From assembly GCA_036679545.1 (NCBI GenBank), contig JAZDDD010000758.1:1-33156 (forward strand): a stretch of DNA of 33,156 nt, read 5' to 3'. The position numbers and the translations under genes were made by a program. The number at the start of each line of letters is the position of its first letter. Positions within the stretch are counted from its first letter, which is position 1. This document shows positions 1-33,156 of this stretch, in pieces. Origin of the DNA: Gemmatimonadota bacterium. GTDB lineage: Bacteria > Gemmatimonadota > Gemmatimonadetes > Gemmatimonadales > GWC2-71-9. Below the pieces are notes generated by a model that ran no database searches, was not told the origin of the DNA, and was given only the letters and a program-made list of their open reading frames with translations.

Positions 1-1
1 T

Positions 2-262
2 ACCATTACGGGCCCGTGTTACTACGGCATCAACACACCCACCCGCGGCGAACTCATCGCAGCAAACCACACTGTCGAAGAGATCCGGGAGCACCTGAAC
101 GTCGAAAGCCTCGGATATCTCTCCCTCGAGGGCACCCATGAGGCCATAAATAGGGGTCGGTCCGGATTTTGCGATGCATGCTTTTCCGGCGACTATCCGA
201 CGGCCATACCCAAAGATGCCGCCACCAAAGCGGAAGAAGAAATTCCTCTCACAGTTCAATAG
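2..262 (+). CDS. purF: Amidophosphoribosyltransferase, C-terminal fragment (gene starts left of the window)
   Basis: Frame 2 is open from the window edge: TITGPCYYGINTPTRGELIAANHTVEEIREHLNVESLGYLSLEG...GFCDACFSGDYPTAIPKD...TVQ, with stop TAG at 260-262. This fits the conserved PurF C-terminus (CFYGID..ELIA...EIR...LS.EG...C.ACF.G.YPT). It is absent from the ORF track because no start lies in the window. Confidence 0.75.
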   Translation, partial: TITGPCYYGINTPTRGELIAANHTVEEIREHLNVESLGYLSLEGTHEAINRGRSGFCDACFSGDYPTAIPKDAATKAEEEIPLTVQ

Positions 263-313
263 ACGGGTGCTCTGGCCGGATGCCGGAACGCCTCGACAAA
301 CAAGGCGATTTCC

Positions 314-3034
314 ATGAAAACCGTCTTTTCCTTTGGAAACGGGCGCGCTGATGGCGGTGCCCATATGGCGGACATTTTGGGTGGCAAGGGTGCAAACCTG
401 GCCGAGATGTGCAACCTGGGCATACCGGTCCCACCCGGTTTTACGATCGCCACAGGGTTGTGTGGTGAGTACCTCGAGAAACAGAAGCTTCCCGAAGGTT
501 TAGATGGTGCTGTGCGCGATGCCATGGCTCAGCTCGAGCACGCTGCCAATCGTCGATTCGGCGATGAGAACGACCCCTTGCTTGTCTCAGTGCGCTCCGG
601 TGCCAGGGTTTCAATGCCCGGCATGATGGATACAATCCTCAACCTGGGACTCAATGACCGTACCGTCAGCGGCCTAGCCACCCAATCGGACAATCCACGA
701 TTCGCATTCGACTCGTACCGGCGATTTGTCCAGATGTACGGAGAAGTCGTGTTCGGCTTGAAGGGAGACGGTCATCACCCGGATCCCCTGGAACATGCAT
801 TAACCAAGGCAAAAGAACGACGCGGTGTGTCACGCGATATCGATTTAGAAGCTCACGACCTGCGGGACCTGGTTGCTGAGTTCAAAGAGATTATCAGAAC
901 GGACACCGGCGCGACCTTTCCCGACGACCCGTGGGATCAATTATGGGGTGCGGTGGAAGCAGTTTTCAAAAGTTGGCAGACCAAACGTGCAGTGAATTAC
1001 CGGCGCGTGCACGAAATACCAAACGATATCGGCACCGCCGTAAACATCGTGGCCATGGTGTATGGCAACATGGGCGAAGACTGCGGAACTGGGGTGGCTT
1101 TCACGAGGGACCCCTCGACCGGTGTGGCCAATTTGTTTGGTGAGTTCCTCACGAATGCGCAGGGTGAGGACGTGGTCGCCGGCAGGCGGGACCCGGAACC
1201 AATTGCCGCCATGGCAGACCGTCTGCCTGATGCTTATCGCGCGCTCGAAGACACCTGCACAAAGCTGGAGGACCACTTTAGGGACGCGCAGGATGTGGAA
1301 TTCACCGTCCAAAAGGGCCAGTTGTACATGCTGCAAACACGGACCGCCAAGCGCACGGCCCGCGCGGCTGTGCGCATTGCGGTAGAGATGGTGGCAGAGT
1401 CACGGATCGACCAGCGCGAAGCGTTGAGACGTGTCCAACCGGAGCAGCTCGACCAGCTGCTCCACCCCACGATTGACCCGCAGGCCACCTTGGACATCTT
1501 GGCCGTCGGATTACCGGCTTCGCCCGGAGCGGCCGTCGGTATGGTGGTTTTTGATGCGGACACGGCACAGACACGGTCGGAGGACGGAGACCCGGTCATT
1601 CTGGTTCGGCGCGAGACCAGCCCGGACGATTTTCATGGCATGGTCGCCGCAGAGGCCATCTTGACCCAGCGGGGAGGGATGACAAGCCACGCGGCCGTCG
1701 TGGCGCGAGGAATGGGTACACCGTGCGTGGCGGGATGTAAGGAAATCGACGTTCGAGGAAGTGAAAAACGTTTCCTCGTCGGTGAGAGCGAGTTCCGCGA
1801 AGGTGATTGGATCACGCTGGACGGTTCCACAGGCCGTGTCATTCGGGGCAAGGTACCTCTGGTAGAATCAAGCCTCGACGAAAATTTCGATCAGATTATG
1901 GCTTGGTCCGACCAGGTGCGAATGCTTCGCGTTCGTGCCAATGCGGACAATGCTGCAGACGCCGAGCGAGCGCGAAAATTCGGCGCAGAGGGTATAGGAC
2001 TCTGCCGCACCGAACACATGTTTTTCGACGGGGAACGCATCACGGCAATGCGTGAGATGATCCTCGCATCCGATCTCGAAGGCAGACGGAAGGCGCTTCG
2101 CAAACTGCTACCGATGCAACGCGGGGACTTCCGCGAAATGTTCGAGGTCATGGACGGACTTCCCGTCACCATTCGACTCCTCGATCCGCCACTCCATGAG
2201 TTCTTGCCCCACGACGATAGCGAATTGATCCCCCTCGCCAAGAGCCTAGGTGTGCCATTGGATCGGCTCCGGCACACAGTGTCGGTTTTGACAGAAACCA
2301 ACCCCATGCTTGGACATCGGGGGTGTCGACTCGGTATCACGTATCCCGAGATCACTGAGATGCAGGCGTGGGCCATAATTGAAGCGGCATGCGAGGCCGC
2401 CAGTGCCGGAATATCCGTGTTTCCGGAGATCATGATCCCACTCATTGCTACGGCGGAGGAACTGCGTCGCCAAGTGGCCGTGGTGCGCGACGTTGCCGAG
2501 CGGGTGTTCGCCGAACGTGATCAGCGCATAGAATATTTGGTCGGGACAATGATTGAATTACCGCGAGCCGCATTGACCGCGGATGAGATCGCCGAGGTCG
2601 CAGAATTTTTCTCGTTCGGCACGAACGATTTGACGCAGACGACGTTCGGGTTGTCGCGTGACGACGCTGGTCGATTCCTACCTACGTATGTGGAATCGGG
2701 CATCTTACCGGCGGATCCATTCCAGACACTTGATCGCGGCGGCGTCGGACGACTGGTTGGTGTGGGTGTGGGGCTCGGTCGGGAGCGGAATCCCAAGCTC
2801 AAGATTGGCATTTGCGGAGAACATGGCGGTGACCCAGAATCGATAAAGTTCTGTCATCACATCGGGCTCAACTACGTTTCGTGTTCTCCCTTTCGTATTC
2901 CGATTGCGCGATTGGCGGCTGCACACGCCGCCCTTGTAGAATCGGAGAAGGTGTGTAATTTACCAAAGAGGAATGACGTTGATGCAAACGGAAGTGTAGC
3001 GTCAATCCAACAGTCGGCGGTTGCCGGCGCGTAG
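314..3034 (+). CDS. ppdK: Pyruvate, phosphate dikinase
   Basis: 906-aa ORF with PPDK hallmarks: N-terminal LGGKGANLAEM, TRTAKRT, phospho-His loop GGMTSHAAVVARGMG, and PEP-utilising C-domain motifs CRTEHMFF and FFSFGTNDLTQ. Confidence 0.95.
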   Translation: MKTVFSFGNGRADGGAHMADILGGKGANLAEMCNLGIPVPPGFTIATGLCGEYLEKQKLPEGLDGAVRDAMAQLEHAANRRFGDENDPLLVSVRSGARVSMPGMMDTILNLGLNDRTVSGLATQSDNPRFAFDSYRRFVQMYGEVVFGLKGDGHHPDPLEHALTKAKERRGVSRDIDLEAHDLRDLVAEFKEIIRTDTGATFPDDPWDQLWGAVEAVFKSWQTKRAVNYRRVHEIPNDIGTAVNIVAMVYGNMGEDCGTGVAFTRDPSTGVANLFGEFLTNAQGEDVVAGRRDPEPIAAMADRLPDAYRALEDTCTKLEDHFRDAQDVEFTVQKGQLYMLQTRTAKRTARAAVRIAVEMVAESRIDQREALRRVQPEQLDQLLHPTIDPQATLDILAVGLPASPGAAVGMVVFDADTAQTRSEDGDPVILVRRETSPDDFHGMVAAEAILTQRGGMTSHAAVVARGMGTPCVAGCKEIDVRGSEKRFLVGESEFREGDWITLDGSTGRVIRGKVPLVESSLDENFDQIMAWSDQVRMLRVRANADNAADAERARKFGAEGIGLCRTEHMFFDGERITAMREMILASDLEGRRKALRKLLPMQRGDFREMFEVMDGLPVTIRLLDPPLHEFLPHDDSELIPLAKSLGVPLDRLRHTVSVLTETNPMLGHRGCRLGITYPEITEMQAWAIIEAACEAASAGISVFPEIMIPLIATAEELRRQVAVVRDVAERVFAERDQRIEYLVGTMIELPRAALTADEIAEVAEFFSFGTNDLTQTTFGLSRDDAGRFLPTYVESGILPADPFQTLDRGGVGRLVGVGVGLGRERNPKLKIGICGEHGGDPESIKFCHHIGLNYVSCSPFRIPIARLAAAHAALVESEKVCNLPKRNDVDANGSVASIQQSAVAGA

Positions 3035-3059
3035 ATTTTTGGTGGTAGACAAACGCGTT

Positions 3060-3064
3060 AGGAG
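3060..3064 (+). promoter_or_regulatory. Shine-Dalgarno (AGGAG) for the small precursor ORF
   Basis: AGGAG lies 5 nt upstream of ATG 3070. This is the strongest SD I see in the accessory region. Confidence 0.6.
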
Positions 3065-3069
3065 AAATC

Positions 3070-3180
3070 ATGCAAGGACTGAAAAAACCATTCGTTAAGC
3101 CGACTGTCAAAGAGCAAGCTTCGCTGATCGACGTCACGCTGCAGACTGGCGGTGGTGGCGACGGTGGCGAAACACTCTAA
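3070..3180 (+). CDS. Putative RiPP precursor peptide (36 aa) with a lasso-type leader and a Gly-rich acidic core
   Basis: ATG..TAA reads MQGLKKPFVKPTVKEQASLIDVTLQTGGGGDGGETL. The ORF is below the ORF-track size cutoff. It has a strong SD and sits directly upstream of PqqD-like (RRE) and B2-protease genes. FxxPxV...Tx matches the spacing of the lasso leader motif YxxPxLxxxGxxxxxTx if cleavage follows Leu24. Confidence 0.6.
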   Translation: MQGLKKPFVKPTVKEQASLIDVTLQTGGGGDGGETL

Positions 3181-3201
3181 CATTTAGATTGTAACCACCA
3201 A

Positions 3202-3241
3202 AGCGTGCCAGGGGCGTCAAAGACCCTGGCACGCTTTTTTG
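3202..3241 (+). terminator. Rho-independent terminator/attenuator after the precursor ORF
   Basis: Perfect 12-bp stem AGCGTGCCAGGG (3202-3213) / CCCTGGCACGCT (3224-3235), a 10-nt loop, then a T-run (3235-3240). Confidence 0.8.
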
Positions 3242-3251
3242 CACCTAACTC

Positions 3252-4172
3252 TTGTCTATCACCCGATTTCAAGTCAACGCGGATGACGCACGCATCCGTC
3301 AAACCGTCCAATCATGGTTGGACGGCTTGCGGCTTGAATTGCCCGCGCCCATCACGCTTGACATAACGCGGGGGTTCGTTCCCTCTCCGATCGAAGCAGG
3401 CAGGACAATCTTCGAACAACCGGCCGTTACGATTTCGCACGGTCCACCGTCGTATGATTTGCGTGTCGCGTGGCGTCTTGCACCGGCGTGCGCAACCTTA
3501 CCAAAAGATTCGACGCAAATTCACATCGCCATCTCCGATAGCGGCGCTCAGCGGCTCGATGATTTCCTGAACACATTTCTTATTACGGTGATCATTCTGT
3601 CCTTGCGTCGGGTTGGATGGCACCATGTCCACGCTGCATCGGCTGAAGATCCGTCGGGGAGGGGATGGCTGATCGCAGGAGACGCGCGGGCTGGAAAGTC
3701 CACAACGGCGGCCCTCATGGCCAGCCGGGGTTGGCGCGTGGGTTCAGATGACACGACGTTTCTGGCGCGTGACAACGGGGCATTTTGCGCATGGAGCACG
3801 AGACAACCGTTGGCGCTCCGGCGGGGCGGACACACCCTTTTGGGTGACAACCAGTTCAAACGGAACACGCGAAGGAATAAATTCGTATGTTGGCCGGAAC
3901 AACTCGGTGGCAGCTGGACCAACCGCATCGTACCAGACATCATCTTGTTCTCAAAACCGGGAGCGCGCGTCACGACATGCGAACCCATCAAACCAATTGA
4001 GGCTCTGGCGGAACTTGTCCGTTGGTCGGCTTGGGTGATGCTCGAACCCGACTTGGCCCAAAACCATCTGGATCTGTTGAATACTATCGCACAACGCACC
4101 ACAAGCTACCGGGCGCAACTCGGCAGCGATCTTTTTCAAGATCCAACCCGGTTGTCAGCGATTCTGCCATGA
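3252..4172 (+). CDS. HPr kinase/phosphorylase-like (HprK C-domain-like) putative RiPP kinase
   Basis: 306-aa ORF. LIAGDARAGKSTTAALMASRGWRVGSDD matches the HprK P-loop block (G.SG.GKSE.AL.L..RGH.L.ADD). The start is TTG 3252, right after an in-frame TAA with no obvious SD; in-frame TTGs at 3318, 3327 and 3339 are alternatives. The stop overlaps the next start (ATGA). Confidence 0.75.
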   Translation: MSITRFQVNADDARIRQTVQSWLDGLRLELPAPITLDITRGFVPSPIEAGRTIFEQPAVTISHGPPSYDLRVAWRLAPACATLPKDSTQIHIAISDSGAQRLDDFLNTFLITVIILSLRRVGWHHVHAASAEDPSGRGWLIAGDARAGKSTTAALMASRGWRVGSDDTTFLARDNGAFCAWSTRQPLALRRGGHTLLGDNQFKRNTRRNKFVCWPEQLGGSWTNRIVPDIILFSKPGARVTTCEPIKPIEALAELVRWSAWVMLEPDLAQNHLDLLNTIAQRTTSYRAQLGSDLFQDPTRLSAILP

Positions 4173-4444
4173 CCGCTACCTACGTTTGCAGCCCGGACAT
4201 TCGAATAACCGAATTGGATGGCGAAGGCATTGTGCTCCATCTGGCAAACCGTCGTTACTTCACGGTGAGTAGCAGTGGCCTTTTAATACTGAGCGCGTTG
4301 AAGACACAACAAACATTTGACCACGTGGTCGATATCTTGTTGGGGACGTATGACGTAAACCGGGAAGAGGCGTCGGAAACCGCGACCACCTTCCTCGCCG
4401 AATGTGCGGCGCATGGGATGGTGGTTGTAGAGAAACACCCGTGA
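4169..4444 (+). CDS. PqqD-family RiPP recognition element protein (lasso B1-like)
   Basis: 91 aa: MTATYVCSPDIRITELDGEGIVLHLANRRYFTVSSSGLLILSALKTQQTFDHVVDILLGTYDVNREEASETATTFLAECAAHGMVVVEKHP. Size and pattern fit PqqD/RRE (..e.vl......yf.ln..g..i...l....t...iv..l...y.v....a..d...Fl..l...g.v). ATG 4169 overlaps the kinase stop (ATGA). I replaced the track's longer 4022 start. Confidence 0.75.
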   Translation: MTATYVCSPDIRITELDGEGIVLHLANRRYFTVSSSGLLILSALKTQQTFDHVVDILLGTYDVNREEASETATTFLAECAAHGMVVVEKHP

Positions 4445-4899
4445 CCGCGCTACCACTCGGCTGGCGGTGTCGAGCGGCGGTGGCCTGCCTGGTTGTCCCG
4501 ATCATGGTCAACAGCATCTCCTTCGCGACCGTCGTGCGACGGCTAGCGCAACGGCCCTCAAAACGTTTTGTACGATTCGACGATGAAGACTTGGCAGGAT
4601 GGGTCACCACGTTCCTCCATCGTCTGCCAGATCCGTGGTATCCCACGTGTCTTCGCCGCGCGGCCGTCTTATACCACCTCCTCAACCGCGCCGGTCGTGA
4701 CGTACGCATGTACCTCGGCGTACAACGGCCGGACACCGGTGAGATCGACGCTCATGCGTGGCTCGTCCTGAACGATGAACCCTATCTGGAGCCTTCCACT
4801 ACAGATCCCAGCCAGTACAAAGTCATCGCTCGCTTTCCCGAGGAGTCACCGGAGGATGGCGACGAACGAGAGGCAACCCTCAAGCCAAAGGGAGTTTGA
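4441..4899 (+). CDS. Transglutaminase-like cysteine protease (lasso leader peptidase B2-like)
   Basis: 152 aa from GTG 4441, which overlaps the PqqD stop (GTGA). Candidate Cys-His-Asp arrangement: YPTCLRRAAVLYHLL ... IDAHAWLVLNDEPY, as in lasso B/B2 proteins. Confidence 0.75.
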   Translation: MTALPLGWRCRAAVACLVVPIMVNSISFATVVRRLAQRPSKRFVRFDDEDLAGWVTTFLHRLPDPWYPTCLRRAAVLYHLLNRAGRDVRMYLGVQRPDTGEIDAHAWLVLNDEPYLEPSTTDPSQYKVIARFPEESPEDGDEREATLKPKGV

Positions 4900-4903
4900 T
4901 ATC

Positions 4904-5999
4904 GTGGTGCCGGTCCATACGGCACAACTTCTACTCGACACCCTTCGGCTTCCCGGGGTGTCCCACTCAGCCTCACTTTGCACAAGATGGGAGCGTGCAG
5001 ATACACGCGGTGTGACGGACCTCGTCAAACGCGAAGGCGGCGAACTTTGGTTGCACCGTCGCTTGAAACAAATCGGGATCCGTGAAACACGGTTGGTACG
5101 CACGGAGTTTTGGGACTCATTGGATCGCTCCGCCAAGAAAAGCGTAGCACAGAACCTACTCGTTCGCAGCCACGCCGAATACGTCAGGGGCCTGTTCGTG
5201 CGGGATGGCGTGCCGCACGCGCCGATCAAGGGCATCGCACGTCAAGCATGCACTCCCCAAATTCCCGTTTGCCAATTGCCGCGCTACGCGCGACGTGGAT
5301 ATTCTCGTACCATCTGACGCCACTGACGCCGCCTGGGAATGCCTAACATCACATGGATACCGGAAGTCAAGCGAGCTTACACCCACTGGGCATTTTCATC
5401 TCCCCCCGCTGGCAAACAACGAGAACATCGCCGTAGAGATACACAAGTCTACATCATCGTCCGTGTCACCCGATGAGGCGTGGCGACGTGCTCAGCATAT
5501 CGATGACCCGACCGAGTTACTCTGGCAGGGTGTTACGCACGCCTTGGATCAAGGGTTGGAAGGGTTCTTTCTTCGGTACTATCTGGATGCCGCAGTCGCC
5601 TTAACGCACGGCGACATTTCTTGGGAGGTCGTCGTGGAGAGGCTGCGGTCCGTTGAAATCCGCGACTATTCCCTGGCCGTCACCTGGTTGCTCGCAGCCA
5701 ATTGTTTTACGACAACGGACATCTCCAACACCATTGAACTACCGCAGCGAGATTTTCCTCTACTCCGGACCAGCACGTGGCGACTGACAGCCTATAGGTC
5801 GCGTTTCCGCAATAAGTCATGGACCCGCAAACTTCTCGCCGAGGGCTTGCGATCGGAATTGGACATGGGACTTGAAGGCCCGGTCCCGTCCACGCCCTTC
5901 GTGCACAAAGTCCGAAGAACCACGTCTGCGGTTGCAGCGCGATTGACATACCGCACATGGAGACGTCTTCGCTGGACGGATGACGCGGACTCAGCCTAG
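4904..5999 (+). pseudogene. NTP_transf_5-type nucleotidyltransferase family protein, interrupted by a 1-nt frameshift near 5246-5261
   Basis: Two track ORFs (4775-5317 and 5205-5999) are halves of one protein. Frame A ends ...FVRDGVPHAPIKGIARQA. Frame B continues ...LPKFPFANCRATRDVDILVPSDATDAAWECLTSHGY, the KG...R..D.D.LV....a...L...GY core of this family. The joined length is about 364 aa. The likely start is GTG 4904, with GGAG 9 nt upstream and 4 nt after the B2 stop. ATG 4856 is an alternative. Confidence 0.6.
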
Positions 6000-6884
6000 G
6001 ACACTCACCAGTGCCTCGTGAAGCGTAGCACTGGCAAACCGGTAGCCGGTGTCGAGCAAAACTCTTGGCGCAACGTTTTGACTCACAAACATCAGCTCGT
6101 CGGCCATCTCGCCAAGCGCCAGCCGTAACGGGAACGCCGGCACCGGCAAGACCGTGGGCCTCCGCAGCACTTTTCCAAGTTCACGCGTAAATTCGCTGTT
6201 GGTTACTGTGTGAGGTGCAACACAATTGACTGGTCCAGACATGTGCTCGTGTTCGAGAAGGAAACAGCACGTTTTGACCATATCCTCCAGTGTCAACCAA
6301 CTCATGACCTGCTCGCCGGTTCCGAGGCGTCCACCCAATCCCAGTTTGAACGGTAGGAGCAACCTGGAAAGAAGGCCGCCATGCCGAGCCAGTACCAATC
6401 CCGTGCGCAGAAACACCGTGCGGGTTCCTGCGTGGGATGCAGCTGACGCAGCATCTTCCCACTGGGCGCAGAGGGTCGCAAGAAACCCCGTTCCCCGTGA
6501 CGACTGTTCGGTCAGTATCTCATTTGGGCGATGGCCGTAATAGCCAATCGCGGATGCTTGTAAAAGTGTTCGTGGGGCGTCCCGGCAGGTACCAATCGTT
6601 CCCGCCAGCAGACGAGTTGTGGTCAGTCGGCTTTCACGCAGCGTGGTCTTTCGCGATGGTGTCCATGGCCAGCCGGCAATGCTCGCCCCCGATAGATTGA
6701 CGACTGCATCGGCGCCCTCAAGGACCTGCGAATCCAACTGACCGTTGTATGGATCCCACCAGGCCGTGTCATCATCCCGCGGGCTTCCGCGCACGAGCCT
6801 GACAACGTCGTGCCCGACCGCTCGCAACTTGTGCACAAGGGCCGTACCAACCAAACCAGATGATCCGGAAATGACGACACGCAT
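5991..6884 (-). CDS. TIGR01777/YfcH-like epimerase-family SDR protein (NAD-binding Rossmann domain plus DUF1731-type C-terminus)
   Basis: MRVVISGSSGLVGTALVHKLRAVGHDVVRLVR...ADAVVNLSGASIAG..W....K..L..SRL..T..L resembles YfcH-type proteins. I prefer ATG 6884; GTG 6893 and TTG 6890 are upstream in frame. Confidence 0.85.
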   Translation of the reverse strand: MRVVISGSSGLVGTALVHKLRAVGHDVVRLVRGSPRDDDTAWWDPYNGQLDSQVLEGADAVVNLSGASIAGWPWTPSRKTTLRESRLTTTRLLAGTIGTCRDAPRTLLQASAIGYYGHRPNEILTEQSSRGTGFLATLCAQWEDAASAASHAGTRTVFLRTGLVLARHGGLLSRLLLPFKLGLGGRLGTGEQVMSWLTLEDMVKTCCFLLEHEHMSGPVNCVAPHTVTNSEFTRELGKVLRRPTVLPVPAFPLRLALGEMADELMFVSQNVAPRVLLDTGYRFASATLHEALVSVLG

Positions 6885-6886
6885 AA

Positions 6887-7103
6887 TCAACACTCAACAT
6901 TCAACACTCAACTCTGAACGTCCAGCGATCTGCCATACTCAACTCGGAACGTCCAGCGATCTGCCATACTCAACTCGGAACGTCCGGCGATCTACGATAC
7001 CCGACTCTGAACGTCCGGCGATCTACGATATTCAACTCTGAACGTCCAGCGATCTACCAGATCGTTGGACGTTGAGAGTTGAGTGTTGGGCGTTCAGTGT
7101 TGA
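6887..7103. repeat. Composite repeat element: about 45-nt imperfect terminal inverted repeats, TCAACAY heptads, and five tandem 31-nt units
   Basis: Tandem units lie at 6906-6936, 6937-6967, 6968-6998, 6999-7029 and 7030-7060, with consensus ACTCAACTCKGAACGTCCRGCGATCTRCSAT. The left end 6887-6931 (TCAACACTCAACATTCAACACTCAACTCTGAACGTCCAGCGATCT) matches the reverse complement of 7059-7103 at 39 of 45 positions by my hand alignment. Confidence 0.9.
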
Positions 7104-7107
7104 ATAG

Positions 7108-7465
7108 TGGAGGCGCGGGGAATCGAACCCCGGTCCGAACCTCAATCTGAGGCCGCGTCTACGTGCGTAGGTCACGCTTAATGTCTCCGCCGGCTGGTGC
7201 GTAACCTACCGAACCAACGGACAATCATCCTAAAGCTTGAATCGTCCGCAGATGAGGACGAACGACAGCAGCCTAAATTTTCAATACTCACCCGCCGCCT
7301 TAGGCGAGCTGCAGAGTGAGCAGGTGCAGCAAGCTAATTAAAGCTTACGCAGCCAATGCCAGATCAGTGTTGGCAATTGTGATGTTTCCGGTGTTTTTTA
7401 CCAGGGCACCAGATCCTGGACACGCAGCAACCACGTCACGAGACCCGTCGAAACCAGTCGCCCCC
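7108..7465 (-). ncRNA. ssrA: tmRNA (transfer-messenger RNA)
   Basis: The reverse complement begins GGGGGCGACTGGTTTCGACGGG and ends GGGGTTCGATTCCCCGCGCCTCCA, a tRNA-Ala-like acceptor with G3:U and a T-arm GGTTCGATTCC. An internal tag ORF ends LAA. Only the first C of CCA is encoded (7107). Confidence 0.9.
7345..7374 (-). other. tmRNA tag-peptide reading frame (ANTDLALAA, then stop)
   Basis: Within ssrA: GCC AAC ACT GAT CTG GCA TTG GCT GCG TAA. It has the canonical Ala resume codon and C-terminal ALAA degron. The exact resume codon is inferred. Confidence 0.65.
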
Positions 7466-7589
7466 AAAAAAACTACTTTTGGGTGCCTGGCGCGAAACGC
7501 GACAGTGCTAACTATATAATATACCAGAGTTTACGTTTTGTTCCAGGGCACACGGCGTGCAGTTTTTCCAGCCCTACCCCGCTAGGGGC

Positions 7590-8573
7590 CTACACGACGG
7601 CTCGAACAGGGTCGAGATAGCTGCTGAACAGCGCTTCAATCTGGGACATGGCCTCAATGCCGTATAGTCGTTGGCGCAGCTGGCCCGCCCCGGGGAGGCC
7701 CCGGGTGTACCACCCAAGATGTTTCCGAAACTCGATTGCCGTGCGACGAGAATCGCCTTGGATTTCCCGCGCGAGCTGGGCGTGGCGCAAGGCGACCTGG
7801 AAGCGTTCCGCGGCCCCCGGAGTGGACCTGGGGTGGCCTCCCTCTAAGAGTGCCCGCGTCTGTTGGAATATCCAGGGATTCCCGAACGACCCGCGCGCGA
7901 TCATCAACCCCGCACACTGCGTGTGGCGCCACAATCTGATCGCATCCTCCGCGGTTTTGATATCGCCATTCCCGATTACGGGGATCGTCAGAGCATCCAC
8001 CACTTGTGCGATTTCGTCCCAATTGGCATTGCCGTTGTACATCTGGGTTCGTGTCCGTGGATGGAGCGTGAGGACCAACACGCCAGCGTCCTCGCAGGCC
8101 AACGCAATCTCGACGGGGTTACGCTGTTCTTCATTCCACCCGCTCCGGATTTTTGCGGTGACAGGCAGATGTGTAGCCTTCTTTACCTCGATCACGATAC
8201 GTTGTAACAACGTGAGATCCTTGAGACACCCGGACCCGCCGTTACGCCGGACGACCTTTTTGACCGGACAACCGAAATTGATATCGATGAAATCCGGGTC
8301 GTAATATTGGGTGACGAGTGCGGCCGCTTCCGCCATGCCCGTGGGGTCGGCACCATACAACTGTATGCCGATTGGGCGTTCCCGCTCGGTGAAATAAGCA
8401 CCGTCATGTGTGCTCTTCACACCCCTGCGAAGACCCTCACAGGACAAAAACTCGGACACGACCACATCAGCCCCAAACATTCGGCAAATACGCCGGAAAG
8501 GCGGTTCTGACACGCCGGCCATGGGCGCGAGGAATAGCGGGACCGTGTGATCCACTGGATAGGGAAACCGCAT
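7590..8573 (-). CDS. dusB: tRNA-dihydrouridine synthase
   Basis: 327 aa with LAPMAGVSEPPFRRI, the catalytic-Cys block DINFGCPVKKV, and TLHPRTR, typical of the Dus family. The DusB subtype assignment is tentative. Confidence 0.85.
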   Translation of the reverse strand: MRFPYPVDHTVPLFLAPMAGVSEPPFRRICRMFGADVVVSEFLSCEGLRRGVKSTHDGAYFTERERPIGIQLYGADPTGMAEAAALVTQYYDPDFIDINFGCPVKKVVRRNGGSGCLKDLTLLQRIVIEVKKATHLPVTAKIRSGWNEEQRNPVEIALACEDAGVLVLTLHPRTRTQMYNGNANWDEIAQVVDALTIPVIGNGDIKTAEDAIRLWRHTQCAGLMIARGSFGNPWIFQQTRALLEGGHPRSTPGAAERFQVALRHAQLAREIQGDSRRTAIEFRKHLGWYTRGLPGAGQLRQRLYGIEAMSQIEALFSSYLDPVRAVV

Positions 8574-8684
8574 TACGCGAACTTAATTGAGGTCAAACGG
8601 AGCAGCAACGGCGGCGTTTGACAGTCCATACGAGGTGTCATACGTTTCGGGCCGTTTTGTCAAACACCGTCACACGAAAAGCAC

Positions 8685-9137
8685 ATGCGCCTACGAGATT
8701 GTTTTACGCAAGAAACCGTCAACCTCGACCTCCAGGGGGTCGAGAAAGATGACGTACTCCAAGAGCTAATTCGCGTCTTCGGTTTGGACGAGAAATCAGA
8801 AGGCATGTTGTTCAAGATGCTTCAACGCAGGGAAAATCTGGGATCCACCGGTATCGGTCGGGGCATTGCCATTCCACACTGCCGGTCATTGGTCGTCAAC
8901 CGCCTACGTGTGGCATTTGGCCGCAAATCGTCCGGTCTGGACTTCAAGGCCATTGACCACAAGCCGGTACACAACATCTTCCTCATCGTGGCTCCGCCGA
9001 TGGAAGTGTCCAATCAGTACCTGCCCGTGTTGGGTCGTATCGCCCAATTCGCAAAGGAGGCCGATGTGCCGGATCGACTCGCCACGTTGGAAACACCAGA
9101 AGGATTCCTATCGCTCTTAGAAGAAAAAGATATCTAA
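8685..9137 (+). CDS. ptsN: PTS EIIA type-2 domain protein (PtsN/EIIA-Ntr-like)
   Basis: 150 aa. The phosphorylatable-His block STGIGRGIAIPHCR and the later IFLIVAP segment are typical of EIIA(Ntr/Fru) domains. Confidence 0.75.
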   Translation: MRLRDCFTQETVNLDLQGVEKDDVLQELIRVFGLDEKSEGMLFKMLQRRENLGSTGIGRGIAIPHCRSLVVNRLRVAFGRKSSGLDFKAIDHKPVHNIFLIVAPPMEVSNQYLPVLGRIAQFAKEADVPDRLATLETPEGFLSLLEEKDI

Positions 9138-9138
9138 A

Positions 9139-10692
9139 TTACTCCCACTCGATCGTGGCCGGTGGCTTCGAACTGATGTCGTACACGACTCTGTTTACCC
9201 CCGCAACTTCATTGATGATTCGATTGGCCATCCTACCCAATACGGCGGCTGGGAAATCGAACCAATCAGCCGTCATGCCGTCCGTACTGGTAACCGCTCG
9301 TAGGGCCACGACATTCTCGTAGGTGCGGGCGTCCCCCATCACACCAACCGACTGGACGGGGAGCAGCACAGCAAACGCCTGCCAGATTTCATCATACAGA
9401 TCCGCATTCCGAATCTCCTCGAGGTAGATGGCATCGGCCTTCCGCAGCGTTGTCACCGCCTCGGGTGTCACCTCGCCGATGATTCGTATTGCCAGACCTG
9501 GACCGGGAAATGGGTGTCGACCAACAATATCCTCCGGGAGTCCAAGCTCGCGACCAACTCTCCGTACCTCATCCTTGAAGAGTTCGCGGAGTGGTTCAAT
9601 CAATTCGAACGGAAGATCGGGGCGTAAACCACCGACGTTGTGATGCGTTTTGATTGTGGCAGAGGGTCCACCACGCGGCGACAACGACTCGATGACATCG
9701 GGATAAAGGGTCCCTTGCACCAAGAATTCGACATCGCCATCGACTTGGCCGGCTGCTTCTTCGAAGACATCGATGAACGAATGGCCGATTCGCCGTCGCT
9801 TTTCCTCCGGGTCTTTGACACCGGCCAATCGGTCAAGGAATCGTTCACTGGCATCGACGACAATGAGTTCGGCTCCCAGCTCTGATCCGAAAGTTGCTTC
9901 GACTTGTTCTCGTTCGTTGAGTCGCAGCAGTCCGTGATCGACAAAGATACATGTCAGACGATCTCCAACAGCTCGGTGTACCAGCGCTGCCGCGACGGCG
10001 GAATCCACACCGCCAGACAAACCACAGATAACTCGCTGGTTCTTGCCAACCCGATTCTGAATCTGCTCTATGTGCTCCGAAACAAAATGACCCGACGTCC
10101 AGTCGGTTGGAGCATTGCAGATGTTGCGAACAAAGTTGCCCAAAACCTCCGTCCCTCGCTCAGTATGGGCAACTTCCGGGTGAAATTGTACCGCATACAC
10201 CTTCCGCTTCATATCCGCGAAGGCGGCTATGGGAGCGTTGTCGCTGGACGCGAGCACCTGCATCCCACGAGGTAACCCCTGTACCGTGTCGGCATGGCTC
10301 ATCCAAACATTCAACGAGTCACCAACAGCGAAACCGCCGAACAAACCGTCGGCGTGCTGAATATCGACACGTGCGCGGCCGTATTCGCGTTCCTTTGACG
10401 CGCGAACTTCAACCCCAAGCCCTTGCGCCAGAAGCTGCATGCCATAACACACGCCCAAGATCGGCACACCAAGTGTGAGCAGTTCGGAATTGAACTTGGG
10501 CGCGTCGTGATCGTACACCGAACTCGGCCCACCTGATAAGATGATTCCTGCGGGCGCGCGTTCCTCGATCCATGACCGGTCTCGGTCGGGCCGTTGAATG
10601 TCGCAAAATACTTCCATCTCGCGGATGCGGCGCGCAATCAGTTGCGTGAACTGCGATCCGTAATCGAGAATCAGTATTCCTTTATGTGTCAA
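9139..10692 (-). CDS. guaA: GMP synthase (glutamine-hydrolysing)
   Basis: 517 aa. GATase block [12 protein letters not shown]-pyrophosphatase motif [11 protein letters not shown]-terminus [13 protein letters not shown] start 10692 has AGGAG 9 nt upstream. Confidence 0.95.
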
Positions 10693-10728
10693 GTCGAACA
10701 GCTCCTAAATTCGTACGGGGTGAATGTC

Positions 10729-11991
10729 TCAGTCATCCATCCAAATTGGTGTCACGCTCTCATCTCTCCACAGGTCATCCAGCTTTTCACGCCGCCGGAT
10801 GATACCAAACCGCGTATTGTCCACCAATACTTCGGCTGCGCGTGGCCGCGAGTTGTACGTGGAACTCATTGAAAACCCGTATGCACCGGCGCCACGTATT
10901 GCCAGTAAACCACCCGCACCAACCGGTTCGAGAAGCCGATCTAACGCTTGATAGTCGCCGCTTTCGCAAATCGGCCCGACCACATCGACTCTGCCGGGTT
11001 CCGCATCCCGATGCACATCTCCAGAGCTCACAACATCGATATCGTGGAAGGCCTGATATAACATCGGACGCATGAAATCGTTCATCCCCGCATCGACGAT
11101 CAAGAAGGAGTGGTCACTCGCCGATTTCCGATACACCACACGAGTGAGCAAGACACCTGCGTTTCCGATGATGAGGCGTCCAGGTTCAATGAGCAGCCGG
11201 AGTCCGGTTCGTTTCAACATCGGTGCCACGCCGGCCGCAAGCGCATGAAGGTCCAACGCGTTTGTATCGCCATGTGATACGGCAAAGCCACCGCCAATGT
11301 CCAGACTCTCCAGCGTGTCGATGCCATGACTCCGGATGGCATCGACAAGGTTGCACAGGCGTGCCGCACCGGTTTGGTAAGATGTCGGGTCGGTGATTTG
11401 CGATCCCAAATGCATTCCCACACCGCACAACCGTATACGTGGGGTCTGCGCCATTCGCACGGCCAGTTGCTCAGCACGGTGGAGCGGCACCCCAAACTTC
11501 ATTCCTTTGTGTCCGGTCTGCGTATGCGGATGCGTGTCGGTTGTCACATCTGGGTTAACACGAATGCCAACTCGCACGAGCTTCCCAAGTCTGGCCGCCA
11601 CCGCGCTGAGGGCATCGAACTCCACCTCTGACTCGACATTCACAAGACCGACATCGGCCGTCAAAGCACCTTCTAACTCGGATGCGGTTTTACCGACGCC
11701 GCTAAACACGATGTCCGGACCGGAGAAACCCGCGCGCAGAACTCTGGCAAGCTCACCACCAGACACAATGTCAACACCGGCACCCAAGTCTCGCAAAAGA
11801 CCTAGAATCGCGAGGTTGCTATTGGCCTTTACGGAGTAGTGAACGCGGTGCGACACAGCCGCCACTGCGTCTGCCAGTGCCGTCCACTGATGTCTGATGG
11901 CCGCGGCGCTGTAAACGTATGTCGGTGTGCCGACAACTTGGGCAACGCGTTCGAAAACCGCGTTTGAGACGCCTAGTAGGCTTTCGCCCAC
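10729..11991 (-). CDS. lysA: Diaminopimelate decarboxylase
   Basis: 420 aa. GTPTYVYS, PLP-lysine block HYSVKAN, DIGGGF, and CESGD are typical of LysA. GTG start; 19-nt overlap with the proS 3' end. Confidence 0.9.
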   Translation of the reverse strand: MGESLLGVSNAVFERVAQVVGTPTYVYSAAAIRHQWTALADAVAAVSHRVHYSVKANSNLAILGLLRDLGAGVDIVSGGELARVLRAGFSGPDIVFSGVGKTASELEGALTADVGLVNVESEVEFDALSAVAARLGKLVRVGIRVNPDVTTDTHPHTQTGHKGMKFGVPLHRAEQLAVRMAQTPRIRLCGVGMHLGSQITDPTSYQTGAARLCNLVDAIRSHGIDTLESLDIGGGFAVSHGDTNALDLHALAAGVAPMLKRTGLRLLIEPGRLIIGNAGVLLTRVVYRKSASDHSFLIVDAGMNDFMRPMLYQAFHDIDVVSSGDVHRDAEPGRVDVVGPICESGDYQALDRLLEPVGAGGLLAIRGAGAYGFSMSSTYNSRPRAAEVLVDNTRFGIIRRREKLDDLWRDESVTPIWMDD

Positions 11992-13418
11992 ACCGCCTCA
12001 GTGACTGCAGCTTCTCCGCACCACGTACACTTTGTGGGAGCGGGACTCGTGGCGAATTCTTCATCCGGGAGCACCCGAATGGTCGCTTTTGTTTGGTCCT
12101 TTACCGCTGTCTCGCAAGCTGGCGATCCACAGTAACCACCAAACGCAAACCCGCCGGTCCCGTTCATCAAATCGATCAATTCGTCTTTCGTAACGTTGCG
12201 CCGAGAATTCTTCTCGCGTCGGGCCCTGGCGGTTTCCAGCAAACTCCGTTGCACTTGATCCAGCGCTGCCCGCACGGCTTCCCCTAACACGTCGATGCGC
12301 GCCGGTACCTTACCCCCCGTGCGACGAGCCAGAACCGCCTGTCCTTCCGACACGTCTCGCGGACCAATTTCCAGTCGAACGGGCACCCCGCGAACTTCCC
12401 ACTCGTAATATTTGGCACCGGGCTTCATACCCTCGCGATCGTCGACGCGGACACGCATTCCACTACCGGCCAATTGTTCGCGTACGGACTCAGATACTTG
12501 GAGCACGGCCTGGCGATCGGTATCCGTCTTCCAAATCGGTACGATCACCACCTGAAGTGGAGCAAGCTTTGGCGGGCATATCATGCCGCGGTCATCACCA
12601 TGAGACATGATGAGTCCGCCAATGAGCCGTGTGGATACTCCCCACGAGGTGCTCCACACATATTCCAAACCACCATCGGCCGTTTGGTATTGCACATCGA
12701 ACGCTTTTGCAAAATTCTGACCGAGATGGTGCGACGTGCCAGCTTGCAGTGCCTTGTTGTCCTGCATCAACCCCTCGCACGAGTACGTCCGTACCGCGCC
12801 AGCGAATCGTTCCGCGTCAGTTTTTACACCGGTGATCACCGGCATGGCCATCCATTCTTCCATGAACCGCCGATAGATTCCCAAAATCAAACGGGCCTCC
12901 GCCTCGGCCTCGTCATCGGTGGCGTGCGCCGTGTGTCCCTCTTGCCAGAGAAATTCGGTCGTTCGCAAAAACAATCGTGTCCTGAGTTCCCACCGGACCA
13001 CGTTCGCCCATTGGTTGATGAGCAACGGTAAATCACGGTAGCTCTGGATCCACTTGGAAAACATGGCGTAGATGATTGTCTCCGACGTGGGTCGAATCAC
13101 CAATGGTTCCTCCAGCTCCTTGCCGCCTCCACGCGTCACAACCGCAGTTTCCGGCGCGAAGCCCTCGACGTGTTCGGCCTCTTTGGCCAGAAATTTCTCA
13201 GGTATGAGCAACGGGAAGTACGCGTTCTCGTGACCGGTTTCTTTGAACATTGCATCCAGGTTCTGCTGCATCAGTTCCCAAATACCATATCCACCCGGCC
13301 GAATCACCATGCAACCGCGTACCGGCGAGTGGTCCGCCAATTGCGCTCGGATGACAACATCGTTGTACCACGCTGAGAAGTCTTCGTCGCGAGGTGTTAT
13401 TCCCTTAGTATTGCTCAT
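11973..13418 (-). CDS. proS: Proline--tRNA ligase (archaeal/eukaryote-like type)
   Basis: 481 aa with class II aaRS motifs and a C-terminal Cys-rich tail (GGYCGSPACE...CTWCGE) ending in Tyr. ATG 13418 overlaps the hisS stop (ATGA). Confidence 0.95.
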   Translation of the reverse strand: MSNTKGITPRDEDFSAWYNDVVIRAQLADHSPVRGCMVIRPGGYGIWELMQQNLDAMFKETGHENAYFPLLIPEKFLAKEAEHVEGFAPETAVVTRGGGKELEEPLVIRPTSETIIYAMFSKWIQSYRDLPLLINQWANVVRWELRTRLFLRTTEFLWQEGHTAHATDDEAEAEARLILGIYRRFMEEWMAMPVITGVKTDAERFAGAVRTYSCEGLMQDNKALQAGTSHHLGQNFAKAFDVQYQTADGGLEYVWSTSWGVSTRLIGGLIMSHGDDRGMICPPKLAPLQVVIVPIWKTDTDRQAVLQVSESVREQLAGSGMRVRVDDREGMKPGAKYYEWEVRGVPVRLEIGPRDVSEGQAVLARRTGGKVPARIDVLGEAVRAALDQVQRSLLETARARREKNSRRNVTKDELIDLMNGTGGFAFGGYCGSPACETAVKDQTKATIRVLPDEEFATSPAPTKCTWCGEAAVTEAVWAKAY

Positions 13419-14749
13419 ACGTTATCCCGTGCCCCAACCACTTCACGTACCCAGTTGCGGTTGTTTCCGTTAGCAAAAAGTTCAACGATTTTGTCGAGAG
13501 TGATCCGTTGTTCCTCACCCGTCGTGAGATTGCGCACAACGCCCAGCTCGTTCTCGCGCTCCTCCGGCCCAATGATGACGGCCGCTGTAGCCTGCCGCGC
13601 ATTGGCGATTTTCATCTGTTTCCCGATGGATTGCGGTTTAAGGGCATACTCCACGCGCGCTCCCCGATCACGCAGACTGTGTGCCAACGATAGCACCGTC
13701 CGGATCTCGCCTCCCGTGACTGCCACGAGAAACATGTCCAAACCGCCAGCTCCGTCTGCTGTCCAACCATGTTCCTTCAACAGTTCGCCGAGAACGACGT
13801 CACCCATGCCAAATCCAACGGCGGGTAGATCGACACCACCCAACGCGTTCAACAACCCATCATACCTTCCACCCCCGCAAATGGCGCGGAGAGACCGGCG
13901 GGCATCGAAAAGCTCGAACACGATGCCGGTGTAATAGTCCAGTCCACGAACTATTGACAGATCCACATCGACAAAGTCCCTCAACCCCATCGACGCGAGG
14001 GCGTCCAGACATTGAAACAAGTTATCTGACGCGGCCTCTTTGTCGGCGGCGGACAACGCTTCGCGAAGAGCGGCTTCTCCCTTGATCCCACCGATTTCCA
14101 GCACCTGCTGCGCGACAACTTGCTCGAGCCCCCCCTGGACCAGGAAGGCGAGCAGCTTGTCCGGTGTTTCTCGCTCCGACTTGTCCACCGCCCGGTATGC
14201 CAACTCTAACTGAGCCGCCTGAACGCCATTGGCAAGCAACAAGGCCTGGATCACACGTCGATCCGACATGCGGACCCGTACGTCCTTGGGTCCAAGGCCA
14301 AGCGTTCTCATGATGTCTATGGCGGCCGCTATCACCTCTGCGTCCGCAGCAGCCCCTACTTCTCCTATCACATCCATGTTCAACTGGAAGTGCTCTCGGA
14401 GACGCCCACGCTGTTGCTTCTCGAACCTGAACAGCTGTGGAGTCGAGAACCATCGGATGGGCTTTTTCAGCTCGGTGGCCCTCGCGGTGACCATCCGGGC
14501 CAGCGTTGGGGTCATCTCGGGACGTAACGTGACTGCCCGGTCACCCTTGTCCACGAAATTGTAGAGCTGATCGACGATCTCAGGACCCGACTTTTGGGTG
14601 TAAAGCTCGAGGGGCTCCAGGGGCGGACCGTCATATTCCTGAAACCCGTATCGCGCGGCTACGTCCCGCCACGCGCCAAAGATCGCGTTCTTGAGAGCAA
14701 TCTTCTCTGCGTCAAAGTCTCGAAATCCCGGCAACCCCCGTGTTTTCAT
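13415..14749 (-). CDS. hisS: Histidine--tRNA ligase
   Basis: 444 aa. GFRDF, LRPEMTP, FRFEKQQRGRLREHFQ and GGGRYD are HisRS signature blocks. Confidence 0.95.
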   Translation of the reverse strand: MKTRGLPGFRDFDAEKIALKNAIFGAWRDVAARYGFQEYDGPPLEPLELYTQKSGPEIVDQLYNFVDKGDRAVTLRPEMTPTLARMVTARATELKKPIRWFSTPQLFRFEKQQRGRLREHFQLNMDVIGEVGAAADAEVIAAAIDIMRTLGLGPKDVRVRMSDRRVIQALLLANGVQAAQLELAYRAVDKSERETPDKLLAFLVQGGLEQVVAQQVLEIGGIKGEAALREALSAADKEAASDNLFQCLDALASMGLRDFVDVDLSIVRGLDYYTGIVFELFDARRSLRAICGGGRYDGLLNALGGVDLPAVGFGMGDVVLGELLKEHGWTADGAGGLDMFLVAVTGGEIRTVLSLAHSLRDRGARVEYALKPQSIGKQMKIANARQATAAVIIGPEERENELGVVRNLTTGEEQRITLDKIVELFANGNNRNWVREVVGARDNV

Positions 14750-14758
14750 CGAAAGAAT

Positions 14759-15895
14759 CTATCCGAACGGCACGAAGCCGGGCAACCGCGCCATGGCATC
14801 CCCCACCGTGTAGAAAGAGCCGGTCACTACCACCGTGCCTGCTCCCACCTCCGCATCGCGCAGCGCCCGGTCAAAACGGGGCTCCACGAGGATGTCCTCA
14901 GAGACTGCTCCGGCCAGCTGGTGCGGTTGTACCGCCCTTTCCGACGGGGCGGACGGCGGTACCGTCACCCAGATCCGGTCCGCGACCGCCGCCACAGATT
15001 TGAGCAGTGCCGCGACCGGTTTGTCGTTCAGCGCTCCAAAAACCACGTGGATCGGCCGCGGTGGCCCAGAATCCCTAATAAGGGCCGTCAGAGCCCCCAT
15101 GCTCGCCTCATTGTGAGCGACGTCCAATATCCACTTGCCTCGCCAATCGAACCGGCCGGGCACCGATGCGCGGGCGAATCCACGCGCCACGTCCCCCGCG
15201 GACACCTCAAAAACGGCTGGCAACACATTGAGGACCTCCGCCGCCACGGCAGCATTACGACGTTGATGGGCGCCAGCCAGGGCCATGGCCCCTTCGTACC
15301 GCACGCCCCGCTGAACCGTACACGGCACACCGCCGAGACCCTCGGCCCGTTGCAACAACGCGTGGCACAGCGTCTGGTTCTCCTCACCGATAACGAATGG
15401 GATACCGGTTTTTGCAATAGACGCTTTTTCCCACGCGACCCGTTCGAGATCGGTTCCGAGGAACTCTTCATGGTCGTTCCCAACATTCGTCACAGCCGTG
15501 ACGACAGGATCGACGACGTTGGTGCTGTCTAGTCTACCGCCGAGTCCCACCTCCACGACGGCGATATCAACGTGTCGCGCCGCAAAGTCCGCAAACGCAA
15601 TCGCGGTGATTGCTTCAAAGTGACTGGCGCCTGTGGCCTCTATCTCAGAGTGTAGCGCATTGGTCCACGCCGCAAACGCATCCTTGGAAATGGGCTTACC
15701 ATTCACGACCACCCGTTCGGTTGCATCCACGAGATGAGGCGAGGTATAGAGACCGACTCGAAACCCCGCGCCGCGTAGCGTCTCGTACACTAACGTTGCC
15801 ACCGACCCCTTGCCGTTCGTGCCGCCGATGTGAACAATGGCATATCTGTCTTGTGGATTTCCCATCGCCGCAAGGAGTCGGCGTGTGGGCCCCAA
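14759..15895 (-). CDS. folC: Folylpolyglutamate synthase / dihydrofolate synthase (5' end uncertain, see findings)
   Basis: Mur-ligase P-loop HIGGTNGKGS is present. The track start is TTG 15895, but FolC-like sequence (SYQQACSYLFPRLGGGRRWSL) continues in frame upstream. Confidence 0.85.
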   Translation of the reverse strand: MGPTRRLLAAMGNPQDRYAIVHIGGTNGKGSVATLVYETLRGAGFRVGLYTSPHLVDATERVVVNGKPISKDAFAAWTNALHSEIEATGASHFEAITAIAFADFAARHVDIAVVEVGLGGRLDSTNVVDPVVTAVTNVGNDHEEFLGTDLERVAWEKASIAKTGIPFVIGEENQTLCHALLQRAEGLGGVPCTVQRGVRYEGAMALAGAHQRRNAAVAAEVLNVLPAVFEVSAGDVARGFARASVPGRFDWRGKWILDVAHNEASMGALTALIRDSGPPRPIHVVFGALNDKPVAALLKSVAAVADRIWVTVPPSAPSERAVQPHQLAGAVSEDILVEPRFDRALRDAEVGAGTVVVTGSFYTVGDAMARLPGFVPFG

Positions 15896-15969
15896 GGACC
15901 AACGCCGGCCACCGCCGAGCCGCGGAAAAAGGTACGAACAGGCTTGTTGATATGAAAACCCGTGAATGG

Positions 15970-16803
15970 TCAGTGCCCTAGCATCATGCGCAATAACCTG
16001 CCGGTAACATCTTGCAGTTCTGCACGCCGTACGACCAGGTCAATCATTCCGTGGTCCACGAGAAACTCCGCCGTCTGAAAACCTTCGGGTAGGTCTTGCC
16101 CAATTGTCTGTTTGATCACACGAGCACCGGCAAATCCGATCACCGCACCAGGTTCAGCGATGTGGACATCGCCTTGCATGGCGAATGATGCCGATACTCC
16201 ACCGGTCGTTGGATCGGTCAAGACCGAAATGTATGGTATACCCCTGCGCGCAAGCTGCGAAATAACCACCGATGTCTTGGCAAGTTGCATCAAACTGAGG
16301 ACACCTTCTTGCATCCGCGCACCGCCGGAACGCGATACGAGTATGAGGGGCGTTTCCTCTTTTACCGATCGTTGTCCGAGTCGTGCGATTTTCTCTCCTA
16401 CGACGGATCCCATGGAACCACCCATGAAATCGAACTCCATTACGCCGAGACTGACATCAAGGCCCTTCAGTTTTCCGTATCCCGTCAAAACCGCTTCGCC
16501 ACCATTGTTCTTTCGGTCGGCTCTCGCCAAGCGGTCCGCGTACCCATCGAAATTCAGCGGATTGACCGAACGCAAGTCCGCATCGGTTTCTTCGAACGTC
16601 CCGTCGTCGATGAAGACCTTTACGTACTCAGCTGCAGGGATGCGCCGATGAAAGTCGCATTCGGGACACACTTCGAGCGTTTTCTGGAACCGCTCGCGGA
16701 GATCCACATGACCACACTTCGTACACTTGTCCCAGGCGTCAGCTGGAATCTCCAGCTTGTTCCGGGACGGCCGTTTCTTGCCTTCTTTTCTAAACCAGGC
16801 CAT
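15970..16803 (-). CDS. accD: Acetyl-CoA carboxylase carboxyltransferase beta subunit
   Basis: MAWFRK start (ATG 16803; the track uses TTG 16809). Zn-ribbon CTKCGH...CPECDF; carboxyltransferase blocks GGSMGS and GGARMQEG. Confidence 0.9.
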   Translation of the reverse strand: MAWFRKEGKKRPSRNKLEIPADAWDKCTKCGHVDLRERFQKTLEVCPECDFHRRIPAAEYVKVFIDDGTFEETDADLRSVNPLNFDGYADRLARADRKNNGGEAVLTGYGKLKGLDVSLGVMEFDFMGGSMGSVVGEKIARLGQRSVKEETPLILVSRSGGARMQEGVLSLMQLAKTSVVISQLARRGIPYISVLTDPTTGGVSASFAMQGDVHIAEPGAVIGFAGARVIKQTIGQDLPEGFQTAEFLVDHGMIDLVVRRAELQDVTGRLLRMMLGH

Positions 16804-16883
16804 GCACAAAATTTCCGGTGAGAGATATGGTCCTGACCACGTAAAAAACGGGTGTCAAATGTGACTGGGTTGGGCAGACCCCG

Positions 16884-18134
16884 CTAGCCCTCCGCGTACC
16901 CGCCATAGCGCGTCTCCCAGGCCGTTCGGAACGCGAGCGCCATGCTCAACAAGCAGATCATCGCAAACGACCCACCGTATGAGAAAAATGGAAGCGGAAT
17001 ACCCGTGACGGGAAGCAAACCAATCGTCATGCCGGTGTTCTCCACGATGTGGACGAACAGCATCCCGATGATGCCGGCGACCATGAGGCTAGAAAATGCG
17101 TCAATCGAAGTCCGAGCGATCCGCAGCAGCACGATCAGCAACACCCCGAACAACGTGAGGGTCACCGCAACGCCAGCAAAACCGAACTCCTCACCAACGA
17201 TGGAGAACACGAAATCTGTATGTTGCGCCGGGAGGAACGCCAATCGTTTTTGCGCTCCCTCCAAGAAGCCATTGCCCAAAAGGCCACCCGACCCGATCGC
17301 AACCTTGGATTGGATCACGTTCCAACCCGCCGCTTGTGGATCGACCTCCGGATTGAGAAATGACAGGATGCGGTTCTTTTGATAGTCGGCAAGACGATTC
17401 CACAGACCGAAAGCAAATACGCCCATGGCAACGTTGCCAAACCATATGAACGCCCCTTCCCGCACGTATGGGCGCATCCAAACGAGCAAAATCGTCATTA
17501 CGACGATCCACGCGCCCCAGAGTCCGGTCGAAAACGCCAGGAAGAGACTGATGACCGGGGACGCGAGCAAAAGCAACAATCGCAAGCTGACACCTACCCA
17601 ATAGAGCATCACAAAGAGGATGCCGATCAACACAACCGCGCTGCCCAAATCCGGTTGCAATCCGATGAGAACGAATGGTGCCAACACGATCATCACCGAC
17701 GGTATCAGGTCAAAAAATGTCTTTGGCGCATCTTTGCGGGATCCGAGATACCGTGCCAACATTAACGCGGTCGCGAGCTTCGCAAGTTCCGCCGGTTGTC
17801 CTATGCGAATACTTCCGACACTCAACCACGACTTGGCACCCGCTGCGGTACCCGCGCCCGTGCCCGCGAACAACGTAGCGATCAGTAAGATGATTGTTGC
17901 GATGTAAAGGTAAGGCGCCAACCATTCTACGACACGCGGCGACACGCGAAAGAGCATCGCCGCCACAAACGTCCCAAGGACAAGCCACACCAGTTGGCGC
18001 ACCCACATATTCGCCGCAATCGTGGGGAAGTCGGCTTGGCCAGCGGAGTACAATATCGCAATTCCCGGGAGGATCAACGCCAGGATTGCAATGAGTAACG
18101 CGCGGTCAAGACGCCGGTCATCCATCGTGCTCAA
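16884..18134 (-). CDS. rodA: Rod shape-determining protein RodA (SEDS family)
   Basis: 416-aa polytopic membrane protein of FtsW/RodA type (LPVTGIPLPFFSYGGS), immediately downstream of PBP2. TTG 18134 overlaps the mrdA stop; ATG 18125 is an alternative. Confidence 0.9.
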   Translation of the reverse strand: MSTMDDRRLDRALLIAILALILPGIAILYSAGQADFPTIAANMWVRQLVWLVLGTFVAAMLFRVSPRVVEWLAPYLYIATIILLIATLFAGTGAGTAAGAKSWLSVGSIRIGQPAELAKLATALMLARYLGSRKDAPKTFFDLIPSVMIVLAPFVLIGLQPDLGSAVVLIGILFVMLYWVGVSLRLLLLLASPVISLFLAFSTGLWGAWIVVMTILLVWMRPYVREGAFIWFGNVAMGVFAFGLWNRLADYQKNRILSFLNPEVDPQAAGWNVIQSKVAIGSGGLLGNGFLEGAQKRLAFLPAQHTDFVFSIVGEEFGFAGVAVTLTLFGVLLIVLLRIARTSIDAFSSLMVAGIIGMLFVHIVENTGMTIGLLPVTGIPLPFFSYGGSFAMICLLSMALAFRTAWETRYGGYAEG

Positions 18135-19975
18135 CCGCCAATGAGGACCGAGTCGGCAAGTGGAAGCGGTTGCGGTGCAGAGTCGGCCGGGACTAACAAT
18201 CGAATAGAACGGTCAAGTGTTTCATCGGCACCGAACAAATGACGTGCAATCACATTTGTTACGATCGGTGCAACATCCGATCCGTGCTCCGCGAACTCCA
18301 CAATGGCGCCGACGACGATTTCCGGTGCTTCCGCCGGTGCAAAAGCAATGAACCATCCATGGTTGGGGCCGTGGGAATTTTGCGCCGTTCCGGTCTTGCC
18401 GGCAATGCGCAAATTGGCAATACGCGAACGGACCGCGGTTCCCTGCTCCACCACCATCACCAGCGCTTCGCGAAGTTCGTCAATCTGTGTGGGATCGAGT
18501 CGAAGCCCCGAAGCCGGGCGATATTCGACCGGCTCGCTCAACACAAATCGCGGTGTCGGCGCGACGCCGTCATCGTTGGCCAACGCCGCATAAAACCGAA
18601 TCATGTTAAGCAATGTTTGATCGTTTTCACCCTGCCCAATCGCCAAGTTCAGGGTTACCGCTCGCGTCCATCCACGAGGCCCGTACGTCTGGTCGTAGTA
18701 ACTTGTCGTTGCTGGAAAAAACGACTGGACCTCGTTGGGCAAATCGACGCCGGTGAGTCCAGAAAATCCTAACTGGGTGCCGTCCTCCAACAAATTTTGC
18801 AAACCGATTTTTAACCCGAGCTGATAGAAGTACACGTCGCACGAGTGTTGAATTGCCTCGGCAAGCGTCAAGGATCCGTGACCCTCCGTACGCCAACATC
18901 TAAAGTATCGAGTGAAATACGGCATGCCACCGTGACACGGAGTCGTCATCCGCGTATCCATCGTGACGATACCCCGACGCAACGCCATGGTCGCGACGGC
19001 GAGTTTCCAGGGCGACGCGGGTGGGTACCGACCCTGGACCGCTCGATTGAGGAGCGGATTGTCCGCGGAGTTACGAATCTGATCCCACAGGCCGACATCA
19101 ATACCGCCGACGAACGCGTTTGGATCAAATGACGGCGCGGAATACATTGCCAGAACGTCTCCGTTGCGGGGATCCATGGCCACAACGGCCCCGCGAGCCT
19201 CGGCTGGGAATTGCGACTGCACGAAAGACTGAAGGTCCAGATCTAATGTGGTCCGCACGGTCTTTCCCTGCACCGGTGGCGACGGCGCAAGCACTCCCTC
19301 CTGTCGCACCGTTCGTCCGAACGCATCGACCTCGACATGGCGCCGACCGTCGCTCCCACGCAAGAGAGAATCATACTCTCGCTCGAGACCCGACCGGCCC
19401 ACCACTGTCCCGTACCGTGCGCCGGCAACGCTACCGCCCTCCAACTCTTGTTGGGTAATCTCGTTTACGTATCCCAACGAATGGGCGAAGATATCTCCGT
19501 GGGGATAGTGGCGTTTCGGTTCAGCCTGAATGGTCAGACCTTGCAACGCAACACGCCGCTCTTCCAACGCACTGACAACCTCGAAGGACGCATCCCGCAT
19601 AATGACAACTGGGTCGTCGATCCGCGCACGGGGTCGGTCGAGAATGGCTGCGACCTGGCCTACATCAAGACCGATGAGGTCCGCGATGAGACCCATCGTC
19701 GATGTTAGGGAATCCCGGCTCGACCCTATCAACGATATCGTGTAACCGGGAACGTTGTCGGCAAGTATGCTACCGTGTCGATCAACGATAAGACCACGCG
19801 GAGCAGGTAAGATGGAAGGTCGAATACGGTTTTGATCCGATTGAAATAGATATCGGTCTCGCCCCATGACCTGCAGACGAAAGAACCCGAGGCCAATCGC
19901 CCCCAATGCGAACGCGATAAACCAACTACCCAGCGTGGCCCGACGTCCAATTGCGTGGGGATGATTCCATCTCAT
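18131..19975 (-). CDS. mrdA: Penicillin-binding protein 2 (elongasome transpeptidase)
   Basis: 614 aa with an N-terminal TM segment, SxxK (ASPWK), SxD (SCD) and KTGT motifs, in mreBCD-mrdA-rodA synteny. Confidence 0.9.
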   Translation of the reverse strand: MRWNHPHAIGRRATLGSWFIAFALGAIGLGFFRLQVMGRDRYLFQSDQNRIRPSILPAPRGLIVDRHGSILADNVPGYTISLIGSSRDSLTSTMGLIADLIGLDVGQVAAILDRPRARIDDPVVIMRDASFEVVSALEERRVALQGLTIQAEPKRHYPHGDIFAHSLGYVNEITQQELEGGSVAGARYGTVVGRSGLEREYDSLLRGSDGRRHVEVDAFGRTVRQEGVLAPSPPVQGKTVRTTLDLDLQSFVQSQFPAEARGAVVAMDPRNGDVLAMYSAPSFDPNAFVGGIDVGLWDQIRNSADNPLLNRAVQGRYPPASPWKLAVATMALRRGIVTMDTRMTTPCHGGMPYFTRYFRCWRTEGHGSLTLAEAIQHSCDVYFYQLGLKIGLQNLLEDGTQLGFSGLTGVDLPNEVQSFFPATTSYYDQTYGPRGWTRAVTLNLAIGQGENDQTLLNMIRFYAALANDDGVAPTPRFVLSEPVEYRPASGLRLDPTQIDELREALVMVVEQGTAVRSRIANLRIAGKTGTAQNSHGPNHGWFIAFAPAEAPEIVVGAIVEFAEHGSDVAPIVTNVIARHLFGADETLDRSIRLLVPADSAPQPLPLADSVLIGG

Positions 19976-19990
19976 CGAACGATCATCCTT

Positions 19991-20485
19991 TCAATTGTTG
20001 CCAACCCGCAACCAACCACGAAACATGCTCATGAGAATCACACCCGTAGCGGTCGTGGTCGCTGCGAGTACAATTGACCATGTACCCAATTGCCACAATA
20101 ACTCCCGCCCCATGGTCCCACGGCTCGCCAGCAGCATCAGGAGGTCTCTTACCCAAACTCCGGCGAACAAGAAACCCGCGTTCACGACGAAATTATCGGG
20201 GAAGAAAACGTCCTTCCCCCAAGCCTGAAGATAACCAACGACCGTGTGTGCGAGTGCTCCGGCGCCAAACGCAATCTGAGAGAGCGCATCTCCCACGATC
20301 CCAACACCGAACCCCGCGATGGCAGCGCGGCCAGGTCGCACCCTGATGGCATACATCATGAGCGCCAGCATCAGAAAATCCGGTGCCCATCGGGGGTTCC
20401 CTAACCAGGGGCGTACAACAAAATGCATCAGTACGAGCGCCCCGAGGATAATCCAAAGTCGATAGGGTTTGGCGTTTGGGATCAT
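19991..20485 (-). CDS. mreD: Rod shape-determining protein MreD
   Basis: 164-aa multi-TM protein between mreC and mrdA. The ATGA overlap with mreC fits. The call rests mainly on synteny and hydrophobicity. Confidence 0.75.
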   Translation of the reverse strand: MIPNAKPYRLWIILGALVLMHFVVRPWLGNPRWAPDFLMLALMMYAIRVRPGRAAIAGFGVGIVGDALSQIAFGAGALAHTVVGYLQAWGKDVFFPDNFVVNAGFLFAGVWVRDLLMLLASRGTMGRELLWQLGTWSIVLAATTTATGVILMSMFRGWLRVGNN

Positions 20486-21318
20486 CGACCGGCGCTAGAA
20501 AAAACCCGTTCGACATCCACACCGACGGTGAGGATGATAAGAACATGGGAAAGGGTGGTGAGTCGAACCGCCGGTTCGATCAAATAGGTCTTGGTGAATC
20601 CGGTTTGTTCTCCGATCAACTGACGAACGATGCCAACCGGAATACCACGTGGATACACTCCACCGAGTCCGGACGTCACGATGGAGTCCCCGGATGCCAC
20701 CTCGACAAAATAAGGAACCTCTCTCAGTTCCAAGAACGTGGTAGCACCGTCGGCGACACGCGGCGCGACGATGCCACTCACGCGTCCATCTCGCGTCGAC
20801 GCGCTTGCTCGAAAGTATGGATGGGTCCACGTGTGAACAATAGACGTCCTCGCATCCACCGTTTGCACGTGCCCGACTAAACCGGCGCCGGTTACCACGG
20901 GAGCCCACTGCCGCACACTGTCACGCGCACCAGCGGTAACGATGAGCGTGTTGGACTCATCGGGTTGGACTTGATGTAGCGTTTCCGCTGGGACATGACG
21001 AATGTTCATGCGGGACCGGAGCCGCATCACCGTCCGAAACCGTTCGTTTTCGGCACGCACAGTCTCCAACTCATTGGCGCGCAGAACGGCAGAATCACGT
21101 TCAGCCACGACGCGCTCGAATTCCGTCCTACGTCCTCGCACTAATTCCGTCTGTTCCTGAAGGGCAAGGAATGGTGCGAGGACGGTACGTCTCATGGCCG
21201 ACGCTATGCTATTGCTGACGTTTTCGGGTATCGCTCGCGCACCAACCGCGAGGACCAAGCAGATGATAAAGGCGACAGTGTCTCTACGCGAGGCGTACGA
21301 ATCCGATCCAAAGTCCAC
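20482..21318 (-). CDS. mreC: Rod shape-determining protein MreC
   Basis: 278 aa with an N-terminal TM, a coiled-coil region (ELVRGRRTEFERVVAERD...ENERFR), a beta-rich C-domain (TSGLGGVYPRGIPVG), and matching synteny. Confidence 0.85.
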   Translation of the reverse strand: MDFGSDSYASRRDTVAFIICLVLAVGARAIPENVSNSIASAMRRTVLAPFLALQEQTELVRGRRTEFERVVAERDSAVLRANELETVRAENERFRTVMRLRSRMNIRHVPAETLHQVQPDESNTLIVTAGARDSVRQWAPVVTGAGLVGHVQTVDARTSIVHTWTHPYFRASASTRDGRVSGIVAPRVADGATTFLELREVPYFVEVASGDSIVTSGLGGVYPRGIPVGIVRQLIGEQTGFTKTYLIEPAVRLTTLSHVLIILTVGVDVERVFSSAGR

Positions 21319-21324
21319 GGGATT

Positions 21325-22368
21325 TTAGGTGGTCAGGACGGCGCGATACTTCTCCGGGTCATCAAGGATCCTTCCCGTCCCACGCACAACGCACGTTAAC
21401 GGATCCTCGTCAAGCCGTATTGGAAGCGAGGTTTCTTGTGACAGTAGTACGTCGAGACCCGAGATCATAGCGCCACCTCCAGCCATCACGATGCCCCTAT
21501 CGACAATATCTGACGCCAACTCCGGTGGTGTAATCTCTAACGCCCGCCGCACCGCATCGACAATTTGTTGGATAGGTTCTTGAATCGCTTCGCGAATCTC
21601 GGCAGATCCAATTCGCACGACTTTTGGGATACCCGACACGAGGTCGCGGCCTTTCGCCTCCATCTCTTTGTCTTCATCGACCTGCGCGGCGGACCCGATT
21701 GCAATTTTTATCGCTTCGGCGGTGGGTTCGCCAATCAGCAAATTGTAATTCTTTCGCATGAACTGCACGATGGCCATGTCGAGTTCATCTCCACCCGTTC
21801 GGATGGATGTGTCGCTCACAATACCAGCGAGCGCAATGACGGCGATTTCAGTCGTGCCGCCGCCAATATCGATAACCATATTGCCGGTCGGTGTTTCAAC
21901 GGGTAGGCCCACACCAATCGCCGCCGCCATTGGCTCGGCAACCATGTACACCTCTTTTGCACCGGCCGACTGGGCACTGTCACGCACGGCACGGCGCTCG
22001 ACACCCGTGATACCACTCGGTACGCAGATAATGACTTTTGGTTTAACGCGGAAGACGTGCTTATTGATGATGGTCGAGAGAAAGTACCGCAGCATCTTTT
22101 CCGTCACGTCAAAGTCGGCAATGACACCGTCTTTGAGTGGCCGCACTGCGACAATCGACTCCGGAGTACGCCCCAACATGCGTTTGGCCTCTAAGCCAAT
22201 GCCCAGCGCTCGACCGGTTGCCTTATCCACCGCCACGACTGACGGCTCGTTCAGCACAATCCCTTCGCCCCGAACATAGATCAACGTGTTCGACGTACCG
22301 AGATCCACGGCGATCTCCGTAGCCGGGAGCAAGTTCCCCATGCTGAACTTTGGCCACGACAATTTCAT
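21325..22368 (-). CDS. mreB: Rod shape-determining actin-like protein MreB
   Basis: 347 aa. DLGTSNTLIY, EPMAAAIG and DIGGGTTE are actin-fold ATPase motifs. An internal Met at codon 10 is an alternative start. Confidence 0.95.
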   Translation of the reverse strand: MKLSWPKFSMGNLLPATEIAVDLGTSNTLIYVRGEGIVLNEPSVVAVDKATGRALGIGLEAKRMLGRTPESIVAVRPLKDGVIADFDVTEKMLRYFLSTIINKHVFRVKPKVIICVPSGITGVERRAVRDSAQSAGAKEVYMVAEPMAAAIGVGLPVETPTGNMVIDIGGGTTEIAVIALAGIVSDTSIRTGGDELDMAIVQFMRKNYNLLIGEPTAEAIKIAIGSAAQVDEDKEMEAKGRDLVSGIPKVVRIGSAEIREAIQEPIQQIVDAVRRALEITPPELASDIVDRGIVMAGGGAMISGLDVLLSQETSLPIRLDEDPLTCVVRGTGRILDDPEKYRAVLTT

Positions 22369-22373
22369 ACGAC

Positions 22374-23486
22374 TCAGAGCACAGTTTCCAAATCTACGAG
22401 TGATAGCCCAAACGCCTCCGCCACCCCAGGATACACAACTTGCCCCCGAACCACGTTCAACCCAAGGGCCAACGGCCGACTTGCTTTACACGCATCGACC
22501 CATCCCATTCGAGCCAGTCGTCGGGCATACGGGAAGGTCGCATTGGTCAGCGCCAACGTGCTCGTCCGTGGAACACCGCCCGGCATGTTGGCCACGGCGT
22601 AGTGAATGACACCGTCGACGACGTAGGTGGGGTCCTGGTGTGTCGTTGGCTTTGCCGTTTCGATACACCCACCCTGGTCAACCGCAACATCGACAATGAC
22701 AGCGCCCTGTTTCATCGACTTCAAGTCTTCGCGTCGTACAAGACGGGGGGCCTTTGCGCCCGGTAACAAGACGGCGCCGATCAAAAGATCCGTGCGCTCA
22801 AGTTGTGTAAGGATGTTGCGCCGGTTGGAGTAGATCAACCGAACGTTTGCCGGCATTACATCGGACAGGTAACGAAGTCGGTCGAGCGATAGGTCAATGA
22901 CCGTGACGTCCGCACCAAGTCCGGCGGCCATCTTTGCGGCGTTCGTCCCCACGACTCCACCACCGAGGATCGTGACTATGGCCGGTGCCACCCCGGGAAC
23001 ACCTCCCAGCAGCACACCCATGCCGCCACTTGCCTCCTCCAGATACTTTGCGCCCTCCTGTATCGACATCCGTCCGGCGACCTCGCTCATTGGTGTCAGC
23101 AGCGGCAATTCGAGATTTGGGAGTTGGACGGTTTCGTAGGCAACAGCCACACAGCCACTATCCATCACGGCGCGTGTCAGATCCTCACTCGCGGCGAAGT
23201 GGAAGTAGGTAAAGACGACCTGATCGTTTTTGATACCAGCCCACTCAGAATGGATGGGCTCCTTCACCTTCAATATCATATCCGAACAAGACCACACGTC
23301 GGCGGCTTCTTTTACGATTTCACAACCGATATCTAGGTAATCATGGTCGGCAAATCCGCTACCCAGGCCCCCTTGACTCTCGACGACAACTTGATGCCCA
23401 TCGGCTACTAACGCTTCGGCGCCCGCAGGCACAAGCGCTATCCGATTCTCGTTTGGTTTGATTTCCTTCGGTACACCGATGATCAT
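22374..23486 (-). CDS. ald: Alanine dehydrogenase
   Basis: MIIGVPKEIKPNENRIALVPAG N-terminus and NAD-binding loop ILGGGVVGTNAA. I prefer ATG 23486 over the track start 23519, which removes the overlap with the upstream gene. Confidence 0.85.
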   Translation of the reverse strand: MIIGVPKEIKPNENRIALVPAGAEALVADGHQVVVESQGGLGSGFADHDYLDIGCEIVKEAADVWSCSDMILKVKEPIHSEWAGIKNDQVVFTYFHFAASEDLTRAVMDSGCVAVAYETVQLPNLELPLLTPMSEVAGRMSIQEGAKYLEEASGGMGVLLGGVPGVAPAIVTILGGGVVGTNAAKMAAGLGADVTVIDLSLDRLRYLSDVMPANVRLIYSNRRNILTQLERTDLLIGAVLLPGAKAPRLVRREDLKSMKQGAVIVDVAVDQGGCIETAKPTTHQDPTYVVDGVIHYAVANMPGGVPRTSTLALTNATFPYARRLARMGWVDACKASRPLALGLNVVRGQVVYPGVAEAFGLSLVDLETVL

Positions 23487-23500
23487 GTGCTTCTTTCCAG

Positions 23501-24751
23501 TCAGCTCGGACCGAGCCACACGGACGTGTGTCGTTCTGGATCGAGAAACTCATGAGCGACCTCCGCGACCTGCGTTGCACTGACGTCGTCGATGTCGACA
23601 AGCACCTGATCGATTGTTTTGTAAGGTTGTCCGTACAAAACGAATCCGGCTGCACGGTACATACGAGCGGCGGCGGTTTCAATAGATAGAGTGACTTGAC
23701 CTTTCAGTTGTTGCTTTGCTATCGCCAAATCATCTCCAACCAATCCTTCGTTCGCCAAACGCCGCATCTCTTTTTTTATTTCATCACACGCTTGCTCTGC
23801 CGTGGATGGATGCGTTCCCACGTACACACCCGTCATACCGGTCTGCTCGTAAAACGATTGATACGCATACACGGAATACGCCAAGCCAAGTTCTTCTCGC
23901 ACCCGTTGGAACAGGCGGCTGGACATGCCTCCTCCCAACACGGTGTTCAGCAGCATCAGGGCGTACCGACGATCGTCGCCATTGGAAAACGTGTCTCGTC
24001 CGATCACGATGTGGCTTTGCGCCAATTCGCGATCAAAACGCTTGGTCATGGGTTGCGCGGCCACCGGTTGCTCAACGGGCTCCCGTTTCGGGCCGGGTTC
24101 GAACGTAAACCAGCCACATTTGGTGAGCATCTTCAAAAGTACTTCGTGATTCAGGCTTCCGGCCGCCGCGATAACCACACGGCCAGGATGGTAAGCCCTG
24201 CGGTGCAGGTCGCGGAGATCATCCGCATTGAGATCCGTTACGGTTTCCCGGGTGCCCAAAATAGGGAAACCATATGGGTGTGCCGGCCATAGAACTTCGC
24301 CATGAAGATCAAAAACAAGGTCGTCAGGAGTGTCTTCGACGACGCTGATCTCTTCCAACACCACGCGGCGCTCGAGTTCTAGGTCAGCCGCCCGTAAGAC
24401 CGGGTTTCTGACCAGGTCCGTGAGCACGTCCAGCGCTCGTGGCAGGTCTTCATCGAGGACCCGTGCTTGGTAGGAGGTGTGATCTCGCGCAGTAAAGGCA
24501 TCGAGGGACCCGCCACGCACTTCCAACTCCAGCGCGATGTCCCGTGCGGATCTGCGCTCCGTGCCTTTAAAGACCATGTGTTCAAGGAGATGGGATACAC
24601 CCATCTTGGGACGGACTTCGTGCGCTGACGCAGTTTTGACCCAAATGCCGGTGGTTACCGATCGAACCCCAGACATCTGTTCCGACACAACCGTAACGCC
24701 GTTCTCCGCGTCCGTCCGGTACAACCCGTCATCCAGCTTGACTGTTTGCAT
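23501..24751 (-). CDS. M16-family (pitrilysin/insulinase-like) zinc peptidase
   Basis: 416 aa with the inverted zinc motif HxxEH (GVSHLLEHMVFKGT) near the N-terminus. Confidence 0.85.
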   Translation of the reverse strand: MQTVKLDDGLYRTDAENGVTVVSEQMSGVRSVTTGIWVKTASAHEVRPKMGVSHLLEHMVFKGTERRSARDIALELEVRGGSLDAFTARDHTSYQARVLDEDLPRALDVLTDLVRNPVLRAADLELERRVVLEEISVVEDTPDDLVFDLHGEVLWPAHPYGFPILGTRETVTDLNADDLRDLHRRAYHPGRVVIAAAGSLNHEVLLKMLTKCGWFTFEPGPKREPVEQPVAAQPMTKRFDRELAQSHIVIGRDTFSNGDDRRYALMLLNTVLGGGMSSRLFQRVREELGLAYSVYAYQSFYEQTGMTGVYVGTHPSTAEQACDEIKKEMRRLANEGLVGDDLAIAKQQLKGQVTLSIETAAARMYRAAGFVLYGQPYKTIDQVLVDIDDVSATQVAEVAHEFLDPERHTSVWLGPS

Positions 24752-24754
24752 GCG

Positions 24755-26842
24755 TTAGTCTTCCGGCTCCAACACCGCCTTTCGAGAGAGACGCATGCGG
24801 CCGCGCTCATCGATGCTCAACAGTTTTACCTTGACGATATCACCCTTCTTCAAGACATCTTCGGTCTTCTCGACCCGTTTGTGATCGAGTTCCGATATGT
24901 GACACAACCCATCCGTTCCCGGCATGATCTCAATGAACGCGCCGAAAGCCGTGGTGCTCTTCACCGGGCCTTCGTAAATTCTTCCGATCTCCGGTTCTTC
25001 GACAAGGCCTTCCACCCGTTGGCGTGCTGCATCGCCAGCGCTGCCACTCACCGCCGAGATGGTCACGACACCCGAATCGTCGATATTGATTTCAGCACCC
25101 GTATCCTCTTGGATGCTACGAATGGTTTTGCCCTTGGGACCAATGACGTCACCAATCTTTTCCGGATTGATTTGAATGGTAAAGATCCGCGGCGCCCACT
25201 TTGAAAGATCCTTACGGGCCGTCGGAAGTTCTTTTTCCATTTCATCTAAGATGTGCAAGCGCGCTGTACGGGCACGACTCAACGCCTCATTCATCGTGTC
25301 CAGGTCGAGCCCGTCGATCTTGATGTCCATCTGGATGGACGTGATCCCCTGACGGGTGCCAGCAACTTTGAAGTCCATGTCACCGAGATGGTCTTCGCTT
25401 CCAAGAATATCGGTGAGGATGGCGACTTTGTCGCCTTCTTTGATCAACCCCATCGCAACACCGGCACATGGAGCCCTAAACGGCACACCCGCATCCATCA
25501 AAGCCAGCGAGCCACCGCACACCGTTGCCATTGACGATGAGCCATTGGACTCCAGCACCTCGGATACAATCCGTATCGTGTAGGGAAAGTCCGAGTACTC
25601 CGGTAGCAACGCCTGCAACGCCCGCTCGGCCAACGCGCCGTGGCCAATCTCGCGCCGGGAAACACCACGAACCGGACGCGCTTCACCCGTTGAAAACGGC
25701 GGGAAATTATAGTGGAGAAGGAAACTTTTGGTTGTTTCTTGTGGCAGGTCTATGCTGTCAATACGCTGTTCGTCTCTGATTGACCCGAGTGTAATGGAAA
25801 CCAGTGCCTGGGTTTGACCGCGTGTAAAAAGCGCGGAGCCGTGGGTCCGGGGGAGTATGCCCGTTTCACAATCAATGGGTCGAACTGTTTCTAGGTCCCG
25901 CCCATCGACGCGTTCTCCCTTCTCAACGACTTGTGCGCGCATGGCGCGTTTTTCAAGCGAGTAAAAAGCCGCCGAAACATGTTTTGTTGAATCCGGATCC
26001 TCTTCCGCAAAAAGCTTTTTGACTTCTTCTCTCAGAACATTGACCGCGTCGGCACGGCCCGCCTTGTCCGCACCGTTGATCGCCTCGAGTAAACGGCCAC
26101 CGACTACGTCTTCGACACGGCTGGAGATGTCGGCGGGACATTCCTGGCTTTCCCATTCCATCATTGGTTGGGACGCCTTGGCAATGATCTCGCTTTGCAT
26201 CTCGACGAGTTCACCGATGGCCTTATGCGCCTCCACCAACGCCTGCGAAATGTCCGCCTCGGCCAGTTCGAGCGCGCCACCTTCTACCATCATGATGTTG
26301 TCCGCATCGCCTGCCGCGACCAGGTCAATATCGGAGTTTTCGAGATCCGCAAACGTGGGATTGACGATCCACTTTCCATCCACGCGGCCCACCCGCACAC
26401 CCGCCACCGGCCCGTCCCACGGGATTTTCGAAATCGAGAGCGCGAGACAAGCGGCCGTCAACCCGATGACATCCGCGCCGTTTTCCTGATCGGCAGAGAG
26501 CACGTAGATGAACACTTGCACTTCATTCTTAAACCCGGCAGGGAACAATGGCCGCAACGTGCGATCAATGAGGCGACACGAGAGAATCTCACCGTCGCTT
26601 GGCCGACCTTCGCGCTTGATAAAACCACCGGGGAATTTGCCCGCCGCGTATGTCTTTTCTCGATACTCCACCGTCATTGGAAAAAACGGCAGATGTGAAG
26701 GTTTATCCCCGACAGTTACGGCGGCCAAAACCATCGTATCGCCAAATTGCAGCAGGACGCTACCGGCCGCTTGTCGGGCGAGTCGCCCCGTCTCAATGCT
26801 CAGCGGACGTCCGGCGAACGTTCGATTTGTCTTATGTACCAT
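24755..26842 (-). CDS. pnp: Polyribonucleotide nucleotidyltransferase (PNPase)
   Basis: 695 aa with two RNase PH-like domains, KH (GPKGKTIRSIQ) and S1 (GAFIEI.PG.DGLCHISEL) C-terminal domains, downstream of rpsO as usual. Confidence 0.95.
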   Translation of the reverse strand: MVHKTNRTFAGRPLSIETGRLARQAAGSVLLQFGDTMVLAAVTVGDKPSHLPFFPMTVEYREKTYAAGKFPGGFIKREGRPSDGEILSCRLIDRTLRPLFPAGFKNEVQVFIYVLSADQENGADVIGLTAACLALSISKIPWDGPVAGVRVGRVDGKWIVNPTFADLENSDIDLVAAGDADNIMMVEGGALELAEADISQALVEAHKAIGELVEMQSEIIAKASQPMMEWESQECPADISSRVEDVVGGRLLEAINGADKAGRADAVNVLREEVKKLFAEEDPDSTKHVSAAFYSLEKRAMRAQVVEKGERVDGRDLETVRPIDCETGILPRTHGSALFTRGQTQALVSITLGSIRDEQRIDSIDLPQETTKSFLLHYNFPPFSTGEARPVRGVSRREIGHGALAERALQALLPEYSDFPYTIRIVSEVLESNGSSSMATVCGGSLALMDAGVPFRAPCAGVAMGLIKEGDKVAILTDILGSEDHLGDMDFKVAGTRQGITSIQMDIKIDGLDLDTMNEALSRARTARLHILDEMEKELPTARKDLSKWAPRIFTIQINPEKIGDVIGPKGKTIRSIQEDTGAEINIDDSGVVTISAVSGSAGDAARQRVEGLVEEPEIGRIYEGPVKSTTAFGAFIEIMPGTDGLCHISELDHKRVEKTEDVLKKGDIVKVKLLSIDERGRMRLSRKAVLEPED

Positions 26843-26865
26843 GGTTTTCCTACGAGAACATCGGG

Positions 26866-26906
26866 AAGAAAAAAGGCGCCCAGCGTGTCGTCACCCCGGA
26901 CGCCCC
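26866..26906 (-). terminator. rpsO terminator / pnp leader hairpin
   Basis: On the - strand, a GC-rich stem of about 9 bp (two G:U pairs) formed by 26898-26906 with 26875-83 is followed by UUUUUUCUUC (reverse complement of 26865-26874). It lies between the rpsO stop and the pnp start. Confidence 0.45.
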
Positions 26907-26925
26907 ACGTCGTTTGACGCGGTGC

Positions 26926-27186
26926 TTAATGACGAAGACCCAGCTGCTCGATCAAACCTCGATACCCGGCCAGGTCTTTACGTCGAAGGTAGGCAAGTAA
27001 GCGCCGCCTTCGACTGACCATTGCCAGCAACCCGCGGCGTCCGTGATGATCTTTTTTGTGTGCTCGAAAATGATCGGTTAGCGTGTTGATACGCTCTGTG
27101 AGAACCGCCACTTGCACTGGCACCGACCCTGTATCCGAATCACTCAGTCGGTGTTTCTCGATGACGGCCTGCTTGTCAAACCCCAT
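26926..27186 (-). CDS. rpsO: 30S ribosomal protein S15
   Basis: 86 aa. [37 protein letters not shown]...LGLRH is the S15 signature. Confidence 0.95.
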
Positions 27187-27287
27187 GAAATGTGTATCCT
27201 CACAACACGTGAGCCGAAATTGTTGTTATTGCTCGATTTATATCAGCTGGGCAATGTAGCTGGGCCCCCGTACTGTGTAAAGTCCAC

Positions 27288-28150
27288 ATGGCTCTCGACC
27301 CCGAAGAACTCCTACAAATCACCCTGGCGGGCCTCACCTTGGAGCGTTTCGTGGGGCACGGTCGGTTCGCCTGGGTTTATCTCGCCCGCAATCAGGACGA
27401 CGGTCATCCCGTAGCCGTAAAAGTCCTCGCGCCCAGCTACGCGGGTGAATCGGAATTCGAAGGTCGCTTCCGCAACGAGGCGGAAACCGCCTCGCGGCTC
27501 GATCACACACACATCATTCGCATCAGGCACATTGGCGCAGAGTCTGGCTTGACGTTTCTGGTGATGGACTACTATCCGGATTCACTTGCCAATCGTGTCG
27601 GCAAGAACGGCGTTGGACCGTCCGAAGACTTCCTCACTCAGGTGGCGGACGATATTGCGGGCGCGCTTGCGTTTGCTCACGACGCCGACATCGTGCATCG
27701 AGACATTAAGCCGGACAATATCCTCCTCGCCGGGCCGTGCTGGCCGATTTCGGCATAGCAAAAGCTATGTCCGCGCTTGTGAGTGGAACGGGCGCCAACA
27801 TGACAATTGGAACCCCGCACTATCTGTCACCCGAACAGGCCCAGGGTCTGAAAATCGACGGCCGAAGCGATCTCTACTCGCTTGGCGTGACACTCTATAG
27901 AGCCGCCACGGGGGCCCTGCCATTCCGATCTGTCGATTGGTTTGAACTAGCCCGAATGCACGTCGAGGATCCTCCCATCCGCCCAACACAAATCCGACCG
28001 GATCTGAGCAGTCACCTCGAAAATATCATCCTGACCTTGTTGGCGAAGTCACCGGAGGACCGCTATCCGACCGCAACCGCTCTGCGACAGGACATCAGAC
28101 GAATCCGCGCGCTACGACAGGCCACCGAAGCGACCCGTACTCCGCGATAG
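27288..28150 (+). pseudogene. Hanks-type Ser/Thr protein kinase (kinase domain only), split by a frameshift just before the DFG motif
   Basis: ORF 27288-27758 carries the Gly-loop VGHGRFAWVY, VAVKVL and HRDIKPDNILLAG, then a stop. ORF 27737-28150, in the -1 frame, continues (A)VLADFGIAKAM...GTPHYLSPEQ...DLYSLGVTLY. Together they make one kinase domain of about 287 aa. Confidence 0.75.
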
Positions 28151-28260
28151 ATGGCTAGGGATTGGGCGCCACGTGAAGTCCACACCGTAGGCGCTTCGCG
28201 TAGGGGTAGTCCGGAGTCGCTACAACAGTCCGGCGGATGGTTAGAAACCAAACCGACCGC

Positions 28261-29625
28261 TTAGAGACCAAAGACACGCCTCAGATCGTTGGTCAAGGCC
28301 AGCACCATGATCCCCAAGAGAAGCACAAGACCAAATTGGGTAAGTCGCAACCGGAGCCCCATAGATAAAGGCTTGCCGCGAATCCCTTCAGCAAACAGAA
28401 AAACGAGTTGGCCCCCGTCCAACACCGGAATGGGCAGCAGGTTAAGGATTGCCAGGTTGACGGAGAACATGGCCATGAAGCTGAGAAACGCAAAAGCGCC
28501 CAATCTTGCCGTCTGACCCGATATCTGCCCGATGAGAACGGGGCCGCCCAGTTCCCGCGCAGACATTCGCCCCAGGACCAACTCTCTGAGGGCGAACAAA
28601 ATAAGCCGGGAGTCGGCACCCACTTCACGAAAACCACCTACCACCGCTCCACCAAGACCGACATCTATTCGACGGAAGGGGTTCTGTTGTTGCACACCAA
28701 TACGACCAATCTCTTCGACATCGCCGGTCAACCGATCAGTGACTGATTCCAACCGGGGCGTTGCAGAGAGTTGCACAAGCGTATCGGCGCGCACCACAAC
28801 AAAGTCCAAACTTTGATTGGCGCTCACCTCGACGATGCTCCGCATCTCACTCCAATCGCGCACCGTGTCTCGGGCAATGCGGACGATCAGGTCACCGGGT
28901 TCAAACCCCGCGTGGTCCGCCGCAGAACCGCCTTGGATCAAAGAAATGCTGGCCGGACGTTTAGGTGGTAGTGCGGCCAAAATGCCTTCCCGTTCCTCGG
29001 CATCGAAGTTGACACTGCCCACGGAAATTGGCTCGATATCGCCCGCGAATTCAAATACGAATGGTCCGTTAGTGGGACCGAATATTTGTTGGCCGATATC
29101 CCCCCATGACGCAATCGTGTCGCCGTTGATTCGAATGATTTGGGCACCATACGGTAGCGTACTCAACGCCTGCGCGGTGGCTGGTAGGCTGGCAACGTCC
29201 ACCGCAGCGATTTGTGTGGTAGGATCTTCGCCGCGGCCGTAAATGGCCAATAACCCAACATGGACGACATAGGCGAAAATCATGTTCATGATCACGCCAG
29301 CGGATATGACGAGGATCCGTGCTAACAGGGATTTGTTTTCAAACAGTTTATCGGGTGGGAAATCTTGTCCGTCGAGGCCACCCTCCAATGCGTCCATGTC
29401 TGAGTCTTCGCCGGTTGCCATTTTCACATAGCCACCGAAGGGGATCCACGAGATGACATACTCGGTTTCGCCCCGACGAAACGAAAGAGGTGTTGCGGGT
29501 CCAAGACCAATGGAAAAACGTGGCACACCAATCCCGACCGCCTTGGCCGCCCAGAAGTGCCCGAGTTCGTGCACAAAAATGAGCACTCCCAACACAATGA
29601 TTGTCGCGCCGATTGTCAGCAGCAT
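28261..29625 (-). CDS. rseP: RIP metalloprotease RseP (site-2 protease, M50)
   Basis: HExxH (VHELGHFWAAK) in TM1, a PDZ-like middle region, and NLLPIPVLDGG near the C-terminus. I prefer ATG 29625 (MLLTIGATIIV...) to the track's TTG 29652. Confidence 0.9.
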   Translation of the reverse strand: MLLTIGATIIVLGVLIFVHELGHFWAAKAVGIGVPRFSIGLGPATPLSFRRGETEYVISWIPFGGYVKMATGEDSDMDALEGGLDGQDFPPDKLFENKSLLARILVISAGVIMNMIFAYVVHVGLLAIYGRGEDPTTQIAAVDVASLPATAQALSTLPYGAQIIRINGDTIASWGDIGQQIFGPTNGPFVFEFAGDIEPISVGSVNFDAEEREGILAALPPKRPASISLIQGGSAADHAGFEPGDLIVRIARDTVRDWSEMRSIVEVSANQSLDFVVVRADTLVQLSATPRLESVTDRLTGDVEEIGRIGVQQQNPFRRIDVGLGGAVVGGFREVGADSRLILFALRELVLGRMSARELGGPVLIGQISGQTARLGAFAFLSFMAMFSVNLAILNLLPIPVLDGGQLVFLFAEGIRGKPLSMGLRLRLTQFGLVLLLGIMVLALTNDLRRVFGL

Positions 29626-30761
29626 GCATCCTCCGCGGTCTTTCTTGCCCAACGATCAACCGACAAAACTGAGTCCAGGTCTGAAGCGGGCTCGCCTCTA
29701 TAGCGTTGTAGTACGTGATCGATAACGGCTGGGATTCGACTAAACGGAATGCGATTTCCCAGGAACGCCTGAACCGCAATCTCATTTGCCGCGTTGAATG
29801 CGGTCGGTGCGGTTTCACCGACACGGCCCGCGTTCACACCGAGGCCAAACGTCGGGAAGTCGTCGTATCTAACAGCCTCAAAGGTCAGGCCACTGGCTTG
29901 CACGGGGTCAAAACGTTCGACACCGCCGTCCGTGAGGCGTTCCGGATAGGTCAGTGCGTAAAAAATGGGCAACTCCATTGATGGACGCCCGATCTGAGCG
30001 AGTATGGATCCATCCACGAACTCAGTAAAGGCATGCACGATGGATTGTGGGTGCACGACCACCTCAATCTGATCGTACGTCAATCCAAATAGATAATGCG
30101 CCTCGATGACTTCGAGGGCCTTGTTTGCCAATGTTGCGCTATCCACCGTGATCTTCTTACCCATCTCCCACGTCGGATGTTGCAACGCATCGGACACGGT
30201 CGCTTGTTGGATTCGCTCGGGTGACCACTCCCGGAATGGACCACCGGATGCGGTCAAAATAATCTTTGAGACGTCTCCATGTTTCCCACCGGCAATGCAC
30301 TGCAAGACCGCGCTGTGCTCTGAATCAACGGGGACGATCTCCCCACCGTCACGAGCGGCGTCAAGGACCAGTGACCCGGCCATCACCAACGTCTCTTTGT
30401 TGGCCAACGCGACTCGTTTGCCCGCGTTGAGCGCGGCGATGGTTGCGCGGAGGCCCGCCGCGCCGACAACGGCATTGACGACGATATCGACGTCTGGGTG
30501 GGTGGCTGCTTCGACTAGGCACTCAGGGCCTGCTCCATGCACAGAGCGCCCATTGGTGGCAAGCCACTTGTCGCCAGGGGCGCTATTGACCAAACCGAGG
30601 TACCGCGCGCCCGTTTGGGTTCCCTGGTGCGCCAATTGGTCCCGGGAGTCGCGTGCGGTGAGCGCGACGACGTGAAAGCGGTCACGCTGCCGTGCCACGA
30701 CTCGCAATGTGGACGTACCGATCGAGCCCGTCGAACCGAGTACGGCGATCCCCTTGCTCAC
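29616..30761 (-). CDS. dxr: 1-deoxy-D-xylulose 5-phosphate reductoisomerase
   Basis: IAVLGSTGSIGTSTL NADPH loop; LANKE, DSEHSA and HPxWxMG (HPTWEMGKKITVDSATL) blocks. GTG 30761 forms a GTGA overlap with the cdsA stop, and I prefer it to the track start 30809. Confidence 0.9.
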   Translation of the reverse strand: MSKGIAVLGSTGSIGTSTLRVVARQRDRFHVVALTARDSRDQLAHQGTQTGARYLGLVNSAPGDKWLATNGRSVHGAGPECLVEAATHPDVDIVVNAVVGAAGLRATIAALNAGKRVALANKETLVMAGSLVLDAARDGGEIVPVDSEHSAVLQCIAGGKHGDVSKIILTASGGPFREWSPERIQQATVSDALQHPTWEMGKKITVDSATLANKALEVIEAHYLFGLTYDQIEVVVHPQSIVHAFTEFVDGSILAQIGRPSMELPIFYALTYPERLTDGGVERFDPVQASGLTFEAVRYDDFPTFGLGVNAGRVGETAPTAFNAANEIAVQAFLGNRIPFSRIPAVIDHVLQRYRGEPASDLDSVLSVDRWARKTAEDACC

Positions 30762-31615
30762 AGCACGCCAAAGGTAAGAAGAAGCATGGAGGAGATGGGC
30801 AGTACCCAATACAAAGAGTCCAACCGGTCAAGCACGCCACCGTGTTCGCCAAAGAACTTGCCGGAGTCCTTGGTACTGGCAGACCTCTTGAGCAGTGACT
30901 CGGCAAGATCACCAATCTGACCAAACACGCCCACGGCGACTCCCAGTATTACCAACTGCACAGGGGAAACGATGAAGCCTGACGGTGCAAGAAAGAAAAA
31001 ATTAAACACGAACGCCACCAACACGGCGCCCACCAAACCTGAAACAGCTCCCGACCAGGTCTTGTTGGGACTGACGACCGGGGCAAACTTGGGCCCACCG
31101 AACATGGAACCGCCGGTCATCGCGAATGAGTCACAGATCCACGTCATCACGAGGGGAAGGAAGACCAACCAGGTCGCCGCAAGCGGTGCAACACCCTCGA
31201 CGCCGTGGCGTAAAAAGAGGATAAAAGATGGAAGTGCTGAGGTGTAAATCGGCGCGAACGTGGTTGCACAAATAGTAGAGAATGTTTCGGGACCAGGTTT
31301 GCGTGTCCAAATCGTCGATGCCAACGCCAAGAGAAACCACATGACGCCCAGATACATGGCCCAAACGGGGTTGAGTCTCTGGGGGCCTACGAGCAGATAC
31401 GCTGACATCGGGAACGCCACGGCACCCAGCACACCCACCCAAACGACTGGCTTTGCCCCGACTTTTTGCGCCATGCGATAAAATTCCAGCGTGCCGACGA
31501 CACCTAACAAGCCGATGGCTGCCACCATTAACCAACCGCCAACGTACACCATGCCAAGTGTCAGCGGGATCGCGATCGCCGCGACCAAAATCCGACGACT
31601 TAACGACGACGCCAC
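30758..31615 (-). CDS. cdsA: Phosphatidate cytidylyltransferase
   Basis: 285-aa polytopic membrane protein with the CDS signature SLLKRSASTKDSGKFFGEHGGVLDRLDS. GTG start shares 1 nt with the uppS stop. Confidence 0.85.
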   Translation of the reverse strand: MASSLSRRILVAAIAIPLTLGMVYVGGWLMVAAIGLLGVVGTLEFYRMAQKVGAKPVVWVGVLGAVAFPMSAYLLVGPQRLNPVWAMYLGVMWFLLALASTIWTRKPGPETFSTICATTFAPIYTSALPSFILFLRHGVEGVAPLAATWLVFLPLVMTWICDSFAMTGGSMFGGPKFAPVVSPNKTWSGAVSGLVGAVLVAFVFNFFFLAPSGFIVSPVQLVILGVAVGVFGQIGDLAESLLKRSASTKDSGKFFGEHGGVLDRLDSLYWVLPISSMLLLTFGVL

Positions 31616-32403
31616 TAGACGGTCACTTTCCCAAACCGCCTCTCTCGACCCTGGTAGTCGAGAATGGCCTCAAACAGGTTGCGACGCCCAAAGTCCGGCC
31701 AGAATACCGGTGTGACCAACAGCTCCGTGTACGCAAGTTGCCACAGCAAGAAATTCGAGATGCGGTGCTCGCCGGACGTCCGGATCAGTAGGTCGGGATC
31801 ACCCCACGGCGCCGTGTACAGGCGTTCTGCAATTTTATCTTCGGTGATTTCGTCCGGCGACATACGTCCGTCTTGCACGTCCTCGGCCAGCATTCGTGCG
31901 GCACGGGTCAGTTCCGCGCGCGACGAATACGAAAGGCAAAGATTCAAGTTCAGTGTTGCGCCGCCGGCGGTTTCTTCGGACAGAAGGCGAATGGCATCCT
32001 GCGCGCCCGGTCCAAGCCTATCCAGGTCGCCCAATACATGCACTTCAACGCCGTTCTCGCGTAGTTCCGCGGTTTCACGAGCAATATATTCTTTGAGTAA
32101 GGCCATCAACGCGGAAATCTCGTCGGCGGGCCTTGACCAGTTTTCTTGTGAGAATGCAAAAAGTGTGAGCGTTCGTACGCCAACCTGTCGGCAGGCTTCG
32201 ACTACCGCGCGCACGGACTTCATTCCCGCCTTGTGTCCCGCAGGTCTGGGCAACATCCTGTTCCGTGCCCATCGGCCGTTGCCATCCATGATGATGGCCA
32301 CGTGTTGTGGCACATCGCCGTTAAGTTTTACCTGCGTTACTAACTCGATTTCGTCGGCGTTGCGGGAGAAAGAGGACATAGACGAATGGAAGTCCGCACT
32401 CAC
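31615..32403 (-). CDS. uppS: Isoprenyl transferase (undecaprenyl-diphosphate synthase)
   Basis: HVAIIMDGNGRWA and IRTSGEHRISNFLLWQLAYTEL are cis-prenyltransferase signatures. The GTG start overlaps the frr stop (GTGA). Confidence 0.9.
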   Translation of the reverse strand: MSADFHSSMSSFSRNADEIELVTQVKLNGDVPQHVAIIMDGNGRWARNRMLPRPAGHKAGMKSVRAVVEACRQVGVRTLTLFAFSQENWSRPADEISALMALLKEYIARETAELRENGVEVHVLGDLDRLGPGAQDAIRLLSEETAGGATLNLNLCLSYSSRAELTRAARMLAEDVQDGRMSPDEITEDKIAERLYTAPWGDPDLLIRTSGEHRISNFLLWQLAYTELLVTPVFWPDFGRRNLFEAILDYQGRERRFGKVTV

Positions 32404-32954
32404 ACCTCCATGATCTCCGCTTCTTTGGCCTTGATGAGCTGCTCGATCTGTTCGATGGCGTCGTCATGGAGTTTCTGAACATCTTTGTCGGCGTGGCGCT
32501 TTTCATCATCTGATACGTGTTCGACTTTTTTGATGTGAGCCAGCCCGTCAGTCCGTCCGTGCCTCACGCCAATGCGTCCGTCTTCGGCAAGCTTGCGGAC
32601 CACCTTGACCAGGTCTTTGCGTCTCTCTTCGGTTAACGGAGGCAGCGGCACGCGAATAATATTTCCGTCATTCGACGGATTGAGACCGAGTTCGGAACTC
32701 TGAATCGATTTCTCGATGGCCGGTATAATGGTTTTGTCCCACGGTTGTATCGTGAGCATGCGGGGTTCCGGTGCCGATACCGATGCCACCTGACTCAACG
32801 GTACCTGTTGGCCGTACGCTTCGACACGCACGGTGTCCAGTAGACTGGTTGTGGCCTTCCCGCTGCGGATGGTCGACAATTCGCGTTTCGTATTGTCGAG
32901 CGCCTTCCGCATCGACTCTTTTGTGTTTTTGATGATCTCGGTGAGGTCGCTCAT
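32400..32954 (-). CDS. frr: Ribosome recycling factor
   Basis: 184 aa, RRF-like throughout (LSTIRSGKATTSLLD.V.VEAYG...PLPPLTEERRKDLVK), in pyrH-frr synteny. Confidence 0.95.
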   Translation of the reverse strand: MSDLTEIIKNTKESMRKALDNTKRELSTIRSGKATTSLLDTVRVEAYGQQVPLSQVASVSAPEPRMLTIQPWDKTIIPAIEKSIQSSELGLNPSNDGNIIRVPLPPLTEERRKDLVKVVRKLAEDGRIGVRHGRTDGLAHIKKVEHVSDDEKRHADKDVQKLHDDAIEQIEQLIKAKEAEIMEV

Positions 32955-33156
32955 CGCACTAACGTACCGATACGCTCGCCGTGCAAAACGCGTCCGATAG
33001 CTCCACGTTGGTTGACGTTCATGACGACGATCGGTAAACCGTTGTCCTTACATAGACTGAACGCATTTGCATCCATGACGCCGAGCTCCTGTTCGATAGC
33101 CCGCTGGAAAGTAACTTCGGGAATAAACTCCGCCTTCGGATCCACCTTCGGATCTG
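32951..33156 (-). CDS. pyrH: UMP kinase, C-terminal fragment (gene continues past the right edge)
   Basis: Open to the window edge. The C-terminal sequence ...VMDANAFSLCKDNGLPIVVMNVNQRGAIGRVLHGERIGTLVR is PyrH-like. The stop overlaps the frr ATG (ATGA). Confidence 0.85.
   Translation of the reverse strand, partial: DPKVDPKAEFIPEVTFQRAIEQELGVMDANAFSLCKDNGLPIVVMNVNQRGAIGRVLHGERIGTLVR

Follow-up and report, generated by a model that had tools for sequence, protein, structure and literature searches.

Between positions 3070 and 5999, the window (the whole stretch of 33 156 nt analysed here) carries five genes, all on the forward strand: a 36-aa precursor (A), an HPrK-like kinase (K), a PqqD-family RiPP recognition element (RRE; B1), a lasso-type B2 cysteine leader peptidase and an NTP_transf_5 protein (N), in the order A-K-B1-B2-N. 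The cassette lies between ppdK upstream and a convergent Epimerase/DUF1731 gene downstream. A first-pass annotation had described these five elements, with their overlaps, spacings and start codons and with housekeeping genes on both flanks, and reading of the sequence confirmed them all. It had also reported neither an Asn-synthetase-like cyclase nor an ABC exporter in the window. Pfam scans agree: Asn_synthase and ABC transporter matches are absent from the other long ORFs, which belong to housekeeping families only.

The precursor gene (3070..3180) is preceded by a Shine–Dalgarno-like AGGAG (3060..3064, forward strand, read from the sequence) 5 nt 5' of its ATG. Residues 1–24 of the product, MQGLKKPFVKPTVKEQASLIDVTL, constitute the leader, and the predicted core is QTGGGGDGGETL. 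An intrinsic-terminator-like hairpin (3201..3240, forward strand), with a 14-bp GC-rich stem followed by T6, separates the precursor and kinase genes. RNA folding gives it −28.8 kcal/mol (z = −5.3; 0 of 200 shuffles as stable), a simple terminator-consensus scan did not pick it up, and a similar hairpin with a T-run lies 3' of 19 of the 57 precursor genes in relatives. It is likely to be an attenuator setting the precursor-to-enzyme ratio.

The kinase gene (3252..4172, TTG start) codes for 306 aa. Its library matches are weak and restricted to the P-loop region (Hpr_kinase_C 0.0096, HprK_rel_A 5e-5, ScmC 2e-5); its homologues have a precomputed match to Pfam PF27840 ‘ScmC’. Profile–profile alignment (hhalign) with kinases of genuine lasso clusters gives a probability of 99.1% (E 7e-19, 226 columns), and the best PDB matches of the AlphaFold (AF2) model (pLDDT 91) in Foldseek are PEP carboxykinase and HPrK/P. 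The predicted HPrK-like identity is thus weak by sequence libraries alone and solid once the profile–profile alignment and the structure model are included. K keeps all 49 family-invariant residues, including G148-K149-S150-T151 and D166-D167, and shows the P-loop GxxGxGKS[TS] and, behind it, the G-x-DD of the HprK/P and PEPCK fold. HprK/P proteins are its sole PDB sequence relatives (E 0.04 over the P-loop region); however, only about 50 residues of K can be aligned by sequence, the curated HprK models fall far under their cut-offs, and K has the genomic context and the partners of a RiPP system rather than of carbon catabolite control. The best library matches are Haft's HprK-related kinases A/B and SynChlorMet ScmC (TIGR04352, TIGR04355, TIGR04249 and PF27840), which have the P-loop kinase module in common with K. 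Against these families K scores 22–26 bits for cut-offs of 125–200, and therefore stands outside these equivalogs; their systems, unlike the present cassette, have no B2 protease. We know of no published function for these families, and a literature search also found none.

The ATG of the B1 gene (4169..4444, 91 aa) overlaps the kinase stop codon (ATGA, 4169–4172). B1 matches Pfam PqqD (PF05402) at 1.2e-9 and two NCBIfam lasso PqqD chaperone models at 3.7e-10 (lasso_PqqD_Bac) and 1.4e-7, both under the curated cut-offs. The B2 gene (4441..4899, 152 aa) begins at a GTG overlapping the B1 stop codon (GTGA, 4441–4444), with an alternative in-frame ATG at 4402. B2 matches Transglut_core3 (PF13471) at 2.3e-14 and the NCBIfam model NF033537 (lasso_biosyn_B2) with 51.9 bits (cut-off 33); Cys70, His105 and Glu117 are invariant among 40 homologues.

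The N gene (4904..5999) starts at GTG 4904, behind a GGAG (4891–4894) and the B2 stop codon (4897–4899). It is broken by a +1 frameshift into frames 4904–5317 and 5205–5999. The match to PF14907 (NTP_transf_5; 1.7e-11, profile positions 86–245) lies in the 3' frame only. Among the family invariants, K109-G110 precede the frameshift, and D130-V131-D132 and E178/H180 follow it. N has a Pol-beta-type nucleotidyltransferase fold, for which no close solved relative was found (Foldseek E >= 0.1; no PDB sequence match). Of the families proposed by the first-pass annotation, PqqD, Transglut_core3 and NTP_transf_5 (3' frame) are recovered by HMM; the Hpr_kinase_C match is weak, the kinase being backed by hhalign and the AF2 model.

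Conservation of the cassette and state of this copy

The A-K-B1-B2-N cassette was found in 56 related loci, with 56 precursor versions; the cyclase-less arrangement with a conserved small ORF does recur in relatives. The order K-B1-B2-N is kept in nearly all of them where the contig permits, and K is immediately preceded by one to three precursor genes. All 49 loci obtained by genome scan are from Gemmatimonadota. The neighbourhoods of the related loci are diverse, with 14 contexts upstream and 10 downstream.

All the cassette genes are under purifying selection (dN/dS 0.03–0.19). Compared with the related locus L008, dN/dS is 0.06 for the precursor, 0.03 for K, 0.03 for B1 and 0.19 for B2; for N it is 0.16 in the 5' part and 0.09 in the 3' part, with no further stop in either half. 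The arrangement is far beyond chance: the small ORF is kept in relatives, its 56 distinct versions matching the leader HMM at E 1e-7 to 1e-14, and purifying selection acts on it.

The nucleotidyltransferase frameshift noted earlier is real in this sequence. Alignment with the intact 364-aa gene of L008 (91% nucleotide identity) traces it to a single surplus C in the CCCC run around 5252–5255, and removal of one C restores a 364-aa protein. The first-pass annotation had drawn from the frameshift the possibility of a decaying remnant. For the family this was rejected, the genes being intact in relatives and their dN/dS low; for the present copy, decay could concern N only. We consider it unlikely that the frameshift is genuine and that the cassette is being lost in this lineage. 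It does part K109-G110 from the D130-x-D132 motif, and partial or broken copies exist elsewhere: K alone, K+B1 and K+N are situated between tRNA-Val and tRNA-Met in L023, L019 and L026, and N is split in L010 and also in L033, where K contains a stop. However, the change is a single base in a homopolymer, N is intact in both L008 and L001, selection is evident across N and the other genes, and A, K, B1 and B2 are intact even without N. A second gene of the window, for a Ser/Thr kinase (27288–27758/27737–28150), is also split, which could indicate assembly errors, although its break is not in a homopolymer. The frameshift is specific to this copy and may be an assembly error.

Precursor leaders, cores and the cyclase

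The precursor of the window matches a leader HMM built from its relatives with an E of 1.5e-13. A lasso-type leader, F(-17)xxP(-14)xL(-12)...T(-2)L(-1), is common to the 56 distinct precursors: T(-2), L(-1) and F/Y(-17) are found in all 56 and P(-14) in 55, and position -12 takes L, V or I. The family consensus is PFVxPxLxEEASLxxVTL, with Phe in place of Tyr in 54/56; the residues in the window are F(-17), P(-14), V(-12), A(-8), T(-2) and L(-1). Lasso leaders have YxxPxL between -17 and -12, together with Thr at -2 and Gly at -8; the Gemmatimonadota leader follows this pattern, Phe replacing Tyr and Ala replacing Gly.

The cores, by contrast with the conserved leader, are hypervariable. They are Gly-rich, 6–40 aa long (median 16), and their C-termini are not conserved. 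Ser or Thr occupies core position 2 in 52 of the 56 precursors; the kinases that accompany the four exceptions retain all catalytic residues. No acidic residue is present in 36 cores, Asp or Glu occurs at positions 7–9 in only nine, and 13 are of 10 aa or fewer (e.g. QTSAVL, LSNGGQPT). With 36 of them lacking both Asp and Glu and 13 so short, most of the 56 cores cannot, judged by their sequences, form a lasso or macrolactam.

A cyclase HMM was built from the cyclases that adjoin K homologues in other phyla. It gave no match at E <= 1 in the 746 kb of the 56 loci or in the window. The same HMM recovers cyclases in loci of Acidobacteriota, Micromonospora and Vulcanimicrobiota (order B1-B2-C-A-K), where the cyclase adjoins K in every sufficiently long locus. 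The cyclase is missing, too, from a cyanobacterial locus (L061) and a deltaproteobacterial one (L064); L064 is an example of other combinations in which PqqD, HprK-like kinase and NTP_transf_5 occur with no cyclase.

These core sequences make it very unlikely that the cassette belongs to a split lasso cluster, as the first-pass annotation had also proposed, with C and D at other places in the genome and a phosphorylated but otherwise ordinary lasso peptide as the product. The core of the window does have an Asp at position 7, but the five-residue tail that would follow a seven-residue ring is not long enough to thread a lasso. This Asp varies already within the nearest clade, where the core of L001 is QTGGGGGGGEEL, and none of the 56 loci has a cyclase within 10 kb. 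Some Gemmatimonadota do carry true lasso clusters: PMC11316326 records them in 29 of 495 marine MAGs.

Known systems and the proposed pathway

Two groups of known systems resemble the cassette. In the pseudomycoidin cluster, of the paeninodin type, the gene order is C-A-K-B1-B2-N-D, which without C and D is the order of the window; PsmK phosphorylates the peptide, and attaching a hexose to the phosphate requires PsmN (PMC6993621). BsfK phosphorylates Ser3 of its precursor core, an N-proximal Ser, before B2 cleavage and stimulated by the RRE (PMC10368454). K is homologous to the kinases of such phosphorylated lasso clusters, and B2 scores above the cut-off of the curated lasso B2 model; B1 falls under the lasso PqqD cut-offs. 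The cassette differs from them in that the Asn-synthetase-like cyclase is absent from the window and the 56 related loci, most cores are too short and have no Asp/Glu acceptor at positions 7–9, and there is no lasso-type ABC exporter.

The second group is the linear polyphosphorylated peptides (LPPs) of Bacillota, described in May 2026 (Popov et al., Nat Commun 2026; PMC13381572), in which an HprK-like kinase, a discrete RRE and an NTP-transferase operate without a macrolactam cyclase. LppK polyphosphorylates Ser3, the products are linear, the leader peptidase is signal-peptidase-like, and N was inactive in a heterologous LPP system (PMC13381572). The LPP leader consensus, YxxPxVLxHQxIxFETxxS, shares the lasso-like [Y/F]xxPx[V/L] motif with the Gemmatimonadota leaders and places P at +3, V/L at +5, T at +15 and S at +18 from its Tyr; the spacings of F(-17), P(-14), L(-12), T(-2) and S/T(+2) in the Gemmatimonadota precursors are exactly equal, and the Ser at +18 is the phosphorylated Ser3 of LppA. 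In both systems there are one to three precursor genes, whose products are conserved at the N-terminus and variable at the C-terminus, and the Gemmatimonadota product is predicted to be linear as well. In contrast, the Gemmatimonadota cassette has B2 as leader peptidase, would be cut after T-x instead of T, has Phe where LPP leaders have Tyr, and encodes much shorter, Gly-rich cores (6–40 aa, against 45 aa in LppA). It also has no MsbA-like exporter. The absence of an exporter holds for the window and its clade, in which no dedicated one was found; in about 22 of the 57 related loci (approx. 40%), a Wzm/Wzt-type ABC-2 exporter pair abuts the N gene.

We estimate at roughly 60 per cent the probability that the locus is a complete, self-contained RiPP cassette, descended from kinase-containing lasso clusters and working without a macrolactam cyclase. 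The first-pass annotation had put forward such a cyclase-independent pathway, which is favoured because the five-part cassette recurs in 56 loci and many contexts, never with a cyclase, and combines a conserved leader with variable, mostly non-macrolactam cores. Its belief that such a pathway was undescribed does not stand, given the LPPs already reported. By analogy with the systems above, we infer in which order the steps occur, which residue accepts the phosphate and what chemistry N performs. B1 would bind the FxxPxL motif of the 36-aa precursor and recruit K, which would phosphorylate the Ser/Thr at core position 2 (Thr26 in the window), possibly more than once; this acceptor assignment is not proven, since four of the 56 cores have no Ser/Thr there despite complete kinases. 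N might then extend the phosphate with another group, which going by precedent would be a hexose or phospho-sugar. Finally, B2 would cut behind Leu24, the second residue of the Thr(-2)-Leu(-1) pair, and release a short linear Gly-rich phosphopeptide, here QT(P)GGGGDGGETL.

A peptide cyclised or cross-linked by a non-canonical route is improbable. N, with its Pol-beta-type fold, could adenylate the C-terminal carboxylate for head-to-tail closure onto the amine freed by B2, or phosphate elimination could yield a dehydro-amino acid, and short Gly-rich cores would presumably close easily; but such chemistry is without precedent in NTP_transf_5 enzymes, PsmN is tied to hexose addition on phosphate (PMC6993621), core lengths vary from 6 to 40 aa, the C-termini are not conserved, and the conserved gene set has no lyase or cyclase domain. 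There is equally little to commend a role outside peptide maturation, with the small ORF a regulatory leader or chance ORF and the enzymes acting on, for example, a cell-surface polymer: the adjacent Wzm/Wzt-type glycopolymer exporters would fit it, and capsule loci often house LPP and paeninodin clusters (PMC13381572), but the leader is conserved as protein, with its motif for RRE binding and the Thr(-2) recognised by B2, a hypervariable core beside it is a RiPP signature, the small ORF evolves under selection, and binding and cutting of leader peptides are the sole known roles of B1 and B2.

Short linear phosphorylated peptides are thus the most likely product of the cyclase-independent cassette, a Gemmatimonadota counterpart of the Bacillota LPPs. 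If the frameshift in N is real, the product of this copy would end at the phosphopeptide stage. LPPs have been stated to be restricted to Bacillota (PMC13381572), and the cassette would represent a new, B2-dependent variant of the LPP-type pathway in a phylum without previously known LPPs.

Gene content and family placement of the cassette

Five co-directional genes occupy positions 3060–5999 of the window on the forward strand, and all elements that the first-pass annotation listed there are present at the positions it gave, as read directly from the ORFs and their overlaps. The precursor gene A (36 aa, MQGLKKPFVKPTVKEQASLIDVTLQTGGGGDGGETL; 3070–3180), preceded by AGGAG, is followed by the HPrK-like kinase gene K (306 aa, TTG start, with the P-loop GDARAGKSTTAALMASRGWRVGSDD read from the sequence; 3252–4172), the PqqD/RRE gene B1 (91 aa; 4169–4444), which overlaps K by ATGA, and the gene of the lasso-type Cys protease B2 (152 aa; 4441–4899), which overlaps B1 by GTGA. 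The last gene, N, encodes an NTP_transf_5 enzyme; it starts at the GTG at 4904, after a 4-nt gap and a GGAG, and lies in two reading frames (4904–5317 and 5205–5999).

In library scans, B1 matches PqqD (PF05402, 1.2e-9) and, below their cut-offs, the lasso PqqD chaperone models. B2 matches Transglut_core3 (PF13471, 2.3e-14) and the curated lasso B2 model NF033537 (51.9 bits versus a cut-off of 33). Its residues Cys70, His105 and Glu117, invariant among homologues, are all kept; Glu117 is located 12 residues past the His, at a site where canonical B proteins carry Asp. The 3' frame of N covers positions 86–245 of the NTP_transf_5 profile (PF14907). The homologues of N keep the K-G, D-V-D and E/H motifs, and the relatives P0273 and L008 are intact (364–374 aa). 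A PDB profile search with N gave no match, and the N model (pLDDT 92.7) resembles the Pol-beta-type nucleotidyltransferases Cid1, FKRP and ANT(2'')-Ia at the level of the fold only (Foldseek E of at least 0.1).

K is weakly similar to Hpr_kinase_C, HprK_rel_A and ScmC, in the P-loop region only (library scans). Its PF07475 score, confined to the same region, is 15.9 bits versus a cut-off of 33.3, which places it outside the curated HPr kinase/phosphorylase family (TIGR00679/PF07475). A K profile of 32 homologues nevertheless aligns over 226 columns with the kinases of genuine lasso clusters (hhalign 99.1%, E 7e-19); the sole sequence relatives of K in the PDB are HprK/P, and its AlphaFold model (pLDDT 91.1) is most like PEP carboxykinase and HprK/P. 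On these three grounds the kinase assignment is firm, the relation to HPr kinase/phosphorylase being at fold level only. K holds 49 of the 49 residues invariant across 32 aligned homologues, including GKST and a DD pair that is the counterpart of D158/D159 in PsmK, the kinase of the pseudomycoidin lasso cluster.

According to Pfam scans, the other long ORFs of the 33-kb window belong to housekeeping families only: ppdK, an epimerase/DUF1731 gene, Dus, PTS-IIA, GuaA, LysA-like, Mur ligase, AccD, RodA, PBP2, MreBCD, Ald, M16 peptidase, PNPase, RseP, Dxr, CdsA, UppS and Frr. Exact-sequence look-ups of the window B2, B1 and yfcH proteins and of P0002 returned no record, and homologues served to establish the genomic context. 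The PADLOC scan gave a marginal P-loop match alone (mad8, E 0.0013), and a defence-system reading was dropped on that account.

Recurrence of the cassette and the split N gene

At least 293 homologues of K are present in a large protein collection; nearly all are about 305 aa long and 45–60% identical. A scan of every representative protein yielded 43 cluster representatives at E <= 1e-30, then a clear gap; the wider HprK-like superfamily lies beyond it, with 1434 at 1e-10 and 4785 at 1e-3. There are 56 related loci, taken from annotated contigs and from a scan of one genome per species; the loci of the genome scan are all from Gemmatimonadota (49/49). On every contig of sufficient length, tBLASTn places the genes K, B1, B2 and N in that order; after clustering of all ORFs, they are the sole universally conserved genes. 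Upstream flanks form 14 groups and downstream flanks 10, and because they vary in this way we consider that the cassette is a self-contained module. Locus L001, whose kinase is 62% identical, matches the window in synteny: ppdK, the 36-aa ORF, K, B1, B2, an intact N (374 aa), yfcH, dus and ptsN.

Partial cassettes were also found, at L019:2158–3765 (K and B1), L023:9628–11012 (K alone) and L026:1567–4243 (K and N). They have no detectable precursor gene and sit between tRNA-Val(CAC) and tRNA-Met(CAT) genes. These could be remnants, or they could form a separate K-only system; one MAG, SMAG_U2494, holds the full cassette L011 in addition to the partial L019. In a deltaproteobacterial MAG (L064:9583–11976), genes for PqqD, an HprK-like kinase and NTP_transf_5 lie between ETF and AFOR genes, and a cyanobacterial MAG (L061:9740–13810) carries an HprK-like kinase, an ABC exporter (ABC_membrane and ABC_tran) and NTP_transf_5; neither B2 nor a cyclase is found inside these two loci.

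A decaying remnant was among the readings offered by the first-pass annotation. The locus L008 (Gemmatimonadota MAG LQ971M_Bin_17) is collinear with positions 2–14171 of the window at about 91% nucleotide identity, and its N is a single 364-aa ORF. By comparison, the window N is split by an extra C in a CCCC run at about 5252–5255. The shift separates two family-invariant motifs, K109-G110 and D130-V131-D132, and, if real, would inactivate N. The two halves are otherwise open and under purifying selection (dN/dS 0.16 and 0.09); the values for A (0.06), K (0.03), B1 (0.03) and B2 (0.19) can be set beside that of ppdK (0.07), which is comparable. The open halves and low dN/dS argue against a long-standing decay. 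Taken with the presence of a second split gene in the window, they indicate that the shift is of very recent origin or else an artefact of the assembly. As close relatives encode N in one frame, programmed frameshifting was rejected.

The second split gene, encoding a Ser/Thr protein kinase, is divided between two frames (27288–27758 and 27737–28150). The first part ends shortly past HRDIKPDNILL and the second begins at the DFG motif; the junction (about 27725–27745, GCCGGGCCGTGCTGG) is not a simple homopolymer in this second broken gene within 33 kb. N is likewise in two ORFs at L033:9989–12686, on the complete MAG chromosome OZ252244.1, and at L010:5448–6669. The L033 kinase has an internal stop and Ala in place of H125, and the precursor core of this locus, QFPQVSGIT, has no Ser/Thr at position 2; L033 looks like a genuinely decaying copy.

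Precursor peptides and their transcription

With a leader HMM, between one and three small ORFs are detected immediately upstream of K in almost all loci with upstream sequence, and the precursor sequences comprise 56 distinct ones. Lasso leaders carry the motif YxxPxL at −17 to −12 and Thr at −2 (PMC10368454). All four positions are recognizable in the Gemmatimonadota precursors: F or Y at −17 (56/56; F in 54 and Y in 2), P at −14 (55/56), L/V/I at −12 (56/56) and T at −2 (56/56). K/R at −20, L at −6 and L at −1 are likewise found in 56/56, E at −10 and A at −8 in 54/56, S at −7 in 52/56 and P at −18 in 51/56. At −8, lasso leaders have Gly, here replaced by Ala. The leader thus reads as the lasso pattern in which F has taken the place of Y and A that of G, and from this pattern B2 is predicted to cleave after Leu24 of the window peptide.

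The cores are 6–40 aa long (median 16), with 26% Gly and 12% Ser, and the longer ones are rich in Arg, Asn and His. Thirteen of the 56 are 10 aa or shorter, for example QTSAVL, VSPPPV, LSNGGQPT and TSGGGGGGAT. Asp/Glu is found at core positions 7–9 in 9/56 only, and 36/56 have no acidic residue at all. With so few acids and such short cores, most of these peptides cannot form a lasso. D7 is present in the window core, yet the tail of this core is only five residues long, and the sister clade is without the acid. The sole conserved core feature is a Ser/Thr, found at position 2 in 52/56 and usually ahead of Gly-Gly. Where it is lacking, the kinases of the loci concerned are not degenerate, which is evidence neither for nor against this residue as the acceptor site.

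Long cores with (His-Gly)n or Arg/Asn/His-rich tails define a precursor subfamily (L005:9687–9920, L013, L016, L021, L028, L031, L034, L036, L042, L046 and L054). The tails, which resemble metal-binding sequences, frequently end in Ser (...RRGHGHGHGHSS, ...HGHGHNS), recalling the phospho-acceptor of paeninodin-type lasso peptides.

A strong hairpin with a T6 run separates A from K (3201–3240; −28.8 kcal/mol, z −5.3), and a hairpin with a T-run follows 19 of 57 precursor genes. This fits the usual RiPP layout, in which the precursor transcript is abundant and the enzyme genes are reached by read-through. The A–K hairpin escaped the consensus promoter/terminator scan, which gave no convincing promoter either. 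The ppdK stop codon is separated from the precursor ATG by 35 nt (3035–3069), with no sigma-70-like promoter in between, and the same tight junction is seen in L001 and L008. As the gap is so short, transcription may begin inside or upstream of ppdK; the conserved junction, in which no promoter was seen, suggests that A is co-transcribed with ppdK or has a promoter within the ppdK 3' end.

Comparison with known pathways and proposed function

Neither Asn_synthase nor an ABC transporter, including an MsbA-like export pump (LppD), was found by Pfam scans in the long ORFs of the 33-kb window, and the earlier claim that it encodes no Asn synthetase and no ABC transporter stands. A cyclase HMM built from 14 cyclases of other-phyla loci recovers all 14 and finds nothing at E <= 1 in either the window or the 746 kb of the 56 related loci. 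Weaker kinase matches (Acidobacteriota 'Acidiferrales', Micromonospora and Vulcanimicrobiota) lie in canonical lasso clusters with the order PqqD, Transglut_core3, Asn_synthase/GATase_7 cyclase, precursor and kinase; one of their precursors, KKPYFTPVLTIYGTVRELTQ followed by the core TKGLRSTKDGG..., has a textbook leader and Asp9. Lasso clusters have been reported in 29/495 marine Gemmatimonadota MAGs (PMC11316326). The cyclase test covered 10 kb on each side of the loci, and a cyclase encoded in trans elsewhere in the genome is formally conceivable. The cassette has the B1 and B2 of lasso clusters; the Asn-synthetase-like cyclase C is missing from the window and the 56 loci, and most cores are unsuited, without the acceptor acid and threading tail. 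As two defining features, the cyclase and the acceptor acid, fail, the cassette is not a lasso cluster.

The pseudomycoidin cluster has the order psmC-A-K-B1-B2-N-D (PMC6993621), and its internal A-K-B1-B2-N order is that of the cassette. PsmK adds one to three phosphates to a precursor Ser, and PsmN is required for hexose addition to the phosphorylated peptide (PMC6993621). In the phosphorylated lasso system Bsf, BsfK phosphorylates core Ser3 of the unprocessed precursor, strongly stimulated by the RRE protein BsfB1, and leader removal by B2 comes afterwards (PMC10368454).

The linear polyphosphorylated peptides (LPPs) of Bacillota are encoded by clusters composed of LppA, the HprK-like LppK, the RRE protein LppB, the SipW-like peptidase LppS, the pump LppD and the NTP-transferase LppN, with no cyclase; the product is a linear peptide polyphosphorylated on core Ser3 (PMC13381572). 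They are stated to be restricted to Bacillota, and Gemmatimonadota are not mentioned (PMC13381572). The cassette has the same core set of precursor, discrete RRE, HprK-like kinase and NTP-transferase without cyclase, but B2 replaces the archaeal-type signal peptidase I (SipW-like LppS). No signal-peptidase family was found in the window scans or in the called genes of L001–L007; the ORF clusters conserved among the related loci are K, B1, B2 and N only, plus an ABC-2 pair and DUF4097 in some loci. In place of the LppD pump, about 22/57 relatives (about 40%) have a Wzm/Wzt-type ABC-2 pair adjoining N, whereas the window and its clade have none. Counted from its aromatic residue, the LPP consensus YxxPxVLxHQxIxFETxxS, whose final Ser is the phospho-acceptor, has P at +3, V/L at +5, T at +15 and S at +18. 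The Gemmatimonadota precursors show identical offsets from F(−17) for P(−14), L(−12), T(−2) and S/T(+2), whereas the residues in between differ (EEASLxxV versus LPP HQxIxFE). Leader sequence, core size and phylum are all unlike. By analogy, the cassette probably functions as LPP clusters do, while being distinct from the family as published. No paper on the Gemmatimonadota cassette was found in the searchable literature, which leaves subscription-only titles outside; searches on cyclase-less, lasso-like, HprK-related and PF14907 gave nothing relevant, and ScmC/SynChlorMet gave unrelated acronyms only.

At L005:12616–14594, a convergent ABC-2 exporter pair abuts or overlaps the N stop codon, an arrangement also seen, for example, in L013, L016, L021, L030, L036–L038, L040–L043, L046 and L052–L055. 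The pair is composed of an ATPase with a Wzt_C domain and an ABC2_membrane permease, often followed by a DUF4097 gene, and its best NCBIfam matches are teichoic-acid, galactan and O-antigen exporters (TagH/Wzt and Wzm). It may be a dedicated exporter of the long His/Arg-rich cores.

From the pseudomycoidin, Bsf and LPP systems we infer an acceptor site, a chemistry for N and an order of steps. B1 would bind FxxPxL of the precursor leader, K would phosphorylate the second core residue, a Ser/Thr (Thr26 of the window peptide), N would decorate the phosphate, and cleavage by B2 behind T(−2)-L(−1) would set free a short linear phosphopeptide. A bolder reading, to which we give a probability of about 0.45, is that Gemmatimonadota, independently of other phyla, converted a phosphorylated-lasso cluster into a pathway that has no cyclase but retains B2. 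Its products would be ultra-short (6–12 aa) or His/Arg/Gly-rich (up to 40 aa) linear phosphopeptides, possibly phospho-glycosylated further by the enzyme N and in many genomes possibly handed to a Wzm/Wzt-type glycopolymer exporter.

The definition of LPPs dates only from 2026 and linked them to a signal-peptidase-like leader peptidase. Here the same logic (RRE, HprK-like kinase, NTP-transferase, no cyclase) is found in another phylum with the ancestral lasso B2, so that the cyclase seems to have been lost on more than one occasion. Evidently B1 and B2 can act as a general module for binding and removing leaders beyond lasso peptides. The family will be missed by genome-mining tools in which a cyclase is obligatory. 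As a compact four-enzyme system with cores of 6–12 aa, the cassette is suited to probing the uncharacterised NTP_transf_5 enzymes, and the 56 natural precursor variants are material on the substrate tolerance of the kinase and B2. If the bolder reading is true, linear phosphopeptide RiPPs would be a recurrent, multi-phylum outcome of lasso clusters with a possible role at the cell surface, and not a peculiarity of Bacillota.

What the first reader, a model, noticed from the sequence alone, without database searches (positions are those of the whole stretch)
3070..3180. Uncalled 36-aa precursor: exact lasso leader spacing but an atypical Gln-initiated, Gly-rich, plug-less core
The sequence is MQGLKKPFVKPTVKEQASLIDVTL / QTGGGGDGGETL. 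If cleavage follows Leu24, then Phe8, Pro11, Val13, Ala17 and Thr23 fall at -17, -14, -12, -8 and -2. This is the spacing of the lasso leader motif YxxPxLxxxGxxxxxTx, in which Tyr/Pro/Leu are read by the B1 RRE and Thr-2 by B2, with conservative substitutions. The predicted 12-aa core differs from known lasso cores in several ways. It starts with Gln rather than Gly/Ala/Ser/Cys, and 6 of its 12 residues are Gly. Asp sits at core position 7 and Glu at position 10. Only 5 residues follow Asp7, and none is bulky enough to act as a steric plug. An exposed N-terminal Gln would be prone to pyroglutamate formation. The C-terminus is Thr-Leu, not the C-terminal Ser targeted by known lasso kinases. The hydroxyl acceptors in the core are Thr26 and Thr35.
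Basis: partly seen in the sequence, partly recalled or inferred. Interest (0 to 1): 0.75.

Follow-up and report, generated by a model that had tools for sequence, protein, structure and literature searches.

The report
Precursor of cyclase-less lasso-like peptide
The 36-codon ORF is a real, strongly conserved gene for the precursor of a modified peptide. Its leader and two of its processing enzymes are of the lasso-peptide type, but the gene set has no ring-forming enzyme, so the product is most likely a short linear, probably phosphorylated, peptide from a large undescribed family found in Gemmatimonadota.

Summary
ORF 3070..3180 encodes MQGLKKPFVKPTVKEQASLIDVTL/QTGGGGDGGETL, with a Shine-Dalgarno site and a strong terminator hairpin. 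It lies directly upstream of an operon for an HprK-like kinase (K), a PqqD recognition protein (B1), a lasso-type Cys protease (B2) and an NTP_transf_5 nucleotidyltransferase (N).

It is a real gene. dN/dS is 0.04-0.08 against two relatives. One to three homologous peptide genes precede K in 47 of the 61 sequences compared, mostly Gemmatimonadota MAGs. At least 482 peptide clusters exist in public data, all named "hypothetical".

The leader is near-invariant: F/Y-17, P-14, L/V/I-12, A-8, L-6, T-2 and L-1. The core is hypervariable.

The lasso reading fails on three counts:
- No Asn-synthetase-like cyclase was found in the window or near any locus.
- 37/60 and 53/120 family cores have no Asp or Glu at all.

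Ser/Thr at core position 2 is universal (57/60, 120/120). The anchor spacing F-P-L-L-T-x-x-S/T is identical to the motif of the Bacillota Linear Polyphosphorylated Peptides, whose kinase phosphorylates that Ser.

Best reading: a B2-processed, LPP-like linear phosphopeptide with Thr26 as acceptor. This is a new variant of a known kind.

The parts
3061..3065 (+). Shine-Dalgarno AGGAG, 5 nt before the ATG
   Evidence: Read. AGGAG is invariant in the alignment with the syntenic relatives L001, L002 and L005.
3070..3141 (+). Leader region of the precursor (Met1-Leu24): MQGLKKPFVKPTVKEQASLIDVTL
   Evidence: Family consensus [KR]KPFVxPxLxEEASLxxVTL. T-2, L-1 and L-6 are invariant; F/Y-17 60/60; P-14 56/60.
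3142..3177 (+). Predicted core QTGGGGDGGETL, assuming B2 cleaves after Thr23-Leu24. Thr26 (3145-3147) is the family-wide conserved Ser/Thr. The stop codon is 3178-3180.
   Evidence: Core position 2 is S/T in 57/60 and 120/120; position 3 is Gly in 42/60 and 113/120; the rest is hypervariable. The boundary is inferred, not shown.
3200..3240 (+). Intrinsic-terminator-like hairpin (14-bp stem plus U6) between the precursor gene and the enzyme genes. It probably sets the precursor-to-enzyme transcript ratio.
   Evidence: -28.6 kcal/mol, z -5.3. The stem arms are conserved and the loop differs in L001. The consensus scan missed it.
3252..4172 (+). K: HprK/PEPCK-fold P-loop kinase-like protein, 306 aa. 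P-loop G143-T152 is at about 3678-3707; Asp166-Asp167 is at 3747-3752.
   Evidence: pLDDT 91. Foldseek hits to PEPCK and HprK/P at E about 1e-5. GxxxxGKSTT and DD are conserved in at least 95% of 51 homologues.
4169..4444 (+). B1: discrete PqqD-type RiPP recognition element, 91 aa. Its ATG overlaps the K stop codon (ATGA).
   Evidence: PF05402, 37.2 bits against a cutoff of 23.4; best NCBIfam matches are the lasso PqqD models, below their cutoffs; best PDB matches are TbiB1 (5v1u) and a lasso PqqD chaperone (9x90).
4441..4899 (+). B2: lasso-type transglutaminase-like Cys protease, 152 aa from the GTG that overlaps the B1 stop codon. Cys70 is at 4648-4650 and His105 at 4753-4755.
   Evidence: PF13471. 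NF033537 lasso_biosyn_B2, 51.9 bits against a cutoff of 33. TCL and AHAWL motifs conserved in at least 95% of 47 homologues.
4904..5999 (+). N: NTP_transf_5 nucleotidyltransferase. In this window it is split by a +1 frameshift in the C4 run at 5255-5258 (frame 2 for 4904..5317, frame 3 for 5205..5999). The DxD motif is at 5292-5300.
   Evidence: PF14907 on the 3' part; intact at about 368-374 aa in L006 and L001. D134xD136 conserved.

Best explanation
ORF 3070..3180 is the translated precursor (A) of a five-gene A-K-B1-B2-N module that is conserved across Gemmatimonadota.

Proposed mechanism:
1. The discrete RRE B1 binds the leader through Phe8, Pro11 and Val13.
2. B1 presents the leader to the Cys protease B2. 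B2 cuts after Thr23-Leu24 (lasso rule, Thr at -2) and releases QTGGGGDGGETL.
3. The HprK-like kinase K, probably acting on the leader-bound precursor, phosphorylates the conserved hydroxyl three residues after the invariant Thr. That residue is Thr26, core position 2. Phosphorylation may be repeated.
4. The nucleotidyltransferase N may then add a further group, such as a hexose, to the phosphate.

Because there is no macrolactam synthetase, the product stays linear. The terminator hairpin after the A gene keeps the precursor transcript in excess over the enzyme transcripts.

Shown here: the gene is real and under purifying selection; the module and the conserved-leader, variable-core pattern; absence of a cyclase near the module; conserved catalytic residues in K, B2 and N.

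Inferred: the cleavage site, the phospho-acceptor, the role of N, and the biological function.
For: Gene reality:
- dN/dS 0.044-0.059 for the window against L006 and L001.
- Shine-Dalgarno site and terminator.
- The homologous 36-aa ORF is called in the syntenic loci L001-L005.

Module:
- The order K-B1-B2-N holds in nearly all of the 61 sequences compared, and the flanking genes differ between genomes.

Precursor family:
- 60 unique peptides from the loci and 120 listed from 482 database clusters. The leader is near-invariant and the core hypervariable.

Not a lasso:
- No PF00733-type ORF in the window.
- The only SGGxDS PP-loop ORF found, in the three sequences where it appears (window, L001, L006), is GuaA.
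- None among the ten most recurrent large neighbouring ORFs, or in four Pfam-annotated contexts.
- 37/60 and 53/120 cores have no Asp or Glu.

Kinase:
- Confident model (pLDDT 91) with PEPCK/HprK fold.
- P-loop and DD pair conserved. The DD pair aligns with the ADD of L. casei HprK/P. [quoted passage not shown]

Acceptor site:
- S/T at core position 2 in 57/60 and 120/120.
- The family anchors F1-P4-L6-L12-T16-S/T19 have the same spacing as the LPP precursor consensus YxxPxVLxHQxIxFETxxS. In LPPs that Ser (core S3) is the sole site of LppK polyphosphorylation (PMC13381572).
- In the window's subfamily no other hydroxyl is conserved: Thr35 is Glu in L001.

B2:
- Passes the NCBIfam lasso B2 cutoff. 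Cys and His are conserved.
- Thr at -2 is the known B2 recognition element (abstract of PMC10368454).

N:
- PF14907 with a conserved DxD.
- A DxD mutant of PsmN loses the hexose addition to phosphorylated pseudomycoidin.
Against: - There is no biochemical evidence for any step.
- LppK did not accept Ser3->Thr. The window's peptide has Thr at that site, as do 6/60 and 8/120 family members.
- 84/120 of the listed database peptides end in Ser, the site used by paeninodin-type kinases. K may therefore target the C-terminus in most members, and the window's peptide ends in Leu.
- K scores far below every curated kinase-family cutoff: TIGR04249 23.9 against 125, TIGR04352 22.4 against 200.
- In this window N is frameshifted, so the full pathway may not run in this organism.
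- Leu-1 is invariant, unlike the -1 position in lasso leaders as I recall them. The true boundary could therefore be after Thr23, as in LPPs.
- No exporter is adjacent in the window.
- A cyclase encoded elsewhere in the genome could not be excluded directly.
Confidence: 0.6

Rival explanations
1. True lasso peptide. The precursor is cleaved by B1/B2 and then cyclised (Gln1 to Asp7 or Glu10) by an Asn-synthetase-like cyclase encoded elsewhere in the genome.
For: The leader spacing, B1 and B2 are all of lasso type. The window's core does have Asp at position 7. K and N are known lasso tailoring enzymes.
Against: - No cyclase in the window or near the related loci examined.
- Asp7 is Gly in the closest distinct relative.
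- 37/60 and 53/120 family cores have no acidic residue. Position 1 is Ile or Val in most. Four cores are only 6 aa long.
- The window's core has no bulky residue after Asp7 to act as a plug.
Confidence: 0.04
2. A matured linear peptide with different chemistry. K phosphorylates the C-terminal Ser/Thr, as in paeninodin-type systems, or another substrate. The conserved [ST]-G-G after the cleavage site would then be a B2 or N recognition element rather than the phospho-acceptor. In the window's subfamily, which ends in Leu, the peptide would be only cleaved, or modified at Thr35.
For: C-terminal Ser in 84/120 and 19/60 peptides. Known lasso kinases are specific for the C-terminal Ser. LppK rejects Thr at its site.
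Against: The C-terminal hydroxyl is not universal, whereas K is. Thr35 is not conserved within the subfamily. The T-x-x-S/T spacing equals that of LPP precursors, where that Ser is the proven site.
Confidence: 0.22
3. A decaying or incomplete cluster in this particular organism. The N frameshift is real, so only a partly modified or non-functional product is made here.
For: One extra C in the run at 5255-5258 relative to L006 splits N. N is intact in L006 and L001.
Against: A, K and B1 are intact and conserved against L006 (K 98%, B1 100% amino-acid identity), and B2 is intact at 87%. A second frameshift splits an unrelated Ser/Thr protein kinase gene at about 27730-27758. That points to indel errors in the assembly rather than specific decay. 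This rival is compatible with the main explanation for the family.
Confidence: 0.12
4. Not a RiPP precursor. The ORF is a chance ORF, or a regulatory leader peptide or attenuator for the downstream operon.
For: The lasso motif alone is expected 0.5 times per window by chance. A terminator follows the ORF.
Against: dN/dS is about 0.05. At least 482 homologous peptide clusters show the conserved-leader, hypervariable-core pattern, with 1-3 tandem copies per locus. Loci that lack B1/B2 also lack the peptide.
Confidence: 0.02

Closest known systems
Linear Polyphosphorylated Peptides (LPPs) of Bacillota (Popov et al., Nat Commun 2026, PMC13381572)
   Same: [quoted passage not shown]
- One to three precursors with a conserved N-terminal region and a hypervariable C-terminus.
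- Identical spacing of the leader anchors and of the hydroxyl three residues after the conserved Thr. The LPP consensus is YxxPxVLxHQxIxFETxxS; here it is FVxPxLxEEASLxxVTLx[ST].
   Different: - The leader peptidase here is the lasso B2 Cys protease, not the SpI-like serine peptidase LppS that defines LPP clusters.
- No MsbA-like exporter in the window. One is present after N in L007.
- Phe replaces Tyr in the RRE motif.
- The acceptor is Thr in the window.
- A Gly-rich stretch follows the acceptor.
- The host phylum is Gemmatimonadota, whereas LPPs are described as restricted to Bacillota.
- Nothing here has been shown biochemically.
Phosphorylated or phosphoglycosylated lasso peptides (paeninodin, pseudomycoidin; PMC6993621, PMC8498205)
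   Same: They share the A, K (HprK-like), B1, B2 and N gene types, and a leader with an aromatic-xx-Pro RRE motif and Thr at -2.
   Different: Those clusters have a macrolactam synthetase C and an ABC exporter D. Their kinase targets a C-terminal Ser, and their cores have an Asp/Glu ring acceptor. Here there is no C, the window's peptide ends in Leu, and most family cores lack an acceptor.
NCBIfam HprK-related families (SynChlorMet ScmC TIGR04249; HprK-related kinase A TIGR04352)
   Same: K gives its best, though weak, curated matches to these HprK-like proteins. From memory, they accompany PqqD-like proteins in peptide-modification cassettes. Precomputed Pfam lists PF27840 (ScmC) for K homologues; it is unmarked and flagged 'faint'.
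   Different: Scores are far below the cutoffs: 23.9 against 125 and 22.4 against 200. There is no radical-SAM partner here. K is not a member of either family.

Membership tests
Lasso peptide | Leader with the RRE-binding motif [Y/W]xxPx[L/V/I...] and Thr at -2 | tested here: met
   Phe8, Pro11, Val13 and Thr23 have the exact spacing. Family-wide: F/Y 60/60, P 56/60, L/V/I 60/60, T-2 180/180. Phe stands in place of the usual Tyr or Trp.
Lasso peptide | Discrete or fused PqqD-type RRE (B1) | tested here: met
   PF05402 at 37.2 bits against a cutoff of 23.4. The best NCBIfam hits are the lasso PqqD models, but below cutoff (39.8 against 80). Best PDB hit is TbiB1.
Lasso peptide | B2 transglutaminase-like Cys leader peptidase | tested here: met
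   NF033537 at 51.9 bits against a cutoff of 33. PF13471. Cys70 and His105 are conserved in at least 95% of 47 homologues.
Lasso peptide | Asn-synthetase-like macrolactam synthetase (C, PF00733) in the cluster | tested here: not met
   Absent from all large ORFs of the window. Absent from four Pfam-annotated contexts. The only SGGxDS ORF in the 61 sequences compared is GuaA. Absent from the ten most recurrent large neighbours. A distant genomic location was not testable.
Lasso peptide | Core with a small N-terminal residue (G/A/S/C) and Asp/Glu at position 7-9 as ring acceptor | tested here: not met
   The window has Gln1 and Asp7, but Asp7 is Gly in L001. In the family, position 1 is G/A/S/C in 4/60. 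D/E at positions 7-9 occurs in 11/60 and 33/120. No D/E at all in 37/60 and 53/120.
Lasso peptide | Threaded tail with bulky plug residues | tested here: not met
   The five residues after Asp7 are GGETL. Four family cores are only 6 aa long. Topology itself cannot be tested in silico.
Linear Polyphosphorylated Peptides (LPP) | SpI-like (SipW-type) serine leader peptidase LppS | tested here: not met
   No signal-peptidase-like gene in the module. The peptidase slot is filled by B2.
Linear Polyphosphorylated Peptides (LPP) | HprK-like kinase, discrete RRE and NTP transferase, without a macrolactam cyclase | tested here: met
   K has the HprK/PEPCK fold, the P-loop and the DD pair. B1 is PF05402. 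N is PF14907, intact in relatives and frameshifted in the window. No cyclase was found (see above).
Linear Polyphosphorylated Peptides (LPP) | Precursor motif YxxPxVLxHQxIxFETxxS, with the Ser three residues after the conserved Thr | tested here: inconclusive
   The spacing of all six anchors matches: F1, P4, L6, L12, T16 and S/T19. The intervening residues differ, the window has Thr rather than Ser, and no profile-to-profile test against LPP precursors was possible.
Linear Polyphosphorylated Peptides (LPP) | MsbA-like exporter in the core gene set | tested here: not met
   None is adjacent in the window; the next gene is an epimerase on the opposite strand. An ABC_membrane plus ABC_tran gene follows N in L007.
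Linear Polyphosphorylated Peptides (LPP) | K-dependent (poly)phosphorylation of the leader-proximal Ser | not testable with these tools
   This needs expression and mass spectrometry.
Paeninodin-type phosphorylated lasso peptides | C-terminal Ser as kinase acceptor | tested here: not met
   The window's peptide ends in Thr-Leu. 84/120 and 19/60 family members do end in Ser.

The most novel reading that the evidence does not exclude
Gemmatimonadota carry a large, undescribed RiPP class of at least 482 precursor clusters. In it the lasso leader, B1 and B2 have been retained without the cyclase. They deliver a hypervariable linear peptide, often with a His/Gly-rich tail, to an HprK-like kinase that phosphorylates the invariant Ser/Thr two residues after the cleavage site. 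The kinase would find this site by its fixed distance from the leader's Thr.

This would be a B2-dependent counterpart of the SpI-dependent LPPs of Bacillota. It would show that cyclase-less, phosphorylated linear peptides arose from lasso machinery more than once, or that they represent an intermediate state between the two classes.
Probability: 0.5. Interest if true: 0.7.

Novelty: new variant of a known kind. Interest (0 to 1): 0.62.

Why it matters
Lasso B1/B2 genes are usually read as markers of lasso peptides. Here the same leader-recognition and cleavage machinery serves a gene set that cannot make a lasso, and it does so across a whole, poorly cultured phylum. If confirmed, three things follow.

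- The recently described linear phosphorylated RiPPs would extend beyond Bacillota, with a second type of leader peptidase.
- The shared Thr-x-x-Ser/Thr spacing gives a testable rule for how HprK-like RiPP kinases choose their site.
- At least 482 unannotated small genes, many encoding His-rich peptides, would gain an annotation.

It also warns genome miners that a perfect lasso leader is not enough to call a lasso peptide.

Tried and rejected
- The consensus terminator scan found nothing. The hairpin is nevertheless strong when folded.
- The exact-sequence lookup of the closest K homologue, P0002, was not on record.
- The 36-aa peptide alone is too short for the protein search. I replaced it with a 23-member alignment.
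- My first B1 coordinates were out of frame.
- B2 has no sequence relative in the PDB.
- K against PDB by sequence gives only marginal HprK hits. The fold search was needed.
- NCBIfam has no model for the peptide or for N.
- Literature searches for a cyclase-less B1/B2 family in Gemmatimonadota found nothing. The RRE-Finder paper and the structure-based RRE paper do not mention kinase or nucleotidyltransferase.
- Zhu et al. 2016 (PMC4919450) is not held. I took its content from a review instead.
- I considered a PQQ-, mycofactocin- or SynChlorMet-type pathway and rejected it, because there is no radical-SAM enzyme.
- I considered programmed frameshifting in N and rejected it, because N is intact in L006 and L001.

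Full report
**1. Observation**

ORF 3070..3180 (+) exists and translates to MQGLKKPFVKPTVKEQASLIDVTLQTGGGGDGGETL.
- AGGAG lies 5 nt upstream of the ATG.
- A 14-bp hairpin followed by U6 lies at 3200-3240. It folds at -28.6 kcal/mol, z = -5.3 against shuffles. The simple consensus scan missed it.
- A loosened lasso leader motif matches only this ORF in all six frames. Shuffled sequence gives 0.5 matches per window, so the motif alone proves nothing.

**2. Surroundings**

Four genes follow directly downstream on the same strand.
- 3252-4172 is a 306-aa protein with weak HPr-kinase and ScmC similarity. I call it K.
- 4169-4444 is a PqqD-family protein. I call it B1.
- 4441-4899 is a Transglut_core3 / lasso B2 protease.
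- 4904-5999 is an NTP_transf_5 nucleotidyltransferase. I call it N.

The start and stop codons of K/B1 and of B1/B2 overlap, which fits an operon.

Every other large ORF in the 33-kb window is housekeeping: PPDK, epimerase, Dus, EIIA, GuaA, LysA-like, ProS, HisS, a Mur ligase, AccD, RodA, PBP2, MreBCD, Ald, an M16 peptidase, PNPase, RseP, Dxr, CdsA, UppS and Frr. There is no Asn-synthetase-like lasso cyclase.

**3. Is the ORF a gene?**

The K protein has 293 homologues in public data.
- A syntenic relative (K 62% identical, loci L001-L005) carries a called 36-aa ORF, MQAQKKPFVKPTLKEEASLIDVTLQTGGGGGGGEEL, at the same place.
- A 91%-identical relative (L006) has MQELKK...QTGGGGDGGETL.
- Codon differences are overwhelmingly synonymous. 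dN/dS is 0.059 for window against L006 and 0.044 for window against L001.

A scan of species-representative genomes returned 51 loci, all from Gemmatimonadota MAGs. A profile of the leader then found 69 peptide ORFs in 47 of the 61 sequences compared (the window, the 51 loci and nine loci fetched by protein look-up). All are on the K strand, with one to three copies per locus. In the positional tables nearly all lie upstream of K; the L033 hit lies downstream of the module.

Of the 14 sequences without a hit, about 10 lack the upstream DNA or lack B1 and B2. A profile search of 5.8 billion proteins found 482 clusters at E <= 0.01. All named ones are "hypothetical protein" from Gemmatimonadales, and none has a Pfam domain. 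The ORF is therefore a real, conserved, unannotated gene family.

**4. Anatomy of the family**

I tabulated 60 unique peptides from the loci and 120 listed database peptides.

| Position | From loci (n = 60) | From database (n = 120) |
|---|---|---|
| Thr -2 | 60 | 120 |
| Leu -1 | 60 | 120 |
| Leu -6 | 60 | not tabulated |
| Phe/Tyr -17 | 60 | not tabulated |
| Pro -14 | 56 | not tabulated |
| Leu/Val/Ile -12 | 60 | not tabulated |
| Ala -8 | 56 | not tabulated |
| Core position 1 in G/A/S/C | 4 | 0 |
| Core position 2 Ser or Thr | 57 | 120 |
| Core position 3 Gly | 42 | 113 |
| Asp/Glu at core 7-9 | 11 | 33 |
| No Asp/Glu anywhere in core | 37 | 53 |
| C-terminal Ser | 19 | 84 |

After position 3 the sequence is hypervariable, with core lengths of 6 to 43 residues. 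Tails fall into His/Gly-rich (HGHGHGH...), basic, Asn-rich or short acidic types. Core position 1 is mostly Ile or Val.

This is the textbook RiPP pattern of a conserved leader and a variable core.

**5. Why it is not a lasso peptide**

- No cyclase was found in the window. None was in the four Pfam-annotated contexts, whose flanking genes all differ.
- None was found by a PP-loop (SGGxDS) scan of all 61 sequences, which recovers only GuaA.
- None was among the ten most recurrent large neighbouring ORFs.
- Independently of gene content, most family cores have no acidic residue that could form the isopeptide. Four cores are only 6 residues long.
- The window's Asp7 is Gly in the nearest distinct relative.
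- Gln1, and so any pyroglutamate, is a subfamily peculiarity.

**6. The enzymes look active**

- K models confidently (pLDDT 91, pTM 0.89). It matches PEP carboxykinases and HprK/P by fold at E about 1e-5.
- K's P-loop GxxxxGKSTT and Asp166-Asp167 are conserved in at least 95% of 51 homologues. The DD pair aligns with the ADD of L. casei HprK/P. [quoted passage not shown]
- B2 passes the curated lasso-B2 cutoff and keeps its Cys and His.
- N keeps a DxD motif. PsmN loses activity when its DxD is mutated.
- B1's best solved relatives are lasso RREs, TbiB1 and a lasso PqqD chaperone.

**7. Closest known system**

Popov et al. 2026 (PMC13381572) describe Linear Polyphosphorylated Peptides in Bacillota. 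Their clusters encode an HprK-like kinase, a discrete RRE, an NTP transferase, an MsbA-like exporter and an SpI-like serine peptidase, with no cyclase.

The LPP precursor consensus is YxxPxVLxHQxIxFETxxS. Cleavage is after the Thr, and the kinase polyphosphorylates only the Ser three residues later.

The Gemmatimonadota consensus FVxPxLxEEASLxxVTLx[ST] places its aromatic residue, Pro, Leu, Leu, Thr and Ser/Thr at exactly the same six positions. I therefore infer that Thr26 in the window (codon 3145-3147) is the kinase's acceptor.

The system differs from LPPs in several ways:
- its peptidase is lasso B2, so the expected cut is after Thr-Leu and the acceptor becomes core residue 2;
- most loci have no adjacent exporter;
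- Phe stands in place of Tyr;
- a Gly run follows the acceptor;
- the host phylum is different.

LPPs are described as restricted to Bacillota. I found no description of this B2-type family in the searchable literature.

**8. Caveats**

- LppK rejects Thr at its site.
- The frequent C-terminal Ser in the family recalls paeninodin-type kinases, which are specific for a C-terminal Ser. The acceptor is therefore not settled.
- Leu-1 is invariant, which from memory is unusual for lasso leaders and leaves the exact boundary open.
- In the window N is split by an extra C in the run at 5255-5258 relative to L006.
- A second frameshift splits an unrelated Ser/Thr kinase gene near 27730-27758. Assembly indel errors are thus a likely cause of both.
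- A cyclase elsewhere in the genome could not be searched for.
- The function of the product is unknown.

**9. Verdict**

The best explanation is a linear, leader-proximally phosphorylated RiPP that is LPP-like but processed by B2. This is a new variant of a known kind, and a large one.

My confidence by step:
- about 0.95 that it is a real RiPP precursor;
- about 0.9 that it is not a lasso;
- about 0.5-0.6 for the specific phosphorylation site and order of steps.

Noticed in passing
window 5255-5258 (N gene, 4904-5999): The nucleotidyltransferase gene is split by one extra C in a C4 run relative to the 91%-identical L006. It is intact at about 368-374 aa in L006 and L001.
   Followed up: yes
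window 27288-28150: A Ser/Thr protein kinase gene is also split into two frames: Pkinase profile positions 3-132 in 27288-27758, and 139-259 in 27737-28150. The shift is near the GGG/CC run at about 27730-27740. Two frameshifts in 33 kb suggest assembly indel errors.
   Followed up: partly
L012:1858-2058, L015:5500-5661, L030:5036-5194 and many database peptides (P0121-P0240): Most family cores carry His/Gly-rich tails (HGHGHGH...) that often end in -HNS or -HSS, plus a semi-conserved Pro-Thr after the Gly run. This suggests metal binding or a second modification site. The window's short acidic core belongs to a minority subfamily.
   Followed up: partly
L025:1825-4012; L022:8001-8903; L018; L033: A few loci have K followed directly by N with no B1/B2 (L025), K alone (L022), or no B2 hit (L018, L033). 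L018, L022 and L025 also lack a peptide with this leader; L033's only leader hit lies downstream of the module. L009 and L018 are two paralogous loci in one MAG.
   Followed up: partly
L019:10728-12494 (-), L058:8820-10800 (-), L007:10794-12641 (+): A homologous Wzt-type ABC ATPase (represented by L019:10728-12494, which lies just after N on the opposite strand) recurs in 8 loci, and in L058 it has a Wzm-like permease. An MsbA/lasso-D-like exporter follows N on the same strand in L007. LPP clusters of Bacilli are likewise embedded in polysaccharide loci.
   Followed up: partly
L059/L060:7131-8679 and 13826-20918: In one lineage the module is flanked by an ECF sigma factor, a Metal_resist (PF13801) protein, a CzcB/ACR_tran RND efflux pair and a two-component system. 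This may link to the His-rich cores, or may be coincidence.
   Followed up: no
window 3035-3069: Only 35 nt separate the PPDK stop codon (3034) from the precursor ATG, and no sigma-70-like promoter was found in 2800-3500. The precursor may be co-transcribed with ppdK or use a promoter inside its 3' end. The same PPDK-precursor adjacency holds in L001.
   Followed up: no
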